64,000 bases of DNA from Balanoglossus misakiensis (Eukaryota; Animalia; Hemichordata): contig CM082576.2 in assembly GCA_040954595.2 (NCBI GenBank), positions 2,454,760 to 2,518,759 on the forward strand, written 5' to 3'. This document shows positions 1-64,000 of this stretch, piece by piece. The first letter of the stretch is position 1. Each line of letters starts with the position of its first letter. A model generated the notes under the pieces. That model saw only the letters and a program-made list of their open reading frames with translations, made no database searches and had not been told where the DNA came from. Position numbers and translations under genes: made by a program.

Positions 1-3000
1 AATTTATCGCAAACGTTAAAAATATAACATTCAGTTCAGTATATAAGTACATCCTGGATGTAATCGTAGGTTTAAACATAGGTATACTTTTCAGACATTT
101 CATTGATATAAACCCTGTCTAAGATATTTCTCTATAATCAGGAACTTTTGAGATCAAAGCTGCTTTTCGCCATCCTGGAAGAGTGATCTCCTATTGCTAT
201 GAGAAAAAATAATTTAAAATGCTCAGTGTCTGTTATAGCTCACAGAAATGTTGCAGTGATAATTTTGTCCTAGTTAATGTACCCATCACCACTTACAAGA
301 CTACCAGTTTTCAAATAAACTGTAAATACAAACAATATATCCGCGCTGATTTGTCTTTTTTGCAGAGTGTCTTTCATCATGAATAGGCATTCAAATGACT
401 CAACCATTTCAGTAATTTGTAGCTGTCCAGCAGTGGATGGTTGATCCATGATATCAGAGGGACATAGTATTTCTATGAAGTATTTTCACTATTAAATTAA
501 GCCACTTTTCCTTGACCATGTTATCTATGGTACCCCTTGTATCAACATGACAAGAAGCCTGTGTACCAAGCAAAGTCAACAGATGGCGCCAACAGAAATT
601 GGGAAGCATTCCTATCATTTTCTGAATATACAAACGCCTCTGTCAGAAGAATTTATAATTGGTTTTGTTGCAAAGATATGGTTTGAGCATTTTTATGATG
701 TAACATCAGCTGATGTGTCTTGACAGGTTCAGACTATAGCATTCTTGTTATAAATTCTGAATTTGCTCAAAGAATCAACAATCAGATCAATACCAAGTCG
801 TGCACATAGTACATGTACACTGATGGCATCTACGGGTCTGCCACTTGACTGTACACTGCTGCCCCCTTGCAGGGAACAGAGCCAGTGTAGGGGTTATATA
901 GCTACCCCCAGCTTGTCTAGCCCAGTTTGAAGCACCTTGGGTTTACGATCAGTCAGAAGAAACACAAGGTAGACAACAAGGGCACTTTCTTCGGAGTCTA
1001 ATAGCACCTCTGCCACCTGAGGGCGTCCTCTTCTGCTTTTCGAATACACTACAGCACTTAGGCACATGTATGGAAGTTCAAAAAAAAAAAAACAACCTTG
1101 TGTATAGAAAACTAAACAGACTGCTCCTAGTTTCTCAAAACTAGTTGTTCAAATGCTGGACTTCAGAATGCAACCTAGTGATGGATTGACATGACTAAAT
1201 TCTCTACACAGATGTAGCAGATTTCACAGGAGAGAATAACAAAATCACAATCAAACACAATAGGTTTGTGAGATATCAGTTTATTATGAAATGCATATTT
1301 ATTAATATAATGCTGAGTAAAACTACGCTCATGCCAATTCATCTAAATTACAACGCTTTGCCTGAAAAACCAGCAAAACCTCCCTTCACTTCAGCATCTT
1401 TTTAAAAAAAAAAAAGGTTCTTGCAGTATTATACAGTTTTAAATTGAGAGTAAAATGTGTAGCCATTAAACACAATGGTTATGGCAGAAAATTACAGGGA
1501 TAACAATGAAGTCGGAGCTTACCTATGGGGTAAAATTGATCAACTTAGTAGGAAGAAAATGCTAAGATCAGTAATCACTTGATAATCAGAAGAAAAGACA
1601 CTGTCCTGCCCCTGAACCAAGTAGGCATTTTATGGGATGAGTTCTTTTGAGATAAAAACATGTATTATATTATCAGGTCCACAGCACAGATATTTTTGCG
1701 ATGTCCCATTTGTCTCCATGACATGACAGTGTGCAATTTCCCGGCATATTTTAAAACAATACCATCAGCCAAATATGTGCTGAAATTTTATTTAAAATTA
1801 GAAGAGCTGTTAAATCTAAAATTTGACCTTAATTGAGATACATTCTAGCTTAGATATTTTTTCACAACAAAAGTTGCCTGCATTGTTTTTAACGATATTA
1901 CTACCCCTTCATAAGATTTTATTTAAAGGATAAAATTAAACATATGCTGTTCAATTTAAGTACGTAAAGTTAACCCACTTTGTGTTTTACCCCAGTGGAA
2001 CTGGGCTAAACCCTTTCAGGGTCAGGTATTAGATGAGTGTGGTTGATGAGGTGGAAGGGTATAGTTTCACGATAGCCTGGTGGCTGTGCATTGGCTTCTT
2101 TGGCCCTCTGGAGGCCGGGAAATAACAACAGCCAACGGCAAAGGCCACTGCGCAGCTGCTGGGCTACAATAAATGCAGCCAAGTTTCACGATGACATCGA
2201 TCAAACAACTGCACACGCAGAGACAAGCATAACTTGTTCTCAGGCTGATTTTCTTCAAAGCAAAGTTTCCTCTGCGTCATTCTTTCTGTTCTTGTAAGAT
2301 CTGTACGAACACCACTTTGGTGAGCTGACTTTCTCAAGTTCCAGTGGATAATGTGTCATTATTAAATAGTAACTGCAGGTCTCTTATTGAAAATACTGCA
2401 AAATGCATTTAAAATATAAATATGCTGACATCAGTGTAAGTGGTTTATCCCCATTTTCATTAAATGTTCTTTCCTGCAGAGGTCATTAACAACCAAGTTT
2501 GTCATACACAAAACAATACCCCCCTTCCTAACCATTATTAAAAACAATGCCAAGGTCAGCCATTCAATTCAGACTAAAAATGAAAGGAAACATCCATCTT
2601 CTCAATGATGTCTGCAATAGAAGTGTGCAGTGACTGTGCACACATCAACAAATCTGAATCATAGATTTGCTAGTTACTTCTTGGGATAAAAAAACATCCG
2701 GGATGTTAATTTCAGCCTTCAAGATGCAAAAAAGCTTTCATACTGGCATTGGATGTACACATGGATAAGAAATTCATAATTTGTCCATATCTACCATCTC
2801 GTTTTTTATGCTATCCCAGATACTGAAGTCCGTAATGACTTCAACTTTGAATAAGTATGCACCATTTTGAAAATAATGTGGTATACAGAATATCTAAAAT
2901 TGATTTTCTTTCTGATTGACACCGAATTGTGACATCAAACTATTATTTGGATCAAGCTATGTGTTTCTGCCTGTGATACACCAACTAAGAAATGTGGTTT

Positions 3001-4473
3001 CTTGTATTGCACAATTCAAGGACTGTCTGGTAGTTCTGTGGACAAGGTGGCTTGGCGTTTTCAGTTTCATAATGGGCAGGCTTTTAGATAAAAAAACTGT
3101 TACGAGTTAAAAACTATACCTGTGAAATACATTGCATTAAAAGGAAATTTTAAAAAGGCACTATTTTGCTGATCTTGTGATGTGATGCCAATACACCCAC
3201 ATTGCAACTTAACTGTGCAAAATCTGAAATAAATTTCAAGTCACCAAAACGTAACTCCCTTTCTGTAGTTGTCCTCATGAGGGCGCTGTACCATTCCAGA
3301 CACAGCCCAATTCAAAATCGGACACGTCAAACACCCATTAGTAAACAATCATTTACAGGCCATAAGCCAAGTTTTCTAAGGCCTGAAGAACTTCAGAATT
3401 TCCTTTCTATGGAAAACTAATCAAGATGAGTAATTCTGAAGGACTGCCAAATCAAAGGCCTGGCAGAAAGCATGAAATGTTAGGCGAGTTATTTATCTTG
3501 TTTTATTATAAAGTTATTAGTCAAAAAATATAACTTATATCGGCTATGCTGGAGGACTGATTTTGAAAGCATACAATTCATCAGATCATGACTGTAAAAT
3601 TTTGTTCGTATTTCTATACCATTTATGATAAAATATGACGCTATGAGAGATTACTTGGAAAAAAAGCATCATTAAGATGCAGTGCACCATTGTCCATATT
3701 TTATCCAAAAATTAATGGGGCAATTTATGTATTTTTTTTTTCCAATCTTCATTAACTACTAACTATTTTTTTTCAACATCCATGTGGTTTTTCCATCTTT
3801 GTTTCTATGAAGGAAGCACTCCACAACCTTATTACTACAGACCACATTTTGTCTATCTAATATTCTATCGCATATTCAAGTCTAGTTTTTGTATTGAGGA
3901 AGACTTCACGTAGTGCTATTCAGAGTTGTTCCTTCCCACTCTTTTAAAAATAAAGAATCATCGCAGAATGCAGCAGCATCAGCACGTAACAGCATACACA
4001 AGTTGAGTATAAATGACTTTACATACTATACACTGTTTAACCATCTTTCCTTTTTTTTTCATTTTCATTTTTGACCCAAATGATTTTCAAAGTGAGTTTT
4101 TAACAATAAAAATATCACTGGATAAATATTCTTATGTAGCACGCGCACTGGAAACTTGTCCTGTGTTTGACTGCATTTAGCAACCATGTCTCCAGGCCAT
4201 GCTGGTTTTTTTGTCAAGTCTTTTTGTGTATTGCTGTCGTACCAATCTAATACAGCAATCCTCTACAATTATCATCCTATAAAACTAGCAAGACTAGCTA
4301 CCAAATACATCCCCCAAAATGGAATGGTACAATCCATGGAACGGTTTAACGCGGGGGGTTTGAGGGGGTGGCAAGGTCATCATGCAGCCTCACTACTTTC
4401 GGTCGCTTTCTTTTTTAACACTACAAAAAGTCCTGCAACTGAAGCCAGGCTTTTGGCAGCAGTGCGGGGGTTT

Positions 4474-7400
4474 TCACATCCATCCGCCGGTCAATTTGTG
4501 GAAAAGCTCTTCGTTGAGAGTCTGGTTTTGATCCTTGGATCGCATGGAGAGGAAGATGTATCCACCAATGTATTCGTGGATGACTTTGCAGTCAGCGCTG
4601 AGACAACCAAAGTGGATGTTTTCGTCTTCCATCTGCACGATGACTTCCCTCACTTCCCAGTTGACGTGCCAGGCGGTCATTGTGCTGTACCTCCAAGTGG
4701 CTTTAGAGTCACCGTTGCTTGGGTCCATTTTGATCAAGCGGTTGTAGCAGACGCCAAGTAGATCCTATTGCATGAGGAGAACAGAGACACAGCAAAATCA
4801 GATCAGGGAAAAGGAGGGGAAATCTAGGTGTCATTGTCAGCATACAAGGAAGTAAAGATTCCTGGACAAAAGTTCCTCTTAGATTAAAACTAATCAATCA
4901 CAATAAATTTCACAAAGTAACAGTTCTCAGCACGGCATGAGAAAACTGGACTCACCTCTTTCTTTGAGTTCCTAAACCTGACAATGAAGTAAGTGACACC
5001 ATATTCTGGCAGTGCTTGCCAAGCTTCGATGTAACTCATCTTGGCCTTCAGTAGGCCCATGTCTCTCACATTGGCGTGGCCCTCTAAAATGCGACTGGCA
5101 ATCTGTATGGGAGGAGGGGCGTAACAACATCAGTGCATTGGTATTGTACAAGAAACATAAAAAGAAAGACTCTCACACAGCAATGACACCTCCCCAATAG
5201 GTGGCAACAGAGATAACACTAAAATCAAAGCCATACTCATTTCACACTTTTTTAGACTACATGTACATATATTTAGCAACAGCCATTGAAACATAAATTC
5301 TCTTTATGTAAATACTAGTATAACTGTAAATTAAATAGTCAACTTGATTATAACAGGATTTCCTTTCTAGGAACGGCATGAGTGAAGTCTCGTACCTGTT
5401 TTGTTTTGAATTTCTTGATATATCTGGGACTGACAAAGTCCTCAACTTGGATGTCTACAGAGTCCGGACTGACGGTGGCCGCGGCCGCCTTCCTCTGCTG
5501 CATGCTGAGGAAGGCAAGAATGCTTTGAACCTCGGCTTCGTACGAACTATCGGCCATTGTCTTGCCTTTAGACGCCAGTCTGCAAGCAGCCATCCACATG
5601 GCGTATTGGTTTTCCTGCATGGTAAAATACAAACAGAGGATGAGAGTTTGTTTGACGATTATTCATGCAATGTGAGATAACACTGTTTAGGCAACAAATA
5701 GCGGTTCATAAGTACAGTAAGCACTTGGACTGGCGGTAGTTGACCATTCCGGACATTTACAAAATTAAACATTGTTTGAGAGCTCAGATTAAGTAGGCTT
5801 TTCCATTATTGGTTTACGGTTTGCGTGGGCAAGGACGTATAAACAAGCTGATGTAAAATGCCTAGCAACACGACATTATTTGCACAATTTTTCGGCTTGT
5901 TTCACTTTCCATCAGTCAGCTGGATGATAATATCTCTGAGAAATGAACTCACGCCATCACATCGTATCATGAATTCATGCATTCCCTCTGGAGATGGAAT
6001 CATCAATTTCATGCCAAACTTGTTATTGCTGATATTCACGTCTGGGGTGACTTCACAACCTGAAATAAGATAAAAATCAGAGTTTAATGAAGCTGCCCTT
6101 CCAATGTTTTGGGCGATTTAATCACTGTGTCTCCGCCTGCTATAAACATTACGTCCTATCATGCCGTATCAAATAGCCAGACTATTAAAGACAGGCGTTA
6201 TTATAACCAGGCTTGAAATCAATAACCGCACCAGGATATCAAATACAGGATGCATGACACAATGGCTAACCCCTCAACATCCTGATCAAATGCTACACCG
6301 CACATTATACCCCACCATTCCATTCCCACCCCATCCCGTCCCGTCCAAGGACTCGAAATTCTGAAATTCCAGTTTTTCACTTTCCAACCTCGTAGAAATG
6401 CCAATCATCTTTTTAATGGCATATACAGTTCTTGAGGCCACACAGACACATATATTACGCCATTATTAATACCATAAAATATGTTTACATAGAAAGTTGC
6501 GTTTGAGAGTGGATAGTGTTTCTTGAACTAGTCAGCACAGTGTGAATGCCACAGACTCTAGAGTCAATGACTTCTCTGATTGAAACAGCTTGTATGGTTT
6601 CCCCGTAAGGTCGATGCACTTCACACTTTTCCTGTCTGCTGGTGATTTCTTACACTTTGATTGAACTTTACTCAAGAAATATCTTTCAATTGAGTCAAGT
6701 TGTGAAGGTTTCTAAGTCATAACAACTAGATGAGACTGACAAAAAGAACATGTCACTGGAAAGGTGAGCACAGTCCCGATACAAATGCGAGAACAATTTT
6801 TAGACCACGCACCTTTCAAGTTGATTTTCTGCATTGGCGAACCGTTAGTATCTTCATGGCTCTTGTAGTAACACATGTGGGTGTCTCTGAACACAAACCA
6901 GTATTTCTTGAAACCTTTCAGGGTAAGCTTCTTGGGCCTGCACAAGTGGTACAAAGAAAAATTTGAATCAGCTGTGATGATTGTGGGTTGTAGGTCTCCG
7001 ACAGACTGACATGGCATTCCTGTAAAACTGAGAGGGAACAATGGTTTCATACTTACTTTAGAAACCTGAGATAATTTGCCAGCTCTGGAACATTGGTTAT
7101 ATCTCCCTGCAATCAAAGACAAGAATTCAGTCACTTAGTCGATTCATCAAGAACTTAACTTCAAAGAAATATTAGTAATGAAAAAGTGTTAACTATGGTG
7201 AAGATTGAGCAGATCACATGAGCTCTCCATGCCTGAACTAGACATGGGCAGAGTAAAATAAGCAACAAACCAGCAGGTTTGATTAATTAACCCTTTCATC
7301 CCCGGTTCCCTCTTTAGAGTTCCAACCTTACCATAGAAAACAATGGATTTGGATTGAACCATAGAGGTGAAAGGGTATTAAAGGGTAGTTCACTCACCTG

Positions 7401-10400
7401 TGCTGTGGATATTGATGTACCTTCTAAGGAGACCTGTAAATCAGTCAATGCAGCATCAATATCATCGCCTCCTCCTCCGCTACCCAGACCACCACCTGGG
7501 CCATCCACTGAGGTGTCTGTCTGTGGCACTTGACACTGCAGGTTGACTTGAAGCTAATGGACAAAAAGAGAGAGAGAAACTCTATGTTACAAACCAAGCC
7601 AGCAATGCAGAAAGATGATCAGTAACTTCACATGTATTTAAACAAAGCTGATGTGTGTCACATACACAATACTAGACAAATCAGTGTGGTCTGTGAACTG
7701 AATTTTCAGGTTAACCACAAGACTGTAGGATAGGCTCTCTTACACAAGGCTAGGACTGATTTCTATGCAACAGAGCTACATGTAGGATGACTCCCAAATG
7801 ACAATCAACAAACTAACAACGAGCTCACGGAAAAGACAAATGAGTTTTGTACAATCTACAAAAACAATCAAGTTTCTCCTACATAGCTATTTGAGCTCAA
7901 CCTACAAACTCATGATCTTCTGTGCATGGAACACCGAGAGATGCGTATGCTATATCACACAGATTTGTTCTAGATTCCCCTACCTGCAATGCTGCGAACA
8001 TCATGGCCTCTTCTTCCGTGCACTCCACTTCTTCCATCAAGATCATCCATCTGGCTTGCTCGTAGATTTGGTTGATGCGCACCTGGTCAATCCTGGGGTC
8101 CAGGTCGTAGAAGGCAAAGTATTTGAACCTCAGCAAGATGACATCGTTCTCCCGGAATCCTTGCTCCATCAATGACCTGGAGGAATCCAGCCATCTGGAT
8201 GATGGGAAAATGGGTCACATTAGAATAACCAGCATAAGCAGTTAAGAGTTTTGATTCCACTACTAAAATAGAGTTAAATTTCCTCTTGTGTATTGACCGA
8301 GATTTAAGTGCATGCCACGATAGTGTTTACAGATCTTTAGACAGCAGATTTTATTTTTAGAATTCTGTGTGAATTAATTTGACAGCTTGCATACTGAAAG
8401 ATGCCAAGGTCCGGATCTTGAGATAAGATTGAACTGTGACAGTTCCCCTTACGGAGTTGACATAAGTGGTCATGTGTTTCATGGACGTTTTTACTTACCC
8501 TCCATTGATGATTGCTTTCTCTCTGAGTGTTTTGGGTTTGAAGATACCCTCCAGCGCGTGTGGTGTGGGTGTTTGCGGGCTCATAGTAAGAGAGGGACCC
8601 ATGACGCCTAGGGAGTCGCCATAACTGGAGAGACTCATGGACATGGGACTGCCAGTGCTTCCATTTGTGCCTGCGTAGCTGCTTGTTCCTTTATTCCTGG
8701 GCGTTGTCTGGTAGAACACGGCAGTCTCGTTTAGCGTTGAGGGGTGGTATATAAACCCTTGGCTGCTTGGTGGCAAGGGGTACTGGCTGTAGCTTCCCGG
8801 CGACCACGTCTGATGGCCGGACATCACTGGTGTGCTGTGCCCCCTTGGGTGGTGCTGCGCCGCAGGGGATGAGTGCATTGGGGAGTGGGGTGCAATTCCG
8901 TCCACACTGCCCTGTGAGCCACCTTCCAGGCTGTTGTTTGATGCCACCGATTCTCGGTCCGATTTCTCCTTCTTCTTTTTTCGGAGACTTCCAGTGTTCT
9001 TTCCATTGCGTTTGTATCTGTCATCTCTGCGTCTGAGAAATGATAGCTCTTCCGGATGTCTTATGTCTGTTTAGGGGTGGGGAAGAAAAGCACAAGAGTG
9101 GCTTAGTAACACAGGTATACAAAAACAAGACAGTTAATTAAATGCTACTTAACACCAGATAATTTTTAGTGAGGGTTCAGCTTCCGCATACAGGGGAATA
9201 ATTAAATGTCAAACAAAGGCGCAAGGGACGACAGTCCATCATCTTACAATGCAAGCAAAGACAATTCATGTGAACTCTAGGAATGCGATATAAATTACAG
9301 CACTGAGCTCAGATGACCCAGGGTGATTCTAAGCAGTTCTTGTCTGCATAACGAGGCATGGAAAATCCATTTTCACAGACACTGCAGCAGCAGAGATGCT
9401 GAAAATAAACATCTGTGGCAATACTGGACTGTTACATGTAGCTAGACTTCCAGAGGCCAACCTAGATGACCCCCCCCCCCCTCTTTTTTGACTTGTCCGG
9501 CATGTCAACAAGTCCACATGTAGCCGGATAGACAGACTGCCGACAGACTTATCGCTTGGAAATTAACCACCCCTGGAAATAATTGATGGAAAACAACTTA
9601 ATGACATGGGAATGTTTTTGGCTCTGTGCAGTGCTGATGCCTGGTTGTAATACTACGGCTGTATCTAAAACCTGGACTGGACTCATGGACTGGACTCGTG
9701 GACTGGACTGGATTTCAAATTTTTGATTTCTCACTTGAAAATGAGTCTGAGTCTACAAGTCCAGTCCCAGTTCACAATTATGATGACACAGACACTTGAA
9801 ATTAGATAATTTATGTAAATGATACAGTCTTTAATTACCTTAGTCAGTGGTGAGTCCCTAAAGATAGCATGCCTCACAGCAGGTCATGTACATGTAACTT
9901 ATTATTACTTTTAGGGACCGTTCAGTTTTTACGGCTGGGGGCGGCAAAATCCAGGGGGGGGGGGGTCACTTTTTCTAATGTGGGAGGGGGACACCCATTC
10001 CCACACCCACCCCATCCATTCTTCGCCACATCTAGAGTACCAGGGCAGAATACTTGCCATCCCACCCCCACTCATGTTAACTTTGAGTGGCAAAAGTGAA
10101 ATATGTCCTCCCTAACATTGACTTCATTTGCTTTTGGGTACACTAAAATGCAACTTTGAGCACCATATTTTACAAAATTGTCTTATGTGGGAGGGGGACA
10201 CCACCTCCCACTTTTCTTGTTTTACCAATTCTAGCAACTATCGTATTGACTTGTCATTTTTAATTATTCTTAGATTTCTTTACTGCTACGATAAACTATT
10301 ATATACTTCAATTCTAAATTTCTTTACGAAATTTATGATTGAGGTGTGAGGAGCCTCTTTCCTTTTATTGTATACAGTGGACTCACCACTGACTTAAGGT

Positions 10401-13400
10401 AATTAAAGACTGTATCATTTACATAAATTATGTAATTTAAAGTGTCTGTGTCATCATAATTGTGAACTGGGACTGGACTTGTAGACTCAGACTCATTTTC
10501 AAGTGAGAAATCAAAAATTTGAAATCCAGTCCAGTCCGCGAGTCCAGTCCATGAGTCCAGTCCACGAGTCCAGTCCATGAGTCCAGTCCAGGTTTTAGAT
10601 ACAGCCGTAATACTACACCACTGAAATGCAACATGCACATGCTGACAACTATTAACCACTAATTAACAGCGGGACTAATTGGATAAGTATGGGCCAATTA
10701 ATCCACACCTCATTCTGGGGACACACAAAAAAGGAAGGCAATCCAATTCAAAAAGTAACCGACATTGTTTTGTACACGGTTGTCATTTTGTATGTTGTTG
10801 ATAAAAAAATACCCTCATGAAGAATTACACTGCCTAGAGCAGTGTATGGAACATACTGCCTACGCATACACCAAAACAGGAATGGATTTATGGTAATTTA
10901 CTGCCAATTCTGTTAACTTTGACCCCAGTGGAATAGATTTTACCTGCTGACAGGCAAGATTCTGTGGGTGAGGATTTAGCCCAACTTATTCACAAGAAAA
11001 CTATTATGCCAATTTTATATTAATGACTTTATTACAAGTGTTGTTTGGTTGAATGATTTATGACTCTGTTTACCACAGTAGTCATTATACTGAACCACAA
11101 CTGTAAACGTTGATGAGAATTTTTTTTTAATTCAGAAAACTGAATAGTTCAATTTGAGCACAATTTTTAGGGCATAATTTCCTTTCATCATAGTCTCTGA
11201 TGGATGGCTGCAAACAGTTGGCTTATGACCTGTTTGGCATGCATCAATTGCATAATGACATGTTCAGTTTATAAAGTTGTGAGGTTAGAAAAAAAGCAAG
11301 TGGACTTTTCTGGGTCACACAGTGTTCCTTATTCACACACATGTAACCATTTGTAAGCTAAGATGCCAAGCTGCCTTGTGTCAGCTGTTAACTGTGGTTG
11401 ACAGAAAGACCTCATCCATGAAAAGTGACCCCAGGGCTGTTCGTTAAGGAATCGCGAAGTTGAAGTGCAAATTTATTCATGCATGACGATAATGTCGGCA
11501 AGTGCATCTCACAGATTTGGCAGTGGGAGGGGGTGGCAGGTAACATTATGGCTGCCCCCTCCCCCCTCCCCCCAAAAGGGGGAGGGAAGAGACGCCCTTT
11601 ACGGTCACACTTTGATACTTCTTGAATTCTAAAAATACCTTTCAGACAGACGAGGCCATAAAAATTCCAGATAATAAACAGAGAAAGGCGAAGAGGTCAC
11701 GGCATATGCTTCAAGGCACTCTCCGTACAAGTGAAACTTTTACAGTGACCATACATTATCCCAACACCAGTTGTCTTGTGATAGCCAGGAGGTATTTGTT
11801 GAAATGTATCTGGGGCTCCGACTTGTTGCATGGCCAAAGTGATTAACACAGGGTCAAACAACCACAGAGAATGACTGCAGTGTTTATTAAACAATGACAG
11901 CCAAAAGATTTCTTTTATTGCACGGCAGATAAACAGAGCTGCCATATCTCTGCCCTTTTCATTCAAGAGGAAATCGCCGATTATTTTTCAACAGCGGCTT
12001 TGGAATTTGAAGTATGGGTTAGGAATGGCCGTGGTATTCAACTTGGCAGAGTGATCAGCCTCGTACAAAAGGACACAGCGGTGTTTTTGAGTGTGGTCAG
12101 CTCGGTTCTGGCAGAGTTGGCAGAAATAGTGACGCTCTTCATCCCTGGCTGACAGTCTCCATACCACACAGTGTGTGTACAAATTGGCATTCAACCACTT
12201 CACAAGAAAAGGCCGCCAGCATTGACATTTTCGAGATACTTCTATAGGCACCTATATCAGAACCTTGATTCGATGTGTGGTTGTCCAGAAGTTTTTGCTA
12301 AATTCTACCAGCATCTTTCAAAATCTGAGGTGTCACAATTTTTCCTACATTTGTACTTCACTATCAATGACACTGTACGACCGTAGCTTCAACCTGCACG
12401 TCAAAATACGCTGACTAAGCCATTAAATATTACTGGGGGACTGAAGGGTTTTCAAGAAGTAGTACCATCTGTGGCTTCGTATAAAATCCCACAGCAAACA
12501 ACACAAGCCTGCAACAGTGGTACTTCAATTCCGGTCTTAAAACTCTCTCTCTCTCAGACAGATGAACTGATGTATATGTATGTATGCTAATACATTTAAT
12601 TCCACATGTGTTAGGCCTTACAAAATGAACCTAAGTGCGGGAGAAATTTACGAGGACTACAGATTTTGGTCCAAAATGGGTGGCAGTAATTGGGATTGTA
12701 TAAATCAAACTACACACCATGACACATTCGCCTGCTCTGTGCTGTTGGTACTGACTGGGCCCACTTCAGCTCTACAAGAGTGATATCACCAATACACATT
12801 TGTGTTTGCACATGTACAGTTATTATACACACTAAAGCACTAGACCAGCGCTTGGCAATTAATGGGAAATTTTACAGTTGGCAAGTAGAGCTGGGACTGC
12901 CTGCTGTACCTGCAGAGAATATTTCACAAGTTCACCAAAGCAGACTACCTTCACGCGAGCTTGGAACAAATTCATTGATTGAACAGCGCTGCTGTCAACG
13001 GGTGTTATCACTGATCAAGAGAATTGCTCAAACTATGAGTCAGACCAGTCCCAGCACAAAACATGATGCAGGCATGGGAGTGTATAGGCCACACCAAAAG
13101 AACACTCCCACTTCTTTGTCTGGTTGACTAAATTAGAGTTGAGAGAAGGGAAATGATTGTAAAAGGATCTGTATTTGCCAACGCTGTCACATGACAGACA
13201 AACCTTAGGTTTAATTTTGTACCAATCTTTCCCTTTTTAACTAGTTAGATTCCCAGCATGACACAACTGCTCTATGTGGAATAAATCTACATTGCTGTAC
13301 ATTTGACAAATACGACATACGTACATACACCGGCTGGCTGCACTTCCGACCCTCGTCTATTGTGTGTTATGGCCTAGATTCTTGGCTTTTGTGTGTTGGT

Positions 13401-16400
13401 GCACAGTGAATAACTGGACAATCGTGTCCATGGCTAGCTGTTTGAAGCTACACAGAGCATGCTAAATTCATGCCCAAGTAAATGATGTAGTTTTGGTGGG
13501 GCAAAAGCAAAAGGCTATACAAACAGAGATTGTGTGGTTCATTCACAACAGCCCTAAACATCAAAGTAGCGCACTGGTACAATGTGAATGGATTGTGGTA
13601 AAGAAGCTTGGGAACATGTTATTGACAGGAATTTTTACTGTTTTTTTTTCAGTGCAGGCTGAAGAAACAGGGTAAAAATTGATTGGTAGGAATGAAACGA
13701 TCATAAGCGTTGGCCTGATTGAAACTCAGGGAAAGGTAAAGCAATTACAAAGCTTACTCACTTAACTCTTTGCAGGTTTCTATGACAGCGTTAAAAACCA
13801 CGACAGAGAAGTTGACTCTCATGTCAATCTGTTGGAGATCGGGCAGCTGGACACGCAAGGTTTTGTGCATTGGGGTGAAGTGGAGTTTGGCATCGGCCTG
13901 CACGCCGCACTGATCCAACGTCGATCTTGTTCGCAGCAGCCATGTGTTCTTGTCTGGCCACCACAGTGCATGGTCTGACCAGTCGATGGCAACATCTGAA
14001 AACGAAAGAAAAATCAACACCATTTAGTTTAAATCCTTCAACCCATCTTTGCACACACAGCTGAGCAATTGAAAACGCATCCCTTGACCTGTCCAGTATA
14101 AAGGGCACTTCACAGTGGCTGGCCAGAAATTGCTTCCATGTTTTTTTACTCAAGTTGCTGAGTGTGATAAAGAGCAGCTTGGGAAATTAAGACAAGAATT
14201 ATGGGATTACACCAGTGATTGCAAATTGACCACCAATCATGGTTGCACAAAGGGCACTCTGAAATAAATGTGATCTGAAAAGCATGAAAATTTAATCACC
14301 TCTAATTAAAGATCAAACAACCAGATAGCAAATTCTCAGACAGGAACAAGACAGAAGCGTTTGCAAGACATAGGAAATACTACGTTCATTTTGTCTGAGC
14401 ATCTCACACACACCCTCCTCCAGGTTCCAATTGTATTTTCTGGGCACAATGCTTCACAAAGTAGTTTACGTACGTGTCTGTATGACCAGGCTTAAATGCC
14501 CATTTTTCAATTGTCTTTTCATTTTTGTATCAAATATGCCTCGCACATCCAACCTGACATGATCTGTACACAACACATCACGTTGTTTATTCTCAACACA
14601 AATTCCCTCACGTTAAGAACATCATGCTATTGGCAATGAAGTCTATTTACAAAACAGGTTGAATTGTTCCAACCTTGAATTGGCCACACACCAGTGAACC
14701 TCAAAAGGGTTGGGCCATCTCAAGTGTCCTCAGTTCATTCACAGAGAGCTGCATGATGTCTTGTGGTGGTGGGCTCCGAATATCACCACCATAAACCTGT
14801 AGCTATTCCGAAGTCCATCTGCCCAAATGAACACTTGGGATTTTTTCTTTCAACCACAATGCCTTTCACTCAGATGCAAAACAAAAACAAAACACCTTCA
14901 TCAAACACTGGGCAGTGCATCTGTGAATACAACTGCATCAACATGCATGCTCACAGTCCCAGTGAAATTTGTGAACTGGGGATTTTGCCAACAAAAAACC
15001 AATACAAGACAAGATTTGACTGTGACACAGCAGCTAGCTTTTTTGCTGGTACTGTGCCAACAGTCTCCGTCTAATTATCCACTAATTGACATTTAATTGA
15101 CAGCTATGTATTGCTGGTGAAGTGAACTCCAGGATCATTCTCATATGAAACTTACACATTTGGCCCCACATGACTTTTGACATCTGCATGGGCGTATATT
15201 CATAAGCAAATATATTTAAAATATTTTTATGTAAAATATTACAGCTTTACTAACACCTCTGTTATTATTATTCAAACGAGCAATGTTCCTTCTGATAGAT
15301 TTATAAATAATAGACACAATCTCTGACACTGTCCCAAGCCATATATTCACCAATATGTCAGCAGAATCTATCCTTGCAACTGACCACTTGATCTACGAGG
15401 CCAGACTACAAAAAAATGTATCTCATTTCCACGTCAAGGGATGGGCCGGTTGATTGCACAGGGAGATCCAGCTGGCTGCTTTTCTCACCAGTGACCTCAA
15501 TTCCTACTCAAGGGACTGATCCACTAAAACTGGGCGTCTCCATCTATGGCTTTCATGGTTTGTTTAGAGTCGACCAAACTTAACTACGTACGTTGTAGTA
15601 TAATTTGGATTTTTCCCTAATTTGGTTATACATGTAGATATCGGAGTTTGACAATCATTTTGCTTTCTTGTTCAAAAGTTTACAAGGTACACGCTATTGG
15701 TGTTGTAACTTACTAAAACTGATGAATTCTGAAGTTTTCTATAAAAAACAAGAACAAATTTTATAAAAATACAATGTACTCTTGTTTGAAGACATGCAGC
15801 TGTGGTATCTGTTCAGGGACTCATTCCTAACAAACATTCATCTGGAGGTAATCTTTCCCTCAGAGACCCTGACCATCGGTGTTACATTTTTGGTTCTGCA
15901 TTCTCTACATACCAAATAGTAACATGCACCAATAAATTATCAAATGCTCTGACGAGAACATCACCTAGTTACAAACGTCAGCTGTTCTCCTGGTGAAACC
16001 ATACATATGATGTTTTCTGTCATGCCGTGAATACCGGTACAATTAAGGGCAGGTACATACAATGTTTGTACATGTACATCCATCAGAATTAAAAATCAAG
16101 TTAATACACTCAATCAACTCTGGCTACTGTTTAAGAATGCTGAATCAACAAAAACAGACCTCAACACAGTTCAGTTTTGATCACTCTCACGCCATCTGCA
16201 GATACCCTGGAATTCCAAACACCACACCCTTCATGTACATGTATATCTGATAAGACAATACGATTGATTGCTGTGTATGAGATATTCAGCATGCTCCGCG
16301 GTCACTGTCCAGTGGCTTTCTGCAGCTTATATAACATTTTAATGTGTTGTATCGATTCATTTTTCAGTTTCTCTCTGCGTGGCTGCTTGTAAACCGAGTA

Positions 16401-19400
16401 GACAGTTAAAACAACAGGTGTAACGGGTCTTGCTAAAAGCATGTAGCAATTTCGCCCCCGATGACCGCTCCCATCTGGCGAGTCTTCTTATCTCATTTGT
16501 GTCTCTACTCAGTGCAATTTATCATTGGTTTAGAGAGACACACAGAAGCTTGAGTGGCGGCCCCCTCTTTTACTTTGCATGGAAATAAAAGCCTACATTT
16601 GTGTTATATACAACAATCTTCCTCCCGTTCTTTTTCCCTTGAATCTGCAAACTAGTCAACACACGCAATAGGTACATTGTATTGTTAATGTGTGCCATTG
16701 GATTTTACAGTCACGCATCAACGATCTGAAGCATAGTACTGCATCCTTGATCAGAGTAACAGACATCTTTGGCTTCAGACGCCCAATTCACATGCATGTC
16801 TGACTCTGAACACCGCATGTGGTACTTGTAGCTTTCATAAAAGAATCACAAGGCTTTGATTTCTTCAGGTGTCGTTGTGCAACACAAGCCCTAGCCCAAT
16901 CTATTACTGACCATCACCTAATATCACAGTCTCATTATCCCTGGGAAATCAACACTTCTTTCGAGAGAGTCAAGTCACCCCCTGAGGCAGGGTGCGATCA
17001 CTTTGCTTTGCGACACACAACGATAATTCTCCAAGGCTATACAGGTGTGTGCATTGTTATGGGAGCTGGAATCACAATCTGCACCCCAACACAGAGACAC
17101 AGAGTTCTAGAAGGAGCCAGGTGGTTTTTAACTGTATAACTAAGATGGAAGACTTTCACACGATCTCTGACTGCTGTTTACATGCGGACAATGCATCTAT
17201 AGAGAGAGGAGATTGGAAACCCTTACAAGTGTACACTTTGTATTGAAACTGAATAAGCAACGGCACAACTAGGTTGGCAGAGTCAGAAGCGAACAGAAAC
17301 ACAGCTAGTTCACAGACATACTTTATTCTGACAACCTGGATATTATTGCGTACTGAAGTTTTATGCAGGCTATTTTGATAAAAATCAAATCCCTCTCAAC
17401 TATGATTTCACTGAAACTTACATGTATCCAATTTCTTTCCTAAGTTATGTGGAAAGAGAGAGCTCAACATTTGTACACACCCTTCATGTGCAGAAACACT
17501 AGCGTTGCATATTACTGACATCAATACATTGTACATGGACATAAAAATAACTGCCTTTCTCATCAAAATCTTATCCAATCCTTGAATTACTAGCCAAGAT
17601 CATAAATCCAGCCTTCAAGCACAGCATCTGTAAAACAATGCTCATAAATCTCAAACATACTTATTATATATATGAAACAGCATTTTCTTTCAGTCAGATG
17701 TCATTAAAGGTCATTGATCAGCATGTGAAATCCCCTTCACTTTTTTTTATACCATTAATTCATGACGATAAAAAAACAGCCAGGATGAAATGCCCAACAG
17801 GCCAACTGCATCTACCTTGGAGGTTAACATTTTCTTGTTCTTTTCTTTTAATCATTCCAATTTGAATATGTTACTTTCTGCAGTTTAATAGGTCATGTGT
17901 TTCATCCTCTGTCTGGGTTAACCACACTTGTGGCAGCTCATTCAGCGAATCTCATTACAGATGCAACTGGGCTGCATTTGTTATGCACGTTACACTTAAA
18001 GGGTAGTTAGAGTTGTAGGTATATTGATGCGCTGCGTGTGTGGTTCTGCATTTCACACAAACACTCCCAAAAACGCCTTGGGGGCAATCGGCATCGTGGA
18101 GTGTTGCACAACAGCATCAGAAGAATTGCTTTGCTTTTTCTTTTTGTTGCCTTCTACTGCATTTATCTCATGGAATCATAATGTAAGAAATTTATTTTAA
18201 CTCTCTAAGTATGCAGTTGTTCATTGTCAAAGGAGAACAAACACATATTGTTTAATTAATGATCTCATACAATATCAATTTTATACACATGATTTAAAAT
18301 TTAAATAATTGATTTTTTTAGATGTTTGTATGTCATACAAATTATTTCCAGGAATTCAACAGCGAAATAGACCCCACAAGCTTTTGCTCTGATCCTCTGA
18401 TGGCCTATTACAGGACATTCAAATAGAACGCCAACAAGCCTCTCATGCAAAACTGCCTATTGCGCCTACATGGTTATACACATGTGGAATGTATGGATTC
18501 CAATAAACCAAACACGCAAACTCAGTTTACATTATTCTCATCTAGCATGTATAATGATATCACAATTTACAAATAAAGGTCAAATTGACCAACTGACTTT
18601 TAAACAATGAAATATCTGAGATAATATAGCTGATAGAAACCTTGCTTGATTTAATATGCAGTCCAACCATAGACCCTGGTGGGAGAGCTCCAGGGTAAAT
18701 GATCAAACCACGGGCACCTGGGGGTGGGGGGACGATAATTGGTCAAAACAAACTATGGTAGGGGTCTCTATCTTGCAACACTTGTATATGTGTACATTCT
18801 AGGATGTGAACACACTAAAAAAAATAGATAATTATGTTTTACTAAATTATGAATACCACACTTCCTAAATTGGCCTGGAAATATGCATTATTGAAGAACT
18901 TTTAAAGCAGCCGAGATATAATTATGCCATCGGGTGTGACTGTGACAGGTATAATGAATGGGCAGTCTCCAGGTACATATACTGCATATTTGCTGGCCTC
19001 TAGGGGAATTCATTCTCTTTGCAGTCAAAAAGAATTGAAATCATGGCCTCCACGTCAAATCAAGATTTCAAAGAAAGAGAAACACGAGTCCTCTGATGAA
19101 ATAAAAATAACTCCTGCCAGGAGGATGGCATTTTTTTCTCACTGAAAACTTTTTACAACAAATTGGTCATCTGAAGAAAACGTTTCAACAAGGCGCGCTC
19201 TGCATGCAACACCTCTAAATTCACACTATCACTTTTCTAAACATAATTTCATTCCTGAGTATCAGCTTGATGCCTTCCATCCCCTGATGACGACAAAAAT
19301 CTGGCAATCATTTGCCGGTCATCAGAAATGCTCGCAACATCAGCGGCGAAGTATTTTTTGTTATAATGATGGATAAACATGATCGCAGGATGGGTGCCAC

Positions 19401-22400
19401 AGATGATAAATCAGTGATGATATTCAGATGAATCATAGCCGGGTATGTGGTATTTACATTGTGACTAACTCTAATGACTATTTAAAGCAATACCCCCATC
19501 ATCACACTGTAGTGTAACAAAATAATTCCACTTTTACTTGTATGCTTCATATCCCAGCCAATGTGCAAAATCTAATAATAACATTCTTCACTAACATGGC
19601 ATAACTTAACCATCCGATTACTTTTTCATCTGGAGCCAATTTGGAATACACCTCAAATGTTATTTTCAAGAACGACTGGGCTATTTCAAGCAGTGTCCAA
19701 ATGCTATTACTATAAATACCATGATATCAAATATGGTATATTTTTTCTCAAAACAGGTTTCTAAAATTATCCTTGAAGAGCCATTTTCTGATCTCATAAA
19801 TAAAGCAACATGTACCGCATTATTTTTATGAATGTCAATGTTATGCATTTCATAAATACTTGTATGTGCAATTACACCTTTTCTGTGTGCCTGTTTTAAC
19901 TTTCATATAAACTTCAAAAACTAGTGCGATTGCCTAGCCCCAAAAAGACGATATGGGGTGAGCAGAAACAACCGCTGTGTCGTTGAGATTCATTTATATC
20001 CGCTCCTCCAGAAGGAAACAGGAAAAGTGCCCACTGTCGAGTACATCCATCAGAACGGGGTCACCAGCAAAGCTGGCAATGGATAGCCTTACAGCAGAAC
20101 CTCTCATTCCTGGAATATTTCTAATACCCAGCACATGCAGACATAGATCAGATGGGGATACAGTGATGTCACGGGGGCGTACAAAACGTTCTGGTATGTA
20201 TGCCTGAACTGTAACTGTAAGATGCTGGAAGATTACAGACATGTGCACGTTGGTATGGCAACCAGGCATCGAAGAACAACTGATCCTGGTTTCAGACGTT
20301 GAACTCGCATGCTCTTCTTAGATTAGCTAATAATCTACTATCACCGCATTCAGATCAGGAGCAATCCTGAAGCTATATTTTTAATGACGTGCCATTAAAA
20401 AACACTCCACATATGAATTTTCAATTTGTCAAATTGGTTGTATTTACCATAAGATTGGTCATAAAATCAGCTATAAAACTTAAGACTTTTTCAGAATTTC
20501 AGTGGCAGTCAAAACTCATCTCATAAACTATTCAAATTCATCATGTACAAATGTAATCTATTCATATGCAAAATGATATTATGTCTCAAAATCTTGACTT
20601 CTGTCACTTTTCAACTCCCCATCCTTCGATTTTCTGCTGGAATCTATAAAGATGTACAAATAAATCAAAAAGACTTTGAATTACATGTATGCCTTGAACA
20701 GAAAGGTCATACCCCATAGAGTTCTCTTAAACATCTGTCAGTGATATCTCAAATCTTGCGAAATATGTCTCTCACTCAGTGATCGGTGTGATAAAATCTT
20801 CTTCACTCGGCTGACCTACTTCTATGGAATTTATAGTCACAATTATTTCCTGATAGTGAAAAGGGAGTGTTACTTTACCTTTTGTGTATTCCAACTAAAT
20901 ATAATTTGAGAAGTGAAAGTTATACATAACCGAAACAAGAATTTTCTTCCTTCTGACTGAACACGTGGGAATGTGCAATGATAGTGAAACTGTTTAGCAC
21001 AACAACAAAAATTCCATGACTATTGAAGTCACAATGTCTTCAAAATGACGCTGGATGTTTACTTTTAGTGCATCAAAACTGTTAAATATAATTTTCTGTT
21101 TGAAGAAAATGTGCCTTCTGCTGGCGGTGGTGTCTATCAACCAACAGACCAACAGACAAAGGCTGACTCAGAAATACCGGCCCCGTAATTACAATTGGTA
21201 ATCTCCAAGGATCAAATCAATTGAAATGATCATGTTTATTCATTTTTAATACAATCAAGCAAATTTATCCACTGTGACACCAGGAAAGCTGCCACACACA
21301 GATACACGGAGGGCCGAGGGAAACATAAACATAAAAGGCTCCCTAAGTCAACTAAGACTGTGGGAAAGTGACAGGTCCAGTTACAAAATTAGCATACCTT
21401 CACGGACTGCTGCATTCTCATTGCTGAGCTCGACTTTGAGGGGATTATGACCAATAACATGTTGATATCAAATACAATGTGAATCACTTGTAATGGTGGC
21501 CAAACTAATAAATCAAGTACACGTACATGCTGATTTTGGGGGGAATTAATCAAATGATGACAAAGAGCTTTTTAATCAGCCATCCTCGCGTACTTCACGG
21601 AATGACAAAGATGAGGAACCCAATAAATAAAATGTTAATCAATTTATGTCGTGTTTTGATCATCTTTCACTTGTTTTTATACCAAGGGAGTAGAAAACAG
21701 AATCAAATTGTGGGGTTTTGGACAACACTGGATACGGCTGATTAATGGTATCAAACCTCAATCTAACGATGTTTGTTCTAGGTGCTCGCCAATATATCAC
21801 GCCACAGCACCACTTGAATTTCCTCCTACCGTAATTTTACTAGAAGGTGTGCAAACATGGAACACCTACATGTGCACACGTAGTCAGGCAAGACTGCTAA
21901 TGTATCCCTCGCACAATCTAGAAGCCTCATTCGATGGATTCTGATTCCACAATGGGAAATATCAGTGAGTGGAAGAATTGCTTGTCTGTGGTGAAATGTC
22001 AAAACCGAATGAAAAATCAACTGAGTGAGTTTACATGGTGATCTTGTGTCTCTGCGAAATGCCAGAGAGATAATTTCCATTTGATTAAATGAGCTAACAT
22101 GGAGATAAGTGAAGGAAAATAACATCTGGAATGCAGGGTCATTTCAGGTGACTTTGACTGCTACATGTATAGTTTCAAGTGTTATAAATCTAAAGCTGTC
22201 AGCTCCCTGTGACATGATCAATTATTTGAATATGACCTGGAACCGAAAGTTTTTATGTGAACCACACCATGACAAAAACTTAACAGACTTTAGTCTATTT
22301 CATTTATCAAAACATGGTACATTGTACATGTACATGTATTTGTTTGATTCTTATCAATCTGGTCACAAGAAAGATACATTTTCTTCATTCACTTTGGGAT

Positions 22401-25400
22401 ATCTGCAGACCATGGGCCCTGCATGTAGTGTACTGTACGTTCACTACGCCATAACAAAACTTATAGCCAGCACCTTAATTTGAGACTTAAGTCAGTACTT
22501 TTACTGGCAAAAAGGTATGTGTATTGTGTGCCAAAGAAGATATGTGACCCAACAATGATATTTGACCCAACGATGCTATTAAAACAGATGTTAACAAGGG
22601 CCACTTGAACCCAGCCACCACAGTTTGGTACAATACAACACTAAATGCCCATGGCTCCATCGAATCTCACTAACCCAGACAGCCTCTGTTTAAGTCTGAA
22701 TAAATTGAATTTAAAATACAAAACTTTACATGCTTGAGGATTTGTAAGGATAAGAACTTTATTTGGTTAAGCAGTCACAGGAGTACGCGTTTAAGGCATC
22801 ACAGGCTCTGAATGGGGCATTGGATATTTGAGCTTTACTTAAAATCACGCCTGTCAAAAAATAAATCTCTCCACATATGGTATTACAACCATTTCAATCT
22901 GACCTTGAAAAGCCATGACTTCTTAAAACAAAAATCTGCCCTATGTCAGGGTTACATGTGCCTCTTGCAAACTGGTGACCACTTAGAGGGGAAAGGTCAA
23001 TGCTGTAAATAGGTCAGGGTTGTTTGAGGTCACTGTGGCCATGCAGTCCTTCACTACCAATTTGTCATCACAGCTCAAGTGTTCAACCTGACTCAAGTCC
23101 AAGCCGACTAGATAGTGGTCACACCCCTTAATGTAAATTGGACAGTAGTTTTTGACATCTATTCTCCCAGAGATCAACTATAAAGTAATAATAATGCTCC
23201 ATCATTTTACGAGGACTGAGAATACATCTTTATTTGCAGCAAGTGATTGTCTGCTGAAAAGAGCTTAAAAATAGATATTACGGATCTTTACTTGTTTCCA
23301 ATGATTCAACAAGACAAGCACTTCAAAAGGGCAAATGTTAGACGTCTTGTGTTTCACTGAGAAGTGCGTCAGCATCCAAGAGAAATGTCTGTCAGGGTAC
23401 TTGGGTTGGGGTATAGTGTTATGTTGGCATCCCTAGAATCTATGAAACGGGTATGGACAAACTTTCCTGGAATGATGGATTGTAAACAAATCTTCAGGTC
23501 CACACCAAATGATAATTGTTTGTTAAATCCTCATCCTGACTTTGTTTTGAAATGCATTTACTCTGAGAGGCAGGAGGTTCGATCTGCTTGGATGGACAAT
23601 AGAAATGGCAAATATGGATTGATCGTGTTTAATGCTTGTATAAACATCAATTAATGATGACCAATTATCTCTCCAACTTCACAATTGATGGCAATCCATG
23701 CAAAGACATCCGCAGGAATCATAATTTATATACAGACTAGAGTCTCCTCAACAATAATAATGAGCAGTGTAATTCTGCATTCAACAAAAGACCTATCAAC
23801 AATTTGACATTTTCAACTACGTCCAGGAATCTATGTATCAGATCAGGTGACCAGCATAACAGACCACCTATTTCCTTTAGTAGTACTTTTTTGACAATAT
23901 GAAAAACCTCTCCTCTCTTTTACAAACTGATCCAATTACCAGTCCATGCTGAAAATTGACTTCCTCTCAAGGCTTTGTTTTTTTAAGTCAAATATCGATG
24001 ACAAGAGCTGCCTTTTACAGAAAGGAGGAGGAAGGGTGCAGTAATTTCCTTCTGGAATGAAACCCCTCACATAATTGAACATCCATGAATAGCTGATGTC
24101 AGTCGATGGCAATCTGCCAGATTGAAATTATTCATTACCTTGTTGTGTTCACAATGCCCACTTTCTGCGAGCATGTTTGATAAAAGACATCGAATTGTGT
24201 TCACAGATTATTTTCATACAATTGCTTTCAAAGTGGACTCCTAAACTCACTATGAAACCCACTTTAAGACTGCTTATCAATAATTTATGAATAGTGATGT
24301 TATTTTTAAAAACTGGACTTGGAAGCAACATCACTAACCAGGGAAAGAACTGAAGACACCAGCACTGCCCCCCCCCCCAAAGGAAGGGTGCCACAATGAC
24401 TGACCCCTCGCTAATGTTGGCCATTTTGTTTCCATCCTGGCATGACAGAGCTATGCATCTTGTAAACACACGGCGCTCTTGCCTTCAAGTTGTTTGGTCT
24501 GTGAGGCTCACAACCTCTCCATAAACCAAACAGCTGAAAAACATATTTCAAACAGTTTACAGTAATACAATCTTGGGGATGTGTCATTTACACAGTAAAA
24601 CATACTTGAAACAGACTTTATCTGCATTTATAATATGCATATTGAAGCCATTTCATATTAGCTGACATCACTATTTATAAAGAACTAAAATTCCATTTCA
24701 CAATCAGAAATGTCTGTGTCTCTATTACAATTTTTTTAATTTGAAAACTGTGGATGGGATGCGAGAATATGCAATGACCAATGAGGCCAGACACTTTGTT
24801 TATAATATATTTGGCAGTATCCAATTTTATGATGGATATAGCCTTTCCACAGCTTCTCTGATTGTATTTCTTCATGCTGGGGTGACAGAGAAGGCGATTT
24901 CCCATCTTGAGGCTCTCCCACCCATGATATATAAAACTCAGCCATCAACATTTTTATGGCATTGCTGATTGCATTCTTTCACAAATGGAATATTTATATG
25001 TATGTCAAAGCATCAGCAGAGTTTCACATATGGTGCTGAGATCCCCACAACACAGTCTATAGCTATGCTACAGATGGTTTTCAAGCATACGTGTAGCTTT
25101 TATGGGGGGGGGGGGGGGGGGGGGGGGGAGTTCAGAATTCTACTGTATTATACCATTGTCCAGAGATACATATGCATGCCAAGAGAACATGACATGCATG
25201 CAAAGTGCAATGTTCCTGATTTCTCTCTGGGTGGTGTGAATTTTGTGAGAAAGGGCGGATTAATCTACCGTGACTGTAAACATATCCCTATATACTCTCA
25301 AAATAATGGTTGCAATGAAACAAAAATCGAGCTGACGTGGACTTTTCCCACCATTTAGCTTGTAGCCACGTCAATTACGGTCACTCCCCTCGTCTTTTGT

Positions 25401-28400
25401 TCTCTGACTGAAGTTGCACTGAATTGATAGATCGCAAGGAATACCCATCACAGCCATGAATGGGGTGCTCTTTGAGGCATTTACTCTCAAAGAAAGGGAC
25501 GGTGCATCAGCACTGATAGGCTTTTAAGGCAATAAAACGATGAGAAAAGAAGTCAGTTGGATATGCACAGGTGATGATGATAGCCTTCCACTGTAACCAC
25601 CAATTCCAATGACATCCATGAGACTCTTCCCCTCCCCCTCCCCCAATCCACAACCATCACTTGCACTTTAACCCCTCTTCTAATGTTAGCTCCAAGGAAG
25701 GACACAGCAACAATTACCCAACAGGTACACATGTTACTCAGTTTTTGTTCCCAGTCATGAATAGAAAAAAAAAAGCCTCCTACACAGAAATAACCTTCAC
25801 GGTGTCTTTTGATGTTTGAAAATAGCTGAAAAGAGGGCTGAGTTGTATTTCTCAGCACCCAATGCAGCAAAAGGGGTTTTTACACTGGGTCAAAGGTCGA
25901 CCACTCCATGCAACACTCAGACAGGTCAGTACAGTACTTCCGGCGTTTGTGTGCTACAAAGCATTTCGTAAATACCCTATCATTGATTCTGGAGTGTGTG
26001 GGAGTCGGCTGAATCAGTGAACGTATTCGATAGGGTAGTCCACCACTTTTTGCAAGGATATGTTTTGGCCAACCGGATGAGTAATGTGTCTAGAATGTGC
26101 CTCTTTCACATGTAAATGACCAAACATTCATATTCATGTTGGCCACATTAATTAACTACATGTATCAGATTTAAATCTGACCACAATCTGACATTGGGAT
26201 TAATATTCCCAATTCAAAGCAACATGTTTTCTGAATTTGAAATGAGGAACACATCAGGCAGTTTCTGAGCCAGGGATATGTCACTGGGGCCTTTTTTTAT
26301 CTACGAAGTTAATTACTCGCAATCTGTCATGGAAAATGGTACAGACAATGCTTGTAGACGGACATGATACTTCCTGAGATAGATAGATGTCAAGTGCACA
26401 CTGAATTTAAATACCGGTACCATACATGTCAAGCCAACTTGGGGCGGAAATAACTTGAAAGCAGTGTGGTGGACAATTAAACCACGCCAGCAAGCATACA
26501 TTAGAGAGGTGCTGTAATGAGAAGAGGGGGTGTTTGTTGGCAGGAAATTGTTATGAAGCAGACAGTATTGTTCCTTGTTATGGCCCTCTGGGGAAAAACA
26601 ACACTCCTACCATTATCAATTCATCTAATTATTTCCTATGTCATGATTAAGGTTTCTATCAGAGGGCTATGTCGTTAAAATGGCAAAATGGTAGAAAAAC
26701 ATCAACATTTCTTCCATGGTTTTAATTGTGTCATTGTATTATCATTGGATACTCAATATAAACTAGGGACAAAGTTATTGCAAGCACCCTGCATACAAAA
26801 TTAGACCCTGGACCAGTATAACACAATAGACTGTATCTTTACGAATCACTCAATGTTGTCATTCCCATGAGACTGTACATTGTATGTGTACTCTCTTGTT
26901 TCCAGAAGCCAAGTCATGGAAATATTCAGATACGTTTCAAACTGTCTACCCATTGATTATCATAATCAATGGATTTTGTTCCCACAAGAATAAAAAGACA
27001 GTTATGTAATACAAAATTTTAAAGTTTTTAATAGCCAATCAAGGCTGGCTACATGATGGCATGATTATATTGACAGTTTGCTGATTTGGGTTTAATTAGA
27101 GTGTCAATGTGTGAATTGTCCACTTATGTCCCAAAGTAAATTTGTTTTAAAGCAATTAAAGTAAGCCCAAATGAGCAGGTAATTGTATTTTCAAATGTTT
27201 CTCTACACTGTTGACTATATTATTGACCACTGCAATTTGTGCAAAAAAAGGCCTCTGTGGTACTTATTTGAGTGTATGGACCAAGCAATATGCTAAAACA
27301 TCTTGATTTGTGTTTAACAACTGCTCTAGGAAATGGAATGACAACTGTGTTATGTGGTCAGTACTGGCTGAAATTTACAGTCAATCATTTACCACACTTT
27401 TACCTACATGTACGACTAGGTGTCAGGTCAAACAGTAACCACTCATTTTTGCACAACCATGTACAAGATGGGTAATTCAGACAGTAGTAACTTCAAAAGT
27501 CAAGGGGAAGCTTGACTAAGTCATGGCAAATCATGGCAAAACACTTGTGGTGGAACCTTGAAGTAAGAGGCACACCAAAGCAAAGAGGAAGGAATTAGAC
27601 GAGGCGTAACCTTCACATGTTGCTAACACTGTATCATCACTTCCAGTTTGGCAAGCCACATCATAAAAGCCAGGAAGGAAGCTACAAGATCTTCTATCTT
27701 TAACACCACCCGATAACAAATCACAACTTTGAAAGCCCAGCCTTTCTACCACATACGTCCCTGAACTGAACAAGATCAATGTCACTGATCTTCACTGTAT
27801 GACATCACGGGAAAATCAAACAAGGCTCAAAGCGGTGATAAAGCATGTGTTTACTCCCAGTGAAAACACACAAACTTGTTGTGATCTAAACACTACGAAA
27901 ACGCAAAAATGCAGTACACAATAAACCTTTACGTGTGATGACCCTAAATCTGTGGAATCTATCAGGGACGCATTGATGACAAGGATGATGGCAGATTTTC
28001 ATTACATCTGGGGTCAAGGAAGCCATACAAACGCAAACTTACAGAAATCAAAAAGAAGAGGGAGTCTTAAAACTATCCAGTCAGAAGAATGGAAGAATTT
28101 AATATACATCTATTCTAACCTTTGACATGGCAGTAATAGAAAGTTTCTAAAATCTGGCTATGTTTCCGTGAAGTATCCTCTTGAACTTAGGGTATCTGAG
28201 GCCATCAAATGTTGGCTGAAATCTGACACTTATGACGTCAAAATCTCTCCTGACTTCACCCCGTCCCCCACACACCACAATATGCTGCTGATGTCTCATT
28301 CCATCAACAGCTGCAAACAGTTTCCTTCAGTTACATGTCATTACGAATTTCCTAGGGCAAACTCCGTATCAGTGAAATGCAGGTTTGCGATAATTTTTCA

Positions 28401-30746
28401 ATCAAGTGGGCGAAACTGAACCTTAGTCATAAATGTCTGCACATTTTCACACTTCCACCACTCAGTCTGTTTCCCCTCCAGCAGCGTCTATTACATCCAT
28501 ATCAAATTGCATTTCAAAACTGTGATATAAACTTCCTTTTGTCTGCATCCATCTCGGTGGAAACTCTTTGGACGGTCATCTTTCCACGACCCTGGCCTCT
28601 GAATCAACTATCAGCCTTGTAACTATGACGACCTAGCTACACATTTGAGTTATCCCAAAAATCTCTGATCATGCCAAGAATGAAATAAAATGTCTCATGT
28701 CCAATATATGTGGGTAACTGCAATGTCATCATTTTGTTGACAATAACCTGATGATGATGGCATGCCATTTTGGTGATACATGACTCGCCTCTGAAATTTG
28801 AAATCTGCACAGCTCTGCCAAATACCTCTCCCGTTATAAACAGCTGTCTCTATCAGTTATTCTACACAGGCAGCATACCAAACTATTTGAATCAATGGAT
28901 AGACCTCAAGGAACTCAGTAACGTCAAGCCTTCCTAGAATTTATCAGTGAAAGTGTCACAACAAATCGACAAACTCAAAATAAAGATCTTCAATACTGAA
29001 TAGTGTACACTGGAGGTGTATGTGTGACACTCGCTGTTTTGTTGCGCTCTCAAAAACTTCACGAATAGACCCAGGCCTTCAAAGCCTCAGTGATTCTACA
29101 TTAGATGCTCCCAATAACCCAACCCACCACCAGTGAAAAGAGCATAAGAAAGTTGTCGGTGCCCCTTTCCCCTTTCAAGAGCACAACAAAGACCAACGTA
29201 AACAAAGTGACTCCTTTCATATGCAAATCAGGTTATAGATCCAGCTCTTCCTCAGTTCTGAAGCCACAGTTCAATAGCTACAGAACATCAATATTTTGGG
29301 GGGAAAGACAATCAATTTACCATCTCACAAAGCATGATAATACGCAGCTTCAGGGACCAACACAATGAAAAGATTGTCACCACTCTAAAGGAATTATCAA
29401 AAACCTGTCACTGAGCCCATCTGGAAGGAACAACAAATAACATGTGCTGAATGACAAATTGTAGTTTGTCAAATGATCACGCACTTTGACTCTGTCAATG
29501 TCATTGTTTTGACATTTTCTTGTTGTACTTAAACATTTCCTTTACATTCAGCAATTACCCACATGGTTAATGAAGTGTCCTTATTTTTACAATACATGTA
29601 GGCTAGATGCATCTGACGTGGATGGAAGGAATTCCAAACTTTTGCCCCGCAGCAACTTTGAATATTAATTTGTGAGGCTTGCTGGTTGGTTCTTCTTCCT
29701 GATAACCATGGTAATTATTCTTCATAACATTTTTGCTGCTTTTCATAATTTTGTTCCTGTGATGCACAACCTCTTCTGTAAAATTTCTCAGCCCCCCCCC
29801 CCCCCCCCCCCCCCCATGCACTTGTAAAAGCTTCCGCGGAAAGCTTGTGCCTTATGACGATTACACTTAGTCTCTGACAAGTTATTATACGGTATAGTTT
29901 ATGATGGTATAAAACTTCACACCACAGACTGAATATTGACAATTTTCTATCAAAAATGTATCCATGTATAGGTGTCATTTGATTGTCCTGCATTTTACAG
30001 ACCAAGCTGGATTTATCTGACAAACTTGTTCTCTAGTAAGGACTGGGGTCAAATGAGTGCCTATATATGGATACACTTTGACGTGCATCACCCAAGTGTA
30101 CTGGTGAAATTATTACAAAAATCTGTACCAATCATGAGAGAAGGCCATCTGGAAGAGATTTTCAGCAGCTGTGTACCATCTTGTGCCAAATACTCTAAAC
30201 ACCTAACATCAAATTTTGACATTTACAAATGTAAGCCCAGTGCGCACACTACATACACGTGATCAGATGTACGTTTCAACTACCCCTCACTCACAGATGG
30301 GTGCCAGAGTTTAGTCAGGTGACACCCTTGACTTCTATAACTGTATGAAGACGGTACAGCCAAATGCTGGTCCATAACATCTTTGTGTTGAGTTATAGAC
30401 GGTATAAACTGAAATGTCCTGCCAGGCATGCTATCTTTATCCTGTCCGGTGACATTCCTTTCCTTTTCACATGCAGCAGCACAACGTTACGTGTATTTAT
30501 GCAACAACGGCTGGCGATCAAACAAAGTGAACCGTGAGATAAAATAGCCACTCCCACTCGAACCATTCGCTCAGCTCAGCACAACTTACCCAGTTCTTCT
30601 ACGAGTTGTAACATCAATCCTCCGATGTGCACATCGCCCCTTACCCTTAACATTCTCTCGGTTTGCAAATCTGTGACATATATACTGAGTTCCCACGAAC
30701 CGTCGGCATATTTGCCGTCCGGCAACTTGAACATATGCGGTTCCAT
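4474..30746 (-). CDS. FERMT: Kindlin (fermitin family / UNC-112 homologue), 11 coding exons, ~754 aa
   Basis: Exons 30590-30746, 13762-13995, 8499-9066, 7984-8194, 7398-7553, 7057-7106, 6813-6937, 5953-6059, 5396-5614, 4956-5102, 4474-4764; all GT-AG and in frame (2265 nt). Motifs: [14 protein letters not shown] and WSDHALWWP (F0), IRHPEELS plus poly-Lys loop (F1), [13 protein letters not shown] (F2), [14 protein letters not shown] (PH), [23 protein letters not shown]-terminal [33 protein letters not shown] (F3). Confidence 0.97.
7291..7375. mobile_element. Short piggyBac-like MITE, copy 1 (kindlin intron)
   Basis: TTAA|CCCTTTCA...TGAAAGGG terminal inverted repeats; the internal sequence aligns by eye with the reverse complement of 36188-36273. 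The right-hand TTAA is degenerate. Confidence 0.65.
9657..10606. mobile_element. Non-autonomous foldback/Mutator-like DNA transposon in kindlin intron 2
   Basis: Long near-identical inverted arms (9657-9857 and 10379-10606) with internal GGACT tandem repeats; flanked by the direct repeat GTAATACTAC (9647-9656 and 10607-10616); no transposase ORF. Confidence 0.85.
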
Positions 30747-32746
30747 TTTCAGAGTGAAAACGTCTTTCGGTCTGGGATTTTTCTATCAATAGTCCAGGAG
30801 AGATCTCATGTATTACAACACTGAACAAAGATATGTTCAAAGTCCGATTGTCCAATATTCCCTGTGAATGTCGAATGAAGAGTTAGGGTTCACAAAGAAA
30901 CGGCAGCAGTTAAAATGTTCCAACACTTCCTCGGTCCTATACGACTAGAAATGAATGCACCCAATATCAACAATGACAATAGCAGCGTTACGTTTGAAGA
31001 GAACGACGTCGTCGAAAGATAAGGGACCAGCCCACTTGTTCATCAACTGAGGAACGCTCCCTGTATCCACAAGTACACTCCGATTCTGTGCGATCTTCTG
31101 ATCGTAAAACCCTTATATGGGTCAAGTTAACGGCCAACCGGTTCGGGGTTGGCTATGATGTACGTCAGAGTACGAAGAAGTGACTAAACACACAGCAGCC
31201 TCGATAGGTTCACGTTGCCCACGCACTAATCACCAGACGAGACGTAGATCAGTTCAACTATCCCCCAGTAACATGCCGGAAGTCTGCAGCAGTTCCATAC
31301 TAATATGGGCGTCTTTGTCTATGGAATTTTGACAGCGAGGTACACAGACTTCCCCGAAGTATCGAGCGGGTCAGTCTCACACCACAGTATCAGTGCATTA
31401 CAATCGCCCGTATATCCTTTTTTGGTGATCACTTATTCTAATGTCACAATATACGTCACAGAAACTATCCTGTGATTGGATGACAGCCAAAATTTTGAGG
31501 GCGCTGTCAATTTCAACTCATAACATAAATCTATTATCATTGGATCAAAATTTGGTTAAAGATGCATTAAAGTACACCCATAATTGAGATGATGATTTTC
31601 AGTAGAGTGATTAGAATTGAGCATGCAAATAATGCAACCAAAATCGGTAATACAGACAACTTCTGGGCGAACATCGGAAAACCAATCAGATGTTGCGATA
31701 CAAATAGGTGGTCATGTTAGCTATAGTAAATCATCAACGTGTGTATTATGCGATTACATCATACTGCCCTTGCTGGCTGGCCTGAGCATGTTGAGAATCA
31801 AATAGAGAGCGCCATCAGTCACTTGTGTAGTTTTTTCCCCTTTTTTATTTAGTGGCAGAATATCTCCATGACAACAAAACTTTTATTAAAGGAAGAAAAA
31901 AACAGTCCAACAACAGATGAAAATGATCAGAAAGTTACTGCTAAATCCATTCATCATTTCTTACATCTATTTCTTGAAATTAGAATCATGCTTAAAAGGC
32001 AACAATAAGCTGTTAATCACATAACATCTTCATATGAACATTAAAATAGCTCTGCAGAATAAAGTTATAATATTTTGAAATACATATTTACACTGATTCA
32101 TGGAAAGTTTCCCTTCCTGTTCATTGTTTGGTGTCTGTGCTATGTCAAAAGTGTTAGCATTCAAGCAAACACTGAAAACTAGTAATATTCTAAAAAAAAT
32201 ATTTTAAAGTGAACGTACATGGTCTCTGCATTTAAGCATTTCTCTCTGTGCTGTATAAATGAATGAATGAATGAACAAATGAGTGAATGTATGTTAACTT
32301 TCCAAAATCTCACCTAATATATGTGCTCAAAACTCATCACAGGTACTGGACGTTTTTATACTTTGAAAAAAACTAAAATTTTCTTATTATTGAAACTGCA
32401 ATGCAGCTCAGTTGACACACTAAGTACATATACCTCACTCAAAGTGATCATTTCAGAAGGAAAAAAACAACACTACGATAGACATAAAAACTTGTCTACA
32501 TTGAACTCCCCCTGGTTTGTCTTATTTGTCCTGACCAACTCTTTGAAGCAAGATTCTCCAATTTTCATCGAATCCATGCAATAATCATACACATAATTTC
32601 ACATATCACAAAGATTGAAATTAATATTAATGATTTAGATTCTGTACTTAGTGTCATCAACAGAAAAGTGAGTTGGATTGATGTTTTCTGAAAGTGTTTA
32701 GGTGTTGAAATTCCTAGGAAATTGTGTCGCATGCACTTTCCCACAT

Positions 32747-35700
32747 TTATTGTGGAAAATCTTCTGGAGCAAGACCTGTGAGGTCAGTCATGTCCAATGT
32801 TGAGAATGGTGGGACGTTCCCTTCAATCTGGTCTCCAAGTTCTATGCTATTACAAAACGGCAGATGTACAGAGTCTGTGAAGTTTTCCACCATGATGTCT
32901 TGCTGTTCAAAAACACCAGACATGACGTCGTTGAACTCTGCTGCTGTCGTCGTCGCTGCAGCGGTCGTGGCGAGTGATTTGGCATCTGCAAGATGTTGCT
33001 GCTGAAGCAGTAAGTTGTGGTCTGCGGCGTGAACTCCCAGTCCTGCCCCGCCCAGTGCCATAACATCAATGCCGTGGTACGGCACCGCTGACGCACCGCT
33101 CGATGACAGCAAAGTCGCGTTGGTCGTGGTTGTTGTACTAGTGGAACTCGCCGTCTGTGGAAGTGGAGCCACGATTGTGTTGCCAAAACTGGTGTGACCG
33201 ATGCTGCTGAATGACAGCGATGCAGTTGATGACATAGGTGGCGGCATCATAGAAGCATTGTTTGTAACTGTGTGTACTCCTCCCCCACATGATGCCGGTG
33301 ATTTCGCTAAAAGAGAGAAACATACCAAACAAATTAAATGCAATAGAAACAAGACTCTGACAGCTCTCTCGTGTAACCAAGACAACACTAGAATGGACAG
33401 TTTAGTCTCTGAAACAAAATACCAACCTTCTTGTTTGACAGCTAGCTTCCGCCTCAATAACTCCTTGGTACCCAGTTTCTTCTCTCGGCCTGCTGGGTTC
33501 TGAGAAAGACCAGGCGGAGGAAGGGGTTCATCTACAGAAACAAAAAAATATCACAAAAGTTGCTCAGTGAAGTTCCTTCAAAGTGAAATATACCCCATGC
33601 TTGGGGTAGTAAACATTGCAACTTCTGAGATCATCACAGCAGATTTCAAATGCCATGATTTTAATTTTATAGCATTGAACTTCCATCCAATGTAACCCTG
33701 ACTATTGAGAAGGAAAAAAAAACACATTCTGTAGTAGCCTTTTGTGCAATCTTCCCTTCTATTGTGCAAAACAGCATATGTTATCATACTCAAAAATTGT
33801 ACTCACTTTTGACACTCTTCTGCTTTGATGGCAAAACATATTTTTCCAGTTGTCCTATTTTTCTTTTCCTCTTTCCTTCAATAATTTGCATATCTGGAAG
33901 ACAAAAGATAAACTTCCATTTATTTCATTTCATCAGTTTCAATTCTATTATTTATGAACAGACATTTTCTCACTTTGGTGCATCACTAGCGTTTTAAACC
34001 ATTGATCCGCAGAAAATCACATAGATGGAAAAACTCACCATTTTCTGCTGGTTTGTACTTAAAGTCGAATGGCTCTGAACATTCATTATCAGAAGGACGC
34101 CGTAAGACCATTTGTATCGTGACAGGTTCTGTTATCGACTGGTCGACGTACGGCGGCGTTTTCACAACAATGGCAACCTAAGGGTGCAAGAGCATCAAGT
34201 TACAAATGGGTAGCAGATTGGGGTTGTCAGGTATGGTTCAAGTCATGCATGAGCCGTATTCTAAAAAAAAATATTCATGCTCATCATGCATCTTATTTGA
34301 GTCTGCTTGGATAATTTTCCACCAAATGAAGGTTCTAGGACCAAATTCCTTTTTGGATTCATCTTGCACCAAGAATTCTTGCAGGGGGCAACAGGACTGG
34401 AAAGAGGTGTACTGTAGGAAATGTCCAGACCCTTGGGCCTTTCTACAAACCTACCTGTCTATGAACATCACTTTGTCCAAATTTTCCCTTCTCTTCCCAG
34501 TGTCTGTCAATATCGATGAAAACAACTTCAATGTCATCTGCAAGAAAAAAAAGTTTTGAATCAATGGTGACCTTGAGAGAAACAGATTCAGGTTGAGATT
34601 ATTCAGTTAAAAATATTTCAGACTGGGGTCATTTAAGTTCAGGGTCATACAGGAATGAGACATGCACGTCATCACCATATTGTTCCTGTTTATTAACAGA
34701 ATAACAATGAACAGAAGCAAAATACTTAATACCACTGTAATTATTAAGCAATAAATAAAGCAATATGACACTGACCTTTCTGTATTTTGTCACACAGAAT
34801 AAAGATATCTTCATTCCCATGAACACTTCCCGCATGTTTGTCAACCCTGGAGATGTGAAGTGTGGCGCCCTCTACAGATTCAATTGAGAAATATGTTGTT
34901 AGCTGACGTCGACTCTCACCGAAACTTTGAACAACAAATGAAATAAAAGTAATTCACAACAAACAGCTATTTTAGCTGCTTGATCTGACTAAACAAAATA
35001 CCATTCTATGGACTTTAAATGATTTCATTTTTCCTTGTTTTGAGACTGAAGTGTACAATGGATCAGGAAACAAGGTCATGACTCATCATGATTCAATGGC
35101 TTTTCCTAGTTGCCATAGAAACTGACTACCAAATTGTGTCACATCAGCCAGCCACCTATTTGGCAACAGTTGAATGGAGGGGTCTCACATTCCATTGTGG
35201 CTTTCGAAATTGCTCTTGAATTGTTTTACATGTTGAATCATTCCATGTTCTAGTTTTATTATACACCAAGAGTCTGAGACCTCCCACAGGCAACATTTGC
35301 AAGCGCCGAGTCCAACTCTGACCATTCCACGACTCTGATTAGTACACATCAATGACTACTTCAGCTCCGCCACCCGTTTTCTTCTGTATAGCTCCAACTT
35401 TTACCACAGAAAACAATGAATTTGGACCACACCACTGTGATATGAGGGTCAAGAAAAAGATGGGAAAGATAGTGACTTACTTTTATCGTAGATGGGCTTC
35501 GATACAACTGGGTTGAGAGCTCGTGTGAACTTCTTCTCTTGGTTGGGATTTTGTGGATCAACTACCGGCAGGAACACCTGGAAACACAGCCTGACTACAT
35601 TCAGTTCAAAATCTTCAGGATTGAATTTGTGTCCTTTCTGAAATGCTGTGATGTAAAATGGGAGACAACACTTGTTAAGGAAACAAACACTTTTTGCACG

Positions 35701-37096
35701 GGAGATTTTTCACAGGAGAGTGACATGGATTTTGCCAACTGATCATTACTTTCAAAATTCATGTACAGTATAACAGCATGCAAGAAATTCACTCATCTTC
35801 CTTGGTGGCTTAATGAGAAAAGAATGTCTTGAGAGCAAAGCATGAAAAATGCTCATAACTAAAATAGAAGTTGTGACACTTACTGCTAAAGGGATCAACG
35901 CCAAGGTCTTTCCTTTTTTGCAGTGCATCATGAATGTCCTTCTTTCGAACACACTGGATCCCAAGATTCTGAAAACTGAGAAAAAACAAAACAAAAGGTC
36001 TAGTTATTTAATTGTTTTCTTGAAATAACTATGCCCCAACATGTTTCACATTCAGATGCTTACCTGACAGTGGATACTGGTATCTCCGAACTCCATGAAA
36101 ATAACATGGGTGAACATACTTCAAGAAAAGTGGCCACTCAGGCAGCAAAAAGACACCAACAATCACAATAGAACTTCTGCTCATTAACCCTTTCACCACC
36201 ATGGTTTAGTCCAAATCCATTGTTTTTTATGGTGAATTTGGACCTCTATACTAGGGTCAAGGGGGTGAAAGGGTTAAACAGCACCAGCAAAAAGCCTTAG
36301 AAATCACAAGAAACAAAACAAATTTGACAAAATTTCAGTAACTTACCATCCCGTCATGTTTGTTTCTCTGGACACCTTCATGGTACAAATGCCTTTGTTG
36401 CAACCCTTGCCCACAAGGCTGTGAGGGTGTGGCTTGGCAGGGTCTTCTACTGTCACCAAGGAAACCACGATCATGGCTTCACCTTCATAGTTTTGTATCT
36501 GAACAGGGGAAAGAATTTGTCAAGCATAAGCGTTAAGTTTTGATACGAATAAGAAACCTGTGTTCAACCTTAAAATGAAGTAATGACAAATCACATGTTT
36601 TCTTCCTTGTTCATCTCAAAAAATGATATTTGATACTTTCATCTTAGGATATGTAGTTGCAGGGCTTGAAATTAGCAGTAGTCACATGCCAACTAACTAC
36701 CAATTGCTTCTTACTGTAGTTACTGACTACTAACTTTGCAAAATATTAGTCACCACTGACTACCAGTAGGTGCAGCCATCTCAGCTGCGCTTTTAAACAG
36801 GCAGAAAGTTGACTCAAATGTAACATAGAGAAAAATATAACCAGACTGTCACTCCATCAAATCTGGAAAACACTCTCATAAGTAAGCCTTTACTCTTTAC
36901 CTTGACTGTTGGAAACGTCTTTTTGTCGGGTGTTGAATTCTCCCCGGCTAGACTCCCTGCCGACCGGCCTTCACAAACATATCGAAACCGCTGTCCCCTG
37001 GATTTGCACTGTTCAATTATCTCGGCATACGGCATCTCGCCATTAACAGCTGCGGCCTGTGTAGGCACAGCTGATGTATGTCTTTTCTGCTGCCTC

Positions 37097-37137
<41 letters not shown>

Positions 37138-37956
37138 TTGTTGAAGAAGCTGTTGATTGTAGTGCTGCTCTTGTACCTGCAACAACTGTTGCTGTATTTC
37201 TAGGATGCGTCGCTCATCCGAGGAATGCCTGCCTTCCAGTCTCTCCCTGTCTGGTGCCAGGAAGTCTGAAATGAGAGTTGTTGATTATTTACTCTAGTTA
37301 CAGACACAGGACAATAAAAAAGCAGACACAATCACATTGTAACTTCTACCTTACTCATTGAGATGAGACGTACCCCATGCACATTTACTTTTATATACAC
37401 TCCACTTATACATCTCCCAAACTGAAAGCAATGCCATGACAGTTACTGTAAAAGTGTCACCAAGCTTATTGTAATCCAAGCAAGAAACACACACATGCAC
37501 ACTGTGTGGATGTCATTCTCAAAAGAGCTCATCAAAACTGTCGTACCGCCATGATCAAATCCACATATTTCACAGCCTTAACTTGACTCACTGCTTACCC
37601 ACCTGTGTGTGGGATGCTTATCTTGGCGTGGTTTGTGAAAGCACGACTTTTTTTTCAAAAATTCAGGATGTATGTTTCGCTTTTGATAAATAATGAGCAG
37701 TTTTGTTTCATTTCACCTTATGAGTTTTGCCCATAATATACCAAATATTAGTGATTGACACAGCTGATTTTGCCCATGGCCTGATCATGGATCGAATATA
37801 ACTCCTTTTCAAACAACACAGTACATATAACAAAGCGGAAAAATTGTTCCAGAATAAAAGAAAAATGTCAAGTTCTATATGGAGATGCATACCGATTTCT
37901 TGCAGGTCCTCTGGTAGATCAGAGTTCATCATCCAGTCCATTTGATTCACTGCCAT
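32747..37956 (-). CDS. REL: Rel/Dorsal-class NF-kappaB transcription factor, 11 coding exons, ~635 aa, no ankyrin repeats
   Basis: Exons 37893-37956, 36901-37265, 36347-36498, 35884-35975, 35481-35645, 34776-34871, 34455-34537, 34039-34177, 33807-33893, 33427-33531, 32747-33306 (1908 nt, in frame). RHD motifs [55 protein letters not shown]; IPT motifs [36 protein letters not shown]; NLS KRKRK; S/T-rich then acidic C-terminus. Confidence 0.96.
36188..36273. mobile_element. Short piggyBac-like MITE, copy 2 (Rel intron)
   Basis: TTAA|CCCTTTCACC...GGTGAAAGGG|TTAA: TIRs with a TTAA target duplication on both sides; homologous to 7291-7375. Confidence 0.75.
37097..37143 (-). repeat. (CAA)n coding microsatellite, polyglutamine tract in the Rel N-terminus
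   Basis: TTG array on + strand; translates to [16 protein letters not shown] just before the RHD. Confidence 0.9.
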
Positions 37957-38083
37957 CGATTCAAGGATACGTTCTATACTGTTAAACCTCGGTCCAGCAT
38001 CTGCGTCTGTGATGTGACATCGATGAAGGAAATCGCAACGGGTTACAAAAATAAATGCACAACAAATGGTTCACATGGTCAGC

Positions 38084-38709
38084 GGGACACCCCTCTGACG
38101 TTATCTGGATGAAGAGCGTTATGCATGGGAACCCCTTTTCGAAGTTTACTTCCGGGGTATTGGTATTTAGATGCAGTGTGGGACGAGGAAGCCGATGAAA
38201 AATTCGGCCACGAACATTTGAAATCGTGTGCTGTGTGTTCGATTCGCCTCGTTATCGGCTGACAATGTGGTGTCGATATTGCAAATTCTCATCGGGAGTG
38301 CAGATATATGGAACTGGCAACTGAAGTTTGTAAACTACTGTACATCATCCCATGTATTAAAATCTAGAAGGTGGGACATAGTACATGTCTATAGTATTTT
38401 AAAGTTTAACATGAGGTACGGAATGTTCAGCTCACCTGTTCCGTCTGTCATCGTTGGCCGTAGAACAGGAGGTTTATCATGTGAAGTCCAATGACGACAA
38501 ATATAGATTGGGAAAATCCAGTCAATGATGTTGCGACGAATACAGCTACACACCTCACAGTTCCGGGAATTCCCTGCGTTTGGAGGCCATTGGTTGGTCA
38601 GAATTGATCACGTGATATTGTGATATTACAGGAAGTCTGTCGATTGAGGGCGTTATGACAGAACATACAAAAAACAAAGGAAAGGGTCTTCCCGAAGGAG
38701 GGAGTCCCC
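38084..38709. promoter_or_regulatory. Cluster of kappaB-like sites in the Rel 5' region
   Basis: GGGACACCCC 38084, GGGAACCCC 38127, GGGAAAATCC 38510, GGGAATTCCC 38565, GGGTCTTCCC 38684, GGGAGTCCCC 38700. CCAAT boxes near 38488, 38507 and 38589. A minus-strand donor (CAG|GTGAG) near 38435 suggests a non-coding first exon. Confidence 0.7.
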
Positions 38710-38966
38710 AACATCAACTCCAGTGGCAACCAGAAAACAGACTGACTGTATTGAGAATTGTGTATTGTGGATTTAAGTTTGAAATGACAAGATTTATGTG
38801 ACGAAGTGTCTGTGTTTGTCACATATTGAGATGTCGGGATATAGTTTTTATGGCATTGTTTTCCTTTCGCTTTTGAAGAATAGGTTCCATAGAAATTTAG
38901 TCATTTTTTTCTGCGCAATTCCACCATAGAACAAAAACAACCACTGAATAACTCACGCATACACCC

Positions 38967-39019
38967 AGCAACAGTAGCATCAACAACAACAACAACAACA
39001 TCATCAACAACAGCAACCA
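38967..39019. repeat. Imperfect (AAC)n microsatellite
   Basis: agcaacagtagcatcaacaacaacaacaacaacatcatcaacaacagcaacc; intergenic. Confidence 0.8.
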
Positions 39020-39566
39020 ATGTTTGTTTGTTAATGTGACTACACAACACCTGGCGACGCCAAAACCACCTGCAGGAATTATGCTACATCAATGTTGCTG
39101 ATACAACGGTTCCCCCATATATGATTATATGAATACCTGATGTTCTACATTGCGCCAGTCTTATACTTCTTGACTGTGTAACATAAACATAGACAATAAT
39201 CTTTCACGTGAAAAAATACCCCTAAAATTAACTACATAGCATTTTCGGTAATATATGTGTGGCATGACTGAGTTGGTATTTTCTGACTTCACACGACAAC
39301 TTGTTACAAAAGCACCTCGTTGTATTTCACTGCGCGCAGTGGAAGCTCCCATGATGTACTAGTACTATGATTTTGTGAGTGTGAATCTAACACTAGAATG
39401 CACTGATTAAACTAGCCAACATTTGGGCGATTCCAGGTGATTGCGAGGTGTTAGCGAGACTGCGCAACACACCTTGGTCCCGGGCTGCATTGATCACTGT
39501 ATGACTCAGTATTTCATATGCAAAGTAGCTAGAAATCTGCTGAAATTGCAGATTGCGTGGTCAGTC

Positions 39567-39610
39567 CTCACTGAACCTAAAGTTTCTTCGCTAATGTCAC
39601 GATTTATATA
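39567..39610 (+). promoter_or_regulatory. Type-3 Pol III (U6-like) promoter of Y-like RNA 1: PSE + TATA
   Basis: CTCACTGAACCTAAAGTT at about -67 and TTTATATA at about -31 from the inferred start; the PSE-like element is identical to the one before copy 3. Confidence 0.75.
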
Positions 39611-39633
39611 CGAATTGAAGCCCAGGCATTCGT

Positions 39634-39708
39634 AAGTGAGGTCCGGAGGTTGTGGATTATCTGAACTGTTGTTTACCTTCCCACACCAATATTCGACCTT
39701 CTTCTTTT
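39634..39708 (+). ncRNA. Y RNA / stem-bulge RNA-like gene, copy 1
   Basis: 5' AAGTGAGGTCCGGAGGTTGTGGATTATC ... CCACACCAATATTCGACCTTCTTCTTTT 3'. Ends pair with a bulged C (GGUC-C-GG / UC-GACC); upper stem has GUG/CAC; UUAUC at the loop start; pyrimidine-rich 3' loop; oligo-T terminator. Confidence 0.85.
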
Positions 39709-40144
39709 GAGTATGTTTTTGACGTTTGTTAGGCAAATTCAATTTAGTTCATTTATAGTTGAAACGTTGTATATTTGAGTGTGTTTATCAACTTTAGTTT
39801 ATGTTGCTAAAAAGAGTTGAATCGTCCAGAATTTATTCCAATACGAATACATGTACTTGACCTTCTTCGATGCGCTTATTCTTTCATCAACTATTAGTTA
39901 TAACGTTTTTCTTTTGCGTGTATCGACGTCGCAGGCACTATACATAAGAAACAGCGCCCTCTACAGCAATTTTGGTATGAACATACGTGGGTGACGCACA
40001 TTTTATGAATAGGTAATGACTCACATGGTTGCCTTGTTCGTGGATCGTAAACTATGAAAAACCTATTCATATACAAAGTAGCTGGCAGTCAAAATTTGCT
40101 GAAAAAGCATTACTGATCTTGTCCAAGCAATGCAATGGTCAGTG

Positions 40145-40190
40145 GCCACCCTTTGCAAAGTTTCTCTGGTAATGTTATGGCATATATGAG
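40145..40190 (+). promoter_or_regulatory. Type-3 Pol III promoter of Y-like RNA 2: PSE + TATA-like
   Basis: GCCACCCTTTGCAAAGTT at about -68 and CATATATG at about -32; same spacing as the other two copies. Confidence 0.65.
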
Positions 40191-40212
40191 AAACAAACAT
40201 GAAATCCCAAAC

Positions 40213-40288
40213 AAGTAAGGTCCGGAGGTTTATGGGTTATCAGTTATCTCTGAATTCACCTCCCATGCCAAAACTCGACCTTTATTTT
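40213..40288 (+). ncRNA. Y RNA / stem-bulge RNA-like gene, copy 2
   Basis: AAGTAAGGTCCGGAGGTTTATGGGTTATCAGTTATC...CCCATGCCAAAACTCGACCTTTATTTT. Same bulged-C lower stem; ATGGG/CCCAT upper stem; two TTATC motifs; T-run. Confidence 0.83.
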
Positions 40289-41097
40289 GACAAGTATTTT
40301 CCTCAACTTCTTTTAGCAATCAAAAATAAGTAAAACTCAGTAATCAAAAATAAGTAATATGTACTCACAGGAATCTCATAGCACAGTGGCTGTATTTCAT
40401 TTTTCACATTCTGACTGTACAGCATAGTATTGTTTATTTTAAGTGCGGTTAATAATTTCAAAAAGCTAGATAGACAGATAATATCTGCCAGAAAGAGTAT
40501 TAATACTGAACATGCTGAAGAATTCAATGTTCTTGACTTCACTTCTTTCTTGGGTATAAACAATTACGCAACTGTGACTATACTGACACAACGAAATTGT
40601 GATGGTGGTAAAAAGTACACGCGAAGGAATTTGTGACGGAAAGCAAAACGTTTTCGTGTTTTTATGAGCAATATTCTCGGGGTTTTGTTCCCAAATTCAC
40701 ATGTACATGCTGTATGGGGAAAGTCTACTCCAGTGCTGCTGATAAAACAGCGCCCCCACCGCGTTTTCATTATAATGGATGACGTGTCCTAGCTGCTTTA
40801 ATATGCGTCAGACGTCACTATGTTTGTTTATGGCATACACACTGCCATTGCATGTACTGAGGAAGTATTTTCTCAACCATGTATGACTGAATTAGATTTA
40901 CATAAACTAAACATTTCAAATTGTACTAGTGCTGGGGTGACATCCATGGTTTGAGTAGGGATCTTCAGACTCATAAAGCACAGACAAATGGTTGTGACCA
41001 TTGTTCAGTGTGTGACGTAGTATTTCATACGCAAAGTACCTAGAAATCTGCTGAAAAAGCAGAATTGACTTGAATGCAGTGGTTTAAAATACTAGTT

Positions 41098-41141
41098 CTC
41101 ACTGAACCTAAAGTTTCTTCGATAATGTCACAATTTATATA
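41098..41141 (+). promoter_or_regulatory. Type-3 Pol III promoter of Y-like RNA 3: PSE + TATA
   Basis: CTCACTGAACCTAAAGTT at about -68 and TTTATATA at about -32. Confidence 0.75.
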
Positions 41142-41165
41142 CAATACAAAGCATACAATCAGAGT

Positions 41166-41241
41166 AAGTGAGGTCCGGAGGTGATGGATTATCGTGAATA
41201 CACTTTACCCCCTCCATCCCAGTATTTGACCTTCATTTTTT
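41166..41241 (+). ncRNA. Y RNA / stem-bulge RNA-like gene, copy 3
   Basis: AAGTGAGGTCCGGAGGTGATGGATTATC...TCCATCCCAGTATTTGACCTTCATTTTTT. GGUCCG/UUGACC lower stem as in vertebrate Y RNAs; GATGGA/TCCATC upper stem; TTATC; T6 terminator. Confidence 0.85.
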
Positions 41242-42802
41242 AAATGTACACCACTAAATAATCTTCAATGCTTTTATTTTTTTCATCAAATATTACACAT
41301 ATTGATGAAAAACTATACAATAAAATGTGAATACAGACATGCAATATTATAAATAGATTAAATGGTTTTTACATGTATATGAAAAAAAAATGTTGATTAA
41401 TTTCTCACATAGAACCACCAAAAAGGTGATATTGTCACTGATATGGTCTGTCTAATTTGTAAAATTAAGTTAATATTTGGTGGGAACATTCTCTTATCTG
41501 TGGGCCAGGAATTCGAGGAACGATGTGTATATTTCCCTGAACAACTATCACTCCCTGTGATGTTGATGGAATGATATTTGTCATTCATGCATGATTGAGA
41601 GTAATTAACTTGTAAACGCAAACGCATATTACCCAAGGTAGGTCGAGGTTGTGAACCACACCTGTACTGGCATAATGTGCCTTGATATTGAGAACAACTT
41701 TGACAGAAAAGATAAAAAGAATTTGTAAAGAATACCCTAGATTAATTGAAATGAAAGATACATCGCTGTAGGCATTACAGACTGGTCAGATACAGAGCAC
41801 AGGTAGCTATCAAGCAATTGTATACAATACATGTAAGGTCACCACAAGGCATGTGATATTTGGTTTAGAGTTTGGCATTGTACACAAACCAAACTTACAA
41901 ATGTGTGAACAGGAATCTACAAATAGCAATGACTATGAAAAAACCCATCATTCCATACAATATGTCACAGTCATACACTTTTGACAAATACAGTGTTACA
42001 AACATAGGAACAAAAATCTCACGAAAAATTAATTTATACATGTATAAGAATGACAGCAATATACATATAAATGTGATATCAGATCAACATGGATTGGTAT
42101 GACTGCAATTGAATATTATATGCAAGAAGTATTTTTCTTTACACAAAGTGTGGTTCAACATTATTCTAAAATCCTATTCATATTATGTTTTTTAAGGTTA
42201 GTGAATTAACATTCCACAGCAGGTAAAAAAGTAAGTGAAGTCTCAAGTGATAATAATATCCTAATAAAAATTAAACAGCATCATCAAAGAATAAAACACC
42301 AAAAGTCCGAAAATAATATATCTTACAATAAGTGTCATATAATATGTTTTGCAGCAACTTTAAAATTTCATTTTTTCAGAAAAAGCATCATGTCAGGGAT
42401 AAATGCTGGAAATATCATGATTCTAACTATACAACTTGATTATCATGCTGAGAAAAAAATCTCCACCTTGTCTTAATTGCAAATTATATTTGAGAATACA
42501 CTGGTTTGTTTTCTCCAAACTAGCAAGAGTGGCGTATTCTTTCCCTTAGGTCCCCCTGATCCTTTACACAGCTTCAGACCAACCTTGTAAATGAGAACAA
42601 GTTTCAGGTGAAAAAAAACACAACTTTAGGCAACAAACTTTACTTCAGCCCCCGTGATCAAGTAAAATGATAGTGGTTCAGCCTCATTGACTTCTGGGAT
42701 GATATATGAGCAAATGGCAAGTGCAACAATTGTACACAGTAATGATGCCCTTTTAAGTTACCAGTATATTTGTCTAATTCTTTCAGCAGAGAGAAAGACT
42801 TC

Positions 42803-45800
42803 CTACATCATTTTCCTTTGGAAAATGAGCAGCAGCTTGTGGGTTATGGTGTATCCACTTGCTTTGACATCCTTGGTGGCAACAATACAGGACAACTCCC
42901 AACCTCGTCTTCCCATCTCTGCGACGGTATCGTTCCAACTTCCAACGGCGCTCACTGAGACACCACCCATACCATGCTGAAACGCAAAGCTGCAAGTTAT
43001 AGGTCTGCCTATTATACACAATGACAAAATGTACTGACAAAACCCAAGCTAACATTTAGAACCATGGTCAAACACAACTGGTATCATATTGGTACCAGAC
43101 ATGAACTGGATGTTTTAAATTGACCCAGGATGGAATTTTTGCGGCATGGTCACTGAAATCACATTCTGAACACACAGCTTTTCAGTATATAACCTGCAGT
43201 TCATTTTTCTCACAAAAGCTAAAATATACTCTTGCCAAGATCGCCTCTCACAATTTACTCAAATCGTCACGCTCTTGAAAACTAATAATGTTACCCTGTG
43301 AAGTATTTCTGACTCACTCAAGGTTGCAAAAGTATTTTTAAAATGACAACAACACAAAAACCAACAATGAATTTTATTCCTGAGTTTCCTGTGCTAAGGT
43401 CAAGTATGATTGAACACTTACAGCTACTCGATGGTAGTATTCCACGACAGCTCCCTGATACTGGGGCCTGGGATCTTCTAGTCTGCTGATTTCCTTCTCA
43501 AAGAACCAGATTGAGTTTTGTGTGATTGAGGAAGAAAATCCTAGAAATAAAAACAAACAAGAGATCCAACTCTAACCAACAGTTTGAAAACATATTTTGA
43601 AAACTGACAGTAATAATGACAAGCACATTTACCACTAACTCAAAGCCCTTGAAATCCTTTTTCCCAAGTCAGTGTCTGAGTATAACACTGGCTTTGGTAA
43701 GTCTTTATAAGAAGAAAATGGCTCACTGGCTGCCATTGGAAAAATATTAAATTACAGCTTCAATATATTCTGCTCTTGCAATCACAACATTGGAGATTCC
43801 TTACCCCCATGAACTGACATTGAATTGTCATAGAAGATATCCACTAACTTCCAGCCTGCGGAAAGGTACGATTGGAGTGGTGCGCTCCAATCAAAGTTAG
43901 TGTCCATGGAGACGGAAACAATACCTCTTCTGACGGTAGAAGTGATTGGAATGTTGACAGCTTGATAGGTGTACATTGGAGGGCTTGGGTTAATTGGAAG
44001 TTGAAACAGAAGATCGATACCAAACACTGCAAATGAATGACAACATGGTTATGTTTTTTCATTTTTTCTGTGTATCACTATCAGCATCCTAAAGTATGAT
44101 TGAATACCCATTATTATGCTTATGAAAGTGATCTATATGCATACAGATTCTGTTAATAAGTAGAGGAGATGGGCAATTGAACGTGTGCCACTGTGGTCAC
44201 TACAACATGCATGTTCTTTCTCAAGAGAAACAAAATTCAAGTGACACTTCATTCATTTCATGTCATTTTCTTTAATAACTGTACACATACAGTATGTACA
44301 TCAGCACACACAAGCCACCCATTAATATATTGGCAGTAAAAAAATTTCAATTCAATAAAACATTACACGTTCGAAATCAGCAGTTTTATCAAAAGCCAAG
44401 ACTGAGATTCCTGTAGACAGACAGGAACTTCCTATGATATACAGCATTGCAAGTCACAAAGCATCAGGTCAATTTCTCACAATGAAACAGTTCTGGTATG
44501 TCATTCAGGCAACATGGTGGCACATCCAGAGGCATTTGCCAAAAGGCAATCAAGTAAAGGCTGTGCAAGCCAATGCAATGGGTTGGCAATTGGTAAAAAT
44601 CTTTCATGCAATATCCTACCTCCTCCTTGGCGATTAAACCCTCCACCTGCAGCTGTAGGTAATCCCATGGCTCGCATTCCTCTTGCTTTACGAGTCACTG
44701 GAAGTGCTCCTGCCGCCTGCATAGATGCTTCCAAACAAATAAGCCTGCCACCTTTTGCACTGATGTCAGAGATCTGGAGTGATGATGAGTGATGTGGGAA
44801 GATGTTGATATGAACAGTATCATAGTGACTAAGTACCTTGAGCACATGATACAAAATGCAATAGTTTTAGCCAATAACATCCCAGCAGGGACAACCTTAG
44901 CTAACTTTACCTGGCCAATGAGATTGGAGGTATCCACAGCAATTTCTCTGTTGAATGAGAACATCATCTGTACACCAGACTGCATGAACTGTGGTGTAAT
45001 AGCACTCTTAATGACATACAGCTGCCATCCACCAGGTGACCTTCGGGCAAACCAAATGAAGAAAATTATTATTAACCTTAACGGAGAGTGGAAAATATTT
45101 GTTGTCGTCTTTCTTATTATATTTAAAATTAATCTAAAACAGAAAACAGAGGCAATTGTGCTTAAACATCTGCACACTAAATTTTGAGAAAACTATAAGT
45201 GGGATTATTAGGGTTATGGCCAATATTGGCTTATGTTATTATGTTGAGGTATGCATGCTGCTGATTATTAATATTGAATGTGTATACAGATCTGATTGCT
45301 TGATTCACTAGCCTGTCACCATGGTCACAGCTAGCATGAATGAGCACATCACCAGGCCATTACTAATATAGTGTTGGAAGCAATGGCCAAGTGTTTTTAT
45401 GTCTGCAATTCAGTAGTGTTTAAGTGTGGGGTCGGTCCAGCTCAGACAGGCCCATATAAGAATAGTGAAAAATATAAACCAATCCCCCATCTGAGACAAG
45501 TGAAGAGTATTCGTGCATAGAAATAACATGGAGTATCGTTGACATACTGGTTTGGGGTTCTTGCAAATATTCCTTGAAACTGTAGAGTCATATCCGAGGT
45601 GAAATAGCCGTGACGATCATAAGTCCCTGGAATCATGTTGAACTGCATCAATTCATATCCCTTAGCATACTGCTCGGCTAACAGTGGATAATAAGCATCG
45701 ATATCAGTAGTAGTATCAACTGAAAAACCAACAAGGCCCCCTGAGGAGAAAAAAAAGTCAAAGGTCAATGCAAATACAGTAGCCTTAATGTTTTTTAGTT

Positions 45801-46134
45801 CAAAAGACATTCCTTTTTGCATAAATTTGCTAGAACTTGTTTCACTGGTGATAGGCATCTTGCTATTTAGTTGTTGTACCTCCATTAATGTATATACTAT
45901 ATTGAGGTGTGAACCCACATACATATCTCAGAACCAACTCTACTTTTACTTGGATAGTAAAACATGCCAAAGTGATTACTTACGATATTTTGTAGTCACG
46001 GTTACTGGAACGTTAACAAACAGATACTCCACTTGTGGATAAGCGTATGGGGTAGCATCTTGTGGAAGAAAAGCCCAGGGATCTTGGGGTCCCTGGTTCT
46101 GGTACTGAGATGACTTTGACATGCAACTACCCAT
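42803..46134 (-). CDS. N-myristoylated raftlin-like protein, 7 coding exons, ~380 aa
   Basis: Exons 45984-46134, 45548-45740, 44911-45040, 44620-44773, 43805-44026, 43422-43540, 42803-42976 (1143 nt, in frame). Starts MGSCMSK (G2 myristoylation pattern, C4). Recurrent helix-G[YW]xL modules: EQYAKGYELMQF, ISAKGGRLICL, YLSAGWKLVDI, EMGRRGWELSCI. The gene model is solid; the family call is by resemblance only. Probable non-coding first exon with donor near 47007. Confidence 0.7.
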
Positions 46135-46512
46135 GGTTGAAAACTTGACTGTCCCTGAAAGGTGAACTCAGCTGATATTCTGTCTATGTGTATTCAAATC
46201 CCATGCAAACAATGCATCTGAAATATTGAAATATCATAGTCTTACACTCTGATGTTGGTTTTAAAGGTAAGTACCCATAGTAAGAAAAATTCTCACACAT
46301 CATGCCATACTGTACCAGCATCGACTTTGACAAACTTTTGAATTAAAATTGTTTACAAAAAGTCTCAAGCTGACGAATCAACATCACCCAAACCAATTCG
46401 TAACCCTGACCTCTGAATGACCTTGCAGGTGCGACCTTCTCCGTACACTCCTTACTCTTGTACACGCACGCGCCGCAAAGGGGAAAGTAGGTCACAGTGA
46501 CAGTGTCGTGGG

Positions 46513-46587
46513 GTGGGGGTTGTTACACAGCGATATCACCCCTGCCACTGCGATATCACGCCTATATCGCAGTGTAACAACCCCCAC
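46513..46587. repeat. 24-bp near-perfect inverted repeat (hairpin)
   Basis: GTGGGGGTTGTTACACAGCGATAT (46513-46536) and ATATCGCAGTGTAACAACCCCCAC (46564-46587); one mismatch; 27-nt spacer. Confidence 0.8.
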
Positions 46588-48660
46588 GCAACTGTGATTG
46601 TAGGTTGCCGTCGCACCTTTTAATACTGAACCGCATCCGCTCCCAGAAAATACCATCCACAGGCCATCACGGGACATCATTACCATTCTCTACACCACGC
46701 ACCATAAATAGATGCAATGACTGTAGCAAGTGTTGCTACCGTGCGAGAAACATCGTCAACCAAGCCACACCCGCAACAAATACATGTCGTACAGCCATTG
46801 CAGCTATTAAACATTACATCTTCGCCCGCCAAGGTCTTGCTGTGGTCACTGGTCAAACCAACGACCCGTGCGAGCGGACGATAACAACATGATGATACAT
46901 ATCATGCATACTGTACTGGATGTAGACTGTAGTGTAGAGCACATTTTACATGGGCGTTGATCAAAGACAGCATATCATGGAGACTGCTGTCGGTTTTGAA
47001 TACTCACCTGTAATCTTGAGGATCTGTCGAATCTTCTCAGCATCTGTTGTAAGGTTTTGCGTTTGTCGCGTCGGCCCAGGGTCGAGTCCGGTCCTGGACG
47101 GCCAATCGACAGGCTAGCAGTCCAAGGTTATACCATAACAAGGTCATAAGTGAATGACTAATCTTTGCGCAGTGTTGTGCGCACAGGTCGACAGGACATA
47201 CATGTATAAAATTTGCTCCTATCGTTTATGCAACCGTAACATGCATGGGTAAGATGGGTGATGATGATGAATTATGGTGAAAACGGACAAAGATTTGTAA
47301 ATTATTAACAAAATCTCACCGAAATAACCAAATAATTGGAAAATAATACAAGACCCTCATCTATTAACGAACTTCACCGTGGTTATGTAAAACTGTGTAA
47401 AATCGTCAGTGAGCTGATGATGATGTTTCCATGACATATCGTCATATGCATTATATTTTGAATCAAACTCGCTATTATTGTCGGATAACATGTTCTCTCG
47501 AAGAAATCACCAATATGGCGAGGGAGGGGAGAAACCTGATCATATATTGGCTATTTTAGTTTTTAAGTCGTGTGCCCTCGATTGCTTTGTTTGGTCTACT
47601 CAATATTTCGATCAAAAAGTCTATTTCTGCCCTGTTTACGGCCATCTCTTACTTTGGCTTTCACTTTGTTGAGGGACAATTTGCCTGAAGCGCCTCACAT
47701 GTCTAAAGTCAGCTATCAATCCATCAACTATGGCTTGCCATATCAGCGTTCAGTGTTTGCAAACTTTCTTTTTGGCATGATGCACTCTTGAAATTACCGA
47801 AAATAACTACGCGACTAGTTTTCAACGTATAGGCCTACAATACTGAAACTAGTTTGAAAAAAAAAAACTGTTAAAGCACTAGCTATATCGTGGTTTTATT
47901 GGTATGGATCGATTTGGAAATATAAATATAGTCGAATGTATTATTTTAACACGCATGCAAAGACCAGTTTTGTTTTGCTGGCAGCAATAAAACTGCCAGT
48001 GCATTCTGTGGGAATACTTTCACGAGGTCGGCGTTAAAGAACAAAAATAGTTGGGTCCGCGGAGTCATTCAAACAGACTTGAAATTTTCTGGAGTGGCAG
48101 GGGAGACGTGAACCGTCATTGGCAGTTAGGGAGTTAGAAGGAATCGGAAAATATTTTAGTTCCTTGCAAACAAAGAGACATCATACCGGTACTCTATTTC
48201 AGGTTACCTGTTTTGAAGTTATTTTAAAGTGGGTTGTTAATCCAAGACTCATTCTGTTGGTGCTCATAGTAAGCCTAATATAGAATCATTTGCATTCCGT
48301 GACTTGAATTGATGCATTGAATTCAATTGAAATGAAATGAAATGAAAAACAATACAAGGGAATGTGACATGGCAGGCGATGCCATTGAATTTCCATATTA
48401 AATAATCACGCACCAACAAGTAAAGATACAAAGCAACCCAAGCACATTTCGTGGCTGTGCGCTTGAAGTAGTCACAGCTCTGATGAAAATGATAATTTCA
48501 ACAAGAATTCTCTTTTTTGGCTTGGCACACTAATTATACAGCACCACTCTGACTCTCTAGTAGGCTGAGTGGTCCATTGAAGTTTCTGACCACTACCCTC
48601 TATCCACTTTTTCTGAACGCAGCAGAGTGGTGACTATACCCCCACGAGGTAGAGCGTAAT

Positions 48661-49716
48661 ATGTGCATTGCATCGACGGGGAAAACACCTGTACGAATGA
48701 CACGTCTGAAACTCCCAAGTATCGTGTATTTAATGCTTCTCCACGGCCTGGAACTTGTGATGACGTTGTTTGTAATTACACCGTGTGTGCTTGGTTATTG
48801 GCGAGGAGTGTGGACTTTCCTTAGTGAACTTCATTTGTGGTCATCGCCGGTTGTCACTTATTGGGCGATTCTGATCGAGGGGCTCATTCTGGTCTACATC
48901 TTTGGTCTTCTGCAGAATTTACACGGTGCATGGTTTCCGTTCGAAACTCTCCGGTGGCACATTTACAGCAGGTGCTACAGTTTTGTACAGGCGTTCGCCA
49001 CGGTCAGCCACTGGCTGGGAGCATGGAAACTGCTGGATTACTATACAACGACCAGCACGGTCAGCGCGTTGTTAACCCTCTTGGCGGGAGGCTTTGGCCT
49101 GATGCTACTGCGCGGGGTCAGCAACATCTATTCGCCGCCGGCCGCGGTATTGCTTGACCACGAACCCGACGTGTTCAAGTACAGCACGAGATTCAGCATA
49201 GATAGTTCCGACTGGAGCGTCAAACACTGGTTTCTGCTTGATTTGGCTCTGAGTTACTGTGTCGTGCGCAGTCTTGTTGTGTGCTTTTGGCGCGGCGTTT
49301 GGCAAATGCTCGACAACCTCCTCATTTCCAACTGTGTTTCTTTGGCTATAGGTTACGGCACATTTACTTTGTGTTACTTTCTGCAGAACCCGGCCAAAAG
49401 AGCATCAAAGGCGGTGTCTGGCCGGCCACTCCTTCAGTTACTGCTTGAAGATGCATACATGTTTACCGTTAGTTTTGGTGTTATCAATATATGGAAGGCT
49501 CTGTGGGGTATTTATAACCTGTATATTCTACCGGACAAGCTTACTATCAGTTGCATTTTGACCACCGTCATCGGAACTTTGGTCGTTTATTGCGTGCAAG
49601 CCGGCAGATGCATCGCATCTATCGGCTGCTCTGTCGATGGAAACTCGGACGACGGGTCAGGAATCCTCTTTCTGCATTTCTTCAAAAATCTGGTACGTGA
49701 AGGAGACCGTGGATGA
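48661..49716 (+). CDS. Fuseless-family multipass membrane protein, intronless ORF of 351 aa
   Basis: Two internally repeated hydrophobic halves, each with [YF]WRGVW followed by a second W-x-x-x-W motif (HWLGAW, IWKALW), as in Drosophila fuseless-type proteins. The start could also be the Met at 48697. Confidence 0.8.
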   Translation: MCIASTGKTPVRMTRLKLPSIVYLMLLHGLELVMTLFVITPCVLGYWRGVWTFLSELHLWSSPVVTYWAILIEGLILVYIFGLLQNLHGAWFPFETLRWHIYSRCYSFVQAFATVSHWLGAWKLLDYYTTTSTVSALLTLLAGGFGLMLLRGVSNIYSPPAAVLLDHEPDVFKYSTRFSIDSSDWSVKHWFLLDLALSYCVVRSLVVCFWRGVWQMLDNLLISNCVSLAIGYGTFTLCYFLQNPAKRASKAVSGRPLLQLLLEDAYMFTVSFGVINIWKALWGIYNLYILPDKLTISCILTTVIGTLVVYCVQAGRCIASIGCSVDGNSDDGSGILFLHFFKNLVREGDRG

Positions 49717-49864
49717 TTTAAACATTTTCTATCATTTGGGGGAGGGGGTTACCTGCGCCGCGCGATTCCTATAGTCGCGCCATGCCTTGACACGATTCTT
49801 GAGGTAGAATAAGCATGATCTGATTGGTCAATTTGCGTGAAGCGTCATCCGCACTCAGCCTGCG

Positions 49865-52800
49865 TCATTCCATGTGCTTGGTACTTCGATTCTGGAGAGC
49901 TTTCTGTATATACTTCTGCGTTAGTTCTTTAATCAACTGAAATGTAAAAAAAAATAAAGGAGATAAATGTAGCTAGCTATGTACATTTATGCAATACTTA
50001 TTTTGTCTACGCTTATTAATCACAATTGACGACTCGACGACACTGGAATGGCACTGAACCAAATTCAAGCTTTCAAGTTTCGACTTTTCGACACGCATTA
50101 TTACAGTACCTGCGTTTTATTGTCATCGCTGATCTTCTCTTGCTGTCGTACCACCAGTCCCTTGACTCTGTCAATTACACTTTTAAAAAACATGACGGTC
50201 GGTATGGTGTTGTAGGGAGCTGGTAACACAGGTCCTCTGATGAACTCCATCCAGATTAGCGAGCGGGCAAACTTCCATTCGACGTCGACGTTTTTCTGTA
50301 GATACAAAGTTTCGTTACTAGCTACTGTATATCGCAGCATGGCCAATGTCGACTTAGGGGAGAACCGTTTGATTTCTAGGGGGGGGGGGGTTCCCAAAAA
50401 TTTTTCCAACCACTCTTAGGCCTACAGCAATTGTCTTTCGATTTGTGACAGATGGTTCGTCAATAAAACGCGACTCGTTTCAGGCAGAACTGCAAATGGC
50501 ATCATCTTTGGTTCTCTGATTCAACAACATACAGGTTTGCCAATATGTACAGATAGTTCTGTGTTAACTTACATATTTCAAACACAAGTCCAAATGTCGA
50601 ATAACCCTACCTGCACTTCAGCAAATGTATCTGACATCATCGCAATGCACAGATTCAAGAGGATCAGCAACACCAGGACACTGAACACGCCGTAGAGGGC
50701 AGTACCAACTGTCGTCCAGGTTTGAATTAGGCCGAATCCATTTCCGTTGCTCACGTTACCATGGTTACTGTATAAAGGCTGGCCGAAAAATTCGCCAGTA
50801 ATATTTTCTTTGACTTCTTCGCCAAAGATTGACCGTACCATTGAAGCGATTTCTACGACTAACCTGTAACGGAAGCAAACGGGTTTGCTGAGAGAGATTG
50901 CAATTTCTTCAATAGCAAGTAGAACTTGGAGGGGGGGGGGAGGCGAGGCATGGTTTCAGGTGAGTTTATAACAATAAACTTATTTTAGGATACACCTTCT
51001 ACGAATCATTGGCAGCCCGAAGGGTAAAACACTATAATGCTACAGTATGCTCAGTTCTGGATTGAGGGGAGAATTAAGGCTTCATCCGCAGAATACAAGG
51101 CACTTACTCATTCGGCGAACCGTCTTCGGAAAGAGATGTCTTGTGATTGAAGTAGAAGCCCAGGGTGAGAGAGCACGCCACGACAAAGAACAGACACATG
51201 AAGTTGAAGACTCCCGCCATCATGCGCGTGAACGACAAGAACATGGTTCCCAGCGGGTAACTGAGGTACACAAACTGTATGCACCGCAACCATGCTAGTG
51301 TTTGCAAAAACGACGACGTGTCGTCAAGTATGGTTAGAGTAGCGCCAACGCCATTGCTGCCCGCGTAGGCATGCACAGCGGCACCAATGCCGTCACTCGC
51401 CGTGCCCGCTGTGTCGGTACCTGCAGCAGCGCCGATACCGTCCATGACAGTGGCCGTGCCAGCAGTGCCAATACCGTCAATTACAGTGCCCGCGTCAACA
51501 ACATCTAGAGCAGAGCCAATGCCATTACTGATGGTCCCAGTGTCTGCGCCCATCGGAAACTTTATCTTCAGCGCGGTGTCGGGAAGCATCATGGTTAAGA
51601 TGACTATATCAAGAATATTCCACACGTCGCAAAAGTACTTGCGCAGGCCGTGGCAGAAAGCTTGTTGTATTTCTCCGACTATCAAACCCACGATTCCCGT
51701 GTTCACGAGGAATCCCAGGGCGAGGAAATCGGGCAGCGGCAATTTTAGAGGTAGCTCTCCCTGCATGCAAGCCAGCGGCAGGATTGTGACGTAGGAATAC
51801 AAGTAAGTGATAAATTTAGTTTTGGGGGACTTGATGAAGCCAGCCAGGAGCGAGCAAGGCACGAAGATATGAAGCAAAGCAAGGATAGGCTGCATGGTCC
51901 CACAGACGAGTAACCAGAACAGAACATAAAGCAGCGACCAACAGGTCCCGGTCTTCCTTAACCACCGCGGTTGTCCAGACATCCAGGCCGCATTAATCTC
52001 GTGCTGAGTTTTGGGATGGCAAACGAACTACACGGACAGAAGAAGACATACTAGTAGTTGGGGAGGTACATAACTCACGCACACACACACACATTAATAC
52101 TCCGATGCTGATCCTCGCAAATCGACCATTAGCAAGTGCAGAAGGGTGTAATGAGAAAGCCTTTCCGCCAATAATCTCATCTATACCAGTCGATTTGTCT
52201 TTCAATGAAAAAATGGAGAAGATTACCTTCTTTTGTTGTTTGTTGATTGCCTCGCGCACAACAATCCAGTCGTCCCTCTTCCAGGAGACGGTTTTCGATT
52301 TTCCAGTGCCGTGCAGAAGAGATAGCAACGTTTCTCTGTCTTTGCACAATTCCAGTAATTCGACAGTGAAGTCTTCTAGGCGTTCAGAAAGCGTCAGAAA
52401 ATCACGCTACATACAAACGAGAAGAAACTCAAAGATGTCGTTATTTGACCAACCACGGATGCTTTGCAAAGCGTCATCGCATCCATGGACAGGTGGCAAA
52501 AATCGAAAATTCGTCACTTACGTCATTAACTTTATCATGCAAACTTGACTCAGCCATGTGTCTCAACTTAGTTGACAGCTGGAAAGCGGACAAAAGAGGA
52601 TTTTCACTCGCGAAACACACGTAGGCAGGACTGGAGATGGCGCGATATCTCCTTAACCGTTGCAATCCAGTCATAAAATCTTCAGAATAATCTGTATAAA
52701 ACAAAGATGGTGGTAAATATATTCTGTACATTCAAAATAAAGGCATATGCAGAAACGACGTTCGAAAAAGCTGCCAAATTTTAGAGCTATGAAAAATTAA

Positions 52801-54237
52801 TTTGGCGGAGTCACCTGATAGTAGTAGGACCCCCTACCAAGATGTCAAACGTTCACCGTCCACCCCAACTCTTGAACTGAAGAACTTGGGGATCATTCTC
52901 GACTCCGCGTGTTATCATTTTTGGAATAATTTCACTGTCTAGTACCCTGGGACATCTCAAGCTTGTTCAAAACGAATACAGACACACATGGCTGCAGACC
53001 ATGCCGTACAATGGCGAGTGCAAGTAGACGCAGAAAAAAATGTAGAAAACGCGCGCCTGAATTTTTTGACGCTGCCTGCACTCCGAGTACAGATAAACGT
53101 GTCATTTAAATGATCTTCTGTCAAGACGACTTGGAATACGCAAATTCAAAGCCAGCGCACCTATCGAATCTGACGGGTTCTTTAATCTCTCGGCTCCCTT
53201 ACTGAAAAGATATTCAACCATCGGAAAGTCATTTTTCTCAGCCGCTACGAACAATGGCGTCACCTCAATCCCACCCAGATCAACTCTGCAGTTGACTTCA
53301 ACCCTTCCTTCCTGCGAAGTAGATAATAAAATAAATAGACTAACACTCAGGGAAATGCAATAAAAAGATTCTGTTTTAAAAAATGCGGCATTCTCAATCT
53401 TCCGGATCCCGCAACCTTTGCATATAATGGAGAAATGAGATCTCGTGGGCTATATGCGTCTAAGGTCTATTGAAAACTCCGATCGACTGCTAATAACGAA
53501 TTCGAATACCCCATTGGTTGATTAGATTTCCGTTGCGCATTCAATACTTCATATTATGTATTTTTTATAAATACCATCATCCAGATAAAGTCAAACAGTT
53601 CCTTAGGCTATAAAACAGCCCCCTGATTGTGGAATACCAGTTCGATTTACTGTATATCAATATAAGATTAACAGCCATGCAAAAATGATTTATTTATTTT
53701 CTGTATCGATATTTCTGACGATTTTACAGTTGGTTATAACCTTGCTATGTAAACACACACATTAAGTTTGTGTCATCATCCACACAGTGCAAATATCCAA
53801 ATGAATATTGACAAAAATATGTAGATCAGTAACAAGAAAGTTTTGCCAAGCGATGCGCACGCAGCATGGCAGGGAATCACGTATATGAAATTACTCGAAA
53901 TGTGAAACTCCCAAACGAAAATCCACAAACAATACGAAAAAATCAAAATACCTCCAGCCAAACTGATACTTTTTTGACGTCACCAACTTCAACCAAATTA
54001 AGGAATTCCGTATGTACGTTCTCTGGCTTGGCCTTGTCGAGGAAGAACCTCTCTCTCGAAGTAACTTTGAAGTACTCAAGTGTTTCTTCATCCGGCTCTG
54101 ATAAGTGTAAGGGAATTCAACAGACAGATCGACAGAATTAAAAATAGCATTGTGAATGACATTGTCACGTCGCATTGATTTGTCACTTGAATATGTACCG
54201 TAATTAAAATGTAGGACTCACTGAAATTTGGGAGCAT
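49865..54237 (-). CDS. Divergent short TRPC-like cation channel, paralogue A, ~697 aa
   Basis: Exons 54222-54237 (tentative), 53952-54097, 53161-53311, 52522-52691, 52227-52406, 51108-52027, 50611-50863, 50110-50295, 49865-49936; in frame. Ankyrin-like VTPLFVAAEKND, YRAISSPAY, NPLLSAFQLS, QKKFVCHP, WNILD, LLNLCIAMMSDTF, TRP box EWKFAR, LPAPYN. Confidence 0.9.
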
Positions 54238-55952
54238 ACTGGTGATACGGATGATGTCAATTGCGATCTCCAGGAATCAAAATGAACTGTGCAGACAAAA
54301 CAGTAAAAATGACACACTGTTTGTTGTGGCACCGTCCATCACAGAGAAATTGTGTTTGTTCATTGGTCTTTGTCTGGTGTCGTAATGACATAATTTGCAT
54401 AAAATATATTGTAATAATACGAGATTGTGTGAAATCCTGCCGACTGGCAACGAGATCCGAATTAAAACTATTCATATTTCTTTTGCAATCTTAACATGAA
54501 ATCCTGCTGTGCGTGACAACAATGATTGAAATAGTTCCCCCATAACTTTGAATATTATAAACACAATTACGCAAGTGGTATAGTTATGTTCACTTTGACA
54601 TGGTCCTTGCCCTCGCCCATTACATTAGTATCTTGTCAGCATTTCTATCCCTTTCAACGAGAACGCGCATCCCTGTCAATTGCCAGCGCTCAGCACTCAG
54701 CTAGTGTGGTATTGTAGACCTAAGAGAGTGATCAACTGTCTTCAAATCGTTAGAGGACCACGGTTACACTGTCCCACCAGACCCAGGTATTCGATATATG
54801 TTGTTCTTTATAGGCGGAAAAAGACCAAGCAACAATGCAAAGTAGGCCAGTCCTGCGGAATGACAAAGACGCATGACTGTATTATGTTTCTATATCTTTG
54901 AATGTGATGAATAATCTGACACGAAGACCATCGAACTGCGACTTCGAATTTCCAGATTTCCAAAAAAGTCAACAAGTTGACAAAAAAACGGATTGGGCGA
55001 CAGACTTATGACACTGGTCCCCTGTAGACTGTGCGAAGAAAAAAACTACCACGTGTGTTGTTCCAAAAGTTATATCCACTGCAGCTTTTTTCCCATCCAT
55101 CCATCAACTCACTCACTCACTCACTCATGTTCAAAGCCTGACTTGGCGTTTCTATTTATTTATTTACTCCCTTCGAAATGGAATGTTTGAGGTTCACTTA
55201 AATGTTAGAACGCCTGTCACTTGCACGGTTTGTTATTTATGTCGCATGAAATGTTGTATCGTCACATCTTCACACCAGAAATGTAATTTCGACATTCCAA
55301 ATAACCGCCAATTCTTACGTATCATGGGAATTTAATAAAGCAAATGTTAACGTCATCAACTATTTAGTAGGATCCGTTTTTGTGTCAAGTATGAAATTGT
55401 AGTTGTATCTGATTTCATATCATATCATAATTATTGTGCAATGGGAACGCAGCGCCTGGGGTGAAGTGGTATGTACAAATGCGTTTCTCAAAAGTTCAGT
55501 ATCCATAAACGATATTTAATCGTCAGTTTGAATGCTTGATTTCTTTCCAGGTTGAACTTTGTGTTGAAAGATACTATTTCGATTATTTAACTGGGATGTT
55601 ACAAAGGCACGTGTACTTTTGCCAAGAAATTTGTGGGGCTTAAATACCAAATCAATACCATAACGAGAAGATAAGGCATGAAGCTACCGTAGAGATTCCA
55701 CACACAGGCGGAGGGAGTGACGTAAGACTCGCCTGACTTGTCTGTCTGACTGTCATATAAACATGGTTTTCAAGGATTAGCTGACAGTGACACACATCAG
55801 AAATGTACACTTTAAGAAGATGTTAGTAAGGCTAATGCTTAGTTTGTTTGTTGTTGCAATTATTGATTTTTTCTGGACGGCCCTTAACTCTCCAATTTAT
55901 GTATTGCAGAGTCCATACAGCCATCAGAAGTGTTCATTGTCTTCATTGAAAA

Positions 55953-58900
55953 ATGCCGCTTCTTGAGGAAATCAGACACCGTGAGCACGAAAGAGCATTT
56001 ATTGAGTTAGTTGAAGAAGGCAATTTAAGAGACGTCGCTATGTGGATAGAGGTAATACGGTTAGTTACAAGTGTTGACAAGTTTAGCTGGTCGCGTTGAC
56101 ACATGTTTTAATAACCGGAAGGTGCATGAATTATTAGAATGACCTAACTAAGATACGATCGAAACATTTTACGCATAAAGGAGAGTGCATGTTTTGAATT
56201 TGCTATATCTTAGTTATGTTTTACACCACAGACAAATCGAGTCGATGTTAACCTTCAAGTGGTAAAAGAAGGAATTCATGTGACGCCATTAATGGTGGCA
56301 GCCGCGAATAACGATTCTGGAATGATCCGTCTCTTGCTGAGGAATGGAGCCGAAAAGCTCAAGGAACCACCCGATTCAACAGGTGGGTAAATCGTTAATT
56401 GTATGGTAGTGGCCCACAAATACGTTTCCCCCATGTTTACTGATTTCTCCGCGACTAAAACACCGAGAAAACGTATTTATAGGTCACTGTTGCAACGACC
56501 TTGTCAAACTCGCAGTGTTTTGATGATGACGTTAGAAACCGTTATCTTTTTCATATTAGGAGATATGGCACTTTGCCTGTCTGGTCCTAGTCCAGACATA
56601 CCAGAGTTCCAACCCCAGCGACAAAAAACATTATCTCAGATGCTACCATAAATGGCGTCACACGTCGTTATGCGAATTATTTCTGATCATTCCGTTCTTG
56701 TTTACACTACACGTACAGATTTTATAGCGGATTACGGCGATCTGGCGCAGCTCCTGCAGGAGTTTAACGCCCTCTGCAGTCCGGCGTACATCAGTTACAC
56801 AAGTCGAAATCCGTTTCTAACTGCATTTCGATTGTCAAGTAAATTGCGTAAGATGTCATCGAATAGAGTTCACAGTGTTCACAAGGTGAGTATCATTTGT
56901 TCAGACTCATCATTATAGACTGTAAAACTAGATTCGTAGCAGTGGCGCGAGCAGTCAGCCTTGACGAATAGTATACGTACTGACACTGACCAGGTGAACT
57001 ACTGCAGATGCAACCAGAAAGTGATTTTACTTGAAACTTGATTGTCTCGACTGTGGTGGGAGTATAATAAACTTAATACATTGGTGTTTTGCTGTCATTT
57101 AGCAAGAATACACGACTCTGGCTGAACGTCTGGACGATTTCACGGTGGAAATGTTGGAGTCGTGTGAAGACAGTGAACTTTTGTCCAGTTTGCTGTACGG
57201 TTCTGCGCAGTCGCAAAAGATGGTTCACGAAGCCATCGATAAACAACAGAAAAGGGTAATCGTTTTTTGTTTATTTCGCGGAATAGTTATCCTTTTACTC
57301 ATTCAAACAACACATGATAGCGAGATCAACAACCATCCTTCTTTTCTCCACAGTTTATCAGTCACCCACGCACTCACCACGTGTTGCGGTCAATCTGGAT
57401 GGATGGTCAGCCTAAGTGGTTGGATGAACCCGGGATCCTTCGGAAGTTTCTCTACGATCTGTTTCTATTCGTCGTCTGCGGGGCGTTGCAGCCATTCCTT
57501 GCTTTTGCGCATGTCTTCTTCCCTCGCTCACCACTGGCTAGATTCATCAACTCACCCAAGACTAAACTGGCCATGTTTCTATTCTCCTATAGCATTTTCC
57601 TGTTGGCTGTCTGCGTATTCCTTACATCCACGTCACGATATAAGAGAATCTCGTTCTTTCTCATGATCGTGTGGCTGGTAGGCTTGATGGTTAGAGAACT
57701 GCAGCTGGCGCTCTACCATGGCAAATACGTCAGCAATATCGGGAATGTTGTCGACGTTGGTTTATCTTTCCTTTTCTTCTTTTGTTTGTTTGGATTCATA
57801 ATTTTCTCTTCAGCGGAAACCTACTACCAGTTCTTGCACATAACAATTAACATATACACACTTGCTCTGATCTGCGCCCTCTTACGCTGCATGAAGTTCT
57901 TGTACCTCCAAAATCATCTCGGAGTTCTCCTGTTGATCTTTACACGCATGATGGCCAACGTGTTCTGGTTTGTCTGTGTCTTCGTCATTGTAATATTCGC
58001 ATTTGCGATGGGAATTTATTCGGATTACTTTTTATCACTGTCCGGAGAGGGAGCCCTGAACCAGCTGACCGAGTAAGTATATTCTTCCAAATTACACTCT
58101 TGTGAAACACCTGAACGTATTTGCTCGATAATAAATCTTGCGCATATTCAAACTATTTCAGATGTCGATTGCGAACGGTAATTGGGGAAAGGGAAAAATA
58201 CATAACAATGTATTTACCTGAAGATAAGAATAAAAAAAGCGCTTCTCAAAAGTAAAATCTCTGACAATTATCTTTTAGTATAAATTCAATTATTGGTCCA
58301 AATGGTGACTCTCATATTTCAAATATTACAGGCTTCGTGACAACATAACTTTGTTAGTTTGGACCATATTTGGAGAGGATACCACCCCCAAATCCAAGTG
58401 GTTACCATCGCCAACAAATGGCACAAATTTCACGTACAGTGGGATGACCAACACAACGCTGACGACTGCGCCGATTTACAGCACAGTCGGCCATATTGTT
58501 TATGGAGTATTTTGCATCCTGACGCTGCTGACTCTACTCATTCTGTGTATTGCAATGATGTCTGATACCTATAAAAAGATTAAGGTTAGAATTGTATGTG
58601 CACAAAAATGCGAGTCTGTGTGTGTCTCTCTCTCTATCTATCTGTCTGTCACTAACATAACTTTTGTTGTGAGATGTGGCATATGTAGGACCTAACCCAC
58701 ACGTCCCAAATTCAGTTTGAACGCTCAACCAACTGCGCAAGCACATGCTGGCCAGGTGTTACTATGCTCAGCTACACCCTTTACTTTCGCTGTATATGTG
58801 GGTGTTTGAGAGAGGGAGTAAAGTAGACAAATGCAGTCACGGTTGTTTAGGCCTAATAATCACCAACATTTTTGGATATCTCTGATTGACTTTTATCGCC

Positions 58901-59870
58901 CGTATCCTTCAGAAAAACATCGATGTCGAATGGAAATTTGTCCGTGTGGTCATCTGGATGGAATTTATCAGGGGACCCGTGCTGCCAGCTCCTTACAATA
59001 TCATACCAACATTCAAGTCGATCGAAAGTCTTGTGAACCTACTTAGAGGACATGCGTGGTTTAAGTGTCTTCAGCAACAGAAAGATCACGATAAAGAGCT
59101 GGTGAGATTGTCTTTCATACACGTCATTTACGGTTGAGGGTAAACAGAAACTAAGAAATGCGTTAATGTCTCAAGTTGTGACGCCTATATATATGATCTT
59201 ACAATTATTGATCTGTGTTCTTCATGTCACACAGCTCTGCAAGACAAGTCCAATTTGAGCGTACAGATGGATTTAACACAGTAAAATTGTGTCACATACA
59301 GGCATCGCAGTTGTTATGTGTGTAAACTCAAATACTCTCAATTTACATTCGCCACCAGGATATTTGTGAATCTGGACGAAGCTCAGAGTTTCCCCAACAG
59401 ACGGATGAATTGAAGTTTGACGAGGTAGGCCATTCATCACATTTGTAAACAAACGTAAACAGAAGGAAAACGACGATGTGAAGTGATAACATAAAATTTT
59501 ATTATTCCTGTCCAACCACAGAGGGAGGGAAGACGTGAAACATGGAAGTCAAAACATTTTGATCACATTTGCGCACGCATTGTGTTAGCAGTTACTATTT
59601 TAATACCCAATAATTCGTCAACGGTGTAAATGACCTAAGAAGTATATAATCAAGAAAAAACTATAATAAGTTATGACGTGGGCCGTTTTTTGTATGTTTT
59701 TCATTAGAAAAAATGTTCTTATGGATTTACATGGAAGAAGTATAATGTGTCCCTCAACCTTAAAGTTTTGATATTTTTTTCAGCTGCTTCGAATCATAAC
59801 AATTAAATTCGTCACCAAATCACTTCAGAAGCAAGAAAGACAAAACAGCCCAGTCCCGGACGGGGAATAA
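55953..59870 (+). CDS. Divergent short TRPC-like cation channel, paralogue B, ~605 aa
   Basis: Exons 55953-56051, 56232-56382, 56719-56885, 57103-57255, 57354-58072, 58332-58584, 58913-59101, 59784-59870 (1818 nt). Same intron positions and phases as paralogue A. VTPLMVAAANND, LCSPAY, NPFLTAFRLS, LVWTIFG pore helix, CIAMMSDTY, variant TRP box EWKFVR, LPAPYN. Confidence 0.9.
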
Positions 59871-60211
59871 TGCACGTCTTGGTGCAAGAGAAATGAGCGA
59901 TGGTAATATCAGAATTTGTGTCTCTAGCTATAAACTGACGACCACTTGCTATATTCGCCATTTCTGTTAGTATTGTACATTTCTTTTAAAAGTGGGGAAA
60001 TGTTCAGGTATTGTCTTTGAGTTTTAGGTTGCTTAATTTGGTTATGATGACATAGTCGGTCGCAGAATTCGAGAGTATGTCTGCTACTAAAAATCTACCT
60101 CTTTTTCCTGGCATAAAACATGATGAAGCAGATGGAAAGACAGACAGACAGACAAGGCATTCTCACAGCACCGCCTGATAGGCTGACTTTGTCACATGTC
60201 TTCTGTTGCAG

Positions 60212-60408
60212 ATCAGGCATCTGGAACCGCCACTGACTGGGCGTACGGGGACTTGGGAATAATCCATGCCTACACGGTTGAACTTCGAGATCGGGGTACA
60301 TACGGATTTCTGTTACCGGAACATGAAATACGCCCCACCAGCGAGGAACTCTTTGCCGGCATCAAAGAGATGGGAAAGATCTTACTAGAGGAGAAACAAA
60401 TCGATTAG
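60212..60408 (+). CDS. Terminal exon of an M14A zinc carboxypeptidase (A/B-like); upstream exons not found in this window
   Basis: Acceptor ttctgttgcag, then (Y)QASGTATDWAYGDLGIIHAYTVELRDRGTYGFLLPEHEIRPTSEE, with the catalytic Glu (ELRD) and GFLLP motifs; stop at 60408; AATAAA at 60586. Confidence 0.85.
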
Positions 60409-62456
60409 GAAATTCATACATGCTCTCAGAATCAAAATGAATGGGAAACTTGAATTTGTTGTCGCTCTTGGCGTAACAAGATTCATCAGCGGAGTAACTT
60501 GCATTAGCGTATGTGGAGAGGCTTGACTTTTGCGCTTGGGATTCTGGATGTAGATTACTGATATAAAAAGAACGTATTTTTACAAAATAAAACTGTACAG
60601 CAGTGTACTGCAGTGTACGTGTTTAACATAGTCCCTCCAAGCTTTGTTGCGTGACCGTTGTGTTTATAAGGAAGGTGAGAAACACGGAAGCCATGATGTC
60701 TATCAAAAGTAGTCCATGTAATGCAAAAAGTCACGATCTCTGTCTAAAACTAAAATAAAGTCTCCGCGAAACGTGTGGCAACATTTGTTACGCAGCCAAA
60801 ATTTTAAAAGCAACTGACAGATATTGCTCTGCGAATTACTTCTGCGTCGCTCTGTACATGTCACAAGATTGTACAGATGTCAAAACACACGTTTACTGTT
60901 GAACAATTTGCAGTTAATTTCATGCTACAGCGAACGCACTAATCTTACGTCACGATTCCATTATCAGACAGGCGGGGATTGAAAACGGAAGCAGCGTTTT
61001 CGTACACGTTATACAAAATTATATCATACGAAGCAATTTCGAATAAATCTTGCCGAATGACAGCTTTTTCAAGTAAGTGGCGGGCAACCGCAATATACTC
61101 ATTATCTGGCATTCTAAATGTTGGGTGAAGTGAAAGCTGAACGTTTCGAGCTGTCGCTTATAGTTTCCCGCCCGCGCGCTCTAAAAGCACACACAATCAA
61201 GAAAAGCAGGCTAACATGCCCGAGAACTAGTTCAAAACTACATCTTCTAAACCAGGGTGACTTTGGCAGCGCGGAGTTTTATTTGAAACCCGCATCCATA
61301 TCTTCTATCTTGTCACAGCTACCTTCAAGCTCTGAACAACTTTGTGTCGTCTGCAGGTAGCTTTGGTCCTGTTACAGGCCTATATGCATATTTACATCGC
61401 CAAGCATCTGTAGCGGCACACACCTGTAGCAGACATTGGACACGCCCATGCATTTGATCTTTTGCGCCTGCATTCTACCACACACAGCTACTAGTCTTTG
61501 TCTATTTTCAATTATAATTTTAATCCAGTGAAAAGATTCCATTCCCTTCCCTTCAACCTGATAAACACGAGCCTCTAAAAATCTGGTTCCATGCCTTCTT
61601 CTCTCAATCCACTGCGCATGTATCAAGGGCACATTCTCTGGTGACTATCAAAGTCCCTCCGAATTGCCATTGCTATCTGGTATTTTCCTATTTCGACTGG
61701 CAAATAAAACACGCAATTATCTACAGAGAACAATACAGACTTCGAATTGGGTTAATATTGACTTACACTGGGCAAAACAGACGGTGGAGACGGTTTTCTC
61801 CCATGACGTCATGTTACAATGCTATCCGTATTGTGAACACAATCACCTATACCCATATACTTGGCTAAAAGGGCGTGTCTAACTCTTCTAAAGAATATGT
61901 AGCGGCACTTTCTTTCGCGTGACAACCCTGGCACTGAAAATCTAGATCTCAACTTTCCATGGTCACTGTTAGCTATATTTGCATAGGTGATTGTACACCT
62001 TTAACTTTGCATTCCCGGTTGGATTCAGGGAACCCTCACTCACACTTCAAAGGGAAGTTTTGTGAGGAAAATATCTTGGGGAGGGGAAATAAAATACGAT
62101 AGCATATCCTGATATATAGTGACAGTGACTGATACCTTGGTTGTCACACACAAACATGAATAAATAAAGTATTTACATTCTTTAAAAAAAATGAGACGTG
62201 CCGTTTTTTCGCAGAACACAAAATTAGTGTAGACGTCGTTGGTTGCTTTAAATTTTGCATAATAGAAAGGGTACCTGTACTCGTCGGGGTCACACTCTCC
62301 CTTTGAATAAAATCTTCTCAGCTAACTAGATAAATATTCTTCATTGCGGACAGAAATCGCGTATCGGGATATTCGTGCACTGGGTGACACGATGTTCAAA
62401 AGAAACATCTTTGTGAACTCTGTAGCTTTCTGCGTTGCAGTGTGAGCTACGTTACG

Positions 62457-62950
62457 TTACGAGACACGGATTTCAACTGAATCGTCGCTGGCGTTATACA
62501 GGGCATTTCCATCCATGGTGAAAGAGTACGTACTGGGCAGGGTGTGCGACGCCCATCGGTATCCGTTGGCCGAGTTCGACAGTGTACACTTCCTGGAGTT
62601 CGGCGCAGGTTTCGAAATGTACGGCCTGTTCTCGCGCCCTTTGCGACAACAACAGCAGATGCAAAATAGGAGTGAAGTCAGGGCCACGATAACGCCGATG
62701 AGAAAGACGACGGCAACAGCCACGCTCAGATTTCCAAATGTGTAGGTGGAAGTGTTGACGCCTAGTGGAGTAAAGAGTACATGTAGATTAGATTTTCTTT
62801 GGTACCAACTATATCATAATCTTGCGAATGTTCGTAGTTCGTGCAAAATGAAATCAAAATAGGTCGAATAATCATTATCATTCAAGGTAAGTAAATTACC
62901 AGGGCCACGAAGCGAAGAGTAAATTGCCGGAAGGCCGTCTTGGACCTCCG
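62457..62950 (-). CDS. 3' exons of a single-pass membrane protein with a juxtamembrane Cys cluster; the gene probably continues to the right
   Basis: Exon 62900-62950 (phase 1-1, EVQDGLPAIYSSLRGP) and last exon 62457-62761 encoding VAVAVVFLIGVIVALTSLLFCICCCCRKGR plus a Tyr-containing tail. Confidence 0.6.
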
Positions 62951-64000
62951 CTAAGTGGTGTTAATTAACGGTTGTCCAGGTAGGCGTTCCCTTCTGACAT
63001 GCTACATCCTTCAAATGGTGTAAATTCCACAAGTAAAATTGGCCAATGTTGAGCAAATGCGCAAAATGTTCATTTCATGATATTTACTATTCTGAAAATC
63101 ATGACGTGCGATTACCACATGTCATCGTGTCACCATGTACGTTATTATTCCGCCGAGAATTGACAATAAAGGTGGTTGACCAGCCACGAGACCATGACGT
63201 CACAAATCAATCAAGACACTGTCGGAAGACGTCTGGCACGCACGCATGATCAGCCGTGATTGGACAGACAAAAAATTTAAAATTGGTTAATTTCCTTTTC
63301 AGCGTTAATGAAAACACTGCCGAGATAAATTGAACGTTTCATTACATTAACAGTATCTGTTAATCAACCTCGAAAATCTCATTTCATCTTGATCGATATC
63401 AAATATTTGACTTTCCAGAAGACTTCAAAATACAATGTTGTACGAGTATTTAAAGTTGCGGAGGGATCTAAGATCAAACTCAAACACATTTGTGGCTTAT
63501 GATTTCTTGAGCAAAACACGTAGCTAGTGGAAGGTATTGCTTTTCTAACCAATCAAAGTGATTTATATTTGATCAATTTATTTTAATGTTTTAATGGATT
63601 ATTACGATTTTCTGGTCGACTGTCAGAACATTATGTAATCGGATTCTGATTGCTTCGTCGACCGGCAGGGTGCAAATTGTAATCAGTCGACAGGGATTTG
63701 GCGTAATTCAAAATGCCTAGATTAAGATTAATGACATCACGAGATCGCAATATTGAGTGACCGTGTAATAACCAATGGAACACGACATTTTTCATACTTG
63801 TCGCTTGTCTGTTGGTATTATTGGCTTACGCGTGTGTTCTTATTTATCATCCGATTGGATTAGTACATGTAATATGAATTGTTTCTGCATATTGGGCAAG
63901 AGTCACATATTGATGGGTTACAAGTTCTTACATGAGTTAGCGTACATGATTATTCATTACAAACTTAGGCGATGCAGTGGTTCATTGGCCAACAGCTGTC

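Follow-up and report, generated by a model that had tools for sequence, protein, structure and literature searches.

Most known Y RNAs come from vertebrates and roundworms. Those of vertebrates (Y1, Y3, Y4 and Y5; Rfam family RF00019) measure 84-112 nt (PMC11825425) and are encoded by small clusters of Pol III genes, each with its own promoter. These RNAs pair their ends in a lower stem that comprises GGUC, a bulged C and a bulge on the opposite strand, and continue with an upper stem (UG-CA), a loop that starts with UUAUC and a U-tail. The same layout, including the small cluster of individually promoted genes, is found in three predicted RNA genes of an acorn worm, located in a 64-kb stretch of DNA that was analysed as a whole and is termed the window. 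The acorn worm RNAs are shorter (about 75 nt) and read GGUCCGG with a 3' bulge of 4-5 nt, whereas the vertebrate RNAs have GGUCCGA and a 3-nt bulge. Moreover, their upper stem is broken by a U bulge of 1-2 nt, GUG-CAC occurs in copy 1 only, and their scores stay below the family cut-off.

Stem-bulge RNAs (sbRNAs; RF01656) of nematodes share with the acorn worm RNAs a 5' part reading GGUCCGGAG ... UGG(G/A)UUAUC, a 3' part composed of (C/U)GACC and a U-run, and an A/GUG-CAC/U upper stem. They also lie in tandem arrays with individual promoters, an arrangement typical of sbRNAs (PMC5745555). The UG-CA pairs, the G-C clamps, the bulged C, UUAUC and the U-tail are listed features of sbRNAs and Y RNAs, and UG-CA and UUAUC are needed for sbRNA activity in vitro (PMC4450293). 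Yet nematodes are another phylum, C. elegans has at least 19 sbRNA copies compared with three here, and the acorn worm RNAs have short loops and score only 19.5-23 bits with RF01656 (cut-off 38). The 240-sequence sbRNA set used for comparison is that of Boria et al. 2010, via the supplement of PMC5745555.

Bacterial Y RNAs (Yrn1, Yrn2, YrlA and YrlB) are encoded beside Rsr, carry a 5' motif related to GGUCCGA and occur as at least two RNAs per Ro60 locus (PMC4201824). In contrast to these, the acorn worm RNAs apparently lack a tRNA-like module, judging from their length and from the window, in which no tRNA was found; their promoters are predicted to be of the Pol III type, and the window holds no Ro60 gene. 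The comparison with published systems draws on parts of PMC4726728, PMC4450293, PMC2770079, PMC5745555, PMC2442092, PMC8704543, PMC5006418, PMC11825425 and PMC4201824.

Outside vertebrates and nematodes, Y RNAs amount to a few candidates only. The non-nematode invertebrates named in the covered parts of the reviews are confined to Anopheles gambiae, Bombyx mori and Branchiostoma floridae, whose candidates emerged from genome searches (PMC4726728, PMC11825425). None of these is from Ambulacraria. Tunicate and schistosome genome papers, in the parts covered, treat Y RNAs as expected and did not find them. For hemichordates no report of a Y RNA was found in the full-text literature, a source that has key family surveys and database annotations outside its coverage, such that a prior mention is possible, and “Ro60” does not occur there together with “Saccoglossus”. 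A 2019 paper is said to describe sbRNAs of Drosophila. The view of the initial annotation that the genes belong to an invertebrate lineage with few annotated Y RNAs is in keeping with this record.

Three Y RNA-like Units in the Window

Three same-strand units of about 75 nt with common 5' and 3' motifs had been described in the initial annotation, and all three are present on the plus strand with both motifs (Table 1). Exact matches to the 12-mer AGGTCCGGAGGT within the 64 kb number three (39639, 40218 and 41171), UUAUC is found in every copy, and the three RNAs are pairwise 69-72% identical.

Table 1. Predicted genes and promoter elements of the acorn worm cluster (window coordinates)
Feature	Coordinates	Strand	Basis or remark
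Copy 1, distal promoter block (TGACTCA, octamer-like ATGCAAAG, shared AAATCTGCTGAAA box)	39502-39545	+	common to copies 2 and 3; distal role predicted
Copy 1, PSE-like element (about -67 to -49), then TAATGT	39567-39597	+	19-mer identical in copy 3; AAAGTTTCTYYGNTAATGT match
Copy 1, TATA-like box at about -31	39603-39610	+	sequence evidence
Copy 1, Y/sbRNA gene	39634-39708	+	predicted 5' end; T4 terminator 39705-39708, second T5 at 39716
Copy 2, distal promoter block (octamer-like site, shared box)	40071-40104	+	common to copies 1 and 3
Copy 2, PSE-like element (5' half diverged), then TAATGT	40145-40175	+	AAAGTTTCTYYGNTAATGT match
Copy 2, TATA-like box at about -32	40181-40187	+	sequence evidence
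Copy 2, Y/sbRNA gene	40213-40288	+	T4 terminator 40285-40288, second T4 at 40297
Copy 3, distal promoter block (TGACGT, octamer-like site, shared box)	41013-41056	+	common to copies 1 and 2
Copy 3, PSE-like element, then TAATGT	41098-41128	+	AAAGTTTCTYYGNTAATGT match; 19-mer as in copy 1
Copy 3, TATA-like box at about -32	41134-41141	+	sequence evidence
Copy 3, Y/sbRNA gene	41166-41241	+	T6 terminator 41236-41241

Membership in the Y RNA/sbRNA family, as proposed initially, is upheld by Rfam scores of 28-33 bits (sub-threshold), by a match to the sbRNA model and by scores of 56-63 bits with a model of relatives. The suggested cmsearch with the Rfam Y_RNA and sbRNA models matched all three copies under an E-value cut-off and none at the gathering thresholds, at which the whole window yields no match at all. 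In the 4-kb region scanned by E-value (38500-42500), the full Y_RNA model scored 28.1 bits for copy 1 (E = 0.0095), 30.6 bits for copy 2 (E = 0.0022) and 33.2 bits for copy 3 (E = 0.00045). Since these values are below the RF00019 gathering score of 38 bits, the copies are not assigned to the vertebrate Y1, Y3, Y4 or Y5 groups. They are the top three of eight Rfam matches in the region, where only Y_RNA and the ceN72 sbRNA match repeatedly, each on all three copies; the nematode model (RF01656, ceN72) gave 19.5, 23.0 and 20.6 bits for copies 1, 2 and 3, respectively. Across the whole 64 kb the Y_RNA model listed two copies (E = 0.15 and 0.0071), the middle one being absent. A tRNA/tmRNA search of the window returned nothing, and neither the region nor the window scan produced another Rfam family or a tRNA that fits the three units.

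A covariance model built from 22 relatives outside the window assigned 55.9, 62.7 and 57.1 bits to copies 1, 2 and 3, with the next-best site in the 64 kb at only 14.4 bits; this model is not fully independent, because its members came from a search pattern derived from the window. Model searches revealed no fourth copy in the window. On this evidence from sequence, the three units form a real cluster of genes of the Y RNA/sbRNA family, each behind a predicted Pol III promoter, and the copies are very probably functional members of the family, counting Ro60-bound and sbRNA-type members together.

The window also comprises genes for kindlin, a Rel/NF-kB protein, Fuseless and channel-like proteins. 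One kindlin exon is 96% identical to those of Ptychodera flava and Glandiceps talaboti, 88% to that of Saccoglossus and at most 83% to those of all other taxa among the best 120 of 1057 hits. Over all exons, identity amounts to 87% with Ptychodera, 79% with Glandiceps and Saccoglossus, 57-61% with three echinoderms and 53% with amphioxus. The genome is that of an enteropneust hemichordate, likely near the Ptychoderidae. An intron of the kindlin/fermitin gene (4477-30746, minus strand) harbours a MITE-like inverted repeat (9646-10617) with 170-nt arms that are 98% complementary and with 13-nt tandem units. A single-frame Fuseless gene (48634-49716, plus) is followed by two mutually similar channel-like genes that face opposite ways (50101-53449, minus; 57103-58695, plus), one of them with an Ion_trans match.

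The cluster is situated about 1.5 kb upstream of the Rel gene (32747-37958, minus) and would be transcribed away from it; no evidence for a functional link between the two was found. In the Rel/NF-kB protein a glutamine-rich stretch precedes the Rel homology domain. By raw count, the window has six distinct kappaB-like sites, of which four (38084, 38565, 38700 and 39341-39350) are upstream of Rel, as expected for NF-kB self-regulation.

Fold and Covariation

The initial annotation had also proposed a fold with a single bulged C. Covariation supports this fold, and forcing the Y-type structure costs 0, 2.8 and 0.3 kcal/mol in copies 1, 2 and 3, but the bulged C is part of the minimum-energy fold in copies 1 and 2 only. 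Copy 2 favours an alternative upper fold, by the said 2.8 kcal/mol. Compared with shuffled sequences, the stability of the folds is ordinary (z -1.2 to -1.5; 22-23 of 200 shuffles fold equally well). Pair probabilities in GGUC/GACC are mostly 0.96-0.99. Between its G-C pairs, the upper stem reads GUG-CAC in copy 1 and AUG-CAU in copies 2 and 3, and two of its pairs change on both sides among the three copies (U-A/U-G/G-C and G-C/A-U/A-U).

Covariation was assessed in a 24-sequence alignment that includes the window copies and metagenome relatives (see below). In this alignment 95.2% of the cells are paired, compared with 87.5% in shuffles, and two-sided change occurs in 28 cells versus 8.0, a value that none of 500 shuffles matches; the signal is lost when the alignment register is slid. 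The GGUC/GACC and UGG columns, which the search pattern fixes, are uninformative in this respect, and two-sided change falls at three pairs outside the pattern. Counted by pairs rather than cells, there are four pairs with two-sided change (equalled in 30 of 500 shuffles), and three after removal of the window copies (equalled in 414 of 500). The two pairs below GGUC form in 21 of 23 and 23 of 23 sequences (permutation means 11.6 and 15.8), and the pair after GAG, which is A-U in 11 and G-C in 9 sequences, was recovered by RNAalifold unprompted. Two positions just under UGG/CCA are paired in the window copies, yet in only 10 of 23 sequences each across the alignment. The case for the predicted structure is one of covariation across relatives, not of energy.

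In the proposed structure, the RNA ends would pair to form a helix with the bulged C. Beyond this helix would come two or three wobble-rich pairs, then the bulge on the 3' strand, and the variable loops might give each copy its own partners.

Relatives in Metagenomes, Viruses and Prokaryotes

A search pattern derived from the copies retrieved 54 metagenome loci and one viral locus. Three features that the pattern does not specify were scored in these 55 loci: a T4 run after the match (22 loci), a TATA-like box (20) and an upper-stem partner (35); they coincide in 17. TATA-like boxes accompany 17 of the 22 loci with a T-run versus 3 of the 33 without (p = 3e-7, for criteria chosen post hoc and loci that are related). 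All 17 loci with the full set are among the 25 with a GC content of at most 0.46, and since the other eight of these lack a T-run, low GC alone is not the explanation. The same pattern matched 18 sites in prokaryotic genomes, none of them with a T-run. Viral contigs gave one match with the strict and six with a looser pattern, none above 13 bits.

The relatives used here are 21 of the 22 loci with a T-run; the remaining one, L020, was dropped from the alignments on account of its bacterial contig and a score of 14.6 bits. Of the 54 metagenome loci, 35 were scanned with Rfam, which returned sub-threshold Y_RNA or sbRNA matches for 14 of the 21 loci of the T-run set and for none of the other 14. 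GGUCCGGAG is present in the acorn worm copies and in 14 of the 21 relatives. Four GC-rich loci considered as bacterial Y RNAs (L002, L014, L026 and L035) sit in reading frames, score at most 24.5 bits and are attributed to chance.

Y/sbRNA-like genes are located on four bdelloid rotifer-like contigs (L041:1978-2056, L034:1022-1101, L003:1093-1180 and L048:1331-1406). The gene adjoining the first of these has four matches, all in bdelloid rotifers (58-68% identical), L034 carries the same rotifer-type gene, and L003 and L048 share the promoter and RNA form of L041. A common promoter type and GGUCCGAAG are found at all four loci. Further relatives reside on contigs with SRCR, C2H2, LINE or U1 sequence. 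In one case (L040), a Y-like gene (906-979) stands back to back with a U1 snRNA gene (185-348) and has a PSE motif in common with it; the TATA box is present only at the Y-like gene, not at U1. Another contig (L042) contains, besides the copy at 759-862, a second full copy 2 kb away that was found by the model (2802-2897); L045:3590-3641 holds the 5' half of a copy behind a promoter of its own, and L024:488-547 a damaged copy. Clustering and decay of the predicted genes recur in other animals, as these contigs indicate.

Two further loci may be of non-animal origin. A Y-like RNA at L012:217-290 (42.1 bits), outside the training set and without a T-run, lies on a gene-dense contig of 21% GC with RING and U-box genes, which may belong to a giant virus or a protist. 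The top Rfam Y_RNA score seen, 35.1 bits, belongs to L032:2995-3078, which has a T-run and no TATA box; its contig is gene-dense, has 53% GC, encodes a large protein with only two relatives and may be non-animal.

Ro60-Bound Y RNAs or sbRNA-Type Members

The best prokaryotic match (L065, 44.1 bits) is found on a contig with 64% GC in the stretch read. The interval 1239-3068 of this contig comprises a TROVE/vWA Ro60 gene and, immediately after it, two predicted Y RNAs at 2871-2979 and 2995-3068 with metazoan-type UUAUC loops, a number in line with the bacterial Ro60 loci. The 44.1-bit RNA begins 131 nt past the stop codon of the 541-aa Ro60 protein, and the other RNA scores 28.8 bits. The RNA at 2995-3068 reaches 33.9 bits with the nematode sbRNA model and has a fold z of -4.7. 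In tblastn searches with a phage Ro-like protein as query, this was the only Ro60-like match among 79 loci and the window, and no Ro60 gene was detected within the 64 kb. The terms TROVE, Ro60, SS-A and Y RNA are absent from hemichordate paper supplements, which may lack such tables; Ro60 homologues exist in most metazoa (PMC4726728). The gene context of the prokaryotic locus, one locus only, ties the predicted RNA architecture to Ro60.

Xenopus Ro60 contacts the sequence GGUCCGA (PMC4201824). The prokaryotic RNA reads GGUCCGAAG and matches this A form, while the acorn worm copies agree with it in six of seven bases, the seventh being G instead of A, and have 4-5 nt in the opposite bulge rather than three. 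The G form also prevails among nematode sbRNAs, at least in the first part of the supplement of PMC5745555. In C. elegans, CeY is the main ligand of the Ro60 homologue ROP-1, the sbRNAs are absent from ROP-1 immunoprecipitates, and the sbRNA CeN72 was shifted with ROP-1 in vitro (PMC4726728). Given GGUCCGG in place of GGUCCGA and the lack of sbRNAs in those precipitates, the initial claim that the cluster implies a Ro60/La RNP does not hold as such.

We consider it probable that the copies are Pol III-transcribed genes of the Y RNA/sbRNA family and that their RNAs are bound by Ro60. The UUAUC loop and the upper stem, in which G-C pairs flank UG-CA, would then stay free for a Ro60-independent role in replication initiation, as reported for vertebrate and nematode members.

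Alternatively, the copies might be sbRNA-type members with little or no Ro60 binding in vivo, acting mainly through the upper stem and the UUAUC loop in DNA replication and cell proliferation. We regard this as rather unlikely, and the same applies to the accompanying assumption that Ro60 is served by another Y RNA, one of the A form encoded at a different place in the genome, as it is by CeY in C. elegans. The G form of the copies, the composition of the ROP-1 precipitates, the conservation of UG-CA and UUAUC in all three copies and the tandem arrangement favour such a role, but the bulged C and the GGUC/GACC helix are intact, a G-U pair keeps the pairing after the bulge, and CeN72 can associate with ROP-1 in vitro. 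Furthermore, the copies score higher with the Rfam Y_RNA model than with the sbRNA one, which is, however, much longer. It is due to the G form and the missing sbRNAs in ROP-1 precipitates that our high confidence in functional family members is divided between probable Ro60 binding and the less likely sbRNA-type role.

Predicted Promoters, Terminators and Proposed Duplication

A cluster of separately promoted Pol III-type genes had been predicted, and the flanking sequences bear this out: all three copies are preceded by a distal block, a PSE-like and a TATA-like element and terminate in T4-T6, with no internal T4 run in any of them (Table 1). The designations PSE, octamer and type-3 Pol III promoter presume a U6-type layout, and the 5' ends are those predicted by TATA spacing. 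AAAGTTTCTYYGNTAATGT, a pattern derived from the copies themselves, has three exact matches in the window, one per copy, and one further site with two mismatches, with 0.4 expected by chance. The PSE-like and TATA-like boxes would be recognised by SNAPc and TBP, respectively.

Measured against random nearby segments, similarity between the copies is raised in the RNA, where z is 7.7-9.9, as well as in the PSE/TATA block (3.2-12.7) and the distal block (2.0-6.5), and is near background at -400 to -200 and +80 to +200 (z 0.1-1.8); the 22 nt before the start give z values of 0, 0.2 and 2.8. Because similarity is limited to promoter and RNA, the pattern fits a selected gene with an external promoter after an old tandem duplication, and not retrocopies. 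The cluster would thus have arisen by duplication of gene and promoter together, long enough ago for the RNAs to have diverged to their present identity. Among the features predicted from sequence, the upstream promoter blocks, to which the initial annotation had not referred, are the strongest sign that the units are genes.

Silent or decaying duplicates of a Y RNA gene located elsewhere could have escaped a copy search that spans 64 kb of the genome, but such pseudogenes are a very improbable explanation: promoter blocks and RNA are conserved while the spacers have diverged to background, the copies show compensatory changes, and the terminators are intact without internal T4 runs. Retrocopies, in particular, are expected to lack upstream promoters, which are present here. 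Least probable of all is that the units derive from a dispersed repeat, as pieces of it, or belong to some other class of Pol III RNA with a chance resemblance to Y RNAs. Despite sub-threshold Rfam scores and a copy count covering 64 kb only, just three copies are present in this stretch, nothing decayed scores above 14.4 bits, the flanks are not shared, no other Rfam family or tRNA fits, and the same form recurs with promoter and terminator in distant animals as well as beside a Ro60 gene.

Implications for the Y RNA Family

The predicted genes extend the Y RNA/sbRNA family to the acorn worm, the family and its functions being already known. They had been expected to bridge vertebrate Y RNAs and nematode sbRNAs. 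A gap is indeed filled, but a link between the two groups is already in print, along with amphioxus and insect candidates (PMC4726728), and the acorn worm genes therefore do not create the bridge. Together with the 21 relatives found by the pattern, the three genes represent a form that the Rfam cut-off misses, and they yield a model that detects it. The cluster, though expected in principle, helps in tracing how the family evolved and in building a model with a reach into invertebrates.

Two questions become testable now. One is whether the ancestor of bilaterians already had Ro60 binding and the disputed function in replication initiation; the other is whether a single A-to-G change divides Ro60-bound Y RNAs from the sbRNA type. 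We tentatively suggest, while judging it somewhat doubtful, that the ancestral Y RNA had the short form GGUCCG(A/G)AG ... UGG(G/A)UUAUC ... (C/U)GACC and that this form occurs throughout animal phyla just below the Rfam threshold. This proposal would span the acorn worm, bdelloid rotifers, other metagenome animals and even the prokaryotic RNA adjacent to Ro60. If it is true, the Ro60 site and the “replication” motifs arose before vertebrates and nematodes did, and UUAUC may predate any role in animal DNA replication.
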